Shown in pieces: positions 1 through 64,000 of a stretch of 64,000 bases of DNA. The stretch lies in NCBI GenBank assembly GCA_902627635.1, contig CACOKA010000001.1, positions 34,778-98,777 on the forward strand, written 5' to 3'. Under the pieces are notes generated by a model. That model was not told the origin of the DNA. It did not search any database and was given only the letters and a program-made list of their open reading frames with translations. Positions within the stretch are counted from its first letter, which is position 1. Each line of letters starts with the position of its first letter. This DNA comes from an uncultured Candidatus Actinomarina sp. Lineage in GTDB: Bacteria; Actinomycetota; Acidimicrobiia; Actinomarinales; Actinomarinaceae. Both the position numbers and the translations under genes were made by a program.

Positions 1-428
1 TTGTAGCCTCAATTGCAGAAGTAAATAGAGCTCCATTTGATCTTGTGGAAGCAGAACAAGAATTGGTTGGAGGTTTTCATACTGAGTATTCTGGATTTAG
101 ATTTGCTATGTTTTTTTTAGCTGAATATATAAATATGTTTAATATGTGTGCGATCACAGCTACGTTCTTTTTAGGCGGGTGGTTGGGTCCAACTTTTGAG
201 GGAGTTTTACCCCAATTTTTATCTGCACTTATGCCAACTATTTGGCTTGGCGTAAAGACCTTTGGATTATTATTTGTTTATTTTTGGATCAGGGCAACAT
301 TGCCTAGATTAAGATATGACCAACTAATGGAGTTAGGATGGAAAAGACTTATTCCTATCTCCCTCATATGGCTAATGCTTTCTGCAATTGTTCTTGGCAT
401 TAGAGATTTTGGATTACCTTGGAGTTAA
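1..428 (+). CDS. nuoH: NADH-quinone oxidoreductase subunit H, C-terminal part (5' end outside window)
   Basis: Frame continues open from the window start and translates to ...VASIAEVNRAPFDLVEAEQELVGGFHTEYSG..., the conserved NuoH/ND1 loop motif. It is followed by nuoI-N. Confidence 0.9.
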   Translation, partial: VASIAEVNRAPFDLVEAEQELVGGFHTEYSGFRFAMFFLAEYINMFNMCAITATFFLGGWLGPTFEGVLPQFLSALMPTIWLGVKTFGLLFVYFWIRATLPRLRYDQLMELGWKRLIPISLIWLMLSAIVLGIRDFGLPWS

Positions 429-435
429 TAGGATA

Positions 436-1050
436 ATGAGCGCAGGATATGATTTAATAAAAGGTTTAAAGGTTACCTTTAAAGAATTATTTAAAAAATC
501 TGTAACTGATAAATACCCAAAAGAGTTTAGAAAAAAACCACAAAGATTTCACGGAAGACATGTGCTTAATAAATATGAAGATGGAATGGAAAAATGTATT
601 GGTTGTGAGTTATGTGCTGGTGTATGTCCTGCACAATGCATATACGTAAGAGGAGAGGATAACCCCGAAGAACAACCAATTAGTCCAGGTGAGAGATATG
701 GGTTCATTTATGAAATTAATATGCTTAGATGTATTTATTGTGCATTATGTGTTGAAGCATGTCCAACAGAAGCTATCACAATGACTTCGTTGTTTGAAAT
801 GAGTGTTGGATCCCGTGATGAAGCAGTTTTTGATAAAGATGTTTTACTAGTCGGTGATGATGGCGTCCCCAATACTCACGAAAAACAGACATTATTAACT
901 AACTTTAATGAATTAAAAACTTCAGATGGGTGGATGAGAGCAACCTCATCAAATGGTAATCCCAATTATCAAAATACAGTAAGCTGGACAGGGTCATTAG
1001 GAGTTGGAAAAAGAGATCCGGAAAAAGGTCAATTTTTAGAGGAAGAATAG
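436..1050 (+). CDS. nuoI: NADH-quinone oxidoreductase subunit I (2x[4Fe-4S] ferredoxin-type)
   Basis: Two CxxCxxCxxxCP motifs (CIGCELCAGVCP, CIYCALCVEACP). ATG at 436 lies in the frame of track ORF 388..1050, just after the nuoH stop. There is a long C-terminal extension. Confidence 0.9.
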   Translation: MSAGYDLIKGLKVTFKELFKKSVTDKYPKEFRKKPQRFHGRHVLNKYEDGMEKCIGCELCAGVCPAQCIYVRGEDNPEEQPISPGERYGFIYEINMLRCIYCALCVEACPTEAITMTSLFEMSVGSRDEAVFDKDVLLVGDDGVPNTHEKQTLLTNFNELKTSDGWMRATSSNGNPNYQNTVSWTGSLGVGKRDPEKGQFLEEE

Positions 1051-1051
1051 A

Positions 1052-1579
1052 TTGATAGAATTACTACTTTTTGCGATACCTGCATCATTGTTAATTTTAG
1101 GAGCATTAATTGTAGTTTTTGCAAAAAACCCAGTTCATAATGCAATGGGATTGGTATTGACATTAACTTCACTTGCAATCTTATACATAACTCTCAATGC
1201 AACTTTCGTAGCGATGGTCCAAATGTTAGTTTATGCTGGTGCTGTCATGACGTTGTTTCTTTTTGTAATCATGATGATTGGTGTTGATAAACCCGAGCAA
1301 ACTAAAGAACAAATTAAAGGACAAAAGTTATTAATTTCTGGAACGTTAATTTTATTAGTTTCAATAGTCGTCTTTATTAGCTTACAAAATGGATTGAATT
1401 GGAATTTATTATTTCCACAATCAGAAATTTCACTTGAGGGAACACCTGCAATACTCGCCTCAGCTCTATTCACTTCTTGGGTATTTCCCTTTGAAGTAAT
1501 ATCTATTTTATTAATTGTCGCTACAACTGCAGCTATAGCGTTAGCCTACGAATTTAAACAAAGTAGTGACAATGATTGA
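1052..1579 (+). CDS. nuoJ: NADH-quinone oxidoreductase subunit J
   Basis: 175-aa polytopic membrane protein with a NuoJ/ND6-like N-terminus ([15 protein letters not shown]) in the operon position between nuoI and nuoK. TTG start. Confidence 0.85.
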
Positions 1580-1880
1580 AGTAACCTCTGATTGGTATCT
1601 AACACTTTCAGCAATCCTTTTTTCTATAGGCTTTTTAGGAATGATGGTAAGAAAAAATGCATTGATAATGTTTATGTGTATTGAGCTCATGCTAAATGCT
1701 GTTAATTTAACTTTTATTACAGCGTCGAAGCATCTTGGATCTGTCGATGGACAGATCGCAGTATTTTTTGTTCTTGTTGTTGCAGCTGCAGAGGTAGTGG
1801 TAGGTCTGGCAATTATTGTTTCTATATTTAAAAAGCAAGAATCAGCGTCAGTCGATATGTTAAGTTCCTCGAAGGGATAG
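1566..1880 (+). CDS. nuoK: NADH-quinone oxidoreductase subunit K
   Basis: 104 aa, 3 TM, ND4L-like ([25 protein letters not shown]). Confidence 0.9.
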
Positions 1881-1882
1881 TT

Positions 1883-3772
1883 TTGAGTATTTTAATATTA
1901 GGCGTAATTCTCATTCCTTTTCTTACGTCATTGTTCTTAAAAGTTATTGGTAAATTTTTAAATGAATTACTTACAAATTTTATAACTTTAAATGCTGCGA
2001 TGCTTTCGTTAGCAACGTCATTTTTTTTGTTTGGTTATATTTTTTTTGATAAATTCAAACCATTAAAATTTGAAGTATTTCAATGGTTTCCTAATCCAGA
2101 AATAAATTTTGAATTTTATTTAGACGGGCTTTCAGGAGTTATGATGGTTTTGATTTGTGGTCTTAGTCTTGTGATACAGTTGTTCTCAACCTCTTATATG
2201 AGTAAAGATGAAAATTACACAAAATATTTTGAATATTTTAATTTTTTTGTTTTTTCAATGTTACTTCTTGTCCTGTCGGGAAATTTCTTAGTTATGTTTT
2301 TTGGTTGGGAGCTTGTAGGTCTAAGTTCTTATCTCTTAATTTCATTTTGGTCTGAGAAGAAATCAGCTGCTAAAGCTGGTAATAAAGCATTTATTTTGAA
2401 TAGAATCGGGGATTTTGGTTTCCTTATAGGTCTAATGATGATAATCAGCGAATTTCAAACTTTTAACTTTTTAAGCATTTTTGAATCAACATTGGAAACT
2501 AAACCTGAAAATCTTGATGTAATGATTGTATTTTTACTTTTAGGAGCTTTTGGAAAATCTGCTCAATTCCCTTTATTTAGCTGGTTACCAGACGCAATGG
2601 AAGGACCAACACCTGCAAGTGCATTAATTCATGCGGCGACAATGGTTACAGCTGGAGTATTTATGCTTGTAAGAATTTCCCCAATTTTACAATTTTCAGA
2701 ACTTGGTAGCTTGATAATAATCAGTATGGGTCTTTTAACTGCTTTAATTGCAGCTTTTGCTGCAATAAATCAAAAAGATATAAAAAAAGTTTTAGCATAC
2801 TCAACTATTTCTCAGCTTGGATTCATGTTTATAGCTATTGGATCTGGAGCATACGTCGCAGCAATATTTCATCTTGTTACCCACGCATTTTTTAAAGCAC
2901 TTTTATTTTTAGGAGCAGGGGCAGTCATTCATGAAATGCATCATGAGCAAAATATATACAAAATGGGGGGATTAAGAAAGAAAATGCCAATCACAGCTGC
3001 AATGATGGGAATAGGCACACTAGCTATATCCGGAATTCCTCCTTTGGCAGGATTTTGGTCAAAAGATGAAATACTCGCATCAGTGTTTTCTAAAGGAGGC
3101 ATTTACTATGGATTTTGGGCTTTATCCCTATTAGCTGCATTTATGACAGCCTTTTACATGGGAAGACATTGGTTATTGATATTTGTGAAAGAACCAACTA
3201 GTGATATTGAAAATATACATGAAGCTCCAAAAAATATGACAAGACCATTAATTTTGCTTGGAATATTTTCTGTATTTATAGGGTTTATTAATACACCTTT
3301 TTTTCATGGATTAGAAAAAGTTTTATATGAGACACTTCAAAGTGTAGAAGTAACTCATCTTCCAGAGGGTATCACTTTGGCAATATTGGCTGTGTTATCA
3401 ATTGGTGCTGGTTTTTCTGGTCTTGGGCTTGCCTACTTAATTTATATATTTGATATTTTTTCTTATTTCAAAATTAAGCTCCCATTTTTAAGTGAAATTA
3501 AGCTTTTATCAAAAGAAGTTCTTTTCTTAGACAAAGTTGGTAATGCAATATTTGTCAGGGGCTTAAAAACTTTATCAAGGAAAGTAGCCGTTACAGTCGA
3601 TAACATGACTATCGATGGAATTGTAAACGGAGTCGCAAAGTCTTTTTATAGGTCTTCTCAGCAGATTTCTTTAGTTCAAACAGGATTAGTAAGAAACTAT
3701 GTTGTTTACTTTGGTCTTTTTATGTTGGTACTCATAGTTGTATATCTATTTTCACCAGGAGTATTAATTTGA
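1883..3772 (+). CDS. nuoL: NADH-quinone oxidoreductase subunit L
   Basis: 629-aa antiporter-like subunit with FGWELVGLSSYLLI, WLPDAMEGPTPASALIHAATMVTAGV and QLGFMF motifs of NuoL/ND5. Confidence 0.95.
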   Translation: MSILILGVILIPFLTSLFLKVIGKFLNELLTNFITLNAAMLSLATSFFLFGYIFFDKFKPLKFEVFQWFPNPEINFEFYLDGLSGVMMVLICGLSLVIQLFSTSYMSKDENYTKYFEYFNFFVFSMLLLVLSGNFLVMFFGWELVGLSSYLLISFWSEKKSAAKAGNKAFILNRIGDFGFLIGLMMIISEFQTFNFLSIFESTLETKPENLDVMIVFLLLGAFGKSAQFPLFSWLPDAMEGPTPASALIHAATMVTAGVFMLVRISPILQFSELGSLIIISMGLLTALIAAFAAINQKDIKKVLAYSTISQLGFMFIAIGSGAYVAAIFHLVTHAFFKALLFLGAGAVIHEMHHEQNIYKMGGLRKKMPITAAMMGIGTLAISGIPPLAGFWSKDEILASVFSKGGIYYGFWALSLLAAFMTAFYMGRHWLLIFVKEPTSDIENIHEAPKNMTRPLILLGIFSVFIGFINTPFFHGLEKVLYETLQSVEVTHLPEGITLAILAVLSIGAGFSGLGLAYLIYIFDIFSYFKIKLPFLSEIKLLSKEVLFLDKVGNAIFVRGLKTLSRKVAVTVDNMTIDGIVNGVAKSFYRSSQQISLVQTGLVRNYVVYFGLFMLVLIVVYLFSPGVLI

Positions 3773-5259
3773 TAAGTTTAGCTTATAGTTTTATTCTCCT
3801 TCCTATTATAAATTCAGCCTTTATTTTTTTGGTTCCAAAAAGAAGAGGAGAGCTATTTAGACCCTTAAGCATTTTTCTTAGTTTAATTCCACTAGGCCTC
3901 TGTCTTTATATGTTTATTAATCAAGACCTAAAGACAAGCTTTGTTGTAGTAGATTCAATATCTTGGATCTCTGCCTACGGAATAGATTTAATAATTGGAT
4001 TTTCTGGAATGTCTTTTCTATTAATTTCATTGAATTGTTTATTAGTACTTTTATCAATTCTTTCTGTAAACCAAGACCATGGTTCGAGCAAAGGATTTCT
4101 TGGATCAATCATGTTACTTCAGGGTTCAGTAAATGGGGTATTTTTAGCAGGTGATTTAATCTCCTTATTTATATTTTTTGAGGCATTGTTGATACCTATG
4201 TATTTTCTAATGGGTATATGGGGTGGTGAAAATAAAAGGTATGCAACAATTAAATTTATCTTATATACAGTTTTTGGCTCTATTTTTATATTGGCCGGTA
4301 CAATATACACGGGTGTTTTAAGTTTCCAATCGTCTGGAACATTCGCACTTGACTTTGATTCAATTGCTAATATTTCAATGACCTCAAATCAATCTAAAGT
4401 ATTATTTTTATTATTCACTTTTGGGTTTCTAATAAAAGTTCCTCTTTTTCCACTTCATACATGGCTACCGGATGCACACGTTGAGGCGCCAACTGCTGGA
4501 AGTATCCTTCTTGCCGGTGTACTTTTAAAAGTTGGAGCTTATGGAATATTAAGGGTGTCAATCCCTTTCTTCACTGAGGGTTTTTTGGAATATCAATTTT
4601 TGATTGCTTTCTTATCTGTATTTGGAATAATTTATGGAGCGATTGTTGCAATTGTTCAGATTGATATTAAAAAATTAATTGCCTATTCCTCAATTAGTCA
4701 TATGGGATTTGTGATGCTAGGAATATCAGCAGGTAGATATTTAAGTCTTGAGGGAGCAGTTATACAAATGATAAATCATGGTATTACATCAGGTGCATTA
4801 TTTATGCTCGTAGGATTTCTGTATGACCGAAGGCATACAAGAAGAATTTCAGATTTTGGTGGTCTTAAAAAATCTATGCCACTTTATGCTGGAATATTTT
4901 TGTTTACTTCATTTGCTTCAATTGGACTTCCTGGACTAAATGGTTTTGTTGGAGAATTTATGATCTTAATGGGAAGCTTTCCAAGTTTTAAGATTCTTTC
5001 TTCAATTGCCGCTTTTGGAGTGGTACTTGCAGCCATTTATATGTTGTGGGCATATCAAAGAATATTTAATGGACAATTAGATAATGACGAAAATGCAGTT
5101 TTGACTGATCTTAATTCCAAAGAACTAGTTGCTGTCGTGCCACTTCTTATATTAATGCTATTTATAGGGGTTTATCCGAGTTTTGTTGAGAGCTATATAG
5201 TAAATGATGTATCAATTATCTATGATGCAATCAATAGTTTATCTGGAGTCTTAGAATGA
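3769..5259 (+). CDS. nuoM: NADH-quinone oxidoreductase subunit M
   Basis: 496 aa with the NuoM/ND4 motifs WLPDAHVEAPTAGS and AYSSISHMGFV. Confidence 0.95.
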   Translation: MISLAYSFILLPIINSAFIFLVPKRRGELFRPLSIFLSLIPLGLCLYMFINQDLKTSFVVVDSISWISAYGIDLIIGFSGMSFLLISLNCLLVLLSILSVNQDHGSSKGFLGSIMLLQGSVNGVFLAGDLISLFIFFEALLIPMYFLMGIWGGENKRYATIKFILYTVFGSIFILAGTIYTGVLSFQSSGTFALDFDSIANISMTSNQSKVLFLLFTFGFLIKVPLFPLHTWLPDAHVEAPTAGSILLAGVLLKVGAYGILRVSIPFFTEGFLEYQFLIAFLSVFGIIYGAIVAIVQIDIKKLIAYSSISHMGFVMLGISAGRYLSLEGAVIQMINHGITSGALFMLVGFLYDRRHTRRISDFGGLKKSMPLYAGIFLFTSFASIGLPGLNGFVGEFMILMGSFPSFKILSSIAAFGVVLAAIYMLWAYQRIFNGQLDNDENAVLTDLNSKELVAVVPLLILMLFIGVYPSFVESYIVNDVSIIYDAINSLSGVLE

Positions 5260-6728
5260 GAGCTATTGCTGATGCTATTGGATTTAATTTAGTTGTTATT
5301 TCTCCGACAATTACTCTTGTACTAACAGCATTAATCTTGTTATTTTTTACTATCACAATTGAATCAAATGAAAAAGTTAAACAAGTAATAACTTTTTCTG
5401 GTGTAGTTTCAACAATATTTTGTGTATTTCTAAAATTTGGTCTATTTCTTCAAAACGGTGTTAGTTCTTATTTTTCTAAAAAAATTCTATTAGACGAATT
5501 TTCTCTTTTTGGTAATGTTCTGATTGGACTCATTTTACTTTTTAACATACTACCAATTTGGGATTCCTCGTCTCAGCTGAGGGAGAAAACAACAGAAGCA
5601 ATTATTCTAACACTAATGAGCACCTCAGGATTTATGCTTATGGTAGATTCAGAGAACTTAATAATGCTTTTCATTGGTCTTGAGATAGGATCAATTAGTC
5701 TTTATGCACTTGCAGGTTTGAATCGAGTAGATAAATTAAGCAACGAAGCATCTTTAAAATACTTTTTATTAGGATCTCTTGCATCTTGTATATTTATTTA
5801 TGGCGTTTCTTTAGTGTATGTCTCATTTTCTGTACTTAGTGTATATGACTTTGCCACCGGAGTCGGATTTGTTGGGGCAGATTCGGTGCCATTGACAACT
5901 AAATTAGGTGTAATTCTTATTTTTATTGGGCTATTATTCAAGATTGCTGCAGCCCCTTTTCAGTCATGGGCACCAGATGTTTATCAAGGATCACCAACTG
6001 GATATGTTGGTTATATGGCTTCAATAGCTAAAGCCTCGGCATTTATTGTAATTGCTAGATTGTGTCAAGTTTCATTAAGATTTATGCCAAATGAATTTGA
6101 TTCGTTTTTTCTACTAGTTGTAATACTTTCTGTAATAATTGGATCTTTTTTTGCTTCTGTACAAGACGATTTAAAAAGACTCTTAGCTTATAGTGGAGTG
6201 GTCCAGTCTGGTTTTATTCTTTCAGGGATAGTATCTGGAATCAATGGAACGAGTGCTTCAATGTTTTATCTTTTTGCTTACATCATCCAATTAATTGGAA
6301 TTTTTGTAATTTTTTCAATCATCAATGGAAAAATGTCATCTAATTTCAACATTCAAGATATACAGGGACTAATAATTAACAATAAATTCCTCGCAGTTAC
6401 ATTTTGTACTTTTATGCTTGGTTTGGCTGGTATTCCACTAACTAGCGGATTTGTTTCAAAATTTATTTTATTAACTAATTTATGGGCGTATCAAAAATAT
6501 CTCTTAGTTTCCATTCTTCTTCTGTCAACAGTTGCTGGATTTTATTTCTATTTGAAACCAATCTGGATTGCAACAATTGAAAAAACAGAGACACCAGTTC
6601 AGAATTTCAAAATAAAAAGATCTGAATATTTATTAATTAGCTCATTAGCAACAATGACAATATTTTTTGGCCTTGTTCCAAGCTCTTTAATTAATATTTC
6701 AAGATGGGTTGTCCAGAGTTATCTATGA
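5256..6728 (+). CDS. nuoN: NADH-quinone oxidoreductase subunit N
   Basis: 490 aa with NuoN/ND2 motifs (FKIAAAPFQSWAPDVYQGSPT, LLAYSGVVQSGF). Last gene of the operon. Confidence 0.9.
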   Translation: MRAIADAIGFNLVVISPTITLVLTALILLFFTITIESNEKVKQVITFSGVVSTIFCVFLKFGLFLQNGVSSYFSKKILLDEFSLFGNVLIGLILLFNILPIWDSSSQLREKTTEAIILTLMSTSGFMLMVDSENLIMLFIGLEIGSISLYALAGLNRVDKLSNEASLKYFLLGSLASCIFIYGVSLVYVSFSVLSVYDFATGVGFVGADSVPLTTKLGVILIFIGLLFKIAAAPFQSWAPDVYQGSPTGYVGYMASIAKASAFIVIARLCQVSLRFMPNEFDSFFLLVVILSVIIGSFFASVQDDLKRLLAYSGVVQSGFILSGIVSGINGTSASMFYLFAYIIQLIGIFVIFSIINGKMSSNFNIQDIQGLIINNKFLAVTFCTFMLGLAGIPLTSGFVSKFILLTNLWAYQKYLLVSILLLSTVAGFYFYLKPIWIATIEKTETPVQNFKIKRSEYLLISSLATMTIFFGLVPSSLINISRWVVQSYL

Positions 6729-6865
6729 ACCTAATTTTTACAAACAGCCCACCAGTTTTTCATCATCAAGGCGGATGGGATGAAATGCTTATGTTTTTGA
6801 TTCCAGCTCTTTTACTTACATGGCTAAGAAAAAAACAAAATTCTGACGATATTGAAAATGATTGA
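6725..6865 (+). CDS. Hypothetical small membrane protein (46 aa), ATG overlapping the nuoN stop (ATGA)
   Basis: Uninterrupted ORF MNLIFTNSPPVFHHQGGWDEMLMFLIPALLLTWLRKKQNSDDIEND with one predicted TM helix and a positive patch after it. Not in the ORF track because it is under 60 aa. Confidence 0.3.
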   Translation: MNLIFTNSPPVFHHQGGWDEMLMFLIPALLLTWLRKKQNSDDIEND

Positions 6866-6884
6866 TATAAAATATAAATAAATC

Positions 6885-7604
6885 ATGATTGAAATTAAAA
6901 ACCTAACAATGAAATACAAAAATGGTAAAGGCGTATCAGATATTAGTATTTCCGTTGATAATGGTGAAGTAAAAGGCTTACTTGGTCCTAATGGTGCAGG
7001 AAAATCAACGACGATGAGAAGTTTAATGGGTTTTTTAAAACCCTCAGAAGGCGCTCTTTCAGTAGAGGGAATTAATACAATTGAAAATCCTGTTGAAGCC
7101 AAAAAAATAATTGGATATTTACCTGGAGATCCCCAACTTCCACAAAATCTCAGTCCTAAATCATTGTTTAAACTTGGAGCTGACATGAGAGGTCAAACAA
7201 CTGAATATGCAATGGAATTAGCAGAGAAATTCGAACTTGAAGTAGATCAATCTTTAAAAGAATTATCTAAAGGAAACAGACAAAAAGTTGCGATAATCTT
7301 AGCTGTTCAGCATAAACCGAAGGCTTTAATTTTAGACGAGCCAACTTCTGGTTTAGACCCATTCCATCAAAGGTCATTTTTTGAAATAATTGAAGAATTT
7401 TCAAATAGTGGCGCATCAATACTGTTATCATCCCATATAATCTCTGAAGTTGAAAAAGTTGCTAAGTCAATGGCGGTTTTGAGAGATGGAGCCAAAGTTT
7501 ATGATGAAACTTATGAAACATTTTTAAATAAGGCACAAGAAGATGGTAAAGATTTAGAAGATGCTTTCTTTTCGTTTTATGACAGAAAGGAATCAAATGC
7601 TTAA
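6885..7604 (+). CDS. ABC transporter ATP-binding protein (ABC-2/DrrA-like)
   Basis: Walker A GPNGAGKST, signature LSKGNRQKVA, Walker B LILDEPTSGLD. Confidence 0.9.
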   Translation: MIEIKNLTMKYKNGKGVSDISISVDNGEVKGLLGPNGAGKSTTMRSLMGFLKPSEGALSVEGINTIENPVEAKKIIGYLPGDPQLPQNLSPKSLFKLGADMRGQTTEYAMELAEKFELEVDQSLKELSKGNRQKVAIILAVQHKPKALILDEPTSGLDPFHQRSFFEIIEEFSNSGASILLSSHIISEVEKVAKSMAVLRDGAKVYDETYETFLNKAQEDGKDLEDAFFSFYDRKESNA

Positions 7605-8421
7605 TTATTTAAAATATATGATCACTGTACCAAGAAAATTCATCTTAAATTGGGCAATATCAGGAGGAGTGTATCTATTGATACTTCCATTAGCTTTTGC
7701 AAATTCAAGCGTAGAGAGTCTTCTTATCGATACACAGAGAGAAGCTTTTAGAGGCATGTCTGAGAATGATACGGTCATGAATTTGCTCGGCATACAAGAC
7801 TGGGATAATGTTTTTACTCTAGAAGGAATGGTAACAACTTATTTTCTAGTTCCATTCGTACCTCTTTTAATTGGTACAGCTACGATCATACTTTTAAATA
7901 AATTAGGTTCAAAAGCTGAAGAAGATGGAACGTTTGAATTTGTTGCAGCATTACCAATGACAAGATCAACTGTTTATTTATCACAAGCAATTCTTACAAT
8001 CCTTTTTGGTTTATTTGTTACTTTTGCATGGACAAACATAATGTTTATTCCAATAGCAACTATGGAACTTAGCCAGACACTTGACTACGCTCCTTTAATG
8101 AAAGCAACATTACAAGCTGCATTAGCTGGTGTTAGTTTTGGAGCATTAGGATTTGCTCTTGGAACTTTTACAGGTAAGTCCTCAATGGCATGGGCTTTTG
8201 GAGGCGGCTTAATGGCATTTGAATATTTAACAAACTCATTAGCTGGGACAAATGATTTCTTTCAATGGTTTGATGACAATCTCTCATCGTTTGGAGCATA
8301 CGGAAATCCTTATCAAGATGGATTAATTGGTGAAGATATATTTCTTGTAATTGGAAAAACTTTAATATTTTTGGCAATTGGATTTATTGGATTTAGAAAT
8401 AGGTCGTTAAATCTTCGATAA
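7597..8421 (+). CDS. ABC-2 type transporter permease
   Basis: Polytopic membrane protein directly downstream of the ATPase. ATG at 7597 follows an AAAGGAA Shine-Dalgarno and is in frame with track ORF 7561..8421. ATG 7618 is an alternative start. Confidence 0.6.
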   Translation: MLNYLKYMITVPRKFILNWAISGGVYLLILPLAFANSSVESLLIDTQREAFRGMSENDTVMNLLGIQDWDNVFTLEGMVTTYFLVPFVPLLIGTATIILLNKLGSKAEEDGTFEFVAALPMTRSTVYLSQAILTILFGLFVTFAWTNIMFIPIATMELSQTLDYAPLMKATLQAALAGVSFGALGFALGTFTGKSSMAWAFGGGLMAFEYLTNSLAGTNDFFQWFDDNLSSFGAYGNPYQDGLIGEDIFLVIGKTLIFLAIGFIGFRNRSLNLR

Positions 8422-8461
8422 ATTTTTACATACTAAACTTCCAATAGCTTAAAATAAAAAC

Positions 8462-8893
8462 ATGCCAATTTATTCAAGAACAATTACTGTAAAAGGAGAT
8501 ATTGAGTCTGCTTTCAATTTTGTTGCCGATTTTAGAAATCTTGATCAATGGGACACAGCTAGTACAGCTGAGCTAATTACTAATGAGCCAATTAGAGAAG
8601 GATCTATATTTAAAGCAAAAACATCTTTTAATGATAGAGAAATGATTATCGATTACGAGGTAATTGAATGGGGTGCACCATTGAGAGCCTCATTAAAAGC
8701 AGATACTAAAAACTTTACGCTAATCGATACAATATTTTTATCTGCAAACTCAAGAGGAACTGAACTTACTTATTCTGTGAACGTAAAATATAAAGGGATT
8801 TTTATGATAATTGGATTATTTTTTGGACCTATATGGACAAAGTTAATGAATACACAAATCAAAAACCTTGAGGCAGTTCTTGGTCCGGCCTAA
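8462..8893 (+). CDS. SRPBCC (START/polyketide-cyclase-like) family protein
   Basis: 143 aa. The N-terminus (ITVKGDIESAFNFVADFRNLDQWD) resembles the SRPBCC ligand-binding fold. Confidence 0.45.
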   Translation: MPIYSRTITVKGDIESAFNFVADFRNLDQWDTASTAELITNEPIREGSIFKAKTSFNDREMIIDYEVIEWGAPLRASLKADTKNFTLIDTIFLSANSRGTELTYSVNVKYKGIFMIIGLFFGPIWTKLMNTQIKNLEAVLGPA

Positions 8894-9410
8894 ATTACTT
8901 TTTTTATTAGTATTTCTTCTTACAATAAGCTGTCAACCAAGCGAGAATATGTATATGAGTGGAAAAATTAATGAATTTCCTTCAATTGAAGGAAACAATT
9001 TAAATAAAGAAAAAAAAGTTGTTCCAGACGATTTTGTAGATAAAGATTTAATAATTATTGTTGCCTTTCAACAATGGCATCAAGGCTTAGTTGACCAATC
9101 AATCAATCTTCTAGAAAATAATGAAATGGATTTAACTCACAATATTATTGAAGTTCCAACAATTAGAAAAACAAATAAGTTAAACGAAATATATTTAGAT
9201 GGTGTAATGAGAGCTGGCATTAGAGACGATAGAATTAGAAATCGCACGATAACTGCTTATTTAAATAAAGAAGAATTTAAGGAAGATCTTGATATACCAA
9301 ACGAAGAAACAATTTATTGGTTTTTAATAGAAGAAGGAACTAGCAAAATATTGATTCAAGGTGAGGGTATTATCACTGAGAAAGAATTAGAACTAATTCA
9401 ATCTTATTAA
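8868..9410 (+). CDS. Hypothetical lipoprotein
   Basis: N-terminal signal peptide with a lipobox-like LTISC cysteine. Otherwise no recognisable domain. Confidence 0.4.
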   Translation: MRQFLVRPKLLFLLVFLLTISCQPSENMYMSGKINEFPSIEGNNLNKEKKVVPDDFVDKDLIIIVAFQQWHQGLVDQSINLLENNEMDLTHNIIEVPTIRKTNKLNEIYLDGVMRAGIRDDRIRNRTITAYLNKEEFKEDLDIPNEETIYWFLIEEGTSKILIQGEGIITEKELELIQSY

Positions 9411-9787
9411 ATATTAATTGTTGCCAAGTAAACAACTAATAAAGCACCTAATAACATTACCCCATTCAACATACCTCTTAAAGCAGAACTTAACTTTGAA
9501 GCAAAGCTATGAAGCCCTATAACTATTCCTGCAACAATAAGAACTAATAATTCAGTTCCCCATGTTGATATATCATTGTCAATGACTAGAAAAATTCCTA
9601 CACCGCTTAATAAAGATAAAGAATAAGAGCTCCAAGAAAGAGTGCTAAATGTTTTTCTTAAGGTATTAGTAGTATTTTTTGTTGGATCAATTTTGTATAA
9701 TTTTGGTGCAAACATTGCCCACATTACCATTGAACCTAACCATAAAGAGAGTCCAACCATGTGAGAAAATTTTAAAATATTTTCCAT
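9407..9787 (-). CDS. Hypothetical 4-TM membrane protein
   Basis: 126-aa hydrophobic ORF. The start region is AT-rich with a plausible promoter. Confidence 0.45.
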   Translation of the reverse strand: MENILKFSHMVGLSLWLGSMVMWAMFAPKLYKIDPTKNTTNTLRKTFSTLSWSSYSLSLLSGVGIFLVIDNDISTWGTELLVLIVAGIVIGLHSFASKLSSALRGMLNGVMLLGALLVVYLATINI

Positions 9788-9839
9788 ATTTATATCTTAC
9801 AAAAGAATAAAGATAAAAATAAAAAGGTAATATAAAAAT

Positions 9840-10442
9840 ATGGCAAAACTTTATTTTTATTACGCTGCAATGAATGCTGGAAAAAGTACAAATCTTCTTC
9901 AATCAGCTCATAACTACGAAGAAAGAAATATGAAAACATTAATTTTTACTCCTAAATTAGATGATCGATTCGGAGAAGGCAAAGTAACATCAAGAATCGG
10001 TCTAGAAAGAGATGTTGAGAGATTTGAGGGTGAGGATGATTTATATGTTTGGACCGCACATGAGCATCAAAGAGAAAAAGTTTCATGCATTTTAGTTGAT
10101 GAAGCCCAGTTCTTAACACCAAAGCAAGTATTACAGTTGTCTCTTGTAGTTGATAAATTGAATATACCCGTTCTATGTTATGGTTTAAGAACTGATTTCA
10201 GGGGAGAGCCATTTCCCGGTAGTATCTATCTTCTTGGGTGGGCAGATGAGTTAATTGAACTCAAAACTATTTGTAAATCAGGAAAGAAAGCAACTTTTAA
10301 CGCTCGTCTCGATGAAAATGGAAATAGAGTAACTGAAGGTGATCAAATCTCTATTGGTTTAAATTATGAAGCTCAGGCTAGAGATGTTTTTGAGTTAGAT
10401 AAAGTTTCACCTATCGATTATCAAATTCCTGAAGCTAATTAA
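9840..10442 (+). CDS. tdk: Thymidine kinase
   Basis: Strong similarity to E. coli Tdk ([43 protein letters not shown]). Confidence 0.92.
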
Positions 10443-10444
10443 AA

Positions 10445-10924
10445 CTAGTTTTGTTCTAATGGAGGCTCAGGTCTAGTTGCAAGCCAAACACAAAGTGCTA
10501 CTCCAAACGAGCCAAAAATTAAATCACCAACTAAAGAAAAAACCAAAAATATAGTTATTGCAAATGTAGGAACAATCATAACTATGGCAAGTTTTTTTGC
10601 TCGCCTTGATAATCCTCGATAAGTTTTCCAATTTAAAATCATTGGACCAAACAATCGATGATTTTCTAGCCAATTCGTAAATCTATCTGAACATTTTGAA
10701 AATGCCCAAGCAGCAATAAGTATAAAAACTGTAGTAGGTAGGCCAGGAATTAGTATTCCAACATAACCTAAAGACAGAGACAAAATTCCTAAAGTAAAAA
10801 AGAAAGGCTTATGAATCTTTAAAAATATATTTGGAAAAAATCTATACAAAATAATCAATAAAAATATAGATGCACCAATGTACAAAAATAGGTTTCGAGG
10901 AATTTGTTGTAAAAAATTTTCCAT
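10445..10924 (-). CDS. ybaN: DUF454/YbaN-family inner membrane protein
   Basis: The GILIPGLPTTVFILIAAWAFSKCSDRFTNWLENHRLFGP motif is characteristic of YbaN/DUF454. Confidence 0.75.
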   Translation of the reverse strand: MENFLQQIPRNLFLYIGASIFLLIILYRFFPNIFLKIHKPFFFTLGILSLSLGYVGILIPGLPTTVFILIAAWAFSKCSDRFTNWLENHRLFGPMILNWKTYRGLSRRAKKLAIVMIVPTFAITIFLVFSLVGDLIFGSFGVALCVWLATRPEPPLEQN

Positions 10925-10964
10925 ATTTAATTATTCAATAAATCACAAATAATCATAAATTGTG

Positions 10965-11678
10965 TCAGCTTACAAATACCCTTTTTGCAATAAATTTATC
11001 AATCCCAAAATAATCACTTTTATTAGTACTAATTGTTATTGAATAATCTCCTGCATCTGCAACGACTACCTCTGTACCTGGAAGCATTTCATGAGTCTGT
11101 AGAAAATCTATCATTGAAGCATCTTTTTTTAATTCTTCGGTTATTTTCTCAATTGAGTATTTTTTATTTGATTCTACATTTAACAAATTTTCCATCTTTT
11201 TTTCTTGATAGTTTGAGTATGGTATTGGATTACCGAATGGACCTGTATTTGGATATCCAAGTAACTTAAGCATTGCTTTTTCTGTAACAGGGCTTAAAAC
11301 ATTTTCCCATCTTGAAGTTTCCTCGTAAACTTTGTCCCAAGGTAAATTTAAAACTTCTGAAAGAAATCTTTCGGTAATTCTATGCCTTCTTGAAATACAT
11401 TTTGCTAGGCATAAGCCAGTGTCGGTAAGCTCTAGACTATCATTTAATTTAATCAAACCACTATTTTGCATTCTCCCAACCACCTGGGAAACATTTGCTC
11501 TACTAACACCGATCCACTCGGCAACTCTTGTTTGTTTTATTTCAATTCCAACTTCTTGTAAGTGAAATATTGCTTCTGCATGGGTATAAAAAGACTTTGG
11601 AAATTTTTCAATTTCTTCATGACTTAAAATCAGCTCATCATTTGGGCTATTCGGTGAATTTAGTTCATCTATTTGCAT
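10965..11678 (-). CDS. Metal (Fe/Mn)-dependent transcriptional repressor, DtxR/IdeR family with a C-terminal SH3-like (FeoA) domain
   Basis: HTH RVAEWIGVSRANVSQVVGRMQNSGLI. The metal-site region RHRITERFLSEVLNLPWDKVYEETSRWENVLSPVTE aligns with DtxR (RLAERLLTDIIGLD...EACRWEHVMSDEVE). PFGNPIP motif present. Confidence 0.85.
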   Translation of the reverse strand: MQIDELNSPNSPNDELILSHEEIEKFPKSFYTHAEAIFHLQEVGIEIKQTRVAEWIGVSRANVSQVVGRMQNSGLIKLNDSLELTDTGLCLAKCISRRHRITERFLSEVLNLPWDKVYEETSRWENVLSPVTEKAMLKLLGYPNTGPFGNPIPYSNYQEKKMENLLNVESNKKYSIEKITEELKKDASMIDFLQTHEMLPGTEVVVADAGDYSITISTNKSDYFGIDKFIAKRVFVS

Positions 11679-11727
11679 ATTGTAATTATGTTAACAGGTA
11701 TTAACATTTTAGCTATTTAAAGGGTTT

Positions 11728-11844
11728 CTAAAATATAGGACAGCCAACAACTGCAGTTAATGCTATAAAAGCTAGCCATATTAAGGGCTCAAATCTGGTA
11801 ATAATTTTTGGGTTATCTTCGATTTCTTTAATGTTGTTTTCCAT
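11728..11844 (-). CDS. Hypothetical 38-aa peptide upstream of and co-oriented with the DtxR-like gene
   Basis: ORF MENNIKEIEDNPKIITRFEPLIWLAFIALTAVVGCPIF with a hydrophobic C-terminal half. Too short for the track. Support is weak. Confidence 0.2.
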   Translation of the reverse strand: MENNIKEIEDNPKIITRFEPLIWLAFIALTAVVGCPIF

Positions 11845-11960
11845 TTCTTTTATCTTAACATTGTTGTAAAATAATTATATGGCTTGTCCCTTTGCATATG
11901 TATTAGTTGCCTTTATGTGGATTGTACGAAATGGTGGAAAACTTTTCCCGCGTGCATTAG

Positions 11961-13007
11961 TTAAGCAGTTTTCAAAGCTCTAACTTTAATTTTTTTTGCA
12001 TCTTCTACAATTGACACAAGCAGATCTATAGTCTCATTAGAATCATTCAAACAAGGTATATAAGTCATTTTTTCTCCACCTGAATCCATAAATGTTTTTC
12101 TTCCTCTAATGTCAATTTCTTCTAATGTTTCAAGACAATCAGATATAAAAGATGGACACAAAACACCAACGGATTTTGCTCCTTCTGAGGGTAAAACCTC
12201 TAGTCTTTTGTCTGTAAAAGGAGTCAACCATCCCGGCCCAATCCTTGATTGGTAGGCAATTTCCCATTCAGAAGTTTTTAATCCTAACTCTTTTGCAATC
12301 AAAATTGAAGACTGAACTGTGTGTGCTTTGTAACAATCTGCAGATCCAAGGCTTTCAACTTCGCAACAGTCATTACTTTCAAAACAGTGGGACCCTGTTT
12401 CATCTGTCTTTCTTGCCTGTCGCTTTGGTATACCGTGATAGCTAAATATTAATTTATCAAAATTATGCTCTAACAAATATTTTCTTACACCTTTGGATAT
12501 AGCTTTTATGTATTTCTCATTTTTATAAAAAGGTTTGATAAAATTTAATTCGGCCTCTGGAAAAACTTTATTAGCAAGTCTCTCTACTTCAACCTTCGTT
12601 GTGATTGTAGTTGCCATTGCATTATGAGGATATAATGGCACAACATATATTTTATTAAATCCATTTAGTTTCAAATTATTTAATGCTAATTCAATACTGG
12701 GATCTTCATATCTCATTGCAATCTCAACATGCCAACCAGTCTTTTTAATAAGTTTATTTTTAATGTTTAAGGTAGAAATAATTAAAGGAGACCCAGCATT
12801 TGTCCAAATTTGTTCATAAGCGTGAAGTGTTTGTTTTGGTCTAAAAGGAAGAATGAATAACTTAAGGATTAATTGCTGTAGAAATTTAGGAATATCAACA
12901 ACATAATCATCTGAAAGAAAAACATCTAAATACTTTCTTACGCTTTTTTTATCAAGTTTTTTTGGAGAACCTAAATTTACTAATAATACTGCTTCTTTTG
13001 ATTTCAT
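11961..13007 (-). CDS. hemH: Ferrochelatase
   Basis: LLVNLGSP N-terminus and a YQSRIGPGWLTP...CPSFISDCLETLEEI C-terminal region typical of HemH. Confidence 0.9.
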   Translation of the reverse strand: MKSKEAVLLVNLGSPKKLDKKSVRKYLDVFLSDDYVVDIPKFLQQLILKLFILPFRPKQTLHAYEQIWTNAGSPLIISTLNIKNKLIKKTGWHVEIAMRYEDPSIELALNNLKLNGFNKIYVVPLYPHNAMATTITTKVEVERLANKVFPEAELNFIKPFYKNEKYIKAISKGVRKYLLEHNFDKLIFSYHGIPKRQARKTDETGSHCFESNDCCEVESLGSADCYKAHTVQSSILIAKELGLKTSEWEIAYQSRIGPGWLTPFTDKRLEVLPSEGAKSVGVLCPSFISDCLETLEEIDIRGRKTFMDSGGEKMTYIPCLNDSNETIDLLVSIVEDAKKIKVRALKTA

Positions 13008-13097
13008 AAGTAACTTAATAATTGTAACTTTTATATCTAAAAAACAATAATTAATAAACCAAAAAAAAATTTTTAAAATAATTCATATTAACTTTAT

Positions 13098-14258
13098 TTG
13101 TTAACTACTATTAACAGTATACAAGCTAATAAAGGAATTAAATTGAACAAAAAATTTATTGCTTTGATTTCTGTAATGCTTATGGTTTTTGCAGCATGTG
13201 CTTCCGAAGGTGAGCAAGGCGCACAAGGACCAGCAGGTGAAGCAGGTCCAGCAGGTCCTGCAGGTGAAGTTTCACAGGAAGCAATTGATGCTGCTGTTGA
13301 AGCTGCATTAGCTGAGCCTGAAGCAGAAGTTGGAGGAACACTTGTTATCTATAGTGGTAGAAAAGAAAGTTTAGTTGCTGATGTAATTGCAGCTTTTGAA
13401 GCTTCTTCTGGTGTAGATGTTGAGGTTAGATATGCAAAGAGTGCTGCCTTAGCAGGAACACTAGAGCTTGAAGGAGCAATTAGTCCAGCTGACGTATTTT
13501 TCTCACAAGATCCGGTAAGTCTTGGTGTAGTTGCCAAAGCAGGTTTATTTGATAGATTACCAGCTGACTTATTAGACAATGTTCCATCATGGGCTGTTGA
13601 TAGAAATGGTTTTTGGGTTGGTACATCAGGAAGGTCACGATCATTGGTTGTTGACACTAGAGATGTAACTGATGCAGAGATGCCAAGTGATATCTATGGT
13701 CTAGCAGATGAAAAGTTTAGAAATAGATTAGGGCTAGCACCAACAAACTCATCATTTATTGCAATGATTGCTTGCATGATTGAGTCTGATGGTGAAGAGA
13801 AAGTTCTAGAGTGGTTAACCGCTATTAATGGACTTGGATATACAGAATATCCAAAGAACTCTCCACAAGTTGCTGCGGCAGATGCTGGTGAGTTAGACAT
13901 TGGAATGATTAATCACTATTACACATTGAGGGTAGTTGCTGAAAATGGTGACAGTCCTGTTAAAAATGTGTACTTAGATGGTGGTTGTGGCGCTATGGTT
14001 ATGCCAGCAGGTGCAGGTGTTTTGGCTACAAGTCAAAACAAACCAGCTGCTTTAGCATTTATTGAGTTTTTACACTCAACAAGTGCTCAAGAGCATTTTA
14101 CTAATACTGTTTATGAGTTCCCTCTCGTTGCAGGTATAACACCAAACGCTTTACTTCCAGATATTGACAGTTTAAATTCTCCATCGAATTTGAACTGGTC
14201 AGCGCTATCACTTTGGCAGGAAAAAGCTGTCGAATTGATTGCGCAAGCAGGTTTCTAG
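13098..14258 (+). CDS. Fe(3+)-type ABC transporter periplasmic substrate-binding lipoprotein (FbpA/AfuA-like)
   Basis: Signal peptide plus lipobox (VFAACAS). The TLVIYSGRKESL motif is typical of the iron(III)/thiamine SBP family. It is followed by a fused two-domain permease and an ATPase. TTG 13143 is a possible alternative start. Confidence 0.75.
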   Translation: MLTTINSIQANKGIKLNKKFIALISVMLMVFAACASEGEQGAQGPAGEAGPAGPAGEVSQEAIDAAVEAALAEPEAEVGGTLVIYSGRKESLVADVIAAFEASSGVDVEVRYAKSAALAGTLELEGAISPADVFFSQDPVSLGVVAKAGLFDRLPADLLDNVPSWAVDRNGFWVGTSGRSRSLVVDTRDVTDAEMPSDIYGLADEKFRNRLGLAPTNSSFIAMIACMIESDGEEKVLEWLTAINGLGYTEYPKNSPQVAAADAGELDIGMINHYYTLRVVAENGDSPVKNVYLDGGCGAMVMPAGAGVLATSQNKPAALAFIEFLHSTSAQEHFTNTVYEFPLVAGITPNALLPDIDSLNSPSNLNWSALSLWQEKAVELIAQAGF

Positions 14259-14297
14259 TCAGTCATTAAATTAACTAGTAAGCTCGAAACCGAATAG

Positions 14298-14337
14298 AAT
14301 TCTGGCCAGGGGTTTCTCTGGCCAGAATTTTTCTTTT
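14298..14337 (+). terminator. Intrinsic terminator/attenuator between the SBP and permease genes
   Basis: Perfect 12-bp stem AATTCTGGCCAG / CTGGCCAGAATT with an 8-nt loop, followed by TTTTCTTTT. Confidence 0.55.
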
Positions 14338-14369
14338 AATAATTCAAAATCAAAGATATCCTTAATAAT

Positions 14370-15926
14370 GTGAAAATTCCTAAAAGTTTAATTTCAATAA
14401 ATTCATTTATATTGATAACTTTTTTAGCACCTGTAATTTATATGCTGTGGAGATTTATCAATTTCTCAAGATCTCTTGGAAGCTTTTTTCAATCTTGGGA
14501 CGTTTTTGGACTACTTTTTAATACAATTTCAGTATTCGTTGCCGTGGTGTTTTCAAGTCTTTTTATCGGATTATTGATATCCATTATTACTGTTAGGTTT
14601 GAATTTCCAGGATCAAAAATTATGTTCACTTTATGTGCACTTCCCTTAGTCATCCCTTCATATATAGGTGCTTTAACTTATATTTCTGCATTTTCTCCTA
14701 AGGGATTATTCGTTCAAATTTTTAGTAGTTTTGGATTAGATGAAATTAGGGGTATTGAGGGATTTCTTGGTAGCTGGCTTGTTTTGACATTATTTACCTA
14801 TCCATATGTTCAACTTATTTGTAGTAGTGCTTTAAGAAACTTGGACTCAACTGTTGAAGATGCAGCAAGATCATTAGGTGTAAACCAATTAAAAGTTTAT
14901 ACAAATGTTGTTATTCCAAGATTGAAAAAACCAATAATTTATTCTGGCCTGTTAGTTGGACTCTATGTAATTTCAGATTTTGGAGCAGTTTCTTTGATGA
15001 GATACTCCACTGTTACTAAAGCAATTTATGCGTATTATGAATTCAGCATTCTTGGGGATCCAGTAATCTTTTATTCAAGCCTTCTTATTGTCTTGGCTTT
15101 GATCATAAGTTTCGTACAAAGAGGTTCTGCAACCTCAAGATCTGCAAAAGTCTCAGGAACCCCAAGAATACCAAAAAAAATAACATTAGATAGAAACGGT
15201 AAAATAATAATTTATTCTTTCTTAGGGTTTGTAATCTTTCTTGGACTTGTAATACCAATATCAGTTTTAAGTTTTTGGTTATTTAGAGGTATTTATTATG
15301 GTAATGATGTTAGTTCATCGCTTCCAGGAATTTTTGGTTCTTTCTCAGCAGCCATTGTAACCTCTATATTTGCCATCATTATTTCAATGCCAATAGTCAT
15401 ATTAATTTCTCAATATAAATCAAGATTTGGGGATATACTCGAAAAACTTATGTTGTCTCTGTATGGTTTACCACATCTTGCTGTTGGAGTTTCAATATTA
15501 TTTATATCTGTGAAAATATTTCCAAGCGTATACCAAAGTTTTTTCGCACTTGTAATTTCATATTTGATTGTTTTTCTTCCTCAAGCGATTGGTGGGGGCC
15601 AAGCATCAATGGAACAAGTAAAGTCCTCATATATTGAAGCAAGTCTTGGTTTAGGTCAATCTAAAATCGATACATTCAGAAAAATTACATTTCCATTAAT
15701 TTATAGAGGCTTATTTGCAGGGGGAGCGCTTGTTTTTCTATCTACAATGAAAGAACTTCCACAAACTCTTTTATTAAGACCAACTGAATTTAACACAATG
15801 GCAGTTGATGTATGGTCTTTTGCATCAGAAGCATTATTTACCCAAGCTGCATTTTCTGCCTTTATATTGTTGGCAATAAGTGCAATCCCTACTTATATAT
15901 TAAGTACAAGGAATTTAACAGTTTAA
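14370..15926 (+). CDS. Fe(3+) ABC transporter permease (fused two-domain, FbpB-like)
   Basis: 518 aa with about 12 TM helices in two ABC TM1 modules (EAA-like loops) in the SBP-permease-ATPase operon. Confidence 0.85.
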   Translation: MKIPKSLISINSFILITFLAPVIYMLWRFINFSRSLGSFFQSWDVFGLLFNTISVFVAVVFSSLFIGLLISIITVRFEFPGSKIMFTLCALPLVIPSYIGALTYISAFSPKGLFVQIFSSFGLDEIRGIEGFLGSWLVLTLFTYPYVQLICSSALRNLDSTVEDAARSLGVNQLKVYTNVVIPRLKKPIIYSGLLVGLYVISDFGAVSLMRYSTVTKAIYAYYEFSILGDPVIFYSSLLIVLALIISFVQRGSATSRSAKVSGTPRIPKKITLDRNGKIIIYSFLGFVIFLGLVIPISVLSFWLFRGIYYGNDVSSSLPGIFGSFSAAIVTSIFAIIISMPIVILISQYKSRFGDILEKLMLSLYGLPHLAVGVSILFISVKIFPSVYQSFFALVISYLIVFLPQAIGGGQASMEQVKSSYIEASLGLGQSKIDTFRKITFPLIYRGLFAGGALVFLSTMKELPQTLLLRPTEFNTMAVDVWSFASEALFTQAAFSAFILLAISAIPTYILSTRNLTV

Positions 15927-15928
15927 AA

Positions 15929-16954
15929 ATGGTTTTTGATAATTTAATTATAAGAGCAAGATCCCTTTCAAAATCTTATGGTACAGAAAATGTACTAACT
16001 GACTTTAATATTGACATTTGGTATGGATCAATATTTGGGATTTTAGGTGTTTCAGGCTCTGGTAAAACAACTGCATTGAGATTACTTGCTGGGTTTGAAA
16101 ATCCAGATAACGGAACAATTGAAATGCATAACAAAGTTATCTTTGATGAGAAAACAAACATTCCACCTGAAGAAAGAAAAATCGGTATGGTTTTTCAAGA
16201 TTATGCTTTATTTCCTCATTTAACAGTTGAAAAAAATATTGCTTTTGGTTTAAACAGAGAAGAAATAAAAAATGGAAGACTTGATGAAGTAATTAGTATG
16301 ACAAATTTAAATTCATACAGGAATAAATATCCACAAGATATCTCTGGAGGGCAACAACAAAGAGTAGCACTAGCAAGAGCCTTAGCCCCAAAGCCAGAGG
16401 TAATATTGTTGGACGAACCCTTCACAAGTCTAGATGCACAGATGGCAAGAGATCTTAGAGAAGAAGTAGTTTCTTTGCTCAGAGCAACAAAAACAACAGG
16501 AATTATAGTTACTCATGACCAGGAAGAAGCACTTTCAGTTTGTGATATTGTTAGTGTCCTCGAAAATGGAAAAGTAATTCAAAGTGCTACTCCGCAAGAA
16601 ATATACCTTAATCCAATAAGTCAAACTGTTGCAAACTCCGTAGGAGACCCAAATATCATAAAAGGAATTTCAACTAATGGTAGAGTTAAAACTTCTCTAG
16701 GTACCTTTAATTCAGCCTACGATGGAGAATTAGATGTATCAATAAGGCCAGAGTGTATAGAAGTAAATCTAGATTCTAAAGGTGATTATATTGTAAAAGA
16801 ATGTATTTTCTATGGTCATGATCAAGTTATCTCGTTTGAAAATAAAAATGGTGAGGTTTTCAGAGCAAGATCTTTGCCCTCAATGATTTTTGAACCAGGT
16901 GACAAAGTGTGTATTGATGTAACTGAAGTTACAACGTTTCCCTCAAAGAACTGA
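15929..16954 (+). CDS. Fe(3+)/polyamine-type ABC importer ATP-binding protein (FbpC-like)
   Basis: Walker A GVSGSGKTT, signature LSGGQQQRVALARAL, Walker B ILLDEPFTSLD, plus a C-terminal TOBE-like domain. The true ATG at 15929 is in frame with track ORF 15812..16954. Confidence 0.9.
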   Translation: MVFDNLIIRARSLSKSYGTENVLTDFNIDIWYGSIFGILGVSGSGKTTALRLLAGFENPDNGTIEMHNKVIFDEKTNIPPEERKIGMVFQDYALFPHLTVEKNIAFGLNREEIKNGRLDEVISMTNLNSYRNKYPQDISGGQQQRVALARALAPKPEVILLDEPFTSLDAQMARDLREEVVSLLRATKTTGIIVTHDQEEALSVCDIVSVLENGKVIQSATPQEIYLNPISQTVANSVGDPNIIKGISTNGRVKTSLGTFNSAYDGELDVSIRPECIEVNLDSKGDYIVKECIFYGHDQVISFENKNGEVFRARSLPSMIFEPGDKVCIDVTEVTTFPSKN

Positions 16955-17164
16955 ATTAATTTCTGCAATTCTTCCCGCAATAATTTGAAGATTACTCTCA
17001 ATTTCAGCCAATCTTGCCTGAGCTCTTTTGTTTGAATTTTCAGATATAAACTCTCTTGAAGAAGATAGAGATTTAGAAATATCATTAATTTCATTGAGAA
17101 TTTTTTCAATTTCTTGGTAAATTTCTTGTTTATTCATATTTTGGTAGATGTTTGTAAATTCCAT
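16943..17164 (-). CDS. Hypothetical 73-aa coiled-coil protein, divergent from the heliorhodopsin gene
   Basis: ORF with heptad-like charged/hydrophobic periodicity. No recognisable family. Confidence 0.3.
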   Translation of the reverse strand: MEFTNIYQNMNKQEIYQEIEKILNEINDISKSLSSSREFISENSNKRAQARLAEIESNLQIIAGRIAEINSVL

Positions 17165-17176
17165 ATTAATATGTGA

Positions 17177-18001
17177 GTGTCAAAGGGGGAAAATTTGATA
17201 TCTGAAAAAATCGGAAAACTTAGACGTTTTAACATCATCATGGGCTTCATGCATCTCATACAGGGTTCGGCATTGTTTTGGTTAGGAACTGTAGTCAATT
17301 CTGATTTTGTAGTCCCTATAACTCTTACACAACTAGTGGGCGAGGGTAGTCCAAATGACCCGTCATCATTTGCTCTAGTACCAAAACTTGAAATTTGGAG
17401 AGAGGTAACAAATTTTGGTCCAGCAGTAGCAACATTTTTATTAGCATCTGCAGTTGCACATTTTCTAATCTCAGGCCCTTTTTATGATAAATACAAAGAA
17501 GATCTTGGAAAAGGAATCAACAAGGTTCGTTGGATTGAATACTCAATAAGTGCATCGGTAATGATAGTTTTAATTGCACTGTTGGTAGGTATTTATGATA
17601 TCTGGGCATTACTAGGTATATTTTTTATGAATGCTGCAATGTGTTGGTTTGGATGGATGATGGAAGTCAACAATCAGTACACTGATAGAGTTGATTGGAC
17701 AAGCTATATCATGGGTTGTCTCGTTGGTGTTGCGCCATGGATTTTTATATTTATCAATTTAATTGGGGATGGTGTCGCAACAGACTCAAATCCACAAGGT
17801 GTACCGCAGTTTGTTGTTTGGATATTTGTAAGCATATTTCTATTCTTCAACACCTTTTCAATAAACATGGTCCTCCAATATAAAGGTGTAGGAAAATGGA
17901 AAGATTATCTTTATGGTGAGAGAGCATATATATGGCTTAGCTTATTAGCAAAGACAGCTCTTGCCTGGCAAGTATTTTTTGGAACTTACCAACCAAATTA
18001 A
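17177..18001 (+). CDS. Heliorhodopsin (inverted-topology microbial rhodopsin)
   Basis: 274 aa, 7 TM. Close match to my memory of heliorhodopsin 48C12: VRWIEYSISASVMIVLIA, and the C-terminal QYKGVGKWKDYLYGERAYIWLSLLAKTALAWQVFFGT with the TM7 lysine. GTG start. Confidence 0.8.
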   Translation: MSKGENLISEKIGKLRRFNIIMGFMHLIQGSALFWLGTVVNSDFVVPITLTQLVGEGSPNDPSSFALVPKLEIWREVTNFGPAVATFLLASAVAHFLISGPFYDKYKEDLGKGINKVRWIEYSISASVMIVLIALLVGIYDIWALLGIFFMNAAMCWFGWMMEVNNQYTDRVDWTSYIMGCLVGVAPWIFIFINLIGDGVATDSNPQGVPQFVVWIFVSIFLFFNTFSINMVLQYKGVGKWKDYLYGERAYIWLSLLAKTALAWQVFFGTYQPN

Positions 18002-18008
18002 ATTACTT

Positions 18009-18030
18009 GATTTTTCTAAATAGAAAAATC
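18009..18030. terminator. AT-rich palindrome between convergent heliorhodopsin and AlkP-like genes (possible bidirectional terminator)
   Basis: GATTTTTCTA-AA-TAGAAAAATC forms a 10-bp perfect inverted repeat. The stem is AT-rich and therefore weak. Confidence 0.25.
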
Positions 18031-18076
18031 ATGATTATTAAGACAAACATCATACCTATATAAGACAAAACCATAA

Positions 18077-19162
18077 TTAATTTACTATTTCAATCAAGGG
18101 AATATAAACCTCTGTCTTAGAAAGTCCTCCGTGATACCCTTTTAAGTTTGCACTTAGATGATTTGGAAAAATTATGTTTCCCTCATCTAGAAGAAAAATT
18201 TGCTCTGGATAAAAATTTTCTATATCTTCATTAGTAGCTGTACCTAATAAAGAGATTATTTCTTCTTTTTCTAAAAAATACCCTGGAACGTTCTTGAATA
18301 CTTTTTCAATGCTTTCAACATCCCCATTTATATATACTGCTCTTTGATCGCCATAAATTTTTACAGATTCATCATATTCAAGTCTAAATTTGTTTTGGTC
18401 TTCAATATTAACCACTCCATGGTCAGCAGTTATGCACGTATATCTATTTGAATCTATTTTTATCATTCTTGATAAAAATTCTGAAAAGATATTTACTTCA
18501 TTTCGCCATTCGTCACTATTTGTTCCATATACGTGTGCTGCAACATCAATCACTGGATAATATATGTAATTAAAGTGATTATCTAATATTTCGGATAAAG
18601 ATAAAATATTCTCAAGTTCATTTAAATTTTCATAGCCTATTTGATTCGCACCCATATATATGTGATCAGATAGAGGGCTACCGATTAAATTTTTTGGTTG
18701 AATAACATTGAAATTAATTTTATTTTGACTCAATATATTCCAAATAGTTTTTTGGGAAGAGAAAAAATCATTATTTTTTAAGTAAGTTTCAGAACCTTTC
18801 CAATTTAAGGTATTGATTAATTTATTTTCCTGTTTAGCAAAATGAAAATAACCAATCAAACCATTATCTATTGGTTTAGAAGCAAAATTAATTGAACTTA
18901 AGGCAACACTTGTAGAGCTAGGAAACGTAGAGACTATCTCATCGGTTTGGTTATTGGTAAATAAATTATCTAAATTTTCGATATTTTTGCTACCTAAGCC
19001 ATCAACTAAAATAAAGTTTATTTTTTTGATTGATTGATCGTACTTCTTTAGGACTAATTTTTGGTTAACATTAAATATCTTTTCTGAACAAATGTTATTG
19101 ATTAATACCTGTACAAGATCTGTTAGATTTGGAGAATCTAGAAAAAAATTATTTTTATCCAT
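18077..19162 (-). CDS. Alkaline-phosphatase superfamily protein (type I phosphodiesterase/nucleotide pyrophosphatase-like)
   Basis: Metal-ligand motifs ILVDGLGS near the N-terminus and ITADHG further in, typical of the AlkP/ENPP-like fold. Confidence 0.65.
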   Translation of the reverse strand: MDKNNFFLDSPNLTDLVQVLINNICSEKIFNVNQKLVLKKYDQSIKKINFILVDGLGSKNIENLDNLFTNNQTDEIVSTFPSSTSVALSSINFASKPIDNGLIGYFHFAKQENKLINTLNWKGSETYLKNNDFFSSQKTIWNILSQNKINFNVIQPKNLIGSPLSDHIYMGANQIGYENLNELENILSLSEILDNHFNYIYYPVIDVAAHVYGTNSDEWRNEVNIFSEFLSRMIKIDSNRYTCITADHGVVNIEDQNKFRLEYDESVKIYGDQRAVYINGDVESIEKVFKNVPGYFLEKEEIISLLGTATNEDIENFYPEQIFLLDEGNIIFPNHLSANLKGYHGGLSKTEVYIPLIEIVN

Positions 19163-19238
19163 AAAAAAATTTTACAAAAGAATTCCTCTGAAGTTTGAAA
19201 TAAAACTAAACTTTTTATGAGCATACTAAAGTTATTAT

Positions 19239-19604
19239 ATGATTTCTTATTTTCAGGATTACGTTACTGTTGGGGCAATGATAGGTCTCGGACTTGTCTT
19301 GTTTCTAGTTTTTATTTCCGTATCTGCATTACTTAGTCCCAAAAAACCAACTCCAGAAAAAGTTAAAACATACGAGTGCGGAGTAGATCCAGTAGGTGGT
19401 GGATGGAGCCAAACTTATGTTAGATACTATATATTTGGTTTATTATTTGTAATTTTTGACGTTGAGGCAGTATTTATTTTTCCATGGGCACTGAATCTAG
19501 AAAATCTTGGATACTTTGGCTTGGTTGAAATGTTTATCTTTATTTTTATTCTCTTACTTGGTTTGATATATGCAATTAGAAAGGATGTCCTCAAATGGGA
19601 GTAA
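19239..19604 (+). CDS. nuoA: Complex I subunit A (second, 11-subunit operon)
   Basis: 121 aa, 3 TM, YECG motif, [12 protein letters not shown]. Confidence 0.85.
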
Positions 19605-20092
19605 TTGAAAAGTTTGGTATCCCAAAGCCTATTTCTAAAATATTGAATTGGGCAAGAGCATATGATATGTGGTATTTCCAATTTGGTTTAGCATGCTGTG
19701 CCATTGAAGTTATGGCAGCAAGTGGACCAAGACACGATTTTATGAGATTAGGTATAATTCCACTTCCTGCATCGCCAAGACAAGCTGACCTAATGGTGGT
19801 TGCAGGTACCGTAACCGATAAAATGGCCCCAGCAGTCAAAAGATTATATGACCAAATGCCGGAACCAAAGTATGTAATTTCAATGGGTTCATGTTCAAAC
19901 AGTGGGGGACCGTATTGGGATTCTTACTCTGTTACAAAAGGTGTAGATCAATTAATTCCAGTAGACGTTTATGTTCCCGGATGTCCACCAAGACCAGAAG
20001 CTTTGCAAGAAGGAATAGTTTTATTACAGAAAAAAATAAAAGGTGAAGATATGAAAGAAAAGTGGAGAGAAAAAGACATTGAACCAGTCTGA
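19595..20092 (+). CDS. nuoB: Complex I subunit B (N2 [4Fe-4S] carrier)
   Basis: Cys ligands present: [18 protein letters not shown]. Confidence 0.9.
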
Positions 20093-20639
20093 TCAAAACG
20101 AATTCGTAAATTCAATTCAAAGTAAATTTCAAAATTCATCAGTTGAATTTGATACATTAAAAATTGAAGTAGATTCTCAGTCTTGGGTTGATACGCATAA
20201 GACATTGAAAGCAGAATTTAATTTAAAATTTTTTAATTGGCTATCTGCTGTTGACTGGGATAACGATGTAAAAATTGGTGACGCACCAAAAGAATCAGTA
20301 ATCCCAAGTTTTGAAATAATAAGTTGTTTATCAAAAACAAATTCTGACGACTTAGTTATATCATCTACAAAGATTTCAAAAGAGGAACCACAGATTGATT
20401 CATTAGTTGAAGTTTTTGGTGGAGCGAACTGGCATGAAAGAGAAGCTTATGAAATGTTTGGTATAAATTTCTTGAACCATCCAAATTTAAAGAAACTTTA
20501 TCTTCCTGATGCTTATGAAGGGAATCCTTTACTTAAATCATTTGAGTTGATAAGTAGAGAAGTTAAACCTTGGCCAGGTGAAGTTGATGTAGAAGGTATG
20601 CCAGAAGATAACAACGTAGTCTCAGAAGAGGGTAGCTAA
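20079..20639 (+). CDS. nuoC: Complex I subunit C (30-kDa subunit family)
   Basis: 186 aa with ERE(A/V)YDMFG-like motif [13 protein letters not shown]. Separate from nuoD (not a fused C-D). Confidence 0.8.
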
Positions 20640-21835
20640 TGGCTCAAACGATGGATCCAAACAATATGCCAATTTTATCTGAAGCATCAGTTTCTGTTGA
20701 AATTGAAACAGAAGATATGACTTTAAATATTGGTCCTCAACATCCTTCGACTCACGGTGTTTTAAGGTTAGTAGCTAAAATTAATGGAGAAAAAATATCC
20801 AGTGTTGAACCTGTGCTTGGATATATGCATAGAGGATATGAGAAACTTGCAGAAGTAAGAACTTATCCACAAGTAACAACATTAGTAAATAGAATTGACT
20901 GGGTTTCAGGTTTTGCGAATGAGATTCCATTTATCGCTGGTGCTGAAAAATTAATGGAAATCGAAGTACCTGAAAGAGCACAATACATCAGACTGATTTT
21001 GACAGAAATGGCAAGAATAAGCTCCCACTTTGTTTTTAACGGTGCTTTCCCACTTGAGATTGGTGCACTAACACCTATATTTTTAGCTATGGAAGATCGA
21101 GAAAGAGTTCTTGATTTGCTCGAATCTGTTACTGGTGGAAGATTTCATCCAAACTTTAATCGAATCGGTGGGGTAAAACCTGCCGCAGGTGCTGGGCCAA
21201 CAACAAAAAAAGATATACAGGATTTACCAGCAGGTTTTTATCACGATACCAAAGTTGCAATGCAAAAAGTTCTCGAAGCTGTTGATAGATTTGAAGATTT
21301 AATTGGCGGAAATGAAGTATTTCAACTTAGAACAAAGAATGTTGGTATATTACCAAAAGAAGTTGCGGAAGAGTACGGAGTATCTGGCCCAATATTGAGA
21401 GCATCTGGTGTTGAGTTTGATTTGAGAAAACAATCAAATTACTTACCATATGACAAATTTGACTTTGAAATACCAATTGGTGAAAATGGTGACTGTTTCG
21501 ATAGATGGGCTGTAAGAACATCCGAAATGAGAGAATCTGCAAAAATTATTTTACAAGCAATTGAAGACATGCCTTCTGGGCCAATCCAAGCAAAAGTACC
21601 AAAAGTTATAAAAGTTCCAAAAGGACAAACATATGTAAGAGCAGAAAATCCTAAGGGTGAAATGGGATATTATATAATTTCTGAAGGTGGTTTAGGGCCT
21701 TATAGGTTAAAAATAAGAACAGCTTCATTTAGTAACATATCAATTTTGCCAATAATGCTTGAAGGAGCATTGCTTCCTGACTTGATAGCAATAATGGGTA
21801 GTTTAGATTTTGTTCTTGGAGATGTAGATAGATGA
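20639..21835 (+). CDS. nuoD: Complex I subunit D (49-kDa/NiFe-hydrogenase large-subunit-like)
   Basis: NIGPQHPSTHGVLRLV N-terminal motif. 398 aa. Confidence 0.9.
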   Translation: MAQTMDPNNMPILSEASVSVEIETEDMTLNIGPQHPSTHGVLRLVAKINGEKISSVEPVLGYMHRGYEKLAEVRTYPQVTTLVNRIDWVSGFANEIPFIAGAEKLMEIEVPERAQYIRLILTEMARISSHFVFNGAFPLEIGALTPIFLAMEDRERVLDLLESVTGGRFHPNFNRIGGVKPAAGAGPTTKKDIQDLPAGFYHDTKVAMQKVLEAVDRFEDLIGGNEVFQLRTKNVGILPKEVAEEYGVSGPILRASGVEFDLRKQSNYLPYDKFDFEIPIGENGDCFDRWAVRTSEMRESAKIILQAIEDMPSGPIQAKVPKVIKVPKGQTYVRAENPKGEMGYYIISEGGLGPYRLKIRTASFSNISILPIMLEGALLPDLIAIMGSLDFVLGDVDR

Positions 21836-22812
21836 GTTTTAGTACCGAATTACTTATCAAAGTTTTGGTTGTTTTAGCTACAGCTCCAGCAATGGCCTTA
21901 GGGCTTACTTTGCTGGAGGTTAAAGGTTCTGCCTGGATGCAAAGAAGACCAGGTCCTCTTCATGTTGGTTTAAGAGGATTTATATTTCCACTTGCAACAG
22001 CTGCAAAATATTTACAAAAGGAAACAATCATTCCAAATGATGTTGATGAGCCTGTATTTAAGTGGGCACCAGCTTGGGTTATAGCAGCTGTAGTAGGCCT
22101 TTTTACAATTATTCCATTAAGTCCCACGTTAATTGTTCGTGATCTGGAATTAGGAGTCTTCTTTTTACTTGCAATCAGCTCCATCTCTACTATTGGAGTT
22201 CTTACAGCTGGATGGTCCTCTGCAAACAAATTTTCTCTAATGGGTGGTTTAAGAGCAGCAGGCCAACTTATTGCCTATGAATTACCACTAATTTTATCTG
22301 TAGTTGGTGTAGTTATACAAGCTGAAACTATGTCAACAGTTGGAATAGTAGAAAAACAGATTGAATTTGGATTTCCTTTTGTAATTGCAGGACAGGGTAT
22401 TGCTTTTATTATTTTTATGATTGCAGCAACTGCTGAAATGATGAGAACACCATTTGATATGCCAATTGGTGAATCTGAATTAACTATGGGCTTTTTTACA
22501 GAATATTCTGGGATTAGATTTCTTATTTTTTATATTTCTGAATACATAAATTTATTTGTAATGTGTGCGATTGCCTCAACTCTTTTCTTAGGAGGTTATC
22601 ATGTACCACTTTTACCTACTGAATGGGTTAACTTTTATGGTCCATTGGTTCTAATTGGAAAGACATTTTTACTTGCATTTATCCTTATTGCTATAAGATG
22701 GTCTTTCCCACGATTCAGGGAAGATCAACTTCAGACCCTTGCTTGGAAAGTCCTTATACCACTCTCTCTTTTGAATATAATGGTTACAGCAATCATGAAA
22801 GTTGTTTTTTGA
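21832..22812 (+). CDS. nuoH: Complex I subunit H. It directly follows nuoD, with no nuoE/F/G in between
   Basis: 326 aa with ND1 motifs (GLRGFIFPLA, TMGFFTEYSGIRF). Its start overlaps the nuoD stop by 4 nt. Confidence 0.9.
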   Translation: MSFSTELLIKVLVVLATAPAMALGLTLLEVKGSAWMQRRPGPLHVGLRGFIFPLATAAKYLQKETIIPNDVDEPVFKWAPAWVIAAVVGLFTIIPLSPTLIVRDLELGVFFLLAISSISTIGVLTAGWSSANKFSLMGGLRAAGQLIAYELPLILSVVGVVIQAETMSTVGIVEKQIEFGFPFVIAGQGIAFIIFMIAATAEMMRTPFDMPIGESELTMGFFTEYSGIRFLIFYISEYINLFVMCAIASTLFLGGYHVPLLPTEWVNFYGPLVLIGKTFLLAFILIAIRWSFPRFREDQLQTLAWKVLIPLSLLNIMVTAIMKVVF

Positions 22813-23297
22813 TGCAAAAATTCAAACCAAGGATTCCTGGATTTTTAACTGGACTTAAAATTGTCATTGGCAATATGTTTAAAACCCTTCTTCCTTTTTT
22901 TGAAAATCCTAATGTAAATTATCCTTTTGAAAAAGAAATACTCGCACCTAGAACTAGGGGTGTCATCGCTTTAGATTCTGAAGCATGTACAAGTTGCATG
23001 TTGTGTGCAAGATCTTGTCCAGACTGGTGCATTTACATAGAGGGTCACAAAGAGTTACAACCTCCTTCAAAGCCAGGAGGACGTCAGAGAAGTAGAGCGG
23101 TACTCGATCGGTTTGACATTGATTATGCACTTTGTATGTATTGTGGGATATGTGTTGAAGTATGCCCATTTGATGCATTGTTTTGGTCACCTGAATACGA
23201 ATATTCAGAATTTTCTATGGGCGATATGCTCCATGACAAAGATAGGCTTGATGAATGGCTAAAGACTGTTCCTGAAGGTCCAGGTTTAGAGAACTAA
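22812..23297 (+). CDS. nuoI: Complex I subunit I (2x[4Fe-4S])
   Basis: CTSCMLCARSCP and CMYCGICVEVCP motifs. ATG at 22812 overlaps the nuoH TGA (tgATG) and is in frame with track ORF 22698..23297. Confidence 0.85.
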   Translation: MQKFKPRIPGFLTGLKIVIGNMFKTLLPFFENPNVNYPFEKEILAPRTRGVIALDSEACTSCMLCARSCPDWCIYIEGHKELQPPSKPGGRQRSRAVLDRFDIDYALCMYCGICVEVCPFDALFWSPEYEYSEFSMGDMLHDKDRLDEWLKTVPEGPGLEN

Positions 23298-23815
23298 TGG
23301 AAGCAATAGACATATTTTCATACTTTCTTTTGCTGTTGCTTTTACTTAGTGGAGTAAAAGTTGTGACAACATCAAATGTTATACACGCTGCCATATTTTT
23401 AGTTTTTACTCTTGCTACCACTGCTGTTTTATTCATATTATTATCGGCTGAATTTGTAGCTTTAGTCCTAATACTTGTATATATAGGTGCAGTTATTGTT
23501 TTATTTTTATTTGGTGTGATGATCACAAGAGCTCCTTTAGGTCCAAATGCTGAACTAGATAATGATCAAAATAAATTATTGGCTGCTGTCATATCATTTT
23601 CAATTTTTGGAATATTTACTTATATTCTTCTACAAACTTTTGATTCAACAGTAGTTATAAGCGAAGGAACATCTACGAAACTATTAGGAGAAATTTTGTT
23701 AAGTAGATTTGTGTTTCCTTTTGAGCTGGTTTCATTTGTTTTGTTAGGAGCTTTAATTGGTGGCATTACATTAGCAAGAAAAGATAATGCATTAATGGAT
23801 GAAGATCAAATATGA
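23297..23815 (+). CDS. nuoJ: Complex I subunit J
   Basis: 172-aa membrane protein between nuoI and nuoK. Confidence 0.8.
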   Translation: MEAIDIFSYFLLLLLLLSGVKVVTTSNVIHAAIFLVFTLATTAVLFILLSAEFVALVLILVYIGAVIVLFLFGVMITRAPLGPNAELDNDQNKLLAAVISFSIFGIFTYILLQTFDSTVVISEGTSTKLLGEILLSRFVFPFELVSFVLLGALIGGITLARKDNALMDEDQI

Positions 23816-24117
23816 GCATTCAACCATTACTGATTGCAGCAGCAGCTTTATTCTCTATAGGTATTTATGGAATTCTTGTAAGAAGAAACGCAGTAATGGT
23901 TTTACTGTCAATTGAGCTGATTCTTAATTCGGTAAACATAAATTTTGTAGCATTCAACGCTATGCTTTCAGATGTTTTTTTAAATGGCCAGATTTTTTCA
24001 ATTTTCATTATCACTATTGCAGCAGCAGAAGTTGGTATTGGATTAGCTATTGTTCTTATGCTTTTTAGAAATCGAGAAACAGCCAATATAAATGAATTTG
24101 ATTTAATGAAATGGTAA
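23812..24117 (+). CDS. nuoK: Complex I subunit K
   Basis: 101 aa, ND4L-like (SIELILNSVNINF, AAAEVGIGLAIV). Confidence 0.85.
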   Translation: MSIQPLLIAAAALFSIGIYGILVRRNAVMVLLSIELILNSVNINFVAFNAMLSDVFLNGQIFSIFIITIAAAEVGIGLAIVLMLFRNRETANINEFDLMKW

Positions 24118-26129
24118 ATCAAAATTTTATAAATTTTCTTGCTGAAGGTCAGCCAGAATATACTGATGGTGGTGTACTCGCTGAATTTACTTGGTTGATT
24201 GTTGTACTTCCATTCTTAGCTGCAATTTTGATTACTTTTTTTGGAAAATATCTACCATTACAAGGTGCAGAGCTAGCTTTAGGAACAGTTTTATTCATAT
24301 TTTCATATAGCGCAGCTTTACTTTATCAGCACGCGACAAAAGGAATCGCCAATGAATTTTTTATCAACGTAGGAAGTATTGGTTCTTATGATCTTGAGTT
24401 TGGCTGGGTCGTTGATGGATTATCTATCATGATGTACTTCGTAGTTGGAACTGTTTCATCTTTAGTTTTCATATATGCAACAAATTATATGCAAGGTGAA
24501 ATAAGATATACTTTCTTTTTCACATCACTCACATTATTTGCTGGGAGTATGTTAGTTTTAGTTTCTTCTCCAACACTTTTGCAATTGTTGATTGGTTGGG
24601 AATTAGTTGGAGTTTGTTCATATCTACTAATTGGTCATTACTGGGAAAAAAAGGAAAATTCTTCCGCAGCGATGAAAGCATTTATAACTAATAAAATTGC
24701 TGATGTCGGGTTAATGATTGGAATCATTGTTCTTGCTTTATCAACAAAAACCTTGAGAATTTCTGAGATATTGTATCAATCAACTCATGATTATGCAGAT
24801 ATCAAAACTGTGGCATATTTAGGTGGAGTTCTTCTTTTTATAGGTGCAATGGGAAAGAGTGCTCAATTTCCACTTCATGTTTGGTTGCCTGATGCAATGG
24901 CAGGCCCAACACCAGTATCTGCTTTAATGCATGCAGCAACAATGGTCACCGCGGGTGTCTATCTTCTTGGTCGGATGTTTCCTTTCTACCAGGGAATGGC
25001 ATCACAAGCACTGGATATAGTTCTTTTATTCGGAGTAATTACACTTCTTGGAGCAGGATTAGTCGCTGTAGTTCAAGATGATCTCAAAAAAGTTCTTGCA
25101 TATTCTACAGTAAGTCAACTTGGTTACATGGTTACAGCAATGGGTTCAGGTGCATACACTGCGGGTCTTTTTCACCTATGGACTCATGCATTTTTTAAAG
25201 CTTTATTATTTTTAGGTGCTGGCTCGGTAATTCATGCAGTGCACACAAATAACATGTCTGAAATGGGTGGACTAAGGAAAGAAATGCCCAGAACATTTTC
25301 AACCTTCATTATTGGAACTGTAGCCCTTGCTGGACTTCCTCCATTAGCTGGATTTTTCTCAAAAGATGAGATACTCGCATCACTCAATCACGAAGGGCAT
25401 AATTTATATTTTATTATTTCTGTTCTTGGAGCCTTTATCACTGCGTTTTACATGACAAGAGCAGTTCTTTTAACATTTTTTGGTGACTATCGGGGTGATG
25501 GACACCCTCACGAATCTGACAAGATGATGACAATTCCATTGATAATATTATCAGGATTTGCCATTGTTGCAGGATGGGCAAACATACCTGGTGTTTATAC
25601 AGGATTTACAAAATGGGTTACAACAAGGAAAAATTACATTGTAGAATATCACCCTGAATCATTTGATTTGGTTGCTATGTTCAGTGGTCTTACATCTGGA
25701 CTTTTGGGTATTGGACTTGCCTACTACGTCTATCAGATGTCAGGAAATGCAACTGACGGCGATGAAAAAATTAAAATAAAACCAATATGGAATTTATTGG
25801 AAAATAAATACTACTTAGATTTCTTCTACTTCAAATTCATAATTGATCCTGTAAAAATAACTTTTGCTAAATTTGTTGACTCATTTAATTCAAATGTCCT
25901 TGATCGGTTTGTTAATGGTGTTGGGACAACTGCTTCAAAAGCAGGCGGAATTGTATATACAAATCTTGACCAAGGAGGCATTGACAAAGTACTTAATTTA
26001 TCATCAACAGGTACAGACACTATTGGAAGTAAAGTCAAATTAATTCAAACTGGTAAAACTCAACAATACTTAATGTATTTTTTAATAGGAGTGATAGTTA
26101 TTAGCTTAATAATTTTGTTAGTGTTATGA
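24111..26129 (+). CDS. nuoL: Complex I subunit L
   Basis: 672 aa with WLPDAMAGPTPVSALMHAATMVTAGV and QLGYMV. The long C-terminal horizontal-helix region is present. Confidence 0.9.
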   Translation: MVNQNFINFLAEGQPEYTDGGVLAEFTWLIVVLPFLAAILITFFGKYLPLQGAELALGTVLFIFSYSAALLYQHATKGIANEFFINVGSIGSYDLEFGWVVDGLSIMMYFVVGTVSSLVFIYATNYMQGEIRYTFFFTSLTLFAGSMLVLVSSPTLLQLLIGWELVGVCSYLLIGHYWEKKENSSAAMKAFITNKIADVGLMIGIIVLALSTKTLRISEILYQSTHDYADIKTVAYLGGVLLFIGAMGKSAQFPLHVWLPDAMAGPTPVSALMHAATMVTAGVYLLGRMFPFYQGMASQALDIVLLFGVITLLGAGLVAVVQDDLKKVLAYSTVSQLGYMVTAMGSGAYTAGLFHLWTHAFFKALLFLGAGSVIHAVHTNNMSEMGGLRKEMPRTFSTFIIGTVALAGLPPLAGFFSKDEILASLNHEGHNLYFIISVLGAFITAFYMTRAVLLTFFGDYRGDGHPHESDKMMTIPLIILSGFAIVAGWANIPGVYTGFTKWVTTRKNYIVEYHPESFDLVAMFSGLTSGLLGIGLAYYVYQMSGNATDGDEKIKIKPIWNLLENKYYLDFFYFKFIIDPVKITFAKFVDSFNSNVLDRFVNGVGTTASKAGGIVYTNLDQGGIDKVLNLSSTGTDTIGSKVKLIQTGKTQQYLMYFLIGVIVISLIILLVL

Positions 26130-26143
26130 GAGAGTGGTAAATA

Positions 26144-27721
26144 TTGAGTAGTTTTTCTTTTTTGGAGAGTGGATTAGGTTTAACCGTAGTAGTTTTTCTT
26201 CCCCTTGTATCTGCAATTTTTATATTCTTAATACCTAAGAAACAAGAGATGATAATTAAATTAGTAACTCTTGGATCTGCACTGCTTACTTTTGCAGTAA
26301 GTTTAATTGTTGCTTTGCAATTTGATTTTAATAACGCTGGTGACCTTCAGCTTGGCACTAAGGTCTCATGGATTAGTAGTATTAATTCAAATTATGAAAT
26401 AGGTATAGACGGTATTTCTTTACCTTTATTACTTTTATCTACTTTCATTTCTGTATTGGCAATTATTTATTCTTTTGAACATTTACCTGAACCAAAAAAT
26501 GCAAAAGGAATGATGTCTTTGATTTTAATTTTAGAAACTGGAATGAATGGTACATTTGTGGCATTAGATCTAATTTTATTTTTTGTATTTTTTGAACTTG
26601 TTTTACTACCAATGTATTTCATGATTGGTATTTGGGGAGATAAAACTGTCAGAAGTGTTTCTGGACTTAAGAATGATATTGAAACAAGACTTTATGCAAG
26701 TATTAAGTTTTTTGTATTTACATTATTTGGATCTGCTTTCATGCTTCTAGGATTCCTAGGTTTATATTTCAGGGGAAATAGAACATTTAGTATTCCAGAA
26801 CTAATTGAGCTTGGCTCTAGTGGAGCATTCACAGGTACATTTGCAACGTTAGTTTTTGCTGTTTTATTTTTGGGGTTTGCAGTAAAAGTACCAATGTGGC
26901 CACTACATACATGGTTGCCTGATGCACACACAGCTGCACCAACTGTTGGATCTGTTTTATTAGCCGCTATTTTGTTAAAACTTGGATCCTATGGTTTTGT
27001 AAGAATTGCTTTACCTATACTTCCAGAACAGGCTGTTGCTTGGGCTCCAGCTATTGCAGTGCTGTCAGCAATTGGAATAATATACGGTTCTCTTGCTTGC
27101 TTGGCACAAACAGATCTTAAAAGATTGATTGCATTTTCTTCAGTAGGACATATGGGCTTTGTAATGCTTGGGATATCTTCACTTACCTCAATAGGTATTA
27201 ATGCTGCAATGATTGGAATGGTTGCCCACGGAATAATTACTGGTTTATTGTTCTTTGTTTCTGGTTCTATGGCACATACTTATCACACTAGAGACATGGA
27301 AAGATTAGGTGGAAATATGAAACTTCTTCCAAAGACCGGAGCCATTTTAGCTTTTACAGCTATGGCGTCACTTGGCTTACCTGGATTGGCAGGATTTTGG
27401 GGAGAATTTATGGCTCTCCTTGGAGCGTACAATCCATTACCTGGTTTAAACATTACAATTTTTAGATCTTCCATGGTTGCAGGTGCAATTGGAACTGTTT
27501 TAACAGCAGGTTATTTATTATGGATGCTTCAAAGAGTTAATCTTGGTGAACCTAAAGAAGAATGGTTAGATAAAGAGCTTCATGATGCAGACAATTATGA
27601 GCTTGTTGCTTGGATACCTTTAGTAATACTTACTGTTCTAATCGGAGTATTTCCAAAACTTATATTTGGAGCAACTAATGATGCAGTTATTGCTTTGGTA
27701 TCTAAAGCGTTCGGAGGCTAA
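26144..27721 (+). CDS. nuoM: Complex I subunit M
   Basis: 525 aa with WLPDAHTAAPTVGS and AFSSVGHMGFV. Confidence 0.9.
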   Translation: MSSFSFLESGLGLTVVVFLPLVSAIFIFLIPKKQEMIIKLVTLGSALLTFAVSLIVALQFDFNNAGDLQLGTKVSWISSINSNYEIGIDGISLPLLLLSTFISVLAIIYSFEHLPEPKNAKGMMSLILILETGMNGTFVALDLILFFVFFELVLLPMYFMIGIWGDKTVRSVSGLKNDIETRLYASIKFFVFTLFGSAFMLLGFLGLYFRGNRTFSIPELIELGSSGAFTGTFATLVFAVLFLGFAVKVPMWPLHTWLPDAHTAAPTVGSVLLAAILLKLGSYGFVRIALPILPEQAVAWAPAIAVLSAIGIIYGSLACLAQTDLKRLIAFSSVGHMGFVMLGISSLTSIGINAAMIGMVAHGIITGLLFFVSGSMAHTYHTRDMERLGGNMKLLPKTGAILAFTAMASLGLPGLAGFWGEFMALLGAYNPLPGLNITIFRSSMVAGAIGTVLTAGYLLWMLQRVNLGEPKEEWLDKELHDADNYELVAWIPLVILTVLIGVFPKLIFGATNDAVIALVSKAFGG

Positions 27722-27777
27722 AAATTAACATTAATTATTTCGCTATATCAAGTGAATTAATAGTAATCCTAACGATT

Positions 27778-29205
27778 GTGGCTGCTATAACTTTAGATAT
27801 ACTATTACCAAGAAAATTTAAATTCATCATTGCAATGGTATCAATTCTTGGATCGCTATTTGCATTCCTTCCAATTATTTTTCAATTTGCCAACTATACA
27901 ACTCCAGAAATTATGTTTGAGGGAAGTTATGTAATTGATAAATTTTCCTTGATTCTTAAAGGCCTATTTATCTTGGTTACGTATCTGACATTTTTATTAT
28001 CCGTAAATTTTGTCGAAAGTGATGAATATTACCAGGGAGAATATTATTTTCTTCTGTTAAGTTCTCTCCTTGGAGCAATAGTAGTAACCTCTTCAAGAGA
28101 TTTATTAACAATGTTTATTGGAATTGAATTAGCTTCAACGCCAATGTTTCTTTTATCTGGATGGAAAAAAGGCGATCAAAAATCAAATGAAGGTTCAATT
28201 AAATTCTTTTTACTGGGAGTACTATCAGCATCTTTAATTCTTTATGGCTTTTCACTACTTTATGGAGTTACTGGAAAGTTAGTTTTTTCAGATATAGCTA
28301 ATATTTTAATTCAGCAGGATCTTGCCCAATCACCTGTTGCTTTATTAAGCGCAATACTTATTTTGGCGGGTATAGGCTTCAAGATATCGATAGTTCCATT
28401 CCACTCTTGGGCACCTGATACTTATGAAGGAGCACCTTTACCAGTAACGGCTTATCTATCTGTTAGCTCTAAAGCGACTGGGTTTGTTGCATTAATTATT
28501 TTGATGTCAAAAATATTTTTTGAATCTGGAGATGGATTAGGGATAATACTTGTATTCATTTCTGGAATAACAATGTTTGTTGGTAATTTATCAGCTTTAC
28601 AACAAACAAATCCAGTAAGACTTTTAGCATATTCATCGATTGCACAGGCAGGGTTTATTCTTGCGCCGTTAGCAGTTGCAAACATAACAAATAATTTTGA
28701 AGATGGTGTTTATGCAAGCGTTACGTATCTAATTATTTATGCATTTATGAATATAGGTGCATTTTTAGTGATTAATTTGTTACAAAGAAATATTGACTCA
28801 GAAAACATGTATGACTGGGGAGGTCTTGCAAAAGAAACACCATTAGCAGGAATTTTTGCAGTAATATTTTTCTTCTCTCTTGCAGGGATTCCACCTCTGG
28901 GAGGATGGTTTGCAAAATTTGTAGTTTTCAGAAGTTTACTAAGCACAGGTGAAATTTTTGGATTATCTCTAGCTGTAGTTGGTGCTATAAATGCTGTGAT
29001 AGGTTTGGTATATTATTCAAGAATTTCAAAAATTATATGGATGGATAGTCCAAAAGAAGATGTTCAAAAGACCGAAAATTCAATCATCCCAAGCCCACTA
29101 AAAGTTGTTGGTTTTGTAAGTTTAATTTTGACAATTGTCTCTGGAATTTTTCCAGGCATATTCAGCAATCTAGGTGAAGCTTCATCAATATTTTTTAATA
29201 GCTAA
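27778..29205 (+). CDS. nuoN: Complex I subunit N
   Basis: 475 aa with ISIVPFHSWAPDTYEGAP and LLAYSSIAQAGF. Confidence 0.85.
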   Translation: MAAITLDILLPRKFKFIIAMVSILGSLFAFLPIIFQFANYTTPEIMFEGSYVIDKFSLILKGLFILVTYLTFLLSVNFVESDEYYQGEYYFLLLSSLLGAIVVTSSRDLLTMFIGIELASTPMFLLSGWKKGDQKSNEGSIKFFLLGVLSASLILYGFSLLYGVTGKLVFSDIANILIQQDLAQSPVALLSAILILAGIGFKISIVPFHSWAPDTYEGAPLPVTAYLSVSSKATGFVALIILMSKIFFESGDGLGIILVFISGITMFVGNLSALQQTNPVRLLAYSSIAQAGFILAPLAVANITNNFEDGVYASVTYLIIYAFMNIGAFLVINLLQRNIDSENMYDWGGLAKETPLAGIFAVIFFFSLAGIPPLGGWFAKFVVFRSLLSTGEIFGLSLAVVGAINAVIGLVYYSRISKIIWMDSPKEDVQKTENSIIPSPLKVVGFVSLILTIVSGIFPGIFSNLGEASSIFFNS

Positions 29206-29209
29206 TTAA

Positions 29210-30244
29210 GTGGTAGAAAAAAAATTTATTGATTACCTCAAAAATAAATACAGTCAAAACTATTTATACTTTGATGAATTCATGCAGGAATGTCTTTACT
29301 CTGATTATGGATTTTTTGCAAAGGGTGAAGTCCGCTCTAGTACATCTGGTGATTTTTTAACTTCACCAGAAGTATCTAATTATTTTGGATTATTTATTTC
29401 AAACTGGATAAAAGAAAATAGAATCAATAGCAATTCAAATATACTTGAAGTTGGAGCAGGAACAGGTTCACTTGCGAATCAGGTGTCAAAGTATCTTGAA
29501 AAAGAAATCTATGTATCAGAAATTTCATTAAATGCCCTTAAAGCACTTAAGAATAAAAATTTTTTGGTTGATAGCAATTTAGACAACTTTGGTTCATCAC
29601 AGGTAAAAACTATTTATATGAATGAAGTGTTAGATAATATACCTTGTTCTGTCGGTATAGAAGTAGACAATACTTGGTATGAAAAAACAATTGAATTTAC
29701 AAATGATAATGAACTTAGATATGGAAAAGTAAAAATGCGTGAATCAAATCTTAAATGGATTAAAAAGTATAATTTTTTAGACAACCAAGATAATGAGCTT
29801 GAAATTCAATACAACACGGAACAATTTTTAGATGGACTCATCAAAAAAGTTGACCCAAATCATCTACTAATTTTTGATTATGGATTCGAATACGAAAAGA
29901 GAAATCTAAAACCATATAAATCATTAATTAGAACTTATAAAGAACATCATCTTTCAAGTGATCCAATAGAAATGCCTACGGAGACCGATATCACGTACGA
30001 TGTAAATTTTTCCTTTTTAAAACAATATTTTGAAGAAAATAATTTTGAATACAAAATTATGAAACAATATGAATTTCTTGATAAGTATGGTTACCAGGAA
30101 ATTTATTCAAGTTTAAAAAACCAATTTGTAGAAACTTATGGCGTAGACCAACTTAAATTAAAATCAGATATTGTTGGGCTAGAAGCAATACATAATGATC
30201 GTGGTCTAGGAGGTTTTTACTGTATTGAGGCCAAAAAACTATAA
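29210..30244 (+). CDS. MidA/NDUFAF7-family (DUF185) SAM-dependent methyltransferase
   Basis: SGDFLTSPEVSNYFGLF...W and ILEVGAGTGSLA motifs match the NDUFAF7/MidA signature (GDFITSPEISQ.FGEL, LVE.GPGRGTL). Starts 5 nt after the nuoN stop. Confidence 0.7.
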   Translation: MVEKKFIDYLKNKYSQNYLYFDEFMQECLYSDYGFFAKGEVRSSTSGDFLTSPEVSNYFGLFISNWIKENRINSNSNILEVGAGTGSLANQVSKYLEKEIYVSEISLNALKALKNKNFLVDSNLDNFGSSQVKTIYMNEVLDNIPCSVGIEVDNTWYEKTIEFTNDNELRYGKVKMRESNLKWIKKYNFLDNQDNELEIQYNTEQFLDGLIKKVDPNHLLIFDYGFEYEKRNLKPYKSLIRTYKEHHLSSDPIEMPTETDITYDVNFSFLKQYFEENNFEYKIMKQYEFLDKYGYQEIYSSLKNQFVETYGVDQLKLKSDIVGLEAIHNDRGLGGFYCIEAKKL

Positions 30245-30268
30245 GCCAGATAAATTATAATTAAAAAT

Positions 30269-31108
30269 ATGAATGTTTTAAAAACTACTACTTTATTAAC
30301 GCTTATGACTGTTTTAGTAATATTTACTGCTCAAGCACTGGGTTTTGATCTTATTTTTTCTTTGTTCTTTGCTTTTCTCTTTAATTTCATAATGTATTTT
30401 TATTCATCTCGAATAGCACTTGCTTCAACCAGAGCAAGAAAAATTGAAGATGGAGAATATGATGAGGTTAGAGAAATAATTACTTTTCTTGCACAAAAAG
30501 AAAAAATGCCAATGCCTGAACTTTATGTAATCGAAAGTGACCAACCAAATGCGTTCGCTACAGGAAGAAATCCAAAAAATTCTGCTGTTGCTGTTACAAC
30601 AGGGATTATGAAAGTTCTAAATAGAGATGAGCTTGAGGGTGTTCTAGCTCATGAATTATCACATATCAAAAATAGAGATATCTTAGTATCAAGTATCGCA
30701 GCGATGCTTGCAGCTGCAATTTCATTTATGTCAAGAATGGCTTTTTGGGGCGGGGGACAGAGAGATAGAGGAACACATCCATTTATTATCTTGATAGCAT
30801 TTATCGCAGCGCCTATTGCATCTTTAATAATTAGATTGGCAATATCAAGAACTAGAGAATATGGAGCAGACAAAACAGGTTCTTCCATATCTGGAAATCC
30901 ACTAGCATTAGCCTCAGCTCTTGAAAAGATTGAGATGTATTCAAAAAACCCATTGAATGTTAATCCGGCCGTTAGTCAGTTGTTTATATCTGATCCTTTA
31001 AAATCATTTACTGGTTCTGGATTGAGAAAATTGTTTTCTACCCACCCACCAACTAAAGAAAGAGTAAGAAGGCTCAGAGAGGAAGCTAGTGGAATTAGAT
31101 ATAGATAA
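30269..31108 (+). CDS. htpX: Zinc metalloprotease HtpX (M48)
   Basis: N-terminal TM helices, HELSHIKNRD zinc motif, and a conserved C-terminal region. Confidence 0.9.
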   Translation: MNVLKTTTLLTLMTVLVIFTAQALGFDLIFSLFFAFLFNFIMYFYSSRIALASTRARKIEDGEYDEVREIITFLAQKEKMPMPELYVIESDQPNAFATGRNPKNSAVAVTTGIMKVLNRDELEGVLAHELSHIKNRDILVSSIAAMLAAAISFMSRMAFWGGGQRDRGTHPFIILIAFIAAPIASLIIRLAISRTREYGADKTGSSISGNPLALASALEKIEMYSKNPLNVNPAVSQLFISDPLKSFTGSGLRKLFSTHPPTKERVRRLREEASGIRYR

Positions 31109-31448
31109 TACTGGGGACTCAACAGGTGTTTTTCCAAATGAACTAGATACTAAATTATCATCGGGCTGGAGTTTGATAGATGTTAGGGAAGATGATGAAT
31201 GGACATATGGACATCATCAGCAAGCAAAACATATAAAGATGAGTGAAGTACCAGAAAGCTTAGAATTATTTGATCAGGAATCTTCTTATATTATTGTATG
31301 TAGATCAGGTCACAGATCAGGCAAGGTTTCAGAGTATTTAAATTCGCTTGGTTATCAATCTTATAATCTTATTGGTGGAATGAAAAAGCTCTCCAATGAA
31401 TCTAATAAAATCGTCGGTTCTGATGGAAATCCAGGTATTATCATTTAA
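31089..31448 (+). CDS. Rhodanese-domain sulfurtransferase
   Basis: LIDVREDDEW...IIVCRSGHRSG is a rhodanese active-site loop (CRSGHRS). GTG start overlaps the htpX end. Confidence 0.75.
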   Translation: MELDIDNTGDSTGVFPNELDTKLSSGWSLIDVREDDEWTYGHHQQAKHIKMSEVPESLELFDQESSYIIVCRSGHRSGKVSEYLNSLGYQSYNLIGGMKKLSNESNKIVGSDGNPGIII

Positions 31449-31457
31449 AATCAATTT

Positions 31458-32417
31458 GTGATTATTTGTATTGGAAATGCACTTGTTGATTCACTTCAAC
31501 AAATCGAAGAAGATGTTATTAATAAACTAAACCTTAACAAAGCAAGAATGACTCTTGTTGATAAAGAGAGATCAAACTTTTTACTTAACAATATGCAAAA
31601 CCCGACTTATGCTGCAGGAGGCTCTGCAGCAAATACGGCTTATTGGATAGCGGCCTTAGGAGGTTCCGTAGGATTTATTGGTAAAATCTCAGATGATGAT
31701 CTTGGAAAACAGTTCAGGTCAAGTTTATCTGAGCATGGGCTCAGTGACTTTACAGTTCTTGAAGAAGAAAATGAACAAACTGGATTGTGTGCAATTTTTA
31801 TAACACCAGATGGTGAACGAACAATGAATACATATTTAGGAGCTGGTGCCCAGTTATCAATGGGAGATCTTAATGAGGAGTCTATAAAAAATTGCAACAT
31901 TTTATATATGGAAGGTTATTTGTGGGACAGGTTACCAAGCAAAGAAGCATTTATGTATGCATCATCGATAAATAAACAATCTGGTGGAAAAAATGCTTTG
32001 TCTTTATCAGATGTTTTTTGTGTTGAAGCACATAGAGAAAGTTTTGTTGATCTAATAAAAGAAAATATAGACTATGTATTTTGTAACGAAGATGAAATAA
32101 AAGCCCTTACAGAACAGCAATCCATTGAAAAGTCATTAGATTTTATAAATAAAAATTTTCCTAAACTTGATCAACTTATATGCACATTAGGAGCTAAAGG
32201 GGCCATAGTTATGAAAGAAAATATACAGTATTTCTTTGAAGCTACAGAAGCAAAGGTTGTTGATAAAACAGGTGCAGGGGATTATTTTGCTGCAGGATAT
32301 TTATTTGGAATAGAAGAAAAATTATCTCTGCAGGAGACTGCATTAATTGCAAATAAAAGTGCTGCCCATGTAATTAGTGAAATTGGAGTAAGGCCAGAAA
32401 AGCCATTTAATCTTTAA
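31458..32417 (+). CDS. PfkB-family carbohydrate/nucleoside kinase (adenosine-kinase-like)
   Basis: N-terminal GG motif region (AAGGSAANTA) and C-terminal DKTGAGDYFAAGYLFG signature. Confidence 0.8.
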   Translation: MIICIGNALVDSLQQIEEDVINKLNLNKARMTLVDKERSNFLLNNMQNPTYAAGGSAANTAYWIAALGGSVGFIGKISDDDLGKQFRSSLSEHGLSDFTVLEEENEQTGLCAIFITPDGERTMNTYLGAGAQLSMGDLNEESIKNCNILYMEGYLWDRLPSKEAFMYASSINKQSGGKNALSLSDVFCVEAHRESFVDLIKENIDYVFCNEDEIKALTEQQSIEKSLDFINKNFPKLDQLICTLGAKGAIVMKENIQYFFEATEAKVVDKTGAGDYFAAGYLFGIEEKLSLQETALIANKSAAHVISEIGVRPEKPFNL

Positions 32418-33358
32418 ATTTTTTTTATATCTTCTCGAAGCCTATTGAGATAAAGACCAGCAAAAATAAAAAGTGTTCCCATCACAAGATAGAGTAGAGC
32501 ACCAAGTTCTGGAAATATTTCATAAATTAAAAACGAAAGATTAACTAATAAATCAATTGATCCTACAAAAAGAATTGTTTGACTTGTTAATCGGACGCTT
32601 AACCATATCAAAACAGTTGAGAGTAAAATATTGAGGATTTTTCCGATTAATTCATCACTGCCAAGGTATGAATCAATAATTCCCATACCAGTTACTAATG
32701 AGATACTTGAAAGAAAATATCCTAACCATTTTGGTTCAAATACTTTATATGTATACCTTAAAAAATATGAACCAATTAATAACTGAGAAGCACCATAAAG
32801 CAAATCATTAAAAGTTTCGAAGGATAAAAATTCTAAAAGGTTAAATAAAAGTACTTGTGAACTTACAAAGAGTGTAAATTGTTGATATAAATATCTTGTC
32901 TTATTGAATAAATATATAGACAAAATAAAAATTAAAAAAGATGTTATCGTATTTGAAATTTCTTCTGCAATATTTAAAAACTCAAATATAAATAACAATG
33001 TAAAACCAGAAGCTCCTGTAGCTAATAAAAATAAAAAGTTTCTTAAAGTTTCACTTGAATCAAATAAAAATGTGTTTCCTTGATATTTTTTTTCAATATA
33101 AAAAGCTGAATAAAAAAGTACAAACGTAAATAAAACTAATAATATTAATTGAGCCCAATTTGGAATTTGCTCAATAAGTGGAGTTATCCCACTAAATACT
33201 AAAAGTCCTCCAATTAAAATTATTGTTTTTGAGAGGGTTCCTTTTTCTGTTTTTTGTGGTTCACTACTTTCAAAACTTTCAATTGAAGAAAAAACATCTT
33301 GAGTTATTAAATCATTATCAAGCCATGTCTTTAGTTTTTTTTGAATTTTTTTATCCAC
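32414..33358 (-). CDS. Hypothetical polytopic membrane protein (DUF2157-like N-terminus)
   Basis: 314 aa with 8 or more TM helices. The N-terminus LKTWLDNDLITQDVFSSI resembles DUF2157. Confidence 0.45.
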   Translation of the reverse strand: MDKKIQKKLKTWLDNDLITQDVFSSIESFESSEPQKTEKGTLSKTIILIGGLLVFSGITPLIEQIPNWAQLILLVLFTFVLFYSAFYIEKKYQGNTFLFDSSETLRNFLFLLATGASGFTLLFIFEFLNIAEEISNTITSFLIFILSIYLFNKTRYLYQQFTLFVSSQVLLFNLLEFLSFETFNDLLYGASQLLIGSYFLRYTYKVFEPKWLGYFLSSISLVTGMGIIDSYLGSDELIGKILNILLSTVLIWLSVRLTSQTILFVGSIDLLVNLSFLIYEIFPELGALLYLVMGTLFIFAGLYLNRLREDIKKI

Positions 33359-33435
33359 AAACTAATCCTAATCAAATTAAATTACCTCTTACGAAAATTC
33401 ATATTTAATCTAAACTTTAAAAATGACTAATTTTT

Positions 33436-33517
33436 GCCGGGATGCCCGAGCGGCCAAAGGGAGCAGACTGTAAATCTGCCGGCTATGCCTACGTAGGTTC
33501 GAATCCTTCTCCCGGCA
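33436..33517 (+). tRNA. tRNA-Tyr (GTA), type II with long variable arm
   Basis: Cloverleaf read by eye: acceptor GCCGGGA/TCCCGGC, anticodon loop cuGUAaa, long variable arm, T-loop GGTTCGAAT. No encoded CCA. Confidence 0.85.
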
Positions 33518-33520
33518 CAC

Positions 33521-33593
33521 GCCCTCTTAGCTCAGTTGGTAGAGCACTTCCATGGTAAGGAAGAGGTCTCCGGTTCAATCCCGGAAGAGGGCT
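33521..33593 (+). tRNA. tRNA-Thr (GGT)
   Basis: Acceptor GCCCTCT/AGAGGGC, D-arm TAGCTCAGTTGGTAGAGCA, anticodon loop atGGTaa, T-arm GGTTCAATCC. Confidence 0.85.
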
Positions 33594-33620
33594 CACAAGT
33601 CTATAATTAGTTTTAGATTT

Positions 33621-33694
33621 GGCGGCGTAGCTCAGTTGGTAAGAGCGCACGACTCATAATCGTGAGGTCGGCAGTTCAAGTCTGCCCGCCGCTA
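33621..33694 (+). tRNA. tRNA-Met (CAT), elongator type. A lysidine tRNA-Ile2 cannot be excluded
   Basis: GGCGGCGTAGCTCAGTTGGTAAGAGC..., anticodon loop cuCATaa, T-arm GGCAGTTCAAGTCTGCC. Confidence 0.8.
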
Positions 33695-33716
33695 CAACAA
33701 AATAAAGGAGAAAATA

Positions 33717-33878
33717 ATGGCTTCAGATAAGAGACCACCAATTACATTGGTATGTACTGAAACTGGAGATCACAATTATGTGACTACTAAAAATAAAACA
33801 AATACGCCAGATAGACTGGAGTTAATGAAATATAGTCCAAGATTGAGAAAACATACTTTGCATAGAGAAAAAAGATAG
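33717..33878 (+). CDS. rpmG: 50S ribosomal protein L33
   Basis: Not in the ORF track (53 aa). The translation [53 protein letters not shown] matches the L33 consensus (NY.TTKNK.N.PDRLEL.KY.P...KHT.H.E.K). AAGGAG Shine-Dalgarno 7 nt upstream. Confidence 0.85.
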
Positions 33879-33908
33879 AAAAACTAGAAATTTACTTTAT
33901 TCTTAATA

Positions 33909-34496
33909 TTGATGGAAAATATCGCAAAACTAAATAACTTTGGTGAAGACGTCTCAAATTCTGAACTTGTGAAAAAATCACAACTTGGAGACAAAAGTGC
34001 TTTTGAAGAACTCGTAAAACGTCATCAAGAATTAGTTTTTTCACTTTCCTTCAAATTAACTGGAAATCGAGAACTAGCTAATGATGTAGCCCAAGAAGCA
34101 TTTATTAGAGCATGGAAAGCAATAGAAAAATTTAGAGGTGACTCAACTTTCGGAACATGGATTTACAGGATTACAGTAAATACAGCTTGGACTTTAAGAA
34201 AAAAAGCAAAGAAACACTACTCACTTAATATTGAAGATACCCAAGAACCAGTCGTTGTTGATGAGAAAAAAGATCCTGAACTTGTTGCTATTAACTCTGA
34301 TTTGTCCATAGTCTTAAGGAAGGCTTTAAACAAAATCCCATTGGAACAAAGAATTATTGTTGAACTAAAAAATATCGAAGGCCGATCACATAAAGAAATT
34401 GCAGATTATTTAGATATTAGTGTCACGGCTGCAAAAGTAAGACTGCACAGAGCTCATCAAAAATTAAGAAATATACTTGAGGAAATTGAAGTATGA
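33909..34496 (+). CDS. ECF-type RNA polymerase sigma-70 factor
   Basis: Region 2 (FEELVKRHQELVFSLSFKLTGNRELANDVAQEAFIRAWKAI) and region 4 HTH (RSHKEIADYLDISVTAAKVRLHRA). Confidence 0.8.
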   Translation: MMENIAKLNNFGEDVSNSELVKKSQLGDKSAFEELVKRHQELVFSLSFKLTGNRELANDVAQEAFIRAWKAIEKFRGDSTFGTWIYRITVNTAWTLRKKAKKHYSLNIEDTQEPVVVDEKKDPELVAINSDLSIVLRKALNKIPLEQRIIVELKNIEGRSHKEIADYLDISVTAAKVRLHRAHQKLRNILEEIEV

Positions 34497-34873
34497 AAAA
34501 TCTATTTGAAAACCTAAGAGATAATTTAATTTGTAGAAGAAAAAGAAGTCATATGATGAGAACTTACTTGAGTGGCAAATATTTCATGTTCGACTCGGAT
34601 AATCATATTTCTTTTTGTCCTAAATGTCAGATTGCTGGAAAAAGATATAAAGCGTTTAGGGAGGAACTAGAATCTGAGATAAATAAAGAAGTTGAAGTAC
34701 CAAATGATTTTGCATCAAAAGTAATTGATTCTTTAGATAAAAAAGTAAAAACAACTACTAATAAGGGAACAAAAATAATACTATTGTCTTTGATTGGTTT
34801 AATATCATTATTAATTTTAGTTTTTGGAATAAAGCGCTCTTCTAACGAGACTGATGATATTGAAAAAGATTAG
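34493..34873 (+). CDS. Putative zf-HC2 anti-sigma factor (single-pass membrane)
   Basis: Translationally coupled to the ECF sigma gene (ATGA overlap). H-x3-C-x2-C motif (HISFCPKCQ) and a C-terminal TM helix. Confidence 0.55.
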   Translation: MKNLFENLRDNLICRRKRSHMMRTYLSGKYFMFDSDNHISFCPKCQIAGKRYKAFREELESEINKEVEVPNDFASKVIDSLDKKVKTTTNKGTKIILLSLIGLISLLILVFGIKRSSNETDDIEKD

Positions 34874-34945
34874 GGGTGTAGCTCTAACTGGCAGAGCGCC
34901 GGTCTCCAAAACCGGAGGTTGTGAGTTCGAATCTCACCGCCCCTG
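34873..34945 (+). tRNA. tRNA-Trp (CCA). The 5' boundary is +/-1 nt
   Basis: AGGGGTGTAGCTC...CCGGTCTCCAAAACCGG...GTTCGAATC...CGCCCCTG. Closely resembles bacterial tRNA-Trp with anticodon CCA. Confidence 0.85.
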
Positions 34946-34958
34946 CTAAGAGGTAATT

Positions 34959-35258
34959 ATGAATGAAATGAATAGAGAAATGAGAAGAATGTCTGAGCGT
35001 GAAGAACGCTTGGCAAAAAAAGCTGATAGAAATATTGGAAAATACAACAATGAAAAAGTTACTCGATTTAAAAGAATATCTAATTATATGGGTGAGGTGA
35101 GAACTGAATTAAAGAGAGTAAATTGGCCCTCAACCCAAATCCTTTCAACATTTACCATTGTTACTATTGTCACAATAATTACAATGACCTTACTTATTTT
35201 TGGAATGGATTTTGGTTTTAAAAATACTCTAATTAGCATGTTATCTCTTGGAGGATAA
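34959..35258 (+). CDS. secE: Preprotein translocase subunit SecE (with actinobacterial-type N-terminal extension)
   Basis: Conserved motif GEVRTELKRVNWPS followed by a single TM helix. Position tRNA-Trp-secE-nusG. Confidence 0.8.
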   Translation: MNEMNREMRRMSEREERLAKKADRNIGKYNNEKVTRFKRISNYMGEVRTELKRVNWPSTQILSTFTIVTIVTIITMTLLIFGMDFGFKNTLISMLSLGG

Positions 35259-35261
35259 ATT

Positions 35262-35873
35262 ATGAGCGAAGACACAGTTGTAGAAGAAGTAGAAGAAGTA
35301 GAAGATCAAGAATCTTCAGTACATCCTTATGATCTTCCAGGAGAATGGTTTGTATTAAACGCCCAGTCTGGTCACGAAAAAAAAGTACAAACAAACATAC
35401 TTACAAGAATTAAGAATTTACATCTCGAAGAAAAAGTTTACGAAGTTGTTATTCCTACTGATGAAGTGGTAGAAATTAGAAACGGTAAAAAAGTCAATAT
35501 TGAGAAAAAAACTTTTCCAGGGTATGTTCTTGTCAGAATGGATTTAGACGACACAACATGGTACGAAATTAGGAACACTCCTTCAGTAATTGGCTTTGTA
35601 GGTTCTGGTAAAGTTCCAATTCCACTTTCAAAAAGAGAAGTTGAAAGAATTCTTGGAACCAATGAAGAAATTGAAGTTAAGAAGGAAAGTCCAAAATTCA
35701 AACCAGACTTTGAGGTTGGTGAAACTGTTCGAGTCACAACAGGGCCTTTTGCAGATTTCAATGGAATCATAGAGGAAATAAATTTAGACCAATCAAAAGT
35801 TACAGTATTAGTTAATATATTTGGAAGAGAAACACCTGTGGAGCTAGGCTTTACAGATATAGTTAAAAATTAA
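35262..35873 (+). CDS. nusG: Transcription termination/antitermination factor NusG
   Basis: NGN domain (WFVLNAQSGHEKKV, FPGYVLVRM) and KOW domain (GETVRVTTGPFADFNGIIEEI). Confidence 0.9.
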   Translation: MSEDTVVEEVEEVEDQESSVHPYDLPGEWFVLNAQSGHEKKVQTNILTRIKNLHLEEKVYEVVIPTDEVVEIRNGKKVNIEKKTFPGYVLVRMDLDDTTWYEIRNTPSVIGFVGSGKVPIPLSKREVERILGTNEEIEVKKESPKFKPDFEVGETVRVTTGPFADFNGIIEEINLDQSKVTVLVNIFGRETPVELGFTDIVKN

Positions 35874-35879
35874 TAAATT

Positions 35880-36305
35880 ATGGCAAAAGAAGTAAAAGCA
35901 AAATTAAAGTTACAGATTCCTGGTGGCGGAGCGACACCTGCTCCACCTGTAGGCTCAGCGTTGGGACAATATGGTGTAAACATAATGGACTTTGTTCAAG
36001 CTTTTAACAACGATACATCAAGCAGACAGGGTGAAACAGTTCCTGTTGAAATTGTTATCTATGAAGACAATTCATTTACATTTGAAACAAAAACTGCTCC
36101 TGCATCTTTTTTAATTAAAAAAGCAATTGGTTTAGAGTCTGGGTCTCCTGAACCACATAAAGAAAAAGTTGCATCCATTACTAAATCACAACTTGAAACA
36201 ATCGCGGAAACAAAAATGAAAGATTTAAATGCTAACGATTTAGAAGCAGCTGTAAAAATTATTGCAGGAACAGCCCGATCAATGGGAGTTACTGTAGAAA
36301 ACTAA
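35880..36305 (+). CDS. rplK: 50S ribosomal protein L11
   Basis: [30 protein letters not shown] is a canonical L11 sequence. Confidence 0.95.
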
Positions 36306-36346
36306 TATTTTGGGAGACAAAAGTCGCCTGTACCAAAAGGAGAATA

Positions 36347-37024
36347 ATGAAAAAACAAGGTAAAAGATATAAAGCAATAAAAAACCAAATTCCTGAGGAA
36401 AAACAAGACATTTCCAATGCTTTAAAAATTTGTAAAGAAACTGCTAGTGCAAAATTTGATGAGTCTATTGATGTTGTCTTTTCTCTAAATTTAGACACAA
36501 AAGATCCAGAACAGAATATTAGAACAACTGTATCACTACCAAATGGAACTGGTAAGGACGTAAGAATTGCTGTTTTTGCAGGTGGAGAGGCTTTAACTGA
36601 AGCAGAGAAAGCCGGTGCAGATATTGTTGGTGGTAAAGATTTAGCAACAAAAGTTTCATCTGAAGAAAAACTCGATGCTGATATTGTGATTTCCACTCCT
36701 GAAATGATGGCTGAGGTAGGACAACTCGGTAAAATCCTAGGACCTCAGGGATTAATGCCAAATCCAAAAACTGGGACAGTTACTCCAAATGTCGCAAAGG
36801 CAGTTGAGGATTTTAAAAAAGGAAAAGTAGAGATTAAAAATGATAAATTAGGAAATATACATTTAAGCGTTGGAAAAGTCTCATTTGAAGAATCAAGTCT
36901 TCTAGAAAATTTAAATGAGGTAATTGCCGAAGTCAATAAAGCAAAGCCAGCCTCCGCAAAGGTGATTATATTAAATCAGTATTTATATCATCGACAATGG
37001 GTCCCTCGATCCCTATTGAGATAA
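36347..37024 (+). CDS. rplA: 50S ribosomal protein L1, with an apparent frameshift near 36959-36961 (the conserved C-terminus lies in the +1 frame and runs to 37032)
   Basis: L1 motifs run through ...EVNKAKPASAK. The continuation in the adjacent frame, GDYIKSVFISSTMGPSIPIEINS, matches the conserved L1 C-terminus. The called frame instead gives the nonconserved tail VIILNQYLYHRQWVPRSLLR. Confidence 0.85.
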   Translation: MKKQGKRYKAIKNQIPEEKQDISNALKICKETASAKFDESIDVVFSLNLDTKDPEQNIRTTVSLPNGTGKDVRIAVFAGGEALTEAEKAGADIVGGKDLATKVSSEEKLDADIVISTPEMMAEVGQLGKILGPQGLMPNPKTGTVTPNVAKAVEDFKKGKVEIKNDKLGNIHLSVGKVSFEESSLLENLNEVIAEVNKAKPASAKVIILNQYLYHRQWVPRSLLR

Positions 37025-37134
37025 ATTCATAATTCACTTCCACTAATTTGCATTAACATATATACTTTTATAACAATTAAAACCAAAGACCGATAGTGGC
37101 TTGCCTTAATTTCTATCGCAGGTAAAAAGATGGT

Positions 37135-37156
37135 CCTTGGTTGCAAGGATTTTTTT
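37135..37156 (+). promoter_or_regulatory. Hairpin plus U-run sequestering the rplJ Shine-Dalgarno (possible L10 autoregulatory leader element)
   Basis: CCTTG-GTTG-CAAGG stem-loop followed by ATTTTTTT immediately before the rplJ ATG. The AAGGA SD lies in the 3' half of the stem. Confidence 0.25.
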
Positions 37157-37702
37157 ATGGTAAGAAAAGATAAAAAAGATAAAGTAAAAGAGCTTGAGGC
37201 CTTATTTCAGGAAGCGAACACTCTAGTACTATCTGAATATAGAGGACTAACTGTCAGTCAACAAACACAATTAAGAAGAAACCTGAAAAAAGCCGGAGCT
37301 ACTTTTAATGTTGTCAAGATGAGTCTTGCAAAGAGAGCTGCGTCTAATGTTGGGTTCGATGATATCTTAGATTATTTTTCAGGACCAACGGCAGTTACTG
37401 TTATTGAGTCAGACCCAGTTGAAGCAGCAAAAGTATTAAAAGAGTTTTCAAGTGACAATGAGTCATTTGTCGTTAAAGGTGGTTTAATGGATCAAAAGCC
37501 ACTATCTATTGATCAGCTTAATGTACTGGCATCAATTGAACCAAAAGAAGTTTTACTTGCAAAAATTGCTGGAGGATTTAATGCTCCATTGACCAAATTT
37601 GCATATGCACTAAAAGGTCTTACAAACAAAACAAGTTTTGCTTTACAGGCACTTATTGAAAAAAAAGAGTCTGGCGAAGAAATTAGTAAAGAGGAGGAAT
37701 AA
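37157..37702 (+). CDS. rplJ: 50S ribosomal protein L10
   Basis: [41 protein letters not shown] is an L10 N-terminus. ATG 37157 is in frame with track ORF 37130. Confidence 0.85.
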
Positions 37703-38088
37703 TGGCAAAAATGACAACAGAAGAAATATTAGGCGTTTTTGAAGAAATGTCTGTTCTTGAACTCAAAGAGTTCTTGGATGCTTTTGAAGAAAAATTTGAT
37801 GTCACTGCTGCTGCACCAGTTGCGGTTGCTGCAGCGCCTGCAGGTGGCGGTGAAGCTGCTGGAGGAGACGAAGCAAAAGATTCTTTTGATGTTGTTCTAG
37901 CAGATGCTGGTGGACAAAAAATACAAGTTATCAAGGAAGTTAGAGGATTAACTAGCCTTGGCCTAAAAGAGGCAAAAGAACTTGTTGACGGTGCTCCATC
38001 AGATATTCTCACAGGTGCTTCTAAAGAAGATGCTGAAAAAGCTAAAGAAGCCCTTGAGGGTGCTGGCGCAACTGTAGAACTTAAATAA
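37702..38088 (+). CDS. rplL: 50S ribosomal protein L7/L12
   Basis: Ala-rich hinge and the C-terminal domain [22 protein letters not shown]...[10 protein letters not shown]. Confidence 0.95.
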
Positions 38089-38169
38089 TTTTAACTTATT
38101 TGTTTACTTAAATATTAAGTACTAATATACTGTATCTTTCGGTAACACATTTAACATTTTTGAGGAGGC

Positions 38170-41100
38170 TTGTTGTCCGCTGTTCAGAATTCTAGGCTTT
38201 CGTTTGCAAAAATTCCCAAAGTTCTAGATATTCCAGATTTATTAATTGTCCAAAAAGATTCGTTTAAATGGTTTATTGAAGAAGGTTTAAAAGAAATTTT
38301 AGATGAAATTTCTCCTATAGAAGATTTTTCTGGGAGATTTTCGCTTGAATTTTTGAATCATTTCTTTGAAGAACCACTAAAAAGTCTTGATGAATGTAAA
38401 ATTACAGATTCTACATATTCACAACCTTTATATGTGACTGCACAATTTTTGGATCGAGAAACTGGTCAAATCAAACAACAAACTGTCTTTCTTGGTGATT
38501 TTCCAATTATGTCAGATACAGGAACATTTATTATAAACGGAACAGAAAGGGTGATTGTAAGTCAACTTGTGAGATCGCCAGGTGTTTATTTTTCCCAGGA
38601 AATAGATAAAACATCAGATAAAGAGATATTTATTGGAAAAATGATACCAGGTAGAGGTGCATGGCTTGAATTTGACACAGATAAAAGAGATACAGTTGGG
38701 GTAAGAGTTGACAGAAAAAGAAGACAACATATAACTGCTTTCTTAAGGGCCTTAGGAGTCATTGAGACAAAAGAAGAAGCTATTGAACTTTTTGGTGACT
38801 ACCCATCAATTCAAAATACAATTGAAAGAGATCCCGACACTACTTCCGAAGCTGCCTTGATTGATCTCTATAGAAAACTAAGACCGGGTGAACCAGCTAC
38901 TGTTGAATCGGCAAGAAATCTTGTAAAGCAAATGTTTTACACTCCAAAAAGGTATGACCTAACAAAAGTTGGCAGGTATAAAGTTGAGCAAAAGCTTGGA
39001 AGAGATTATGGAGAAAAAGATGCTGAAACTTACTCTACTGAAGTAGAAGGTATGTTACAGATCGAAGATATTATTGATACGATTAAATATGTTATTGCTC
39101 TACATGCAGGCGAAGAGTCATTTGAAAACAAACTTGGAAGAACAATTCCTGTAAGGCTTGATGACATTGATCATTTTGGAAATAGAAGAATTAGAACAGT
39201 TGGAGAACTTGTTCAAAATCAAGTTAGAGTTGGCCTAAGTAGATTAGAAAGAGTAGTTAGGGAGAGAATGACTACTCAGGAACCAGAAGCAATCACACCT
39301 CAATCATTAATTAACATAAGACCAATCCAGGCATCTTTAAAAGAATTCTTTGGTACAAGTCAATTAAGTCAGTTCATGGATCAACCAAATCCAATTGCAG
39401 CTTTAACTCACAGAAGAAGGCTCTCAGCTTTGGGTCCAGGTGGGTTATCTAGAGAACGAGCAGGGTTTGAAGTTAGAGATGTTCACCCTTCTCACTACGG
39501 AAGAATGTGTCCTATTGAAACACCTGAAGGACCAAATATTGGGCTTATAGGTACCCTTGCTACATATGGTAGGGTAAACAGATTCGGATTTATCGAAACT
39601 CCTTATTGGAAAGTAGAAAATGGAGTCGTAAAAACTAATAAAGCAGTTTATCTCACTGCTTCTCAAGAAGATGAATATACAATTGCTCAAGCAAATGCTC
39701 CTTTAAATGATGATGGTACCTTTAAAAATAAAAGAGTCTTATCCAGACAAAATAGGGGACAAGTCTCCTTCGTTAGTGATAAAGAGATTGATTACATGGA
39801 TGTGAGTCCAAAACAAATCTGTTCCGTAACTACTGCATTAATACCATTCCTTGAACATGATGATGCAAACAGAGCTTTAATGGGTTCAAACATGCAGAGA
39901 CAAGCTGTGCCATTAGTAACCACAGAGGCACCATATGTTGGCACTGGTATGGAAGAGAATGTAGCACGAGACTCAGGTGAAGCATTAATATCTCCAATTT
40001 CTGGTGAAGTAATGTCAGTAACTGGTGATGAAATAGTTGTTAAAGAACAAGAAACAAATAAAAAACATACTTTTGAAGTTAGAAAATTCAAAAGATCAAA
40101 TCAAGCTACTTCCGTAAATCAAAAACCATTAGTAAAAGCTGGCCTTAAAGTAAAACCAGGTGATGTACTAGCTGATGGCCCTAGCACCCAAGGTGGAGAA
40201 CTTGCATTAGGTAAAAATTTATTAGTTGCATATATGCCATGGGATGGATATAACTTTGAAGACTCGATAGTCATTTCGGAGCGTTTAGTAAAAGAGGATG
40301 TATTAACTTCTGTACATATTGCTGAACATGAAATTGAAGCTAGAGATACAAAATTAGGGGAAGAGGAGATAACTAGAGATATCCCAAACGTAGCAGAAGA
40401 AGTATTGATGGATCTTGATGAAATGGGAATCGTTAGGATTGGCGCAGAGGTTACTCCTGGAGATTATTTGGTTGGAAAAGTTACTCCAAAAGGAGAGACT
40501 GAGTTAACTCCAGAAGAAAGACTCTTAAGAGCAATATTCGGGGAAAAAGCGAGAGAAGTTAGAGACACTTCTTTAAGAGTTCCTCATGGTGAAAGAGGAA
40601 AAGTTATCGATGTACAGATTTTAAGAAGAGATGATGGAGCAGACCTACCACCTGGAGTAAATCAAAAAGTAAGAGTTTACGTAGCTATACAAAGAAAAAT
40701 CCAAGTTGGAGACAAGCTTTCTGGACGTCATGGCAACAAGGGAGTTATTTCAAAAATAAATCCAGTAGAAGATATGCCATTTCTAGAAGATGGCACACCT
40801 GTAGATATATTGTTATCACCTTTAGGCGTTCCAAGCAGAATGAATCTTGGTCAGATTTTAGAAACACATCTTGGTTGGGCAGCAAACGAAGGTTGGCAAG
40901 ATTTTAAAGGGAAGTCTAAAGCATCAGACGGAGCCAAACCAGGAACCTTAGTCTCTACCCCAGTATTTGATGGGGCGGATGAAAATGAAATTCATGAAAT
41001 TTTGAGAAATGTAAACCCAAATAGGGATGGTAAATTACTTGTTGATGAAAATGGAAAAGCTGATTTATATGATGGTCGAACTGGTGAAAAGTTTGACTCA

Positions 41101-41562
41101 AAAATCACAGTTGGATACACATATATATTAAAACTTATTCATTTAGTAGATGAAAAGATTCACGCTCGTTCAACTGGCCCTTATTCAATGATCACCCAAC
41201 AACCACTTGGAGGAAAAGCTCAATTTGGAGGTCAAAGATTTGGAGAAATGGAAGTATGGGCTCTTGAAGCTTATGGTGCAAGTTACGCACTTCAAGAACT
41301 TTTAACAATAAAATCTGACGATACAGTTGGAAGAGTAAAGGTTTATGAATCTATTGTAAAAGGTGATAATATTCCAGAACCAGGAATACCAGAGTCATTT
41401 AAAGTTTTATTAAAAGAAATGCAAAGTTTATGTTTAAATGTTGAAATTCTTTCCGCCGGTGAAGAGATTTCTATGAAAGACATCAGTGACGAATATGTCA
41501 AAACAGCTGAAACATTGGGTATCGACATGACAAGACCCGAGGAAGATGAGGCTGAAGTCTAA
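38170..41562 (+). CDS. rpoB: DNA-directed RNA polymerase subunit beta
   Basis: 1130 aa with the Rif-cluster region [34 protein letters not shown] and the catalytic region [12 protein letters not shown] start preceded by a GAGGAGG SD. Confidence 0.97.
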
Positions 41563-44500
41563 TGGAGAAAATTTTTGATGAATTAAGTATCAGTCTTGCA
41601 ACATCTGATCAAATGAGAAGTTGGTCTTTTGGAGAGGTTAAAAAACCTGAAACAATAAATTACAGAACTTTAAAACCTGAAAAAGAAGGTCTTTTTGATG
41701 AGAGAATTTTTGGTCCAACTAAAGATTGGGAATGTTCATGTGGAAGATATAAAAGGATTCGATATAGAGGTATTGTCTGTGAAAGATGTGGTGTTGAAGT
41801 TACAAGACGTGAAGTTCGTAGAGAAAGAATGGGTCATATAGAGTTAGCTGCTCCTGTAACTCATATTTGGTACTTCAAAGGTGTTCCAAGCAGATTAGGT
41901 TACTTTCTTGACATGTCACCTAAGGAATTGGAAAAAGTAATTTACTTTGCAGCGTATCTTGTTGTATCTGTCGACGACAAAAAGAGAACAAAAGATTTAT
42001 CTGAAATTGAAGAAGCTGTTGAAGCAGAAGTAGAAATTGTAGAAGAAGAATTCACTGAATGGGAAGTAAAAAGACTTAAGCAAATGAAAGTTGAGATTAA
42101 AGCTATGGAAAATGCAAAAGTTCCTGATGCTGAGATCCAGTTAAGAACTAAAGAGATTGAAAAAGAGATCAAACAAAAGCAAGCAAAATCCGATGCTGAA
42201 ATAAAAGTTATTCAAGAAGCATTTTCGACCTTAAAAACTTTAAAGCCTAAAACCCTAATTGAAAATGATACTCTTTGGCGTGAAATGATTGATAAATATG
42301 ATGAGTATTTTACAGGTGGCATGGGAGCTGAAGCCGTTAGAGAGCTAGTCCAATTAGTAGATCTTAAAGCCGAAATGGAAAAACTTAAAAGTGATCTAGA
42401 TTCAAAATCAGCACAACGTAGACAAAGAGCAATACAGAGAATGAAAGTGATAAAACCTTTCGCTGATGGAAAAAACCCACCTGAAGCAATGATTCTAGAA
42501 GTGATACCAGTTATACCTCCAGAGTTGCGTCCAATGGTTCAACTAGACGGTGGAAGATTCGCTACTTCCGATCTTAATGATTTGTATAGAAGATTAATTA
42601 ATCGTAACAATAGATTAAAAAAATTAATTGAACTCGGTGCTCCTGACATAATTATTAGCAATGAAAAAAGAATGTTGCAAGAATCTGTTGATGCTCTTTT
42701 TGATAACGGAAGAAGAGGTAGAGCAGTTGCAGGGGCAGGTGGACGAGGTCTTAAGTCACTCTCTGATATGTTGAAAGGAAAGCAAGGAAGGTTTAGACAA
42801 AACCTTCTTGGAAAAAGAGTTGATTATTCTGCAAGGTCAGTTATCGTAGTTGGTCCACATTTAGACTTACAACAATGTGGATTGCCAAAAATGATGGCAC
42901 TTGAGTTATTCAAACCATTTGTTATGAAAAGGCTTGTCGAACTCGGTCTTGCTCAAAATATTAAATCTGCAAAAAGAATGGTGGAAAGATCACGTGCTCA
43001 AGTTTGGGATGTCCTTGCAGAAGTAATTGAAGAGCACCCGGTATTACTAAACAGAGCGCCTACTTTACACAGGCTTGGAATTCAAGCATTTGAGCCAATC
43101 CTTGTAGAAGGGAAAGCTATTCAAGTACATCCGTTAGTTTGTGAAGCATTCAATGCTGATTTTGATGGTGACCAAATGGCAGTTCACGTTCCTTTATCAG
43201 CTGAAGCTCAAGCAGAAGCCAGAGTTTTGATGCTTGCTACAAATAACGTTTTATCGCCGGCTTCGGGCAATCCTATAGTATCTCCAAGCCAAGATATGGT
43301 AATAGGTCTTTATTACATTACAGAATGTCATGATGAGCTAAATACTGCAGAGTATGCATTTGCTGATTTAAACGAAGCACAACTAGCTTATGAAGCAGGT
43401 CATATTTCTTTACAAACACCAATTAAAGTAAGGGTTGGAAATTTAGCTGGATCTGAAGACATATATAACAAAATAAAAAATAGATTCTCTGAATTACTTA
43501 CGCCAGAATATGTTTCTGGTGACACATTGACTAATACAACACTAGGAAGAATGCATTTTAACTCTATATTGCCTGATGACTTTCCATATATTGAGGCATC
43601 AGTAAGAAAGCCAGAAATGAAAAAAATTATTTCTGAGGTAATTGAAACCTATAACAAAGCTGAATTGAGACAGTTCTTAGATTCAATGAAAAAAGTTGGT
43701 TTTAATTTTGGTGCAAAAGCTGGTTTGTCTGTTGCAATGACAGATGTGAAAACACCACCAACAAAAAATCAAATACTTGAAAAGTATGAAAATGAAGCAG
43801 AAAAAGTAGAAAAGCTTTATCTTGATGACATTATTACTGAAACTGAGAGAAAACAAAAAATTATTGAAATATGGAATGAAGCTACAGATCAGGTTCAGTA
43901 TGCAATGAGTGCAGAATTAGAATCTGAAAGATTTAATCCTGTTGATATGATGGTTAAATCTGGTGCTAGAGGTAATATGATGCAAGTAAGACAGCTTGCA
44001 GGCATGAGAGGTCTCGTTGCTAATCCAAAAGGTGACATCATTGAAAGGCCAATAAAAAGTAATTTTAGGGAAGGAATGTCTGTCCTTGAGTATTTCATTT
44101 CTACACACGGTGCTAGAAAAGGACTTGCAGATACAGCGTTAAGGACTGCAGACTCTGGTTATTTAACAAGAAGACTAGTTGACGTGGCTGCAGGTATTGT
44201 TGTACAAAATAAAGGTGATGAAAACATTGATTGGCGGGGTACTACAAAATCTACGGTCGATAATGAAGGAAGACCTAGCAAATATTTACACTCAACATTA
44301 TTTGGAAGAGTACTTAGTGAGGATGTTAAAAAGGATAAAAAAACAATAGAGTTTGGAGATGGTAAAAAGTTAACTAAAGGAACTTATATTGATGCAGAAG
44401 CTCTTGATGTAATTGCCAAGTCAGGAGTTGAATCAGTAAATGTACTTACACCTTTCAATTCACTTGATCCTGAATCTATGGATCCGCTATGCTACGGGTT

Positions 44501-45485
44501 CAGCCTTGCAACTGGTAAACCTGTAGAAGAAGGTGAAGCTGTAGGAATAATTTCTGCTCAATCGATTGGAGAGCCTGGAACTCAGCTTACAATGAGAACT
44601 TTTCATACGGGTGGAGTTGTAGGTTTAGACATAACCTCTGGTCTTCCAAGAATTGTAGAGCTTTTTGAAGCCAGGACACCAAAAGGTAAATCTGTTTTAT
44701 CACTCATTAATGGAAAGATTAAATCTATTGATCAAACCGAAGAAGGCAACAGAATCCTTACTATTCAAAATGAGAAAGAAGAGATTGAGTTATTAGTTTT
44801 GAGAAGACAAACTCTTCTCGTTAATCAAGGAGACAGTGTTGAAGCTGGACAAGCTTTAACAACTGGTCCAAAAGATCCAAAAGAAGTCTTACAAATCAAC
44901 GGAGTTCGTACATGCCAAGAATATTTGGTAGACGAAGTACAAAAAACTTATCGTGATCAAGGAGTTGAAGTTCATGATAAACACGTTGAAATGATTGTAA
45001 GACAAATGTTAAGAAGGGTAAGAATTGTTAGACCTAACGATTCAGACTTCTTACCAAACGAATTGATTGATGCAACTTTATTTAGAACCATCAATCAAGG
45101 ACTTGTAAAAGATGGTAAAACACCTGCCGAAGGTAGACCTGAACTGATGGGTATCACAAAAGCTAGCTTAGCGACAGATTCATGGTTATCTGCAGCATCT
45201 TTTCAAGAAACAACAAGGGTATTAACTGAGGCTGCAATGAAAAAGAGTACTGATGCATTGTCAGGATTAAAAGAGAATGTAATTATAGGTACTTTAATTC
45301 CTGCTGGTACTGGTTCAGAAGCTTATCAAAAATTAGCTCCTACCTTACCGGGCGCTCAAGAGGTATCTGAAATAGGATTTGCGACAGCACCATCAGAATC
45401 AGAAGAATCAGATAACGATGGTCTACCAAATCCAGCACAATGGCTAGCTATGTTAGGCGAAGAGGGAGATGAAGATACAGAGTAA
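41562..45485 (+). CDS. rpoC: DNA-directed RNA polymerase subunit beta'
   Basis: 1307 aa with the zinc-finger [23 protein letters not shown] and the active-site [16 protein letters not shown]. Confidence 0.97.
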
Positions 45486-45577
45486 AAACTTATAAAGAAT
45501 TCATTGTTGTAAGTTCAAATCTGTCATATACTTCTTTTTCGGTAATAAAAAATTAACTTTTTTAGATTGGAATTTTT

Positions 45578-45946
45578 ATGCCTACAACACAGCAACTAGT
45601 GAGAAAAGGACGTAAGTCCAAGGTGATGAAAGAGAAAACACCTGGTCTCAAGGGGTCTCCACAAAGGAGGGGCGTTTGCACGCGTGTATATACAGTTACA
45701 CCAAAAAAACCTAACTCAGCTTTAAGAAAAGTTTGCAGAGTGAGACTATCAACTGGTACTGAAGTTACTGCATACATTCCAGGAGAAGGACACAATTTAC
45801 AAGAACATTCAATTGTTTTAGTAAGAGGTGGAAGGGTAAAAGATCTTCCTGGTGTTAGATATAAAGTGATTAGGGGTGCTTTAGATACCGCAGGTGTGAC
45901 TGACAGAAAACAAGCAAGATCTAGATATGGAAGTAAGAGAGGCTAA
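45578..45946 (+). CDS. rpsL: 30S ribosomal protein S12
   Basis: [12 protein letters not shown]...[11 protein letters not shown] is a canonical S12 sequence. Confidence 0.97.
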
Positions 45947-45951
45947 TCATC

Positions 45952-46419
45952 ATGAGAAGAGGACCATCACTTAAAAGAAAGCCTGAAGCAGACCCTCTTT
46001 TCAATAGCGTTCTTGTATCACAATTAACAAATCAAGTTTTATTAGATGGAAAAAAAGACGTAGCACGAAGTATTGTATATAAATCATTAGAACTTGTTGA
46101 AAAACAAGCTGGTGGAGATCCATTGAATGTATTAAAAGCTGCATTTGAAAATGTTAAACCTCAAATTGAAACAAAATCCAGAAGAGTCGGTGGTACTAAC
46201 TATCAGGTTCCGATGGAAGTTCCACATAGAAGAAGCACCACACTTGCAATAAGGTGGATTGTTGATGCTGCTCGAAAAAGAGGAGAGAAGTCAATGTCTG
46301 ATAGATTAGGACGTGAACTTTTGGATGCAAGTAATAATACTGGAGCTGCAGTCAAGAAAAAAGAAGATGTACATAAAATGGCTGAATCGAACAGAGCTTT
46401 CGCTCACTACAGGTGGTAA
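45952..46419 (+). CDS. rpsG: 30S ribosomal protein S7
   Basis: 155 aa with S7 motifs ([20 protein letters not shown]). Confidence 0.95.
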
Positions 46420-46423
46420 TAAT

Positions 46424-48514
46424 ATGTCAACTAGAACAGTAGATCTCAAAAACCTAAGAAATATCGGAATTATGGCTCATATAGATGCTGGAAAAACTAC
46501 CTTAACAGAGAGAATTTTGTATTACACAGGTAAAACATACAAGATTGGTGAAGTTCATGATGGAGCAGCTGTTATGGACTGGATGGAACAAGAGCAAGAG
46601 CGTGGAATAACTATTACATCTGCTGCTACTACATGTAGCTGGAATGACCACACAATTAATATTATTGACACTCCCGGTCACGTTGATTTTACAGTTGAGG
46701 TTGAAAGGTCTCTCAGAGTATTAGATGGTGCTGTAGCTGTATTTGATGGTGTTGCAGGAGTCGAACCACAGTCAGAGACAGTTTGGAGACAAGCTGACAA
46801 ATATAATGTACCAAGAATTTGTTTTATCAACAAACTTGATAGAACAGGTGCAAACTTTGATGATGACGTACAGTCAATCATTGAAAGACTTGAAGCAAAA
46901 CCAGCTGTTCTTCAAATTCCTATAGGATCTGAAGCAGATTTTGTTGGAGTAATTGATCTTGTTGAAATGAAAGCACACACCTGGACAAAAGATGATGGAT
47001 CTGAATGGGATATTGCAGATATACCAGAGGATCGACTTGAAGAAGCAAATACAAAACGAGCAGAACTTTTGGATGTCGTAGCTGAAGCAGATGACGAAGT
47101 ACTTGAGAAATATCTTGGAGATGAAGAGCTTTCAGTTGCTGAAATAAAAAAAGCAATTAGAACAGGAACTCTTTCAGGTTTATTTGTACCAGTTCTTGCA
47201 GGTAGTGCTTTTAAAAACAAAGGTGTACAACTTCTACTGGATGCAGTTGTTGATTATCTTCCCTCACCTCTAGATATAGAACCAGTATCAGGATTTACAC
47301 CTGGTAAGGAAGAAGATGAAATTAGCAGAGAGCATTCTGACGAAGAACCATTTTCTGCACTTGCATTTAAAGTTGTAAGTGATCCACATGTAGGAAAGTT
47401 AACTTATTTTAGGGTTTATTCCGGCACCTTAAATAAAGGTGACAAAGTTGTTAATACGACAACAGGCAAGGACGAAAGACTTGGAAGAATATTGAGAATG
47501 CATTCAAACTCAAGAGAGGACATAGATTTTATTTCTACTGGGGATATTGTTGCAGGAGTTGGTCTTAAAAATGCAAAAACAGGAGATACATTATCTGATT
47601 CAGGAAGCCCTATTCAACTAGAATCAATGACGTTCCCTGAACCTGTTATCTCAGTTGCAATCGAACCAAAATCAAAAGCTGATGAAGAAAAGTTATCAGA
47701 GGGTTTACAAAAATTAGCTGAAGAAGATCCTACATTCAAAGTTAATTCTGATGAAGAGACTGGTCAAACAATCATTTCAGGAATGGGAGAATTGCATCTT
47801 GATATTCTTGTAGATCGTCTAAAAAGGGAATTTAAAGTAGAGGCAAATATTGGTAAACCTCAAGTGGCATATAGAGAGGCACTCAAAAAGAAGACCGATA
47901 TTGAGGCGAAATATATTAGACAAAGTGGTGGTCGAGGTCAATATGGACATGTCATTATGGAGCTTGAACCTATTGAAGATGGATATGAATTTGTAGATTT
48001 AATTAAAAGTGGAAGAATTCCAAAAGAGTATATCCCATCAGTTAATGCAGGTGTTGAGGCTGCAATGGAATCAGGTGTTCTAGCTGGATATCCACTTGTG
48101 AATATGAGAGCAACGCTAAAAGATGGAACATATCATGATGTTGACTCTTCAGAAATGGCTTTTAAAATCGCAGGGTCCATGGCGTTAAAAGATGGAGCAA
48201 AAAAAGCTGGAGTAAAACTACTGGAGCCTATTATGACTGTAGAAGTAGTAACCCCTGAAGATTTTATGGGAGATGTTGTCGGAGATCTTTCTTCAAGAAG
48301 AGGAAAGATAGCTGAAATGGGACAAAGAGGATCGGCAAAAGTAGTCAGTGCAAAGGTTCCATTATCAGAAATGTTCGGTTACGCAACAGATTTGCGTTCT
48401 AGAACACAAGGCCGTGCAACATTCACGATGCAGTTTGATAGTTATGAGGACGTCCCAGACGCTATAACAAAAGAGATAACTGCAAGTGTTCGTGGAGTAG
48501 AGGTTGAAGTTTAA
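46424..48514 (+). CDS. fusA: Elongation factor G
   Basis: [15 protein letters not shown]1 motif and [11 protein letters not shown] 46424 is in frame with track ORF 46313..48514. Confidence 0.96.
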
Positions 48515-48554
48515 ACTTTGTTTCAGAGTTTAAACTTTTAGAAAAGGAGAAAAT

Positions 48555-49739
48555 ATGTCAAAAGAGAAATTTGACCGAAGCAAGCCTCATGTGAACATTG
48601 GTACAATGGGCCACATTGACCATGGAAAAACAACATTGACGGCCGCAATAACAAAAGTTTTGGCTGATGCTGGTGCGGGTGAGGCAACTGCTTTCGATGA
48701 AATTGATAAAGCACCAGAAGAAAAAGAAAGGGGAATCACTATTCAGATAGCACACGTTGAGTACGAGACAGAAAACCGTCATTATGCTCACGTTGATATG
48801 CCTGGTCACGCGGATTATGTTAAAAACATGATTACTGGTGCTGCTCAGGTAGATGGAGCTATTCTTGTAGTTTCAGCAGCTGATGGACCTATGCCGCAGA
48901 CAAGAGAGCACGTTCTACTTGCGCGACAAGTTGGTGTACCAGCAATTGCTGTTTTCCTCAACAAAGTTGATCAAGTAGACGACGATGAATTATTAGACCT
49001 TGTTGAAATGGAAGTTAGAGAACTTTTAAATGAGTATGATTTCCCAGGAGATGATGTTCCAGTCGTGAAAGGTTCTGCGTTAGCAGCTCTTGAAGGAAAA
49101 GAAGATGGTGTAAATGCTGTTCTTCAATTAATGGAACAGGTTGATTCATATATAGAAGAACCTGTGAGAGTAGTGGACAAGCCTTTCTTAATGCCAGTTG
49201 AAGACGTCTTTTCAATTACTGGTAGAGGAACAGTTGTTACTGGAAGAATTGAACAAGGTATTGTAAATGTAAACGATGAAGTAGAAATTGTTGGTATTCG
49301 TGAAACTACCAAATCAGTTTGTACTGGTGTTGAAATGTTCAGGAAACTCCTTGATGAGGGTAGAGCTGGAGACAACGTTGGTTTACTTTTAAGAGGTATT
49401 GATAAAGATGATGTGGAAAGAGGGCAGGTTATTGCTGTTCCTGGATCCATAACACCTCATACAAAATTTGAGGCTGAGGTATATGTTCTTACAAAAGAGG
49501 AAGGTGGAAGACACAATCCATTTTTTAAAGGATATAGGCCACAGTTCTATTTCAGAACCACTGATGTTACGGGAGAAGTTTCTCTAGCTGATGGTACTGA
49601 AATGGTCATGCCTGGTGATAATGTTCCAATTTCTGTAGAACTTATATCTCCAATTGCAATGGAAGAGGGCGTTAAATTTGCGATTAGAGAAGGTGGAAGA
49701 ACTGTTGGAGCAGGACAGGTGACAAAAGTTATAGAGTAA
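48555..49739 (+). CDS. tuf: Elongation factor Tu
   Basis: [27 protein letters not shown]. 394 aa. Confidence 0.97.
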
Positions 49740-49750
49740 ATAAAACTTAA

Positions 49751-49782
49751 CCGGGAGTAGAATTCTACTCCCGGTTTTTTTT
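49751..49782 (+). terminator. Rho-independent terminator after tuf
   Basis: CCGGGAGTAG-AATT-CTACTCCCGG hairpin (10-bp GC-rich stem) followed by TTTTTTTT. Confidence 0.8.
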
Positions 49783-49791
49783 GGGGAAAAA

Positions 49792-50106
49792 ATGGCAAAG
49801 CAAGAACAGCAGATAAGGATAAAGTTAAAAGCATATGACAATTATGTTGTAGACGAGTCTGCTCGTAAAATTGCCGAAACAGTGATGAAAACACAAGCAA
49901 AAGTCAAAGGACCAATCCCTTTACCTACTCAAATCCATCGTTATTGTGTTATTCGTTCTCCCCATGTAGATAAAAAATCGAGAGAACATTTTGAAATGAG
50001 AATTCATAAAAGGTTAATTGACATCGTTGAACCAACACCTAAGACCGTTGATTCTCTAATGAGGTTAGATTTACCAGCTGGTGTAGAAGTTGAGATCAAA
50101 TTATGA
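49792..50106 (+). CDS. rpsJ: 30S ribosomal protein S10
   Basis: IRIKLKAYD...GPIPLPT...[26 protein letters not shown]. Confidence 0.96.
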
Positions 50107-50735
50107 AGTCAATTATTGCAAAAAAAGTAGGTATGACCCAGCTATTTGATGAAAATTCAATCTCAATGGGTGTAACTGTGCTTGATGTTTCAGGTTGCAG
50201 AGTGGTGCAAATAAAATCCAATGAGAAAGATGGATACAGTGCTGCACAATTAACTATTGGTTCTGCAAAAAATGTAGCAAAACCTCTTGCAGAACATTAT
50301 AAGAAATACAATGTTGAACCGGGGGAAGGACTTTTCGAAGTACCTTTTGATGAAGAAACCCCACTTGAATCTGGTAAAGAAATAAAAATTAATGATTTTT
50401 TTGAAGTTGGTCAAAAAGTAGACATAACCGGATTTTCAAAAGGAAAAGGTTACTCAGGTGTTATGAAAAGACATAATTTTTCAGGACAAAAAGCAAGCCA
50501 CGGTGTCCATAAAGTTCACAGAGCTGGAGGGTCAATTGGTAATGCCTCTTATCCAGGCCATGTATTTAAAGGTACAAAAATGTCAGGAAGAATGGGTAAT
50601 CAGAAAAGTACTATTCAATCAGTAACCGTAGTTGCCATAAATGAAGAAAAAAATTATTTACTTGTGAACGGATCAGTACCAGGCAACAAAGGAAATATCG
50701 TTCAAATCAGCTCAGCTATAAAGGTTTCATCATGA
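50103..50735 (+). CDS. rplC: 50S ribosomal protein L3
   Basis: [33 protein letters not shown]. Confidence 0.95.
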
Positions 50736-51352
50736 GTATTAAGTTGAAATCATTTTCTTTAAAAGATAACAAGACCTCAAATAAACAATATGACTTTGAA
50801 CTAAACGAAGAGATGAATACAGGTCTTTTACACCAAGTTACTAAAGCTAATAGAACAAATGCAAGAAATAATACAGCAAGTGTAAAAACAAGATCACAAG
50901 TCTCTGGAACAGGTGCAAAACCTTGGGTACAAAAAGGAACTGGTAGAGCAAGACACGGGTCTTTAAGATCACCTATTTTTGTAGGTGGGGGAATAGCTCA
51001 TGGTCCAGGCGGAAGAGTGTACAAAGACAGAACACCAAAGAAAATGAAAAAGAAATCATTATATATGTCTGTATCAAACAGAGTATTAGAAGAGTCAGTA
51101 TTTGTTGTAGATGGAGCTGGACTTGATACACCTTCAACAAAAGCTGCATCAAATGCAATTAAAGAATTATCAATTTCCAAATCCTTTGTTTTTGTCTACG
51201 GAGAAAATGATGATTCCCTTATAAAGTCATTCAGAAATCTTTCAAATTCAAAGCTAACTTCCGTGACAAAACTTTCAACTTATGATGTTATTTCAAATGA
51301 AGCTGTAGTTTTTAGCGAAAACGCTATAAATACATTTTTGGAGCAAAGATGA
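50732..51352 (+). CDS. rplD: 50S ribosomal protein L4
   Basis: GTGAKPWVQKGTGRARHGS motif. Confidence 0.93.
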   Translation: MSIKLKSFSLKDNKTSNKQYDFELNEEMNTGLLHQVTKANRTNARNNTASVKTRSQVSGTGAKPWVQKGTGRARHGSLRSPIFVGGGIAHGPGGRVYKDRTPKKMKKKSLYMSVSNRVLEESVFVVDGAGLDTPSTKAASNAIKELSISKSFVFVYGENDDSLIKSFRNLSNSKLTSVTKLSTYDVISNEAVVFSENAINTFLEQR

Positions 51353-51636
51353 AGTATTTAGAAGATGTACTTATAGCTCCTCTTATCTCAGAAAAGTCAT
51401 ATGACAGAATTGCTAACTCAAATTCATATACTTTCTTTGTCCACACAAGTGCGACTAAGCCTGAAATCAAAAAAGCTGTGGAAGAAATTTTTGATGTTGA
51501 AGTTCTGTCTGTCAACACAATGTATAAAAAAGGAAAAAAGAAAAGATTTGGTTATGTTATTGGTCAACAAAGTACAAGAAAAGTAGCAATTGTTACTTTA
51601 CAAGACGGACAAACTATTGAGGCATTTGGAGTTTAG
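51349..51636 (+). CDS. rplW: 50S ribosomal protein L23
   Basis: 95 aa at the S10-operon position. [32 protein letters not shown]. Confidence 0.92.
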
Positions 51637-51638
51637 GT

Positions 51639-52472
51639 ATGGGATCAAAAAAAATTAGACCAATTACTCCAGGAATGAGAGGACATGTAACAGGTGATTT
51701 TAGTGAAATTACTAAATCAAAACCTGAAAAAAAACTTTTACAATCAAAGAAGTCAACCGGTGGTAGAAATAATAAAGGAAGAATTACATCTCGACATAGA
51801 GGTGGAGGACATAAACAAAAATATAGAGTTGTCGATTTTAAGAGAGTCAAAGACGGTATACCGGCAAAGGTTGCTGGAATAGAATATGACCCAAACAGAA
51901 ATTCCAGAATTGCTTTACTTCATTATGTTGATGGCGAAAAAAGTTACATTATTGCACCTGAAGGAGTTTATGAAGGCAGCATGGTAGAGTCTGGACCTAA
52001 AGCTGAGATAAAAGATGGAAATTGTTTACCATTAAGGAACATTCCTGCAGGTACATTCGTACATGCAGTTGAACTAAGACCTGGCGGTGGAGCTAAAATG
52101 GCAAGGTCTGCTGGATCATCAGTTCAGCTTATGAGTAAAGAATCGGGTCTGGCATTGTTAAGACTTCCATCTGGAGAGATGAGAACAGTCTCAATGGATT
52201 GCAGAGCAACAGTTGGAAGCGTTGGAAACGCAGAAGCTGAATTAACAAAACTTGGAAAAGCTGGAAGAAAAAGATGGAAAGGTGTAAGGCCTCAAACAAG
52301 AGGTGTTGCAATGAATCCAGTTGATCACCCACTCGGAGGTGGGGAAGGAAAGTCATCTGGTGGTAGAACTCCTGTAAGCCCATGGGGTAAGCCGGAAGCA
52401 AAAACAAGAAAAAAGAAAAAATATAGCAATAAATCAATTGTTAGAGGAAGATCTCAAAAAGGTAGAAATTAA
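51639..52472 (+). CDS. rplB: 50S ribosomal protein L2
   Basis: [39 protein letters not shown]. Confidence 0.96.
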
Positions 52473-52474
52473 TC

Positions 52475-52738
52475 ATGTCAAGAAGTTTAAGAAAAGGACC
52501 ATTTGTAGATAATCATCTCTTAGTGAAGGTTGAAGAAGCACAAAACAGTGGAAACAAAAGTGTAATTAAAACGTGGAGTAGAAGATCTACAATAGTTCCT
52601 GAAATGGTAGGTTTAACAATTGCAGTTCATAATGGTCGACAACATATTCCAGTTTTTGTGACAGAAGCAATGGTTGGTCATAAACTAGGAGAATTTGCTC
52701 CGACAAGAACATTTAAAGGACACCCAGGACAAAGCTAA
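52475..52738 (+). CDS. rpsS: 30S ribosomal protein S19
   Basis: [12 protein letters not shown]...[16 protein letters not shown]. Confidence 0.96.
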
Positions 52739-53091
52739 TGGAAAATCAAACAGTAACTGCGAAGAGTAAATATGTAAGGCAATCACCTTACAAATTGAGG
52801 TTAGTATTGAATTTAATAAGAGGACTACCTGTTTCTGAAGCCTTGGATATCCTTAAATTTACAAAACGAAGAGCAGCTGATGAAATATCACAAGTTGTTG
52901 AAAGCGCAATCGCAAATGCTGAGAATAATTTTGGTTTAAGCTCAAGTGATCTTTATATTTCAAAAGCTACTGCAGATGAAGGACCTACTCTAAAAAGATT
53001 TAGACCAAGGGCTAGAGGTAGAGCCGGAAGGATAAATAAAAGAACATCTCACTTGGTAATCGAACTAACCACAGCAGACGGAGAATTGTAA
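52738..53091 (+). CDS. rplV: 50S ribosomal protein L22
   Basis: 117 aa. [38 protein letters not shown]. Confidence 0.94.
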
Positions 53092-53981
53092 TGGGACAAA
53101 AAACACATCCTTACGCATTTAGAATTGGAATTGTTAATGACTGGAAGTCACGTTGGTTTAGTGATAAAGAATACACAAAACTGGTTAATCAAGATTATAG
53201 AATTAGAGAGTTTTTGTCTTCACAGTTAATTAAAGGTGCAGTTTCTCGAATTGATATAGAAAGAACAAGGGATAAGGTCCAAGTTGACATTCATACAGCT
53301 AGACCCGGTGTTGTAATTGGTAGAAAAGGTGCAGAAGCAGATAGGTTGAGAAAAGGACTCGAAGAATTGTCCAGCCAACCTGTAAAACTAAATATTATTG
53401 AAGTTAGAGAGCCTGAACTTGATGCCCAATTATTAGCAAGAGCTGTTGCAGACCAATTAGAAAACAGAGTTGCATTTAGAAGAGCTATGAAAAGAGCCGT
53501 AACAGGTGCTCTTAAAGCTGGAGCCGAAGGTGTAAGAGTTGAATGTTCTGGACGACTCGGTGGAGCAGAGATGGGTAGAAGAGAATGGTACCGCGAAGGC
53601 AGAGTACCATTACACACTTTACGTGCTGATATTGATTTTGGAAGAGCTGCAGCTCAAACAACCGTAGGTTCAATTGGAGTAAAAGTTTGGGTTTACAAAG
53701 GTGATGTTGTAGGTTCAAATAAACTAAGACAAGATAAAATTGCAGCTGAAGCTAATTTAGCAAGTGGAGGTCCAGCTACTGGAAGAGTTAAATCTGTTAA
53801 ATCTCGTGTTGAAGCAGCAGTAGGTGAGACTAAAAAATCACGTATTCTTGAAGCTGGTGGTGGTAAAAAAACAAATGAATCATCTTCAAAGATTGTTGAA
53901 GCAGGTGGGGGTAATCGCATTAGACCTAATGAGGCAACAGAACAATTCGAGCAAGAAAAATCAATAATGGAAGAAGAATAA
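53091..53981 (+). CDS. rpsC: 30S ribosomal protein S3 (with low-complexity C-terminal extension)
   Basis: [24 protein letters not shown] domain. The roughly 60-aa C-terminal tail carries an internal EAGGG(K/N) repeat. Confidence 0.95.
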
Positions 53982-53983
53982 AT

Positions 53984-54394
53984 ATGTTAATGCCAAAAAA
54001 GACAAAACATAGAAAATCACATAGAGGTAGAAGAAGAGGTCTTTCAAAAGGTGGTAATGAAGTGACATTTGGTGATTATGGACTTCAAGCTGTTGAGACT
54101 TCATATATAACAGCACGTCAAATTGAGGCTGCAAGAATAACAATTACAAGAACAATGAAAAGAGGGGGAAAGGTTTGGATAAACATTTTTCCTCACAAAC
54201 CAATTACAAAAAAACCCGCTGAAGTTCGAATGGGATCAGGAAAAGGTAACGTTGAGTACTATGTCGCAGTTGTAAAACCAGGAAAAATAATTTTTGAAAT
54301 TTCTGGTGTTTCTGAAGAGATTGCAAAAGAAGCAATGAGAAAAGCAGGACATAAATTGCCAATTAAAACAAAATTTGTAAAGAGGAATATATGA
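53984..54394 (+). CDS. rplP: 50S ribosomal protein L16
   Basis: [19 protein letters not shown]...RMGSGKG. Confidence 0.96.
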
Positions 54395-54606
54395 GCATTA
54401 ATGATTTGAGAGAATTATCCATTATGGAACTTGAAAATAAAATTTTAGATCTTAAAAAAGAATTAATGGACTCAAGATTTGCGTTAGCAACGAGTCAAAT
54501 TGAAGACACTTCGGTATTTAAAAAAATAAAGAAAGAAATTGCACAGGCAAACACAATATTAAATCAAAAAATCAATGACATGAATACGGAAGAGAATAAT
54601 GAGTAG
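54391..54606 (+). CDS. rpmC: 50S ribosomal protein L29
   Basis: 71 aa, [29 protein letters not shown]. Confidence 0.9.
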
Positions 54607-54862
54607 TGAACCAAGAGCATCTCGAAAAGTAAGAACAGGAGTAGTAGTTTCTGATAAAAGAGAGAAAACAGTTACCGTGTCTATTGAATTACAATTTCAA
54701 CATCCAAAGTATGGAAAAATTGTTAAAAAAACAAGAAAGCTTCATGCCCATGATGACAGTTTTGATGCAAAAGTTGGGGACACTGTAAAAATAACTGAAA
54801 CCAAGCCAATGTCTAAAACAAAAATGTGGAGAGTTACTGAGATTGTTGAGAGAGCAAGATGA
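54599..54862 (+). CDS. rpsQ: 30S ribosomal protein S17
   Basis: [19 protein letters not shown]...[18 protein letters not shown]. Confidence 0.94.
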
Positions 54863-55227
54863 TACAAAAAGAATCAAGATTAAAAGTTGCTGACAACTCT
54901 GGCGCAAAAGAAGTGTTATGCATAAAGGTAAAAGGTAGTTCAAAAATTAGATATGCGGGTTTGGGAGATGTTTTTACAGCAACCGTAAAAGATGCTGTTC
55001 CTGGTGGCCAGATAAAAAAAGGTGATATTGTGCAAGCTGTTGTTGTCAGAACTAGGAAAGAAACAAGACGTAAAGATGGTACCTATATTAGGTTTGATGA
55101 AAATGCATGCGTAATTTTAAACGATCAAGATCAACCAAGAGGAACAAGAATCTTTGGACCAGTTGGTAGAGAATTAAGAGAAAAAAAATTTATGAGAATA
55201 GTATCACTTGCACCGGAGGTTTTGTAA
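54859..55227 (+). CDS. rplN: 50S ribosomal protein L14
   Basis: [19 protein letters not shown]...[11 protein letters not shown]. Confidence 0.96.
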
Positions 55228-55529
55228 TGAAAATACAAAAAGGTGATACCGTAAAAATTATTTCTGGAAAAGATAACGGTAAAGAAGGTAAAGTTTTGCA
55301 AGTATTTCCAAAAAAGAATCAAGTTTTAGTTGAAGGGATAAATATAAATAAAAAACATCAAAAACCTCAAGGCCAAACAATGCAAGGAGGAGTTATTGAT
55401 AAAAGTATGCCAATAGATGCCTCAAATGTTGCACTGGTTGTCAAAAAAAAGAGTGGAAGAGTAACATATAAGTTTGATAAAAATGGAAATAAATTCAGAG
55501 TTTTAGCACAAACTGGAGATGAAGCATGA
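55227..55529 (+). CDS. rplX: 50S ribosomal protein L24
   Basis: [39 protein letters not shown] (KOW domain). Confidence 0.94.
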   Translation: MKIQKGDTVKIISGKDNGKEGKVLQVFPKKNQVLVEGININKKHQKPQGQTMQGGVIDKSMPIDASNVALVVKKKSGRVTYKFDKNGNKFRVLAQTGDEA

Positions 55530-56071
55530 TTCCGAGGCTTAAAGATCAATATAGAACACAATTAATTGATGAACTAAAGAAACAATTAAATATTGAAAAC
55601 ACCAATGCTGTTCCAAAACTAGAAAAAATTGTTATAAATATCGGTGATGGAAAAGCTGCTACAGATGGTAGAGCACTTGAATCAATGGTTGATGAACTGA
55701 CTGCAATATCAGGCCAGAAACCAGTTATAAAAAGAGCTAAAAAATCAATTGCGGGTTTTAAAATTCGTGAAGGAATGCCAATAGGGGTTTCTGTAACACT
55801 TAGAGGAAATAGAATGTGGGAATTTTATGATAGGTTTGTACAGGTAGTAGTCCCAAGAATTCGAGATTTCAGAGGATTTAGTAAAAAATCATTTGATGGC
55901 AATGGTAATTTTTCTCTTGGACTGAACGAACAACTCGTATTTCCAGAAGTTGAATATGATAAAGTCAGAGATATCAGAGGAATGAATATAACAATTTGTA
56001 CTACTGCAAAAGATAATTCAGGCGGATACGAGTTACTTAACTCGCTTGGCTTTCCGTTTAGGGAGAATTAA
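55526..56071 (+). CDS. rplE: 50S ribosomal protein L5
   Basis: RLKDQYRT...[14 protein letters not shown]...[11 protein letters not shown]. Confidence 0.95.
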
Positions 56072-56073
56072 TT

Positions 56074-56379
56074 ATGGCTAAAAAAAGTAAAATAGTTAAA
56101 AATAATAAAAGAGAAGAGACAGCAAATTTTTATTCATTAAAAAGAAAAGAATTATTAGCTGTTATTCGTGACCCTGAATCCACTTATGATGAGAAAAGGG
56201 AAGCTCAAAAAAAGATTGCAAAAATGCCTAGAGATGCATCTGCAACACGTCATCGTAATAGGTGCCAAGTAACAGGACGACCTAGGGGTAATTTAAGAAA
56301 ATTTGGAATGTCACGAAATACTTTTCGAGACTTGGCACTCAAAGGAGAGCTTCCAGGCATAAAGAAAGCTTCGTGGTAA
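56074..56379 (+). CDS. rpsN: 30S ribosomal protein S14 (long, non-zinc C- form)
   Basis: 101 aa. [14 protein letters not shown]...[41 protein letters not shown]. Confidence 0.93.
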
Positions 56380-56381
56380 AG

Positions 56382-56780
56382 ATGGTAAATGATCCTATTT
56401 CAGATTTTTTAACAAGAGTTAGAAATGCAACACTTGTGTCAAAATCAAATGTTGAGATTCCACACTCAAATTTCAAATTTGAGCTCGCAAAACTTTTTAA
56501 AGATGAAGGTTATATAAGCGACGTAGAAGTAAAAGGAGATGGAGCAAAAAAAGTTTTAAATTTAACTATCAAATTCTCAGAAGAAGGAAAATCTGTAATT
56601 GCTGGTTTAAATAGATTATCTAAACCAGGAAGAAGGGTTTATTCTTCTTTTGATAAACTCCCAAGAAACAACGGAGGTTTGGGTACCGTTGTGGTTTCTA
56701 CTTCAAGAGGTTTATTATCTGATTCAGAAGCAAGAAAAAGAAAGCTTGGGGGAGAACTAATTTGTGAGGTTTGGTCATGA
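56382..56780 (+). CDS. rpsH: 30S ribosomal protein S8
   Basis: MVNDPISDFLTRVRNA is the canonical S8 N-terminus. ATG 56382 is in frame with the track GTG 56373. Confidence 0.93.
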   Translation: MVNDPISDFLTRVRNATLVSKSNVEIPHSNFKFELAKLFKDEGYISDVEVKGDGAKKVLNLTIKFSEEGKSVIAGLNRLSKPGRRVYSSFDKLPRNNGGLGTVVVSTSRGLLSDSEARKRKLGGELICEVWS

Positions 56781-57331
56781 GTAGGATTGGTAATAAACCA
56801 ATTGAGATACCCGAGAAAGTTGAAATCAATATTGATGGAAACAAAATCAATGTAAAAGGTCAAAAAGGTGAACTGGTTACTGAGGTGCTTGAAGAAAAAA
56901 TAAAGTTTGAAATATCTGATAATGTACTTCAATTCACAAGAGAGTCAGATGAAAAGCAAGTAAAAAGTTTACACGGTTTGTACAGATCATTAGTAGCAAA
57001 TAATATTGTGGGGGTTAGCGAAGGATATTCAAAGACTCTTACACTACAAGGTGTTGGACATAGGGTTTCTTTAAAAGGTAATGATCTAGAGATACTTTGT
57101 GGCTTTTCACATCCAGTTATATTTAAAAAAGTAGAAAATATTACATTTGATGTACCAGATCAAAATACAATAAATGTCTCTGGCATTGATAAAGCTTTGG
57201 TTGGGCAAGTCGCAGCGGATATTAGATCAATTAAACCACCTGAACCTTATAAAGGTAAGGGAATCAGATATCAAGATGAATATGTAAGAAGAAAAGCTGG
57301 TAAAGCAGCAGTAGCAACTGCAGGAGCGTAA
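56777..57331 (+). CDS. rplF: 50S ribosomal protein L6
   Basis: MSRIGNKPIEIPEKVEINIDGNKINVKGQKGEL. ATG overlaps the rpsH TGA. Confidence 0.93.
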   Translation: MSRIGNKPIEIPEKVEINIDGNKINVKGQKGELVTEVLEEKIKFEISDNVLQFTRESDEKQVKSLHGLYRSLVANNIVGVSEGYSKTLTLQGVGHRVSLKGNDLEILCGFSHPVIFKKVENITFDVPDQNTINVSGIDKALVGQVAADIRSIKPPEPYKGKGIRYQDEYVRRKAGKAAVATAGA

Positions 57332-57332
57332 A

Positions 57333-57680
57333 GTGAAAAGTTTAGATTCAAGATCAAAAAGAAAAATTAGAATCAGAAAGAAAGTGTACGGTGATGCCAG
57401 TAAGCCGCGTCTAGCTGTATATAAAAGCAATAAAAATATATATGTACAAGCAATTGATGATTTAAATCAAACAACTATTGGATCAGCAAGTACATTATCA
57501 AAAGAGCTTAAGAGTGATAATTTAAGTATTGATACTGCAAAAAAAGTTGGAGAATTAATGGGTGACGTTCTTAACAAGAACAACATCAAAGAAGCAGTTT
57601 TTGATCGAGGAGGGTATATTTACCATGGTAGAGTCAAAGCTTTAGCTGATGGTATTAGAGAAAAAGGTATTAAGTTCTAA
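57333..57680 (+). CDS. rplR: 50S ribosomal protein L18
   Basis: 115 aa. [28 protein letters not shown]...[23 protein letters not shown]. Confidence 0.94.
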
Positions 57681-58231
57681 TGGCTGAAATAGAATTACAA
57701 GAAAACGTTATTCACATAAATAGAGTAGCAAAAGTAGTTAAAGGTGGTCGAAACTTTGCGTTTACTGCTTTAGTTGCTGTTGGAGATGGAAACGGTAATG
57801 CTGGTATAGGTTACGGAAAAGGTTCAGAAGTTCCGCTTGCAATACAGAAAGCTATTGAAAATGCAAAAAAGAACATTCATCCTATACCTATGGCTGGATC
57901 AACGATAGTACATACTACTACTGGAGAACATGGTTCTTCTAAGGTTTTATTAAAACCAGCTGCTCCTGGTACAGGTGTAATTGCTGGTGGTGCAGTTCGA
58001 CAAGTACTTGAGGCAGCAGGAATTAAAGACATTCTTGCTAAGTCTTTAGGATCACCTACTCATTTGAATGTTGCGAAAGCAACTCTCAATGGATTATTAG
58101 GCCAAAGAACACCAGATGAAGTAGCTAAATTAAGAGGTAAGAATGTTATGGAAATTGCTCCAAAAGGTTTAGTTGATGCATATGAAAATACAAAAGCTGA
58201 AAGAAAGTTAAAAGAAGATGCCAAAGGTTAA
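57680..58231 (+). CDS. rpsE: 30S ribosomal protein S5
   Basis: [42 protein letters not shown]. Confidence 0.96.
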
Positions 58232-58400
58232 AATTACTCTTAAAAGATCACTTATTGGACAAGGTTTTAAAGCAAAAGAAACTATAAAATCTCTTGGATT
58301 AAAAAAAATTAATTCTTCAGTTGAGAGAGATGTTGATGAAAGTCTTACCGGGATGCTGAATAAAGTTGCACACCTTGTAGAAACAGAGGAAATTCAATGA
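58218..58400 (+). CDS. rpmD: 50S ribosomal protein L30
   Basis: 60 aa. [36 protein letters not shown]. Confidence 0.9.
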
Positions 58401-58846
58401 GTAAAATTAAATTTCATCATTTAAAGCCAACACCAGGTTCAACTAAATCAAAAATTCGGAAAGGAAGAGGAGAAGCTGGAAAAAGAGGAAAAACTGCTGG
58501 AAGAGGAACAAAAGGAACAGGAGCTAGAAAAACAGTACCTGCATACTTTGAAGGCGGACAAATTCCACTCTATAGAAGAATCCCAAAACTTAAGGGACTA
58601 AAAAATACTCCTAAAATGTCGTATGTGGTTGTAAACGTTTCTGATTTACAAGATAAAAACCTTAAAGGTGATATTGATCCAGAAATACTTCAGAAAAATG
58701 GATTAACAAGAAAAAAGGGATTTGTAAAAATTCTTGGCAACGGTGAAATTACAAATAGTGTCAACGTAAAAGCACACGCTGTAAGTGAATCTGCTAAGAA
58801 GAAAATTGAAGATGCTGGTGGTACTGTAGAAGTTATAGAGATTTAA
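58397..58846 (+). CDS. rplO: 50S ribosomal protein L15
   Basis: LKPTPGSTKSKIRKGRGEAGKRGKTAGRGTKG. Confidence 0.94.
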   Translation: MSKIKFHHLKPTPGSTKSKIRKGRGEAGKRGKTAGRGTKGTGARKTVPAYFEGGQIPLYRRIPKLKGLKNTPKMSYVVVNVSDLQDKNLKGDIDPEILQKNGLTRKKGFVKILGNGEITNSVNVKAHAVSESAKKKIEDAGGTVEVIEI

Positions 58847-58847
58847 T

Positions 58848-60161
58848 ATGAAGCTTTCGATTTTCAAATACATGTTTAAAATTCCTGATCTAAGAAAAAG
58901 AATTATTTTCACTTTGTTAATGTTCGGAGTTTATCGATTAGGAGCAGCAGTTCCTGTACCAGGGGTTGATTTAGAAGCTGTTCAAAGACTGACCGACTCA
59001 GGTTCTCAAGCAGGTATTTATGGATTACTAAATTTGTTTTCTGGGGGAGCATTAGAGACATTTTCAGTTTTTGCACTAGGTATTATGCCTTACATCACTT
59101 CAAGTATTATTTTGCAATTATTAACAGTTGTAATTCCAAGGTTGCAAAAGCTTCAGGAAGAGGGAGAATCAGGAAGAAAAGTAATCACACAATGGACTAG
59201 ATATATCACAGTTGTTCTTGCATTGTTACAATCTACAGGTTTAACTTATATATTTTCTCGTGGAAGTTTAACTGGAGGTATATCTTTAATACCAAACTAC
59301 ACGCCGTCCAGGGTCGGATTAATTGTTCTAACAATGACTGCTGGAACAGCATTCATCATGTGGTTGGGAGAATTAATCTCTCAAAGAGGCATAGGAAATG
59401 GAATGTCTTTAATTATTTTTGCAAGTATCATAAGCCAATTACCAGCTAGCTTTGGTGGTGCATATCAAGTGACTGCTGGACAAGGTAGGATAGGTCAATT
59501 TAGCTTTTTAGTACTAATGTTTTTTCTCATGATTGTTGGAATAATTTATGTAGAGCAGGGCCAAAGAAGAATTCCAATTCAATTTGCTAAAAGAGTAAGG
59601 GGTAGAAAAGTTATGGGAGGTCAAAGTACATACATACCCTTAAAGGTCAACAGTGCTGGTGTCATTCCTGTTATTTTTGCAACTAGTGTACTTTTCTTTC
59701 CAGCACTTATTGCAACTTCCCTTCCCCAAGATAACTCAATTACTGCAGGAATTAGAAACTGGATTGATGTCAACCTAGCTAATTCACAAGGTACTAGCTG
59801 GTTTTATATTTTCTTTTTAGGAATGTTGATAATATTCTTTACATATTTTTATACCACTATTCAATTTGATCCAGTTAGACAATCAGACATGATAAGAAGA
59901 CAGGGAGGTTTTGTTCCTGGTGTTCGTCCAGGTATATCAACAACAAATTATTTATCACACATAATTAGCAGAATTACTCTTCCTGGATCAGTTTTCCTTG
60001 CATCTGTGGCTGTTTTACCATCAATTGCGTCAGCGATTTGGGATATTCCTTTGGGCTTCAGTGGTATATCAATACTCATTACCGTAGGTGTAGCACTAGA
60101 AACAATGAAACAAATAGAGAGTCAATTAAGTATGAGAAATTACGAAGGATTTATTGATTGA
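58848..60161 (+). CDS. secY: Preprotein translocase subunit SecY
   Basis: 437 aa with 10 TM helices. GIMPYITSSIILQLLTVVIP, GIGNGMSLIIFASI. Confidence 0.96.
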   Translation: MKLSIFKYMFKIPDLRKRIIFTLLMFGVYRLGAAVPVPGVDLEAVQRLTDSGSQAGIYGLLNLFSGGALETFSVFALGIMPYITSSIILQLLTVVIPRLQKLQEEGESGRKVITQWTRYITVVLALLQSTGLTYIFSRGSLTGGISLIPNYTPSRVGLIVLTMTAGTAFIMWLGELISQRGIGNGMSLIIFASIISQLPASFGGAYQVTAGQGRIGQFSFLVLMFFLMIVGIIYVEQGQRRIPIQFAKRVRGRKVMGGQSTYIPLKVNSAGVIPVIFATSVLFFPALIATSLPQDNSITAGIRNWIDVNLANSQGTSWFYIFFLGMLIIFFTYFYTTIQFDPVRQSDMIRRQGGFVPGVRPGISTTNYLSHIISRITLPGSVFLASVAVLPSIASAIWDIPLGFSGISILITVGVALETMKQIESQLSMRNYEGFID

Positions 60162-60703
60162 CAAATATCACTATTTTTCTTGGACCACCAGGTGCAGGAA
60201 AAGGAACTCAGGCTGAAAAATTATCTGAAACTTTTAAGCTTCCCCATATATCTACTGGGGTAATGTTAAGAGATCATGTTGAAAATGAAACGAAACTAGG
60301 TCTCATAGCTAAAGACATTTTAAACAAAGGAAATCTTGTATCTGATGATTTAGTCACGGCAATGTTGATTGAAAGGATAGGAAAACCTGATTGTGATAAC
60401 GGAGCTATATTAGATGGATTTCCCAGGACAATCGCTCAGGCAGAAAGTCTTGAGATTGATGACTTAAAAATTAAAAACGTAATTTTATTTGAGGTTAATG
60501 AAGAAGAATTAGTTAAGCGTATGTTGGATCGTGGAAGAGAAGATGATACCGAAGAATCCATAAAAGTACGATTTGAAGTTTATAAAAAAGAGACTGCTCC
60601 ATTGGTTGACTACTACAGCAACAAGGGAGTTCTAAATTCTGTAAATGCATTTGGTGAGATTGATGACATATTCAATGAAATTTCAAAGTTTATGAAATTA
60701 TGA
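60158..60703 (+). CDS. adk: Adenylate kinase (short form without the zinc lid)
   Basis: P-loop GPPGAGKGTQA, GFPRTIAQA. 181 aa. Confidence 0.95.
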   Translation: MTNITIFLGPPGAGKGTQAEKLSETFKLPHISTGVMLRDHVENETKLGLIAKDILNKGNLVSDDLVTAMLIERIGKPDCDNGAILDGFPRTIAQAESLEIDDLKIKNVILFEVNEEELVKRMLDRGREDDTEESIKVRFEVYKKETAPLVDYYSNKGVLNSVNAFGEIDDIFNEISKFMKL

Positions 60704-61446
60704 TTACTTACAAATCAAATGAAGATTTTATGAATATGAAAAAAGCGGGAAAAATAGTTGCCACCATTCATGCAGAATTACAAAATATTTCTTTACCCGG
60801 AACAAAAATAGAAACATTAGACAAAAAGGCAGAAGAGATAATTAAAAAATCAAATGCAGTCTCAAATTTTCTAAATTACAGAGGATTTCCATCATACATT
60901 TGTGCATCACCCAATGATGTTATTGTTCATGGAATTCCAAAAAATTTTGTTATAGAAGAGGGTGATATATTATCAATTGATGTTGGTTGTACTGTAAATG
61001 GGTTTCATGCAGACGCAGCTCTTACTTATGGAATAGGACAAATTTCTAGTGAAGATCAGAAGTTAATCGATGTTACAAAAAAAGCCCTTTACGAGGCAAT
61101 AAAACTTGTAAAGGATGGTCAAAAGCTAGGGACTATTGGTAACAAAATTGAAAAAATTGGTAAGAAAAATTCTTATGGAGTTGTCAGAGAATATGTTGGT
61201 CATGGGATTGGACTAGAAATGCATGAAGATCCACAAGTACCAAATTACGGTATCAAAAATAAAGGATTTAAGCTAAAAAAAGGTATGGCAATCTGCATTG
61301 AACCAATGTTCAATTTAGGTACCGCAGATACAAAAGTTGATGCAGATGGATGGACTGTAAGGACTGCTGATGGAAAAAAATCTGCTCACTGGGAACACGT
61401 AATAGGAATAATGGAGGATGAAGTATGTATTTTTTCAGAATTGTAA
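60700..61446 (+). CDS. map: Methionine aminopeptidase type I
   Basis: DVIVHGIP, DVGCTVNGFHADAA, HGIGLEMHEDP, WEHV metal ligands. Confidence 0.95.
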   Translation: MITYKSNEDFMNMKKAGKIVATIHAELQNISLPGTKIETLDKKAEEIIKKSNAVSNFLNYRGFPSYICASPNDVIVHGIPKNFVIEEGDILSIDVGCTVNGFHADAALTYGIGQISSEDQKLIDVTKKALYEAIKLVKDGQKLGTIGNKIEKIGKKNSYGVVREYVGHGIGLEMHEDPQVPNYGIKNKGFKLKKGMAICIEPMFNLGTADTKVDADGWTVRTADGKKSAHWEHVIGIMEDEVCIFSEL

Positions 61447-61517
61447 TTTCTCAAAATTTGTTGGTAATAGTTCATAATTAGACTAATCTAGTTAATCGGT
61501 CTTAAAATCAGGTAATT

Positions 61518-61742
61518 TTGGTAGAAAAAGAAAAGAACATAATTAAAGTACAGGGGACTGTAACTGAAACTCTTCCAAACGCCTCATTTAAGGTGAAACT
61601 TGAGAGTGGAGCAGAAATCTTAGCACATGTATCAGGAAAAATGAGGATGAAGTATATTCGAATTCTACCTGGTGATGTAGTAGAGATGGAAGTATCACCA
61701 TATGATCCTACAAGAGGTAGGATTACTTGGAGACATAAATGA
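61518..61742 (+). CDS. infA: Translation initiation factor IF-1
   Basis: S1-like 74-aa protein ...[38 protein letters not shown] start. Confidence 0.93.
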
Positions 61743-61855
61743 AAGTAAAAGCGAGTATAAAAAAAAGAGGTCCTAATGATCAAATAGTTCGTCGTAAAGG
61801 CAAGCTATATGTTATCAATAAAAGGAACCCAAGACATAAGCAAAGGCAAGGTTAA
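61739..61855 (+). CDS. rpmJ: 50S ribosomal protein L36 (cysteine-free, non-zinc-ribbon form)
   Basis: Not in the track (38 aa). [38 protein letters not shown]. The ATG overlaps the infA TGA. Position between infA and rpsM is canonical. Confidence 0.88.
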
Positions 61856-61857
61856 GT

Positions 61858-62235
61858 TTGGCTAGAATTTCAGGTATTGATATACCAAGAGAAAAAAGAG
61901 TTATAGCTTCACTCAGGTACATACACGGTATTGGCGCAAAACGAGCAGAAGACATTTGTAATGATCTCGAAATAAATCCTGACACAAGAGTGAATAATCT
62001 TACAAATGATGAGATTGCAAAAATAAGAAAATATATAGAATCAAATTTTAGAGTTGAAGGGGATTTGAGAAGAGATGTTTCACAAAACATAAGAAGAAAA
62101 ACTGAAATTGGAACTTATCAAGGTATTAGACATAGAACGGGATTACCTGTAAGAGGTCAAAGAACTCACACTAATGCAAGAACAAGAAAAGGTCCAAGAT
62201 TTGCTATTGCAGGTAAGAAGAAAGTTATGAAATAG
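61858..62235 (+). CDS. rpsM: 30S ribosomal protein S13
   Basis: [25 protein letters not shown]...[26 protein letters not shown]. Confidence 0.95.
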
Positions 62236-62618
62236 TGGCTGAACAAAAATCAAAGAAAAAAAATAAAAAAAATATTCCTTCAGGCGTAGCGCATATAAAA
62301 GCAAGTTTTAACAACACTATAATAAATATTTCTGATACAAACGGTGAAACAGTTGTATGGACATCTGGCGGTTCTGTTGGATTTAAGGGTTCTAGAAAAT
62401 CAACTCCATATGCTGCCCAAGTTGCAGCAGAAGAGGCTGTTAGACGAGCAACAGAATTTGGTATACACAAATTGGATATAATCATTAGTGGTACAGGTGC
62501 AGGTAGAGAAACAGCAGTAAGAACTCTTCAAAATATGGGAATGGACGTAGGAACTATCAAAGACATAACACCAACCCCACACAATGGATGTCGTCCTAAA
62601 AAGAGGAGAAGAAACTAA
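62235..62618 (+). CDS. rpsK: 30S ribosomal protein S11
   Basis: [46 protein letters not shown]. Confidence 0.96.
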
Positions 62619-63232
62619 TGGCTAGATATACAGGTCCTAGAGTAAGAGTTTCTAGAAGAATTGGATTTAACGTTTTTGAGAATAGAAAAGGTGACAAAGC
62701 ACTTCAAGATAGACCATATCCACCAGGTGAAAATGGTAAAAAACGTATGCGTGAAACAGATTACGGAACTCAGTTAAAGGAAAAACAAAAAGTCAGATAT
62801 ATGTACGGTGTAATGGAAAAACAGTTCAGAAATTATTATAAAGAAGCTACTCGAATGCCAGGAATTACCGGTGAAAACTTGTTGGTTCTTTTAGAATCTA
62901 GAATCGATAATGTTATCTATAGAGCTGGATTTGCATCTACTAGACCACAAGCTAGACAACTAGTTTCTCATAGGCATTTTAAATTGAATGGGAACCTTGT
63001 AGATATTCCATCTATACAGGTCAAGCCAGGAGATAAAATTGAGCTAAAAGATCAAAGCAATGATTTAATAATTGTTCAACATACCATTGATACTGGACAA
63101 GACAGAGAACCTGCATCATGGCTAAAAGTTGATGAAAAGAAGAAAAATATTGAAGTTTTAAACCAACCTACAAGAAATGACGCAAGTCAACAAATTGAAG
63201 AACAATTAATAGTAGAACTTTATTCGAAATAG
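62618..63232 (+). CDS. rpsD: 30S ribosomal protein S4
   Basis: [16 protein letters not shown]...YGTQLKEKQKVRYMYGVMEKQFRNYY. Confidence 0.95.
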   Translation: MARYTGPRVRVSRRIGFNVFENRKGDKALQDRPYPPGENGKKRMRETDYGTQLKEKQKVRYMYGVMEKQFRNYYKEATRMPGITGENLLVLLESRIDNVIYRAGFASTRPQARQLVSHRHFKLNGNLVDIPSIQVKPGDKIELKDQSNDLIIVQHTIDTGQDREPASWLKVDEKKKNIEVLNQPTRNDASQQIEEQLIVELYSK

Positions 63233-63253
63233 AATATAGGAGAGGAGCAAAAA

Positions 63254-64000
63254 GTGTTAATTTTACAAAGACCTGAAATATCACAAGAGGATCTTGGAAA
63301 GTCAAGAGCAAATTTTGTTATTGAACCACTCGAACCAGGTTTTGGTTTAACCCTAGGTAATACTATGAGAAGGGCTTTATTATCAAGAGTCCCAGGTGTT
63401 GCTGTAACTGGAGTAAAAATTGATGGAGTGAACCATGAATTTACATCTGTTCCAGGTGTTGTTGAAGATGTCCTTGATATCTTACTGAACCTAAAAAGAT
63501 TAGTCTTGAAGGTAGACGATCAAGAAAGCCATACATTGACAGTAAAAGCTAAAGGCCCAGGAGAGGTGAAAGCTGCACAAATTCAATGTCCAGCTGGTGT
63601 TGAAGTTGTAAACACAGATCTAAAAATTTGTACCCTTTCAAACGATTCAACATTAGATATGGAAGTTTCTATAGCTCATGGAGTTGGGTATCGCTTAGCT
63701 GATAAAAATAAAACAAGTGATTCAAGTTTTATTCCAATAGATTCTATATTTTCACCAGTTGTAAAAGTAAGCTACGCTGTATCACCAACCCAAGTTGGTC
63801 AAGTTACCAACTATGATAAATTGAGCTTAGATGTTGAAACTGATGGCTCAATTGAACCTAGTGAAGCAATTTCTTCCGTCGGTAAAACTTTAGGTGAATT
63901 GTGGAAACTGTTTGCAGATATTGATGAAGGGGTTGGACTTGAATTAGGTGAACTTACCATTTCAGAGGGAAGCTCACCAGACTTGTCATTGTCAGTAGAT
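63254..64000 (+). CDS. rpoA: DNA-directed RNA polymerase subunit alpha, N-terminal part (3' end outside window)
   Basis: Not in the track. GTG start after a GGAGAGGAG SD. The open frame reaches the window end and translates to VLILQRPEISQEDLGKSRANFVIEPLEPGFGLTLGNTMRRALLSRVPGVAVTGVKIDGVNHEF..., the alpha-NTD. Confidence 0.9.
   Translation, partial: MLILQRPEISQEDLGKSRANFVIEPLEPGFGLTLGNTMRRALLSRVPGVAVTGVKIDGVNHEFTSVPGVVEDVLDILLNLKRLVLKVDDQESHTLTVKAKGPGEVKAAQIQCPAGVEVVNTDLKICTLSNDSTLDMEVSIAHGVGYRLADKNKTSDSSFIPIDSIFSPVVKVSYAVSPTQVGQVTNYDKLSLDVETDGSIEPSEAISSVGKTLGELWKLFADIDEGVGLELGELTISEGSSPDLSLSVD

Follow-up and report, generated by a model that had tools for sequence, protein, structure and literature searches.

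The window analysed here, a stretch of 64,000 nucleotides of genomic DNA, carries a heliorhodopsin (HeR) gene that is flanked on each side by a gene of the opposite strand. The features on which the interpretation draws are as follows:

45..6728 (+): 3' part of the first nuo operon (nuoH tail, I, J, (K), L, M, N; Pfam)
10965..11678 (-): DtxR-type iron-dependent repressor (NCBIfam DtxR, 127.9 bits, below the 290-bit cutoff)
11961..13007 (-): ferrochelatase hemH (TIGR00109, 226 bits against a cutoff of 124.6)
13098..16954 (+): ABC importer of three genes, upstream of HeR on the same strand, published as an Fe3+ transporter (PMC7771536)
13098..14258 (+): lipoprotein substrate-binding protein of the importer (Pfam SBP_bac_6/11)
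14370..15926 (+): fused double permease of the importer (Pfam BPD_transp_1, twice)
15929..16954 (+): ATPase of the importer (Pfam ABC_tran and TOBE_2)
16943..17137 (-): small64, a soluble helical hairpin of 64 aa, divergent from HeR and sharing 12 nt at its 3' end with the ABC ATPase gene
17182..17189 (+): Shine-Dalgarno-like AAAGGGGG (read from the sequence), 5 nt upstream of the HeR start
17195..18001 (+): HeR coding sequence, 268 aa, likely TTG start (PF18761, NF038020 and PDB matches)
17537..17539 (+): codon for E121, the Schiff-base counterion in TM3
17951..17953 (+): codon (AAG) for K259, the retinal Schiff-base lysine in TM7
18008..18031 (+): AT-rich perfect 10-bp hairpin directly after the HeR stop
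18077..19162 (-): NPP-type (alkaline-phosphatase superfamily) phosphodiesterase-like enzyme, cytoplasmic, 361 aa, convergent with HeR
19239..29205 (+): second nuo operon, nuoA-B-C-D followed by H-I-J-(K)-L-M-N, with no E, F or G (ORFs and Pfam)

Among the bacteria of the surface ocean, Candidatus Actinomarina is very abundant, and its genome is minimal. The window HeR belongs to this host (order Actinomarinales, Acidimicrobiia) and shares 97% amino-acid identity with its counterparts in many Ca. Actinomarina single-cell genomes; the nearest genomes, Ca. Actinomarina / OCS155 (Actinomycetota), place it in a monoderm host, as expected of a heliorhodopsin. The Actinomarina HeR gene and its iron and respiratory neighbourhood have been known since 2020, when López-Pérez et al. 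(mSystems, PMC7771536) reported the Actinomarinales HeR, compared its key residues with those of 48C12 and described the two nuo operons (including the second one detailed above), the Fe3+ ABC transporter, the ferrochelatase and the iron repressor around it. The window HeR differs from theirs in nothing substantive. The present analysis adds the likely TTG start, the divergent orphan gene of 64 aa, a presence/absence polymorphism of a DUF4349 gene, the variable presence of hemH and DtxR, comparisons of evolutionary rate and an explicit test of whether the neighbours are conserved beside other HeRs.

Identity and constraint of the heliorhodopsin

The mechanical open frame at 17177..18001 (+) reads 274 aa from a GTG codon, while the alignment of 18 loci makes the TTG at 17195 the more likely start. 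This codon is preferred because AAAGGGGG lies upstream of it and because the HeR genes of other Actinomarina genera have their ATG/GTG starts at the same place in the alignment; in those genera AGGAG or GGGGG stands before the HeR start as the counterpart of AAAGGGGG. Residue numbers (K259, E121 and so on) are given in the 274-aa numbering.

Judged by its sequence, the ORF is a genuine heliorhodopsin. It matches Pfam PF18761 with 300.5 bits (E=9.8e-90, cutoff 26.7) over profile positions 1-241 of 242, its sole Pfam match at E<=0.01, and the NCBIfam HeR equivalog NF038020 with 313.3 bits (cutoff 100; E=1.1e-93). Furthermore, all six matches in a sequence search of the PDB are heliorhodopsins (E=5e-66 to 5e-39), among them TaHeR from a Thermoplasmatales archaeon (6is6; E=4.8e-66) and 48C12 (6su3; E=3.5e-58). 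These scores fully support the original prediction, which had named the gene a heliorhodopsin from two motifs that are both found in the ORF, RWIEYSISASVMIVLIA and YKGVGKWKDYLYGERAYIWLSLLAKTALAWQVFFG; an assignment to type-1 rhodopsins, named there as a result that would speak against it, was not obtained in profile searches of Pfam and NCBIfam.

The alignment to 48C12 and TaHeR that had been suggested as a check extends over the full length at about 50% identity and finds the retinal-pocket residues kept. K259 aligns with K241 of 48C12 and with the TM7 lysine of TaHeR, and E121 with the counterion E107 of 48C12; H26, H95, S255 and N115 align with H23, H80, S237 and N101 of 48C12, whose His23/His80 pair lines the Schiff-base cavity. 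The Schiff-base lysine, glutamate counterion, histidine pair, Ser237 equivalent, proline bulge and fenestration residues are all shared with the two characterised proteins. Out of 35 structurally important 48C12 residues listed by Kovalev et al. (2020), 31 are identical in the window HeR; the four checked positions that differ are R91K, Y179N, Q213M and S242T. The tyrosine at 48C12 position 162 and the methionine at 213 are shared with TaHeR. The lateral fenestration motif is intact (Y177/C181/G184/F224/N225/S228, at 48C12 positions 162, 166, 169, 206, 207 and 210), with its aromatic pair, the Gly169 equivalent and small residues at the equivalents of 166 and 210. Departures from TaHeR and 48C12 are found in the first extracellular (A-B) loop, which is longer by about 10-12 residues, and in a longer E-F loop. 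Seven hydrophobic segments are predicted in silico, collinear with those of the solved HeRs, and 14 Lys/Arg lie on the predicted cytoplasmic (N-in) side against 2 outside, a distribution that fits an inverted topology with the N-terminus inside.

HeR is a core gene that occupies the same place in all Actinomarina loci examined, and its omega (given as about 0.01-0.04 and as 0.013-0.065) indicates very strong purifying selection. Between genera its dN is 0.08-0.12, close to that of nuoB and nuoD, whereas evolution is much faster in small64 (0.35-0.52), in the NPP-like gene (about 0.5) and in the ABC genes (0.11-0.49). The Lys/Arg residues of the cytoplasmic loops are conserved; the extracellular loops and C-terminal tail are conserved as strongly as the cytoplasmic loops.

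Downstream of the gene, the hairpin at 18008..18031 (fold energy -9.4 kcal/mol, z = -2.74 against shuffles) lies in the 75-nt gap to the convergent gene and is possibly a bidirectional terminator.

Neighbouring genes and their distribution

Both immediate neighbours of HeR are on the opposite strand, and the gene is therefore a stand-alone transcription unit, for which the hairpin behind its stop also speaks. The nearest gene of the same strand encodes the ABC ATPase; its stop codon and the HeR start are about 240 nt apart, and small64 intervenes. Owing to this distance and the intervening opposite-strand gene, the ABC genes and HeR do not form an operon. The architecture of the importer fits the FbpABC/AfuABC type, but all its NCBIfam matches fall under the equivalog cutoffs (236.6 against 496 for the ferric ATPase PRK11432), and the best weak matches of the binding protein are to phosphonate, molybdate and thiamine families. 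Iron is a putative substrate, named on the strength of the published assignment (PMC7771536) and the DtxR/hemH context. The ferrochelatase and DtxR-type regulator were found 4-6 kb upstream of HeR, in agreement with the few kilobases originally given. A gene at the matching position is present in 41 (DtxR) and 26 (hemH) of 46 related loci. The DtxR/IdeR operator TWAGGTWAGSCTWACCTWA, searched with up to 3 mismatches, has no match in the window, which accordingly offers no evidence of canonical iron-box control of HeR or the ABC operon. A promoter scan was uninformative, sigma-70-like sites being fewer than in shuffled sequences.

The small ORF upstream had been placed at 16943..17164 (-). Its divergence from HeR holds, but its length does not: comparison of 54 loci makes 64 aa (16943..17137) most likely. 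It is a real gene and an orphan confined to Actinomarina. It is intact as a 64-65-aa ORF in all 54 Actinomarina loci, has a dN well below dS in close pairs, keeps a core motif (KSLAxSRExIAE...LQxxAG) and is modelled by AlphaFold as two helices (pLDDT 87). Relatives recovered by a word-based search all share at least 73% identity, and a profile search of 1.84 billion representative proteins gave 12 matches, namely Actinomarina fragments and one repeat artefact. Pfam at E<=10 returned inconsistent coiled-coil noise alone, and a Foldseek comparison of the model with the PDB gave nothing below E=0.9. The label "methyl-accepting chemotaxis protein" attached to it by one source was rejected, as it rests on an MCPsignal match of E=0.017 in one orthologue only. 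A gene of 67 aa that diverges from L084, a distant HeR, was considered as a counterpart and proved to encode an unrelated membrane peptide.

The claim of an alkaline-phosphatase-superfamily gene convergent with HeR was borne out. The protein matches Pfam PF01663 with 39.6 bits (cutoff 23) and PglZ with 27.5 bits, and D54, T84, D206, H210, D247, H248 and H344, corresponding to two-metal ligands and a threonine nucleophile, are invariant in 34 homologues. A sequence search of the PDB found no match, and a fold search was needed: the AlphaFold model (pLDDT 93.3) has an NPP fold, with ENPP6/5/7 and the Xanthomonas (Xac) NPP as the top Foldseek matches (TM 0.65-0.69); these and ENPP1 are matched at E 1e-17 to 1e-13. 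The residue pattern and model suggest that the protein is probably an active metalloenzyme. Its gene lies 77 nt from the start of the second nuo operon and directly adjoins HeR, across the 75-nt gap, in the window and 18 related loci. HeR and the NPP-like gene are separated by a DUF4349 gene in 35 of 53 Actinomarina loci, so the direct adjacency results from loss of the DUF4349 gene in some lineages. Moreover, a homologue at 27% identity lies in a housekeeping actinobacterial block (topoisomerase, dUTPase, aconitase) with no HeR.

Proposed function and candidate partners

The function of heliorhodopsins is still debated. By analogy with the characterised proteins, the gene is best explained, with reasonable but not strong confidence, as encoding a functional HeR of Ca. 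Actinomarina that binds retinal, does not pump ions and modulates a partner under the control of light. All-trans retinal would be bound at K259, with E121 as the counterion. Since the order is reported to have no retinal synthesis genes (PMC7771536), the retinal would have to be scavenged, and its route of entry may be the conserved lateral fenestration. The ORFs annotated in the window, which between 33.9 and 64 kb were the larger ones, include no carotenoid or retinal gene. Light would bring the protein into a long-lived conformation, and in this state its cytoplasmic loops, rich in Lys/Arg, may bind and modulate a partner protein, with no ion being pumped. Proteins of 45-50% identity are the basis from which retinal binding, the photocycle and the lack of pumping are extrapolated. 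Partner regulation has been shown for TfHeR with photolyase (PMC9769723) and for OcHeR with OmrDE (PMC11109279), and glutamine synthetase is a further reported partner (PMC9769723, PMC11109279); the window HeR has in common with these systems its family and the conserved positively charged cytoplasmic loops, a type of loop through which partners have been shown to bind.

Which protein the partner might be cannot be read from the neighbourhood. The HeR-partner operons of the Shim, Cho and Jung groups, in which the target is co-transcribed, are recognised by adjacent genes of the same strand under one predicted promoter, and in the window no candidate stands directly next to HeR in its own orientation. 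No window neighbour belongs to the ten published groups of HeR neighbours (PMC11109279), bar the loose label "ABC transporter". A second sign of partnership, adjacency that recurs in unrelated lineages and contexts, is likewise absent: none of the window's neighbours, the NPP-like gene and small64 (the latter by local HMM search) included, was found at 36 other HeR loci, which come from archaea, Patescibacteria, Chloroflexi and Acidimicrobiia outside Actinomarina, and the HeR relatives nearest by identity have different neighbours, photolyase included. The proposal that the two flanking genes are candidate partners is thus not supported, and the suggested test of their conservation next to HeRs in related genomes finds the arrangement confined to Actinomarina. 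The genomes of this genus are syntenic across the whole 14-kb locus, and the NPP-like gene, the 64-aa protein, the iron cluster and the nuo adjacency represent the inherited synteny of one genus and are not evidence of a functional link. As this synteny is near-total, adjacency is uninformative either way, and a real link with a neighbour is unsupported rather than disproved.

Light-dependent modulation of the adjacent Fe3+-type importer by direct contact between membrane proteins, analogous to the enhancement of the OmrDE exporter by OcHeR, is unlikely. The importer genes lie upstream of HeR on the same strand in 46 of 46 loci spanning the region, with a DtxR-type repressor and hemH nearby, and transporter genes likewise precede helR in the HeR operons that were published as the "ABC transporter" group (PMC11109279). 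Nevertheless, OmrDE is a heterodimeric type-IV exporter, whereas the window system is an importer dependent on a binding protein; the ABC genes are separated from HeR as described above, and their proteins evolve 2-4 times faster. In addition, FbpABC-like genes adjoin none of the 36 non-Actinomarina HeR loci, and neither a DtxR box nor an NCBIfam score above cutoff links the system to iron.

An equally improbable suggestion is that HeR still works with a DNA photolyase encoded elsewhere in the genome and enhances photorepair, as has been demonstrated for TfHeR (PMC9769723). In the most similar HeRs from outside Actinomarina (P0024, 58% identity; P0041, 57%; P0056, 56%), a convergent photolyase gene follows 27-53 nt after HeR, the surroundings being otherwise of two different kinds, and the conserved cytoplasmic-loop Lys/Arg of the Actinomarina protein would suit such a partner. 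However, the similar HeRs P0030 and P0037 have no photolyase neighbours, no Actinomarina locus has a photolyase gene within 8 kb of HeR, nor does the window contain one, and the Actinomarina photolyase has been reported beside a type-1 rhodopsin instead (PMC7771536). A neighbour-joining tree of 114 HeRs places the Actinomarina proteins on a long branch with no resolved sister group, the photolyase-linked HeRs included, and for this reason photolyase stays a lead only.

That small64 is a cytoplasmic partner or transducer dedicated to HeR, with both genes driven from one divergent promoter region, is very doubtful. It adjoins HeR divergently, 40-57 nt apart, in 53 of 53 loci, and its purifying selection, core motif and confidently predicted hairpin are those of a genuine protein; nevertheless, such adjacency within a fully syntenic genus carries little information, the gene evolves about 4-5 times faster than HeR and has no informative family or fold match, and its restriction to Actinomarina stands against the wide distribution of HeRs.

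The regulatory model is not the sole one available, since some viral HeRs transport protons (PMC11109279) and the case for HeRs as light harvesters with a carotenoid antenna has been made in a 2025 preprint. If signalling were purely cytoplasmic, the strong conservation of the extracellular loops and the C-terminus would be left unexplained, and the fenestration and carotenoid-binding motif are intact in a protein that is always encoded between two nuo operons. Even so, a role mainly as a light-harvesting or transport device (a carotenoid antenna or an ion/proton transporter), perhaps feeding the nuo complex that has no E, F and G, is slightly more doubtful still: no pumping has so far been reported for the HeRs of bacteria and archaea that were tested (PMC7771536, PMC11109279, PMC9769723), the proton-transporting viral subfamily does not have the fenestration motif carried by the Actinomarina protein, the preprint is based on docking, and the proximity to nuo is synteny at the level of the genus.

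Finally, regulation of the NPP-like phosphodiesterase by HeR, as originally proposed, is extremely improbable: HeRs are known to regulate soluble enzymes (PMC11109279, PMC9769723) and this one adjoins HeR in the loci counted above, but its gene is on the opposite strand with DUF4349 often intervening, the protein falls to 40-47% identity where HeR keeps 83-92%, a distant homologue of it is found apart from HeR, and it is absent beside other HeRs.

The value of these results for the choice of partners is mostly negative, in that candidates should not be picked by adjacency at the Actinomarina locus; the small gains in annotation are the likely HeR start codon, a real orphan gene of 64 aa and an enzyme with an NPP fold. 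It is decidedly unlikely that HeR forms a lineage-specific light-response module with small64 or the Fe3+-type importer; if it did, light would gate nutrient (iron) uptake or a small soluble transducer in a photoheterotroph that ranks among the most abundant in the ocean. Retention of HeR under strong constraint in a minimal genome suggests that the protein is important to the Actinomarina cell.

Identity, retinal pocket and probable start codon of the heliorhodopsin

The 274-aa open frame at 17177..18001 (+) contains precisely both motifs quoted in the original prediction, and its assignment as a heliorhodopsin (HeR) is borne out by Pfam, NCBIfam and PDB matches, which all agree. Pfam PF18761 (Heliorhodopsin) matches with the whole profile covered (E=9.8e-90, 300 bits), and no second Pfam family was found for the frame. 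The NCBIfam 'HeR' equivalog scores 313 bits (cutoff 100), while heliorhodopsins are the sole matches in a PDB sequence search (TaHeR 6is6, 4.8e-66; 48C12 6su3, 3.5e-58; eukaryotic Cv06 9vfc, 4.6e-39). Numbering was carried over from the reference protein 48C12 via HMMER alignment, with E107 and K241 falling on the expected residues as a self-check; the retinal-pocket residues, including the anticipated TM7 lysine, are present.

Key residues of the window HeR (274-aa numbering)
K259: Schiff-base lysine, aligned with 48C12 K241; codon verified
E121: counterion, aligned with 48C12 E107; codon verified
H26 and H95: cavity histidines, by HMMER alignment to 48C12
S255: equivalent of S237, by HMMER alignment to 48C12
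N115: equivalent of N101, by HMMER alignment to 48C12

Among the 35 structurally important residues of Kovalev et al. (2020), 31 are identical and four differ (R91K, Y179N, S242T and Q213M), Met at position 213 being a frequent variant (Kovalev et al., 2020). The protein also retains the complete lateral-fenestration/carotenoid-site motif defined in a 2025 preprint (Y177, C181, G184, F224, N225, S228). Seven hydrophobic segments are collinear with solved structures, and the predicted distribution of Lys/Arg (14 on the N-terminus-inside face vs 2 outside) is the pattern that marks the inverted topology of HeRs.

The true start is probably TTG 17195 rather than the mechanical start, GTG 17177. 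In an alignment of 18 related loci this TTG coincides with the ATG/GTG starts of other genera, AAAGGGGG lies five bases ahead of it (17182-17189), and the resulting 268-aa protein matches the 267-268 aa of protein-database clusters. Public gene calls begin at Met22, yielding 250 aa and losing the conserved N-terminal KLRRFN segment; such calls (2137-2889 (-) in the related loci L094-L096, equivalent to window 17240-18001) drop the conserved cytoplasmic N-terminus covered by the Pfam profile and are probably a systematic misannotation arising from the TTG start.

Layout and conservation of the locus

The window (G+C ~33%) is core chromosome, since it carries an rpoBC/ribosomal-protein region and a tRNA cluster besides two nuo operons, and its annotation reproduces the layout in López-Pérez et al. 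(2020; PMC7771536).

Gene order in the window
45-6728: nuoH-N
next, in order: ABC-2 exporter pair; thymidine kinase; DUF454 gene
10965..11678 (-): DtxR-type repressor
11961..13007 (-): hemH
13098..16954 (+): three-gene ABC importer
16943..17137 (-): small64, a small gene
17177..18001 (+): HeR
18077..19162 (-): NPP-like gene, alkaline-phosphatase superfamily
19239-29205: nuoABCD-HIJKLMN

That study reported that the key residues of Actinomarina HeR match 48C12, that the order is without retinal biosynthesis genes, that subunits EFG are missing from one nuo copy and that the core genome is ~80%. In the nuo operon beyond HeR, nuoH comes straight after nuoD (20639-22812, +) and nuoE, F and G are absent, matching the published F420-type interpretation of the paralogous complex. 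Since the layout is the same and a 2026 preprint lists Actinomarina HeR, still as 'of unknown function', the locus was already known; new here are annotation details only, beyond a possible link of HeR to small64 or to the ABC importer in this lineage.

Taking one genome per species, HeR identity is 83-97% in 53 Candidatus Actinomarina/OCS155 genomes, against 48-54% for HeRs of archaea, Patescibacteria and Chloroflexi. Few genes at the locus evolve more slowly than HeR (omega 0.013-0.065), its dN between genera (0.08-0.12) being comparable to nuoB, nuoD and thymidine kinase; the neighbours reach 0.35-0.52 (small64), ~0.5 (NPP-like) and 0.11-0.49 (ABC components), a difference that argues, weakly, against tight co-evolution.

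Across the 14-kb region, thymidine kinase, DUF454, the three ABC genes and nuoB each occur in 46/46 spanning loci and nuoA in 45/46, in line with the published core-genome figure. The predicted 'iron/heme-rich' context is constant only in part: the ABC genes occur in every spanning locus (46/46), but DtxR (41/46) and hemH (26/46, on the other strand in two loci, L050 and L053) vary; the 'iron cluster' is a variable patch inside an otherwise rigid locus. A search of the window for DtxR-type operators found none. The DtxR/hemH gap (11679-11960, 282 bp) holds no ORF of at least 110 aa, only a short minus-strand ORF (11731-11874), and is unusually long against the median spacer of 3 bp reported for the genome. 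Compared with a close relative (L001), nucleotide identity over 9000-24000 is 93-98% in the flanks (9000-10500, ~13500-14500, 18000-24000), 80-88% over 10500-13000 (DUF454 to hemH) and 14500-17500 (permease into the first part of HeR), and climbs to 90% across the remainder of HeR, a mosaic that suggests recombination between species.

Between the importer's binding-protein and permease genes lies a 16-bp stem-loop, rich in G+C and with a T-run behind it (14296-14331, +). Such a placement is the classic arrangement yielding excess binding-protein mRNA. The binding protein (13098-14258, +) carries, at residues ~25-60, a lipoprotein-type signal ending in Cys and then a collagen-like Gly-X-X run (GEQGAQGPAGEAGPAGPAGE), which gives a weak Pfam Collagen match and is presumably a flexible tether.

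Flanking genes and candidate partners

ORF scans and family profiles place the flanking ORFs where they had been predicted. Both lie on the opposite strand, small64 divergent (gap 40-57 nt) and the NPP-like gene convergent (gap 75 nt), and an AT-rich 10-bp hairpin directly follows the HeR stop; HeR is therefore a stand-alone unit, lacking the operon arrangement that nominated the experimentally validated HeR partners. The order small64(-), HeR(+), NPP-like(-) is kept in 53/53 Actinomarina loci, but as the whole 14 kb is equally conserved, within-genus adjacency is almost uninformative. None of the window's neighbours was found beside 36 HeR loci outside Actinomarina. On strand, genus-only synteny and this absence, the earlier proposal of the two adjoining genes as partners is not supported.

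Precedents for partner regulation are TfHeR-photolyase (PMC9769723) and OcHeR-OmrDE (PMC11109279), with glutamine synthetase also reported (PMC9769723, PMC11109279). Outside Actinomarina, the HeRs nearest in sequence (56-58% identity) adjoin photolyase, ATP-cone or META-domain genes. Photolyase is convergent, 27-53 nt downstream, beside such HeRs, some of them from Acidimicrobiia MAGs, in two different contexts (6830-8170 (-) in L081-L083 and L092; 956-2299 (-) in L090). Photolyase acting in trans is one of the two leading candidates in Actinomarina, though still an unlikely partner. The upstream ABC importer, syntenic throughout the genus and absent beside the other HeRs, is about equally unlikely. 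In L081-L083 and L092-L093, also Acidimicrobiia, HeR has an ECF sigma/RskA pair 2 kb upstream. At 33909-34873 (+), between tRNA genes, the window has an ECF-type sigma factor gene and, just behind and overlapping it, a 126-aa ORF for a possible anti-sigma factor; the shared presence is probably coincidence.

As a partner, small64 is more doubtful still. The coiled-coil ORF is a real gene, shorter than the predicted 73 aa (16943..17164): an intact 64-65-aa frame with the conserved core KSLAxSRExIAE...LQxxAGxV occurs in 54/54 Actinomarina loci, close pairs have dN of 0.05-0.11 vs synonymous differences of 0.41-0.62, and AlphaFold predicts a two-helix hairpin (pLDDT 87). It shares 12 nt with the 3' end of the ABC ATPase gene. 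No relatives beyond Actinomarina were detected among 1.84 billion representative proteins, and Pfam and fold searches gave no meaningful match; the label 'methyl-accepting chemotaxis protein' in one public source looks like a coiled-coil artefact.

Least credible is the NPP-like enzyme, with only the slightest chance of being the partner. The 361-aa protein is confidently modelled as an NPP-fold enzyme (pLDDT 93; best Foldseek matches ENPP6/5/7/1 and Xanthomonas NPP, TM 0.65-0.69), with metal ligands and Thr nucleophile invariant across 34 homologues. No hydrophobic N-terminal leader was seen by eye, so it is taken as cytoplasmic. A 27%-identical homologue on another actinobacterial contig sits amid topoisomerase, DUF3071, dUTPase and aconitase genes, with HeR absent. 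In 35/53 Actinomarina loci HeR and the NPP-like gene are separated by a gene for a DUF4349 protein of 261-264 aa (for example 8880-9674 (-) in L030 and 8889-9674 (-) in L051), which has a signal-peptide-like N-terminus, a coiled coil and a membrane helix near its C-terminus. Window 18002-18076 lacks this gene, as do the window's lineage in general and a few further ones (L016, L039, L042), a pattern suggestive of repeated loss; direct HeR/NPP-like adjacency is a product of gene loss in some lineages.

Implications for heliorhodopsin function

By analogy with characterised family members, HeR would bind scavenged all-trans retinal at K259 and would not pump, and its long-lived photoproduct may bind and modulate another protein via the Lys/Arg-rich cytoplasmic loops. 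A light-harvesting or transport role is very improbable, marginally more so than a small64 partnership. Actinomarina carries a bona fide, constrained, stand-alone heliorhodopsin, with chromophore pocket and fenestration intact, and its order reportedly cannot synthesise retinal. High conservation extends throughout the protein (transmembrane helices, cytoplasmic loops, long first extracellular loop, E-F loop and C-terminal tail) and, together with the slow evolutionary rate, speaks for an important cellular role of HeR.

Follow-up and report, generated by a model that had tools for sequence, protein, structure and literature searches.

What is an eleven-gene complex I operon that lacks the genes for the NADH-oxidising N-module doing in Candidatus Actinomarina (Acidimicrobiia), and from which donor would its product take electrons? 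The operon consists of tightly packed ORFs on the + strand at 19239..29205 of the window (the whole 64,000-nucleotide stretch analysed), in the order nuoABCD-HIJKLMN, and each of the eleven matched its expected family in profile-HMM annotation, in line with the original prediction. We are close to certain that the region is a second, N-module-less complex I of this organism (here Nuo11) and that it is intact.

An eleven-gene operon without nuoEFG

The genes of the operon are:

19239..19604, +, nuoA, 121 aa (PF00507, 6.5e-36), Asp/Glu motif FDVEAVF kept
19595..20092, +, nuoB, 165 aa, cluster N2 (PF01058, 2.8e-29; NF005012, 230 bits, cut-off 116)
20079..20639, +, nuoC, 186 aa, TTG start (PF00329, 5e-29); 186 aa also called in metagenome contigs
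20639..21835, +, nuoD, 398 aa (PF00346, 3.7e-84)
21832..22812, +, nuoH, 326 aa (PF00146, 8.7e-96), ATGA overlap with nuoD
22812..23297, +, nuoI, 161 aa, two [4Fe-4S] motifs (TIGR01971, 1.2e-25)
23297..23815, +, nuoJ, 172 aa (PF00499, 6.4e-32)
23812..24117, +, nuoK, 101 aa (PF00420, 5.7e-28), both membrane Glu kept (SIELIL, AAAEVG)
24111..26129, +, nuoL, 672 aa, C-terminal lateral-helix region (NF005141, 1.4e-182, 609 bits, cut-off 556)
26144..27721, +, nuoM, 525 aa (TIGR01972, 8.3e-161, 536 bits, cut-off 264)
27778..29205, +, nuoN, 475 aa, GTG start (TIGR01770, 1.7e-106, 357 bits, cut-off 333)

The end of nuoD and the start of nuoH share ...AGATGAGT..., a 4-nt ATGA overlap read from the sequence, and no ORF of the window lies between the two genes; the direct junction and missing nuoEFG slot that had been predicted are thus real, and NuoC and NuoD are, as also predicted, encoded by two distinct ORFs. 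The start of nuoI is most likely the ATG at 22812 and not the upstream ATG at 22698; metagenome gene calls also give 161 aa.

The locus is not new, the same object having already been published twice. Lopez-Perez 2020 (PMC7771536) described it as a 'truncated nuo paralog' of Candidatus Actinomarinales and proposed F420 coupling, and Bulzu 2021 (bioRxiv 10.1101/2021.02.01.429150) as an "ancestral" 11-subunit complex I adjoining heliorhodopsin. Both papers report heliorhodopsin and an iron-uptake cluster flanked by two nuo clusters, of which one lacks nuoEFG and has NDUFAF7, htpX, pspE and a gene for adenosine kinase downstream. In the text of neither paper did we find the quinone-ligand Trp, the Arg specific to this copy or a relationship to orphan NuoD2; the NuoD Trp, the copy-specific NuoD Arg and the methyltransferase linkage across Actinomycetota, all described below, are possibly new details.

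The neighbouring Nuo14 operon

The Nuo11 operon is placed 12.5 kb downstream of a 14-gene copy (Nuo14), with a heliorhodopsin gene between them:

1..6728, +, 3' part of a canonical 14-gene nuoA-N operon: nuoH (truncated, 3..428), nuoI (439..1050), nuoJ, nuoK, nuoL, nuoM, nuoN
17249..18001, +, heliorhodopsin (PF18761, 9.8e-90), 250 aa in metagenome calls

The first of these, previously taken for a second, separately encoded nuoH-N set, belongs to a nuoA-N operon whose 5' part falls outside the window. A search for nuoE/F/G relative to this stretch, as the original prediction had proposed, located them just upstream of the window edge in close relatives: L007 and L008 (97% and 95% DNA identity) carry nuoA-B-C-D-E-F-G-H upstream of the nuoH-N stretch. 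Among 80 related loci, nuoE, F and G lie upstream of the Nuo14 tail in 71, and most of the remaining nine (seven by our reading) have too little DNA upstream of the match for the genes to be visible. That the Nuo14 operon carries nuoEFG implies that the organism does have an N-module, and makes its shared use by Nuo11 a live alternative. With 31-52% identity between corresponding subunits, Nuo11 and the NADH-dependent Nuo14 are evidently old paralogs.

Integrity of Nuo11

It could be argued that Nuo11 is an assembly chimera or a decaying, functionless duplicate, and a recent duplication of Nuo14 had been named as what would speak against the original prediction. We found no point in favour of this reading and consider it almost certainly wrong. 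Besides the low identity of the paralogs, the same gene order is common to at least eight independent metagenome contigs from many samples (six near-identical marine and two divergent), and the operon is kept across Actinomarinales genera and in other Acidimicrobiia. Between the window and L002 there are 170 synonymous and 13 non-synonymous differences, and dN/dS for single genes ranges over 0-0.26; strong purifying selection acts on all 11 core subunits.

Every catalytic motif is likewise intact. NuoB has both its N2-cluster motif and PGCPP, and NuoI has two CxxCxxCxxxCP motifs, CTSCMLCARSCP and CMYCGICVEVCP, so that, as had been claimed for the NuoB cysteines and the NuoI 4Fe-4S motifs, ligands of clusters N2, N6a and N6b are present. 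Alignment of NuoL to NdhF1 of 6HUM revealed that the TM5 Glu, TM7 Lys, TM8 His, TM11 Lys and TM12 Lys/Asp are kept, NuoM carries FFELV, KVPMWPLHTWLPDA and FWGEF, and the Glu/Lys/Lys/Lys set of NuoN is kept when compared with its paralog. The membrane arm (A, H, J, K, L, M, N) is complete, as predicted, with all canonical proton-pump residues, and the Q-module is also intact.

Relationship to Nuo, NDH-1, Fpo and NuoD2

The resemblance to NDH-1 and Fpo/Fqo that was originally proposed holds for gene content but not for sequence. Every Nuo11 subunit scored best with bacterial Nuo models and lower with Ndh and Fpo models; NuoD gave 452/429 bits with Nuo models, whereas NdhH and FpoD yielded 353 and 336, both far short of the respective cut-offs. 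The Fpo scores set against their cut-offs were 336/600 for FpoD, 235/475 for FpoH, 373/1050 for FpoL and 48/180 for FpoI, and the NuoD quinone-site signature is also unlike the one reported for Fpo. By its sequence, Nuo11 is a bacterial Nuo and not an Fpo or NDH-1.

In a neighbour-joining tree the Nuo11 NuoD, the one subunit of the 11 on which this kinship rests, groups with an orphan NuoD2 clade of Streptomyces-type actinobacteria (Nocardioides, Kitasatospora, Streptomyces, Actinoallomurus). NuoD2 is its closest full-length relative (∼46% identity); outside the actinobacterial clade the nearest relatives are at most 48% identical. Other Acidimicrobiia also carry the nuo11 plus Methyltransf_28 unit. 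Judged by these relatives, the Nuo11 locus represents the actinobacterial 'Nuo2' system gathered into one operon.

The quinone site and the linked methyltransferase

Residues of NuoD were mapped by alignment to Nqo4 of 4HEA/2FUG (T. thermophilus numbering). His39 is kept, Trp88 replaces the quinone-ligand Tyr87, and Glu140 replaces Asp139. The Trp occurs in 120/120 of the Actinomarinales homologs listed (81-100% identical), all of which also have the Glu, and in 119/119 NuoD2 homologs; across 152 aligned representative NuoD sequences, 100 have Tyr87 and 33 have Trp. In mutant enzymes the Tyr to Trp change severely lowered decylubiquinone reduction (summarised in PMC4758237), and for this reason normal quinone reduction by Nuo11 cannot be assumed.

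The operon is followed by a methyltransferase gene and a conserved co-directional tail (30269..32417):

29210..30244, +, NDUFAF7/MidA-like methyltransferase (Methyltransf_28; PF02636, 1.6e-22), 4 nt past nuoN
30269..31108, +, HtpX protease
31089..31448, +, rhodanese
31458..32417, +, PfkB-family kinase

The tail is kept in the divergent Actinomarinales L087 but not in the other Acidimicrobiia L092 and L093. The methyltransferase matches DUF185 (1ZKD) and an NDUFAF7 homolog (5ZTZ) weakly among PDB entries. Its gene comes after nuoN in L001, L087, L092 and L093 and, in L091 and L089, before orphan nuoD2, and these gene orders link it to Nuo11-type NuoD throughout Actinomycetota. Arg65 of NuoD sits in an HRGYEK motif and corresponds to the mitochondrial Arg methylated by NDUFAF7. 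Of the organism's two NuoD copies only that of Nuo11 keeps this Arg, and in the NuoD2 clade the Trp and the Arg of HRG.EK occur together in 119/119 sequences. The co-transcribed methyltransferase would probably methylate Arg65 during NuoD maturation.

The electron donor of Nuo11

In none of the lineages examined does the Nuo11 cluster contain or adjoin a flavoprotein, ferredoxin or FrhB-like gene, and the predicted absence of an N-module in cis, with the donor module outside the cluster, agrees with this. We propose that Nuo11 forms an L-shaped proton pump driven by redox chemistry, in which electrons from a donor other than NADH would enter at NuoI (N6a), pass through N6b to N2 and reduce membrane menaquinone at the modified quinone site. 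The donor would most likely be reduced ferredoxin, for example from 2-oxoacid:ferredoxin oxidoreductases, docking directly on NuoI. Ferredoxin is the current view of the donor for the 11-subunit enzymes of Desulfitobacterium and cyanobacteria (PMC11238625), and in the sister order UBA5794 the TCA cycle runs via 2-oxoglutarate:ferredoxin oxidoreductase in ∼85% of genomes (PMC12008989). The loop between the NuoI cluster motifs is basic in Nuo11 (KPGGRQRSR) and its Nuo14 counterpart is acidic, a weak pointer in the same direction. The case is weakened by the aerobic nature of the organism, the full NuoEFG next door and the preference of the locus's describers for F420 (PMC7771536). A ferredoxin-type low-potential soluble carrier is accordingly only our leading guess, and a doubtful one; the explanation as a whole, Nuo11 with such a donor, we hold tentatively. 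As donors we favour this carrier over shared NuoEFG, and the latter over F420H2.

If the single Nuo14-encoded NuoEFG were able to dock on the Q-module of either complex, Nuo11 would act as another NADH:menaquinone oxidoreductase isoenzyme, and its different quinone site (Trp88) might confer, for example, other kinetics or insensitivity to natural quinone-site toxins. Genomes of this type have nuoEFG ∼20 kb upstream, streptomycetes with nuo2/nuoD2 have a full nuoA-N operon as well (PMC8388888), and Y87W has been associated with resistance to inhibitors in mutant enzymes (PMC4758237). However, the Q-module subunits that would contact NuoG are just 33-52% identical to their Nuo14 paralogs and differ in length (Nuo11 versus Nuo14: NuoI 161/204, NuoC 186/135, NuoD 398/451 aa), and Nuo11 enzymes of other phyla operate in genomes without dedicated NuoEFG (PMC3144371, PMC11238625); we regard sharing as unlikely. 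The Fpo-like F420H2 dehydrogenase of Lopez-Perez et al., in which an FrhB/FpoF-type subunit from elsewhere feeds the 11-subunit core, draws on the F420 biosynthesis and F420-dependent oxidoreductases encoded by Actinomarinales and on identity of up to 35% to Methanosarcina mazei Fpo (PMC7771536). This identity is no higher than to any complex I, the model scores given above favour Nuo for every subunit and fall far under all Fpo cut-offs, and in four lineages the cluster and its surroundings lack FpoF- and FpoO-like genes. Since, in addition, Methanosarcina FpoD reportedly has Tyr87 and lacks His38 and Asp139 (PMC4758237), against the His, Trp and Glu of the Nuo11 NuoD, F420H2 seems an improbable donor.

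Nuo11 might instead run in reverse, proton-motive force (partly from a proton-pumping rhodopsin) and menaquinol reducing a low-potential carrier, or use a non-menaquinone acceptor. Such altered chemistry would suit the invariant Trp and Glu of the 120 Actinomarinales homologs listed, the heliorhodopsin gene that the operon adjoins in most lineages and the rhodopsin photoheterotrophy of the organism (PMC7771536). It is inference alone, though, and soil actinobacteria without that lifestyle share the same Trp. The heliorhodopsin slot holds an LMWPc gene in one Actinomarinales lineage (L087, L088) and heliorhodopsin is missing in other Acidimicrobiia (L092, L093); we treat it as a neighbour and not as a predicted part of the complex. 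We consider reverse or altered operation quite improbable.

Comparison with known systems

Cyanobacterial/plastid NDH-1 likewise lacks NuoEFG and shares the 11 core subunits as homologs, and its NdhF1 is the best match of the Actinomarina NuoL among solved structures (381 bits). NDH-1 requires the extra subunits NdhL to NdhV, with NdhS for ferredoxin binding; none of these is in the Nuo11 cluster. NdhH keeps the Tyr where the Actinomarina NuoD has Trp, and Nuo11 scores against Ndh models are under cut-offs. The archaeal F420H2:methanophenazine oxidoreductase (Fpo/Fqo) also has an 11-subunit core without NuoEFG. Fpo has FpoF and FpoO in addition; of the three model types, its models gave Nuo11 the lowest scores, and the reported FpoD signature (PMC4758237) differs from that of the Actinomarina NuoD.

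The 11-subunit enzymes of Firmicutes, Chloroflexi, Bacteroidetes and Chlorobi (Moparthi and Hagerhall 2011, PMC3144371; Desulfitobacterium, PMC11238625) share nuoABCDHIJKLMN, the missing N-module and the absence of [NiFe] cysteine ligands, and their donor is thought to be ferredoxin. Unlike Actinomarina with its Trp88, most representative NuoD sequences keep Tyr87. We know of no report of a methyltransferase linkage in these phyla. Streptomyces nuo2 with its separate nuoD2 (PMC8388888) is likewise a second, nuoEFG-less complex I set beside a full nuoA-N, and NuoD2 shares with the Nuo11 NuoD the Trp, the Arg and a neighbouring Methyltransf_28 gene. In Streptomyces, however, nuoD2 is detached from nuo2 and paired with the methyltransferase, and nuoC2 is unlisted, whereas in Actinomarina the 11 genes and the methyltransferase form one cluster.

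Organization and conservation of the Nuo11 operon

The 11 ORFs that follow one another in series at 19239..29205 on the forward strand were identified with Pfam and NCBIfam as NuoA, B, C, D, H, I, J, K, L, M and N, with E-values of 1e-25 to 1e-182. The spacing among these genes ranges from -20 to +56 nt, counting both overlaps and gaps. The stop of nuoD (20639..21835) and the start of nuoH (21832..22812) share the sequence ATGA, and therefore nuoE, F and G have no room at this point. A profile search of 19239..32417 returned no 2Fe-2S_thioredx, Complex1_51K or NuoG domains. The HMM matches, the ATGA overlap and the lack of N-module domains together bear out the original prediction of a complete 11-gene operon (Nuo11) without nuoE/F/G. 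Reading of the sequences also agreed with its statement that the iron-sulfur ligands are kept: NuoB retains the CC doublet for cluster N2 and the PGCPP motif, and NuoI retains both [4Fe-4S] motifs, each of the form CxxCxxCxxxCP. The [NiFe] cysteine pairs are absent from NuoD, whose N-terminal region (GPQHPSTHG) and C-terminus (LDFVLGDVDR) contain no cysteines. The start of nuoI is probably the ATG at 22812, giving a protein of 161 aa in agreement with gene calls on metagenome contigs. Alignment showed that NuoL, M and N keep the TM5 Glu, TM7 Lys, TM8 His or Lys and TM12 Lys or Glu, and other pump residues are also kept, namely both NuoK Glu, the NuoA Asp/Glu and the Glu-rich TM5-6 loop of NuoH. 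Nuo11 is a real and functional-looking system.

Six near-identical marine contigs of different sample origin show this gene order, as do two from a lineage with 81% identity in NuoD. Across nine genes (nuoC to nuoN), comparison of the window with contig L002 gave 170 synonymous and 13 non-synonymous changes, and per-gene dN/dS of the Nuo11 genes was 0-0.26 in three comparisons; selection on these genes is purifying. The Nuo11 proteins share 31-52% identity (n=11) with their paralogs from the neighboring canonical operon (Nuo14), which indicates an old divergence, neither a recent duplication nor an assembly artefact. With this level of identity and the same order repeated on independent contigs, we found no sign of the recent duplicate or chimera against which the original prediction had cautioned.

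One patch of L002, covering nuoI-J-K (2765..4070, window 22812..24117), has a dS of 0.31-0.34 with almost no amino-acid change; the flanking nuo genes have a dS of 0.03-0.08, and elsewhere the contig is 98% identical to the window. The pattern suggests import of this patch by recombination with a more distant population. Scans of 16900..33600, which is AT-rich, gave 52 promoter-like sites versus 74 in shuffled sequence, and weak terminator-like sites only.

Genomic neighborhood and the Nuo14 operon

The principal features around Nuo11, in a window of ∼33% G+C, are as follows.

10965..16954: iron cluster between both nuo operons, also present in published descriptions
10965..11678, reverse strand: DtxR-type iron-dependent repressor
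11961..13007, reverse strand: ferrochelatase
13098..14258, 14370..15926 and 15812..16954: Fe3+ ABC transporter (binding protein, permease and ATPase, respectively)
17249..18001, forward strand: heliorhodopsin, 1.2 kb upstream of nuoA, beyond the phosphodiesterase-like gene
18077..19162, reverse strand: phosphodiesterase-like gene, between heliorhodopsin and nuoA
33436..33695 and 34872..34946, forward strand: tRNA cluster (Tyr, Thr, Met, then Trp)
35262..63232, forward strand: nusG (by Pfam match), then a long co-directional ORF run

We take two large ORFs in this run (38170..45485) for rpoB and rpoC, and the remaining ORFs for a ribosomal-protein cluster. The stretch from the tRNAs through nusG and the ORFs lies entirely on the forward strand, with positive GC skew throughout. 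In the divergent Actinomarinales locus L087, the heliorhodopsin slot is occupied by a low-molecular-weight phosphatase (LMWPc) gene (7077..7457). Because heliorhodopsin is swapped for LMWPc in one Actinomarinales lineage and absent elsewhere, we regard it as a variable neighbor.

The original prediction described a second, separately encoded nuoH-N set at 1..6728, a view that did not hold. Our genome scan located the NuoI of this set (439..1050) in Candidatus Actinomarina single-cell genomes and MAGs (Actinomarinales, Acidimicrobiia), and the protein is 100% identical in the close relatives L007 and L008, whose DNA identity to the window is 97.3% and 95.3%, respectively. The 8 kb of L008 that precede the position of the window's first base carry nuoA, B, C, D, nuoE (2Fe-2S_thioredx), nuoF (Complex1_51K), nuoG and nuoH. 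Of 80 related loci, 71 had nuoE, F and G upstream; in most of the remaining nine, too little upstream DNA is available to show them. Since nuoA-H lie upstream in relatives, 1..6728 is the 3′ half of a canonical 14-gene operon, nuoA-N. On the gene content of these loci, we consider that the organism has one N-module, encoded by Nuo14. Exact-sequence look-up gave no match for Nuo14 NuoN or for P0220.

Contigs encoding a NuoI with 94%, 84% and 64-65% identity to the Actinomarina protein were also seen in MAGs labelled Flavobacteriaceae, Chloroflexota and Gammaproteobacteria (L012, L050, L069 and L072). L012 and L050 are probably mis-binned Actinomarinales contigs, and L069 and L072 probably mis-binned contigs of other Acidimicrobiia.

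A modified quinone site in NuoD

NuoD residues were mapped by alignment to Thermus thermophilus Nqo4, whose numbering is used for the ligands. Three forward-strand codons stand out.

20831..20833: Arg65, in the motif HRGYEK (Thr64 in Thermus)
20900..20902: Trp88, replacing the quinone-headgroup ligand Tyr87, in the context VNRIDWVSG
21056..21058: Glu140, replacing Asp139

Of the canonical complex I quinone ligands His38, Tyr87 and Asp139, only the histidine is kept in Nuo11 NuoD (as His39), although this pattern is not a strict criterion of Nuo11, and the glutamate was read in the NuoD of the window only. All 120 Actinomarinales homologs listed (81-100% identical) have the tryptophan, and both the tryptophan and the arginine of HRG.EK occur in 119/119 homologs examined of actinobacterial NuoD2, the orphan NuoD encoded apart from the nuo2 operon in Streptomyces-type actinobacteria. 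At the Trp88 and Arg65 positions, Nuo14 NuoD from this type of organism carries Tyr and Thr, respectively. A Y87W replacement in NuoD of piericidin-producing Streptomyces has been read as self-resistance (Degli Esposti, PMC4758237). Since the tryptophan is universal in NuoD2, the reported change may instead reflect the NuoD2 paralog and not be a trait of toxin producers.

Probable kinship with actinobacterial Nuo2/NuoD2

Among 1.84 billion cluster representatives there was no full-length NuoD with ∼50% to 81% identity to Nuo11 NuoD; many ‘representative’ NuoD sequences of 50-78% identity were frameshifted fragments and were left out of inference. The best full-length relative outside the Actinomarinales among these representatives was P0123 (46% identity), which exact-sequence look-up located on a 2.9-kb contig only. 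In a distance-based neighbor-joining tree of 115 NuoD sequences, calculated without support values, a NuoD2 group bearing the motif RHDWLSA, to which P0123 belongs, joins the Actinomarina NuoD, and Nuo14 NuoD falls in a distant Tyr-bearing clade. The members of the RHDWLSA group are stand-alone nuoD genes with the source labels Nocardioides, Kitasatospora, Streptomyces, Actinoallomurus and Streptosporangiaceae. This orphan-nuoD group agrees with the published gene content of streptomycetes, which possess nuoA-N, a nuo2 operon (A2, B2, H2 to N2) and a separate nuoD2 (PMC8388888). By its NuoD, Nuo11 thus appears to be kin of actinobacterial Nuo2/NuoD2. In S. coelicolor, korAB may lie near nuo2, a point given no weight in the ranking of donors below. 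Our literature search on nuo2 function in Streptomyces gave transcriptome mentions only. Other Acidimicrobiia, some source-labelled Ilumatobacteraceae, have a Trp-bearing NuoD that is 56-61% identical. One of these, P0484, is encoded in a complete nuoABCDHIJKLMN cluster that includes an NDUFAF7/MidA-like methyltransferase gene (Methyltransf_28, PF02636) and has unrelated flanks. These flanks and the shared linkage identify Nuo11 plus the methyltransferase as the conserved unit.

Arginine 65 and the linked methyltransferase

Arg85 of mitochondrial NDUFS2 is dimethylated by the methyltransferase NDUFAF7. Counted by offset along the bovine NDUFS2 chain (430 residues), Arg65 of Nuo11 NuoD corresponds to bovine Arg85. 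The methyltransferase gene and its linkage to nuoD in relatives were located as follows.

29210..30244, forward strand: Methyltransf_28 (NDUFAF7/MidA family) by Pfam, with weak PDB matches, beginning 4 nt past nuoN
L091 (Kitasatospora) 9003..11164, L089 (another actinobacterium) 6860..11182 and L092 (another member of the Acidimicrobiia) 18961..19986: nuoD/Methyltransf_28 linkage in relatives

The gene follows nuoN in the window, in L087 and in the Acidimicrobiia loci L092 and L093. In Kitasatospora it is paired with the orphan nuoD2 as a two-gene unit, the two genes overlapping by 4 nt, and in L089 it lies 2 kb from the orphan nuoD2. The window and Kitasatospora methyltransferases are only 25% identical. 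Because Nuo14 NuoD has Thr where Nuo11 NuoD has Arg, and the methyltransferase gene begins so close to Nuo11 nuoN, its substrate is likely to be Nuo11 NuoD and not Nuo14 NuoD.

A broader proposal, which we advance as a speculation more apt to fail than to hold, is that the Actinomarina Nuo11 belongs to a second complex I present across Actinomycetota, with a rebuilt quinone site (Trp lineage-wide, together with the Glu for Asp139 read in the window), which would be the sole copy with the NDUFAF7-target arginine and would always have a dedicated methyltransferase adjacent. If true, it would represent a bacterial counterpart of mitochondrial complex I arginine methylation and a complex I that is ‘Tyr-less’ by nature, departing from canonical complex I in its donor (ferredoxin or F420H2), its acceptor chemistry or its direction, and the Y87W ascribed by Degli Esposti (2015) to piericidin producers would belong to a paralog.

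Proposed mechanism and electron donor

From the intact Q-module and membrane arm, purifying selection, the lack of a donor gene in cis and the linked methyltransferase, we infer that Nuo11 would act as a redox-driven proton pump, in which electrons would enter at NuoI and menaquinone would be reduced at the modified quinone site. In none of the four lineages was a donor gene found in cis, and it is reasonable to suppose, as the original prediction did, that the donor is supplied in trans.

We tentatively place a ferredoxin-type carrier first among the candidate donors, at somewhat less than an even chance. The NuoI loop between both [4Fe-4S] motifs (23055..23081, forward strand, residues about 82-90) is basic in Nuo11 (KPGGRQRSR) versus acidic in Nuo14 (EDNPEEQPISPGE), and could be a docking surface for an acidic carrier, a weak argument for ferredoxin. 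Ferredoxin is the field's view of the donor for Nuo11 enzymes (PMC11238625), and 2-oxoglutarate:ferredoxin oxidoreductase dominates in the sister order (PMC12008989), to which the supplements of that study are confined. Ranking next, though unlikely, is that NuoEFG of the neighboring Nuo14 operon serves both complexes, an idea with a precedent in PMC4453560. The isoelectric points of the NuoB, C, D and I paralogs did not discriminate between donors.

Use of F420, as by Methanosarcina Fpo, was suggested for the 11-gene cluster by Lopez-Perez et al. 2020 (PMC7771536), whose supplements do not tabulate ferredoxin, F420 or nuo genes. It would require an undetected FpoF: the 64-kb window and the flanks of related loci contained no FpoF/FqoF (FrhB-like, F420H2-oxidising), and we consider F420H2 an improbable donor. 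Reverse or altered chemistry we rank last, with a slightly smaller chance still.

The donor of complex I enzymes without NuoEFG has been a question in the field since at least 2011. Nuo11 takes up ∼1% of the 1-Mb genome of an actinobacterium that ranks among the most abundant and most streamlined in the sea, and so must matter to the cell. The nearest relatives beyond the Acidimicrobiia occur in culturable, genetically tractable genera (Streptomyces, Kitasatospora and Nocardioides), and hence function, the role of Trp-for-Tyr and the predicted arginine methylation are open to test there, not in the uncultured organism.

Comparison with known complexes

The original prediction likened Nuo11 to cyanobacterial NDH-1 and archaeal Fpo/Fqo. 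The best NCBIfam model was bacterial Nuo for every subunit, and Ndh and Fpo models scored lower, far below their cut-offs (score/cut-off: FpoD 336/600, FpoH 235/475, FpoL 373/1050, FpoK 98/145, FpoC 73/220, FpoI 48/180; NdhH 353/583, NdhI 57/302, NdhF 479/963, NdhJ 65/175). The likeness is therefore limited to gene content. None of the NDH-1 subunits specific to oxygenic phototrophs (NdhL, M, N, O, S and V) occurs in the Nuo11 cluster, and the Nuo11 host is an actinobacterium. Methanosarcina FpoD has Tyr87 and lacks His38 and Asp139 (Degli Esposti, PMC4758237), a pattern opposite to the His, Trp and Glu of Nuo11 NuoD; our literature search on tyrosine or tryptophan in FpoD yielded nothing relevant. 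Two archaeal NuoCD fusions (Methanofastidiosia and Methanonatronarchaeales) also have Trp. An Fpo affinity by way of these fusions was ruled out, as they are placed elsewhere in the NuoD tree. Canonical Nuo14, unlike Nuo11, carries the N-module NuoE/F/G in its operon.

The locus itself has been published. Lopez-Perez et al. 2020 (PMC7771536) reported that in all Actinomarinales the heliorhodopsin gene and an iron-uptake cluster lie between two nuo clusters, one of which has 11 genes and no nuoEFG (their Fig. 5B and C). Bulzu et al. 2021 (bioRxiv 10.1101/2021.02.01.429150) described a unit of afuABC, heliorhodopsin, nuoABCDHIJKLMN, NDUFAF7, htpX, pspE and adenosine kinase, assigned to the ‘ancestral’ 11-subunit type of Moparthi and Hagerhall with a 14-subunit copy nearby, and 11-subunit complex I in Actinobacteria was listed already in 2011 (PMC3144371). 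The finding as originally stated was thus already known: Nuo11 is a long-known kind of system, described for the same organism. To this we add three points: the replacement of Tyr by Trp at the quinone site, an arginine specific to this copy together with a putative dedicated methyltransferase, and the probable link to Streptomyces nuo2/nuoD2.

Follow-up and report, generated by a model that had tools for sequence, protein, structure and literature searches.

The complex I assembly factor NDUFAF7/MidA symmetrically dimethylates Arg-85 of NDUFS2. The modification was located in the 49-kDa bovine subunit, within the tryptic peptide KCDPHIGLLHRGTEK (Carroll et al. 2013, PMC3750175). The methylated arginine sits in an HRGxE motif and corresponds to R121 in Yarrowia; NDUFS2-R121 and Arg83 of Thermus Nqo6 fill the same space (Hameedi et al. 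2021, PMC8042128). Among bacteria, Nqo4 of Paracoccus denitrificans carries dimethylarginine, and the HRGxE arginine of E. coli NuoCD is conserved yet unmethylated (Carroll et al. 2013, PMC3750175). According to another study, the function of prokaryotic MidA proteins has so far been inferred in silico only (PMC12455994).

A gene series that joins a member of this family to complex I genes has already been described. Bulzu et al. (2021, bioRxiv 10.1101/2021.02.01.429150) list afuABC, heliorhodopsin, nuoA, B, C, D, H, I, J, K, L, M and N, NDUFAF7 (K18164/PF02636), htpX, pspE and adenosine kinase as a conserved, same-strand series in Ca. Actinomarinales, and term NDUFAF7, htpX and pspE (rhodanese) accessory assembly components. 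Lopez-Perez et al. (2020, PMC7771536) likewise describe two nuo clusters in Ca. Actinomarinales, one of them without nuoEFG, with the heliorhodopsin gene between the two.

The DNA analyzed here is a stretch of 64,000 nucleotides from an uncultured Candidatus Actinomarina sp. (contig CACOKA010000001.1), which we refer to as the window. Its gene order is identical to that of heliorhodopsin cluster C11 in Bulzu et al. (2021), including a 14-subunit nuo operon nearby. A first-pass annotation of the window had singled out as striking a MidA-type assembly-factor gene carried by a complex I operon. The arrangement is real; it is not new, since Bulzu et al. give the same gene order, and both this order and its annotation are therefore already known. 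The features on which our comparison draws are as follows.

3-6728, plus strand: 3' part of a second, 14-subunit nuo operon (nuoH' partial, nuoI' to nuoN'), located by tblastn
10965-16954: iron-uptake, ferrochelatase and repressor genes
17177-18001: heliorhodopsin
19239-19604, plus strand: nuoA of the 11-subunit operon (open reading frame, tblastn synteny)
19595-20092, plus strand: nuoB, PSST/NDUFS7 homologue that carries cluster N2 (best PDB matches are mitochondrial NDUFS7)
20079-20639, plus strand: nuoC (NCBIfam NuoC family matches)
20639-21835, plus strand: nuoD, 49 kDa/NDUFS2 homologue and predicted MidA substrate (PF00346, E=3.7e-84; NCBIfam NuoD models, 417-452 bits)
21832-22812, plus strand: nuoH, overlapping the nuoD stop
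22812-23297, plus strand: nuoI, with its start set at the ATG overlapping the nuoH stop
23297-23815, plus strand: nuoJ
23812-24117, plus strand: nuoK
24111-26129, plus strand: nuoL
26144-27721, plus strand: nuoM
27778-29205, plus strand: nuoN, the last complex I gene (NCBIfam TIGR01770 at 357 bits, cut-off 332.6)
29210-30244, plus strand: midA, MidA/NDUFAF7-family (PF02636, COG1565) SAM-dependent methyltransferase of 344 aa (Pfam, PDB profile, AF2 and Foldseek)
30269-31108, plus strand: htpX-like M48 membrane metalloprotease, 24 nt 3' of midA (PF01435, E=6.6e-36)
31089-31448, plus strand: rhodanese-domain protein (pspE-like), overlapping the htpX end (PF00581, E=9e-13)
31458-32417, plus strand: PfkB-family (adenosine) kinase, with which the same-strand array ends (PF00294, E=3.9e-50)

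As the first-pass annotation had stated, an 11-gene complex I operon directly precedes midA. Its order on the plus strand at 19239-29205 is nuoA, B, C, D, H, I, J, K, L, M, N, and the 4-nt overlap between nuoD and nuoH leaves no room for nuoEFG between D and H. Most neighboring nuo genes overlap by 1-14 nt and the biggest gap is 56 nt; from nuoA through pfkB, neighboring genes likewise overlap or stand no more than 56 nt apart. Between the end of nuoN at 29205 and the GTG start of midA at 29210 lie 4 nt, and the midA reading frame runs to a stop at 30244. No terminator-like site was found on the plus strand after 28490. A scan for sigma-70 promoters returned 52 sites against 74 in shuffled sequence and is not informative, since it found fewer sites than the shuffled control. 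The packed same-strand array and the missing terminator after nuoN thus agree with the apparent co-transcription that had been proposed, and transcription of midA together with the nuo genes remains a prediction from gene layout. Lopez-Perez et al. (2020, PMC7771536) propose an Fpo-type F420H2 dehydrogenase for the 11-subunit cluster. The NuoD homologue does not support this assignment: the window NuoD reaches 336 bits with the FpoD model NF040602, under its cut-off of 600, and scores higher with the NuoD models (417-452 bits).

Several lines of evidence identify midA as a MidA/DUF185-type methyltransferase, in agreement with the first-pass annotation. The two strings on which that annotation had relied are present in the reading frame, where GDFLTSPEVSNYFG spans residues 47-60 and LEVGAGTGSL spans residues 79-88, and its coordinates (29210-30244) are correct. 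Pfam PF02636 (Methyltransf_28) matches midA at 80.7 bits (E=1.6e-22), well over its gathering cut-off of 23.3 bits, and the match covers residues 63-278 and profile positions 7-242 of 249. Searched singly against the PDB, the midA sequence gave weak matches (1ZKD at 2e-6, Dictyostelium MidA 5ZTZ at 1.6e-5), probably because of its AT-rich composition. A profile built from 25 homologues overcame this weakness, reaching 4F3N at 4e-44, 1ZKD at 1e-30 and 5ZTZ at 1e-26, with no match in the PDB beyond these three. The AF2 model (pLDDT 80.2, pTM 0.83) has a class I (seven-beta-strand) methyltransferase core to which MidA/COG1565 structures are nearest: the top five Foldseek matches in the PDB, 4F3N, 1ZKD, 5ZU0 and 4G67 among them, all belong to this group (E 8e-15 to 5e-14, TM 0.65-0.73), and generic methyltransferases follow only at E ~1e-6 and TM 0.35-0.45. 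An alignment of 25 Acidimicrobiia sequences holds GDFLTSPEVS, GAGTGS, NEVLDNIP, DYG and DITYDVNF invariant. In the more general form GDFxTxPExS, SAM-binding GxGxG, NExxDxxP, DYG and DxTxxVxF, these motifs are common to the midA family, 1ZKD, 4F3N and 5ZTZ.

It could be argued that the reading frame encodes a generic class I methyltransferase, for instance one acting on rRNA or a small molecule, that resembles DUF185 superficially. RsmA/KsgA, UbiE and further methyltransferase models of Pfam and NCBIfam do match, weakly and below threshold, and KsgA-like PDB chains match at E ~1e-3 in the single-sequence search. These matches are confined to the SAM-binding motif (residues ~63-149) and fall far under their cut-offs, in contrast to the long, above-threshold PF02636 match, and both the profile search and the fold search single out MidA structures by at least 8 orders of magnitude. 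We therefore rejected the generic assignment, which we hold to be extremely improbable. By sequence profile and predicted fold, the place of midA in the MidA/NDUFAF7 family is secure. This certainty applies to the family as a whole. Because the nearest structure is that of an uncharacterised Burkholderia protein of COG1565, 4F3N (4e-44, against 1e-26 for the validated Dictyostelium MidA), membership in the mitochondrial NDUFAF7 branch, and with it orthology to NDUFAF7 proper, is no more than a possibility.

If midA acts as NDUFAF7 does, the window NuoD should carry the target arginine. Two arginine codons of nuoD are relevant.

20765-20767, plus strand: codon of NuoD Arg43 (PQHPSTHGVLRL), the arginine proposed in the first-pass annotation, not the known methylation site
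20831-20833, plus strand: codon of NuoD Arg65 (GYMHRGYEK), the equivalent of bovine/human NDUFS2 Arg-85 and the predicted methylation site

The string PQHPSTHGVLRL, of the form PQHPxxHGVLRL, is present in the window NuoD, as had been reported. Its arginine had been taken to correspond to the methylated residue of NDUFS2, and this correspondence does not hold: the real site is Arg-85 in HRGxE, here Arg65, and the PQHPxxHGVLRL arginine lies 22 residues upstream of it. Arg65 falls in the NuoD peptide ISSVEPVLGYMHRGYEK and aligns with Thr64 of Thermus Nqo4. We surveyed 80 loci from GTDB species representatives by tblastn with the window proteins, and all 40 NuoD sequences that are linked to midA and span the target position read GYMHRG[YK]EK. 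The HRGxE arginine is not diagnostic of methylation, since E. coli NuoCD has it unmethylated and cyanobacterial NdhH, which reads GYLHRGMEK in our alignment, has it too. Having the arginine is by itself no proof of methylation. Nor is the idea of Q-module methylation in a bacterium, also put forward in the first-pass annotation, a new one, because Nqo4 of Paracoccus denitrificans is modified (PMC3750175) and bacterial methylation of the HRGxE arginine has been known since 2013.

The second nuo operon at the start of the window allows the two complex I paralogues of one organism to be compared. The genes for its NuoD' and NuoB' fall just beyond the window; we took the two sequences from a contig (L081) that carries an identical NuoJ' and a full nuoA-N set with nuoEFG; given the identical NuoJ', we regard the L081 operon as the 14-subunit operon of the same organism. 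The description of the complex as N-module-less is accordingly right for the 11-subunit operon and wrong for the organism, whose second operon has nuoE, F and G. At the target site, the 14-subunit NuoD' reads VIGYLHTGMEK, with a threonine as in Thermus, and this paralogue therefore has no methylatable substrate there. Its NuoB' reads IVAGRVSQK, in which the arginine aligns with Arg83 of Thermus Nqo6 and with the M. smegmatis equivalent. The 11-subunit enzyme shows the reverse exchange. Where Thermus Nqo6 has Arg83, its NuoB has Thr72 (VVAGTVTDK); the best PDB match of this NuoB is mitochondrial NDUFS7, which reads IVAGTLTNK, and VAGT is found in 35 of 35 midA-linked NuoB sequences. Judged from the aligned residues, the 14-subunit enzyme is of the Thermus/Mycobacterium layout and the 11-subunit enzyme of the mitochondrial/Paracoccus layout (NuoD-Arg, NuoB-Thr). 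Thus, midA adjoins only the nuo paralogue that has a methylatable NuoD arginine.

We also examined how far the linkage of midA to nuo genes extends. The nearest midA homologues, at up to 98% identity, belong to Candidatus Actinomarina and the Actinomarinales and stem from single-cell genomes and MAGs. Among the Actinomarinales loci with upstream sequence (n=35; midA 41-98% identical), nuoN is 8-30 nt upstream in every one, and htpX lies 27-30 nt downstream of midA in all loci with intact downstream sequence. Synteny within the Actinomarinales could reflect mere shared ancestry in very compact genomes. Other Acidimicrobiia contribute 44 GC-rich loci, 37 of them with enough upstream sequence to be informative, in which midA is 28-32% identical to that of the window. 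Here, nuoN is at most 250 nt from midA in 14 of the 37 and at most 4 kb away on the same strand in 10 more, which brings nuoN-midA linkage to 24 of 37 informative loci at ~30% identity. Wherever both genes are visible, nuoD adjoins nuoH as in the 11-subunit type, with a D-H gap of 0-257 nt in related loci. The first-pass annotation had named two findings that would speak against it, an unrelated methyltransferase class and a lack of conserved synteny with nuo genes in related genomes. Both were examined: the protein is of the MidA family, and the synteny is conserved in 35/35 Actinomarinales and 24/37 informative other Acidimicrobiia.

An extra conserved partner between nuoN and midA, such as an electron-input subunit, was considered and rejected, as the inserts of ten distant loci (0.7-3.9 kb) are heterogeneous and hold nothing recurring. 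Their reading frames encode a cation-chloride/amino-acid permease, an Asp/Glu racemase, a histidine kinase and a PQQ-repeat protein, as well as PNPOx-like or F420H2-quinone-reductase-like proteins. In the remaining 13 of the 37 informative loci, the 4-10 kb upstream of midA hold no nuo genes. A frequent arrangement there is htpX beside midA or a luciferase-like monooxygenase in divergent orientation, the latter near midA in 9 nuo-less loci; glycogen synthase or a histidine kinase is near midA in others. The monooxygenase, the synthase and the kinase show no obvious connection to complex I.

One possibility is that the MidA-family methyltransferase has some other substrate, protein or nucleic acid, and that its place behind nuoN is gene order inherited in compact genomes. 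In its favor, a third of the informative loci from distant Acidimicrobiia have no nuo genes beside midA, and the family is nearest to the uncharacterised Burkholderia COG1565 protein. For a Wolbachia MidA, DNA has been suggested as the target (PMC12455994). Moreover, in the flanks of 80 metagenome loci of Rhodopseudomonas (1ZKD)-type MidA, 34 of them at least 8 kb long, we found neither nuo nor htpX. The MidA family as a whole is therefore not operon-bound to complex I, and the nuo link is a feature of the Acidimicrobiia. Against this stands the nuoN-midA linkage, which survives even where the proteins are ~30% identical and GC content has shifted greatly. The linked NuoD, furthermore, always has the target arginine whereas the unlinked paralogue of the same cell does not, and the HRGxE arginine is the sole experimentally supported substrate of the MidA family. 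We consider a different substrate unlikely, though it deserves real weight. For NuoD as the substrate, the points that count against it are the 13 nuo-less loci among 37, the non-diagnostic arginine, the closer similarity to Burkholderia 4F3N and the purely in silico basis of functional statements on prokaryotic MidA (PMC12455994).

The genes downstream of midA suggest a further alternative, in which midA works mainly with htpX and the rhodanese in quality control of membrane proteins or Fe-S proteins, and complex I is one client or simply a neighbor. Outside the Actinomarinales, 13 loci have midA and htpX adjacent (at most 1 kb), several of which lack nuo nearby (L045, L052, L053, L054, L057 and L059), and the close spacing of the two genes throughout the Actinomarinales fits as well. 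However, many loci with nuo linkage have htpX far away or not at all (L038, L040, L048, L050, L075 and L080), there is no known link between MidA-family enzymes and HtpX, and a quality-control role leaves unexplained why one NuoD paralogue has Arg and the other Thr. We judge this alternative to be improbable.

Taken together, the conserved gene order and the paralogue-specific arginine lead us to favor, with moderate confidence, a role for the midA product as a MidA/NDUFAF7-family methyltransferase whose expression accompanies that of the 11-subunit complex I and which methylates NuoD Arg65. In the pathway that we infer, from transcription alongside the nuo genes to the substrate, the kind of methylation and any role in assembly, MidA would be made together with the 11-subunit complex and would methylate the HRGxE arginine of NuoD (Arg65), probably by symmetric dimethylation as NDUFAF7 does in mitochondria. 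Methylation would take place before or during the docking of NuoD onto NuoB, and the docked Arg65 would then contact the environment of cluster N2. Somewhat more guardedly, we lean toward a broader picture of one bacterium with two complexes I: a 14-subunit enzyme with an unmodified NuoB arginine near N2, and an N-module-less, 11-subunit enzyme in which a NuoD arginine near N2 is dimethylated by an operon-encoded MidA.

If this holds, no complex I operon with a post-translational maturation enzyme of its own would be known before this one, and the locus would provide genomic-context evidence, independent of eukaryotes, tying MidA to the N2-proximal arginine. The partnership of MidA with complex I would then not be confined to Proteobacteria and mitochondria, would be independent of the NADH-oxidising module, and would be old enough to have become fixed in an operon across the class Acidimicrobiia. 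The paralogues with a NuoD arginine and a NuoB arginine in one cell would also form a natural paired system, a clean comparison for the role of dimethylation: whether it serves assembly, the tuning of the N2 potential, or both. The accessible portions of Bulzu et al. (2021) and Lopez-Perez et al. (2020) contain neither the target residue nor the Arg/Thr exchange between paralogues nor the nuoN-midA linkage in other Acidimicrobiia. What we add, the paralogue-specific exchange and the class-wide linkage, is a refinement that lends modest new support.

Among known systems, human NDUFAF7 and Dictyostelium MidA (5ZTZ/5ZU0) have PF02636, the fold and the signature motifs in common with midA. The likeness extends to the complex, as the window NuoD has the HRGxE arginine and the window NuoB has the mitochondrial-type AGT. 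The proteins themselves are only ~19-22% identical in Foldseek and MAFFT alignments, and midA has 344 aa against 414 aa for the Dictyostelium 5ZTZ chain. Unlike NDUFAF7/MidA, the window midA is encoded in a complex I operon, and the complex in question has 11 subunits and no N-module. Bacterial relatives of known structure are Rhodopseudomonas palustris 1ZKD and Burkholderia thailandensis 4F3N/4G67, of which 4F3N is the best match of midA in both profile and fold. The complex I of Proteobacteria, the source of these structures, is of the 14-subunit type. The 80 metagenome loci of 1ZKD-type MidA have no nuo or htpX in their flanks, whereas the Acidimicrobiia midA usually follows nuoN.

The Thermus thermophilus and Mycobacterium enzymes (Nqo4 Thr64, Nqo6 Arg83) have the HTG/AGR combination of the 14-subunit paralogue, whose NuoB' finds its best matches in M. 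smegmatis and Thermus. This Thermus-type paralogue is not followed by midA and serves as an internal negative control. Paracoccus denitrificans Nqo4 provides a bacterial complex I with a methylated HRGxE arginine, the state that we predict for Arg65 of the window NuoD.

Besides the 11-subunit nuo operon and the midA gene that follows it, the window carries part of a second nuo operon, of 14 subunits, and several further features:

3-6728, +, 3' part of the 14-subunit nuo operon, inside which the window opens
8868-9410, +, 180-aa ORF beyond the 3' end of the 14-subunit operon, with a borderline match to PF05176
10965-16954, iron-related genes (iron-dependent repressor, ferrochelatase and afuABC-like Fe(III) ABC transporter) between the two nuo operons
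17177-18001, +, heliorhodopsin gene (match to PF18761, E=1e-89) on the 5' side of the 11-subunit operon
18077-19162, -, PglZ/phosphodiesterase-like gene, between the heliorhodopsin gene and nuoA
33909-63232, +, housekeeping genes in the rest of the window

The full 14-subunit operon, found on another contig of the same organism (L081:818-15074), includes nuoE, nuoF and nuoG. The best matches of its NuoB and NuoD are from Mycobacterium and Thermus; in contrast, NuoB of the 11-subunit operon has mitochondrial NDUFS7 as its best match. Between the two operons, the 180-aa ORF scores 22.0 bits, just below the cut-off of 22.3, against ATP10, a family of mitochondrial ATP synthase assembly factors. 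The iron-related block is consistent with the published description of the Ca. Actinomarinales locus (Bulzu et al. 2021; Lopez-Perez et al. 2020). Among the housekeeping genes, those for an ECF sigma factor, nusG, rplK, rplA, rplJ and rpoB were assigned by Pfam, and those that follow (rpoC, fusA, tuf, the ribosomal-protein operons and secY) solely by ORF sizes and order.

Because of the intervening minus-strand gene, the heliorhodopsin gene and the 11-subunit operon do not form an unbroken same-strand series in this genome. A heliorhodopsin homologue is also encoded in a locus outside Actinomarinales, about 4 kb downstream of midA-htpX (L049:15253-15981), so the heliorhodopsin-nuo-midA arrangement may not be confined to this order.

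We also identified the Acidimicrobiia-type nuo-midA locus on contigs of MAGs labelled Flavobacteriaceae, Gammaproteobacteria, Kiloniellaceae, Acidobacteria and Gemmatimonadales (L023, L046, L049, L065 and L075). These foreign labels probably reflect binning contamination.

In nine Acidimicrobiia loci in which midA does not adjoin nuo (L052, L053, L058, L059, L066, L069, L076, L077 and L078), a divergent gene for a luciferase-like monooxygenase (PF00296, E about 1e-48) lies directly upstream of it. Some nuoN-midA insertions encode PNPOx-like or F420H2-dependent quinone-reductase-like proteins (L049:8402-8890 and L060:9345-9875), and these weak matches may be relevant to the proposed use of F420 by the 11-subunit enzyme. 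On one Acidimicrobiia contig (L036:1378-4703), midA is followed by nuoN on the other strand, a convergent layout unlike that of every other locus surveyed.
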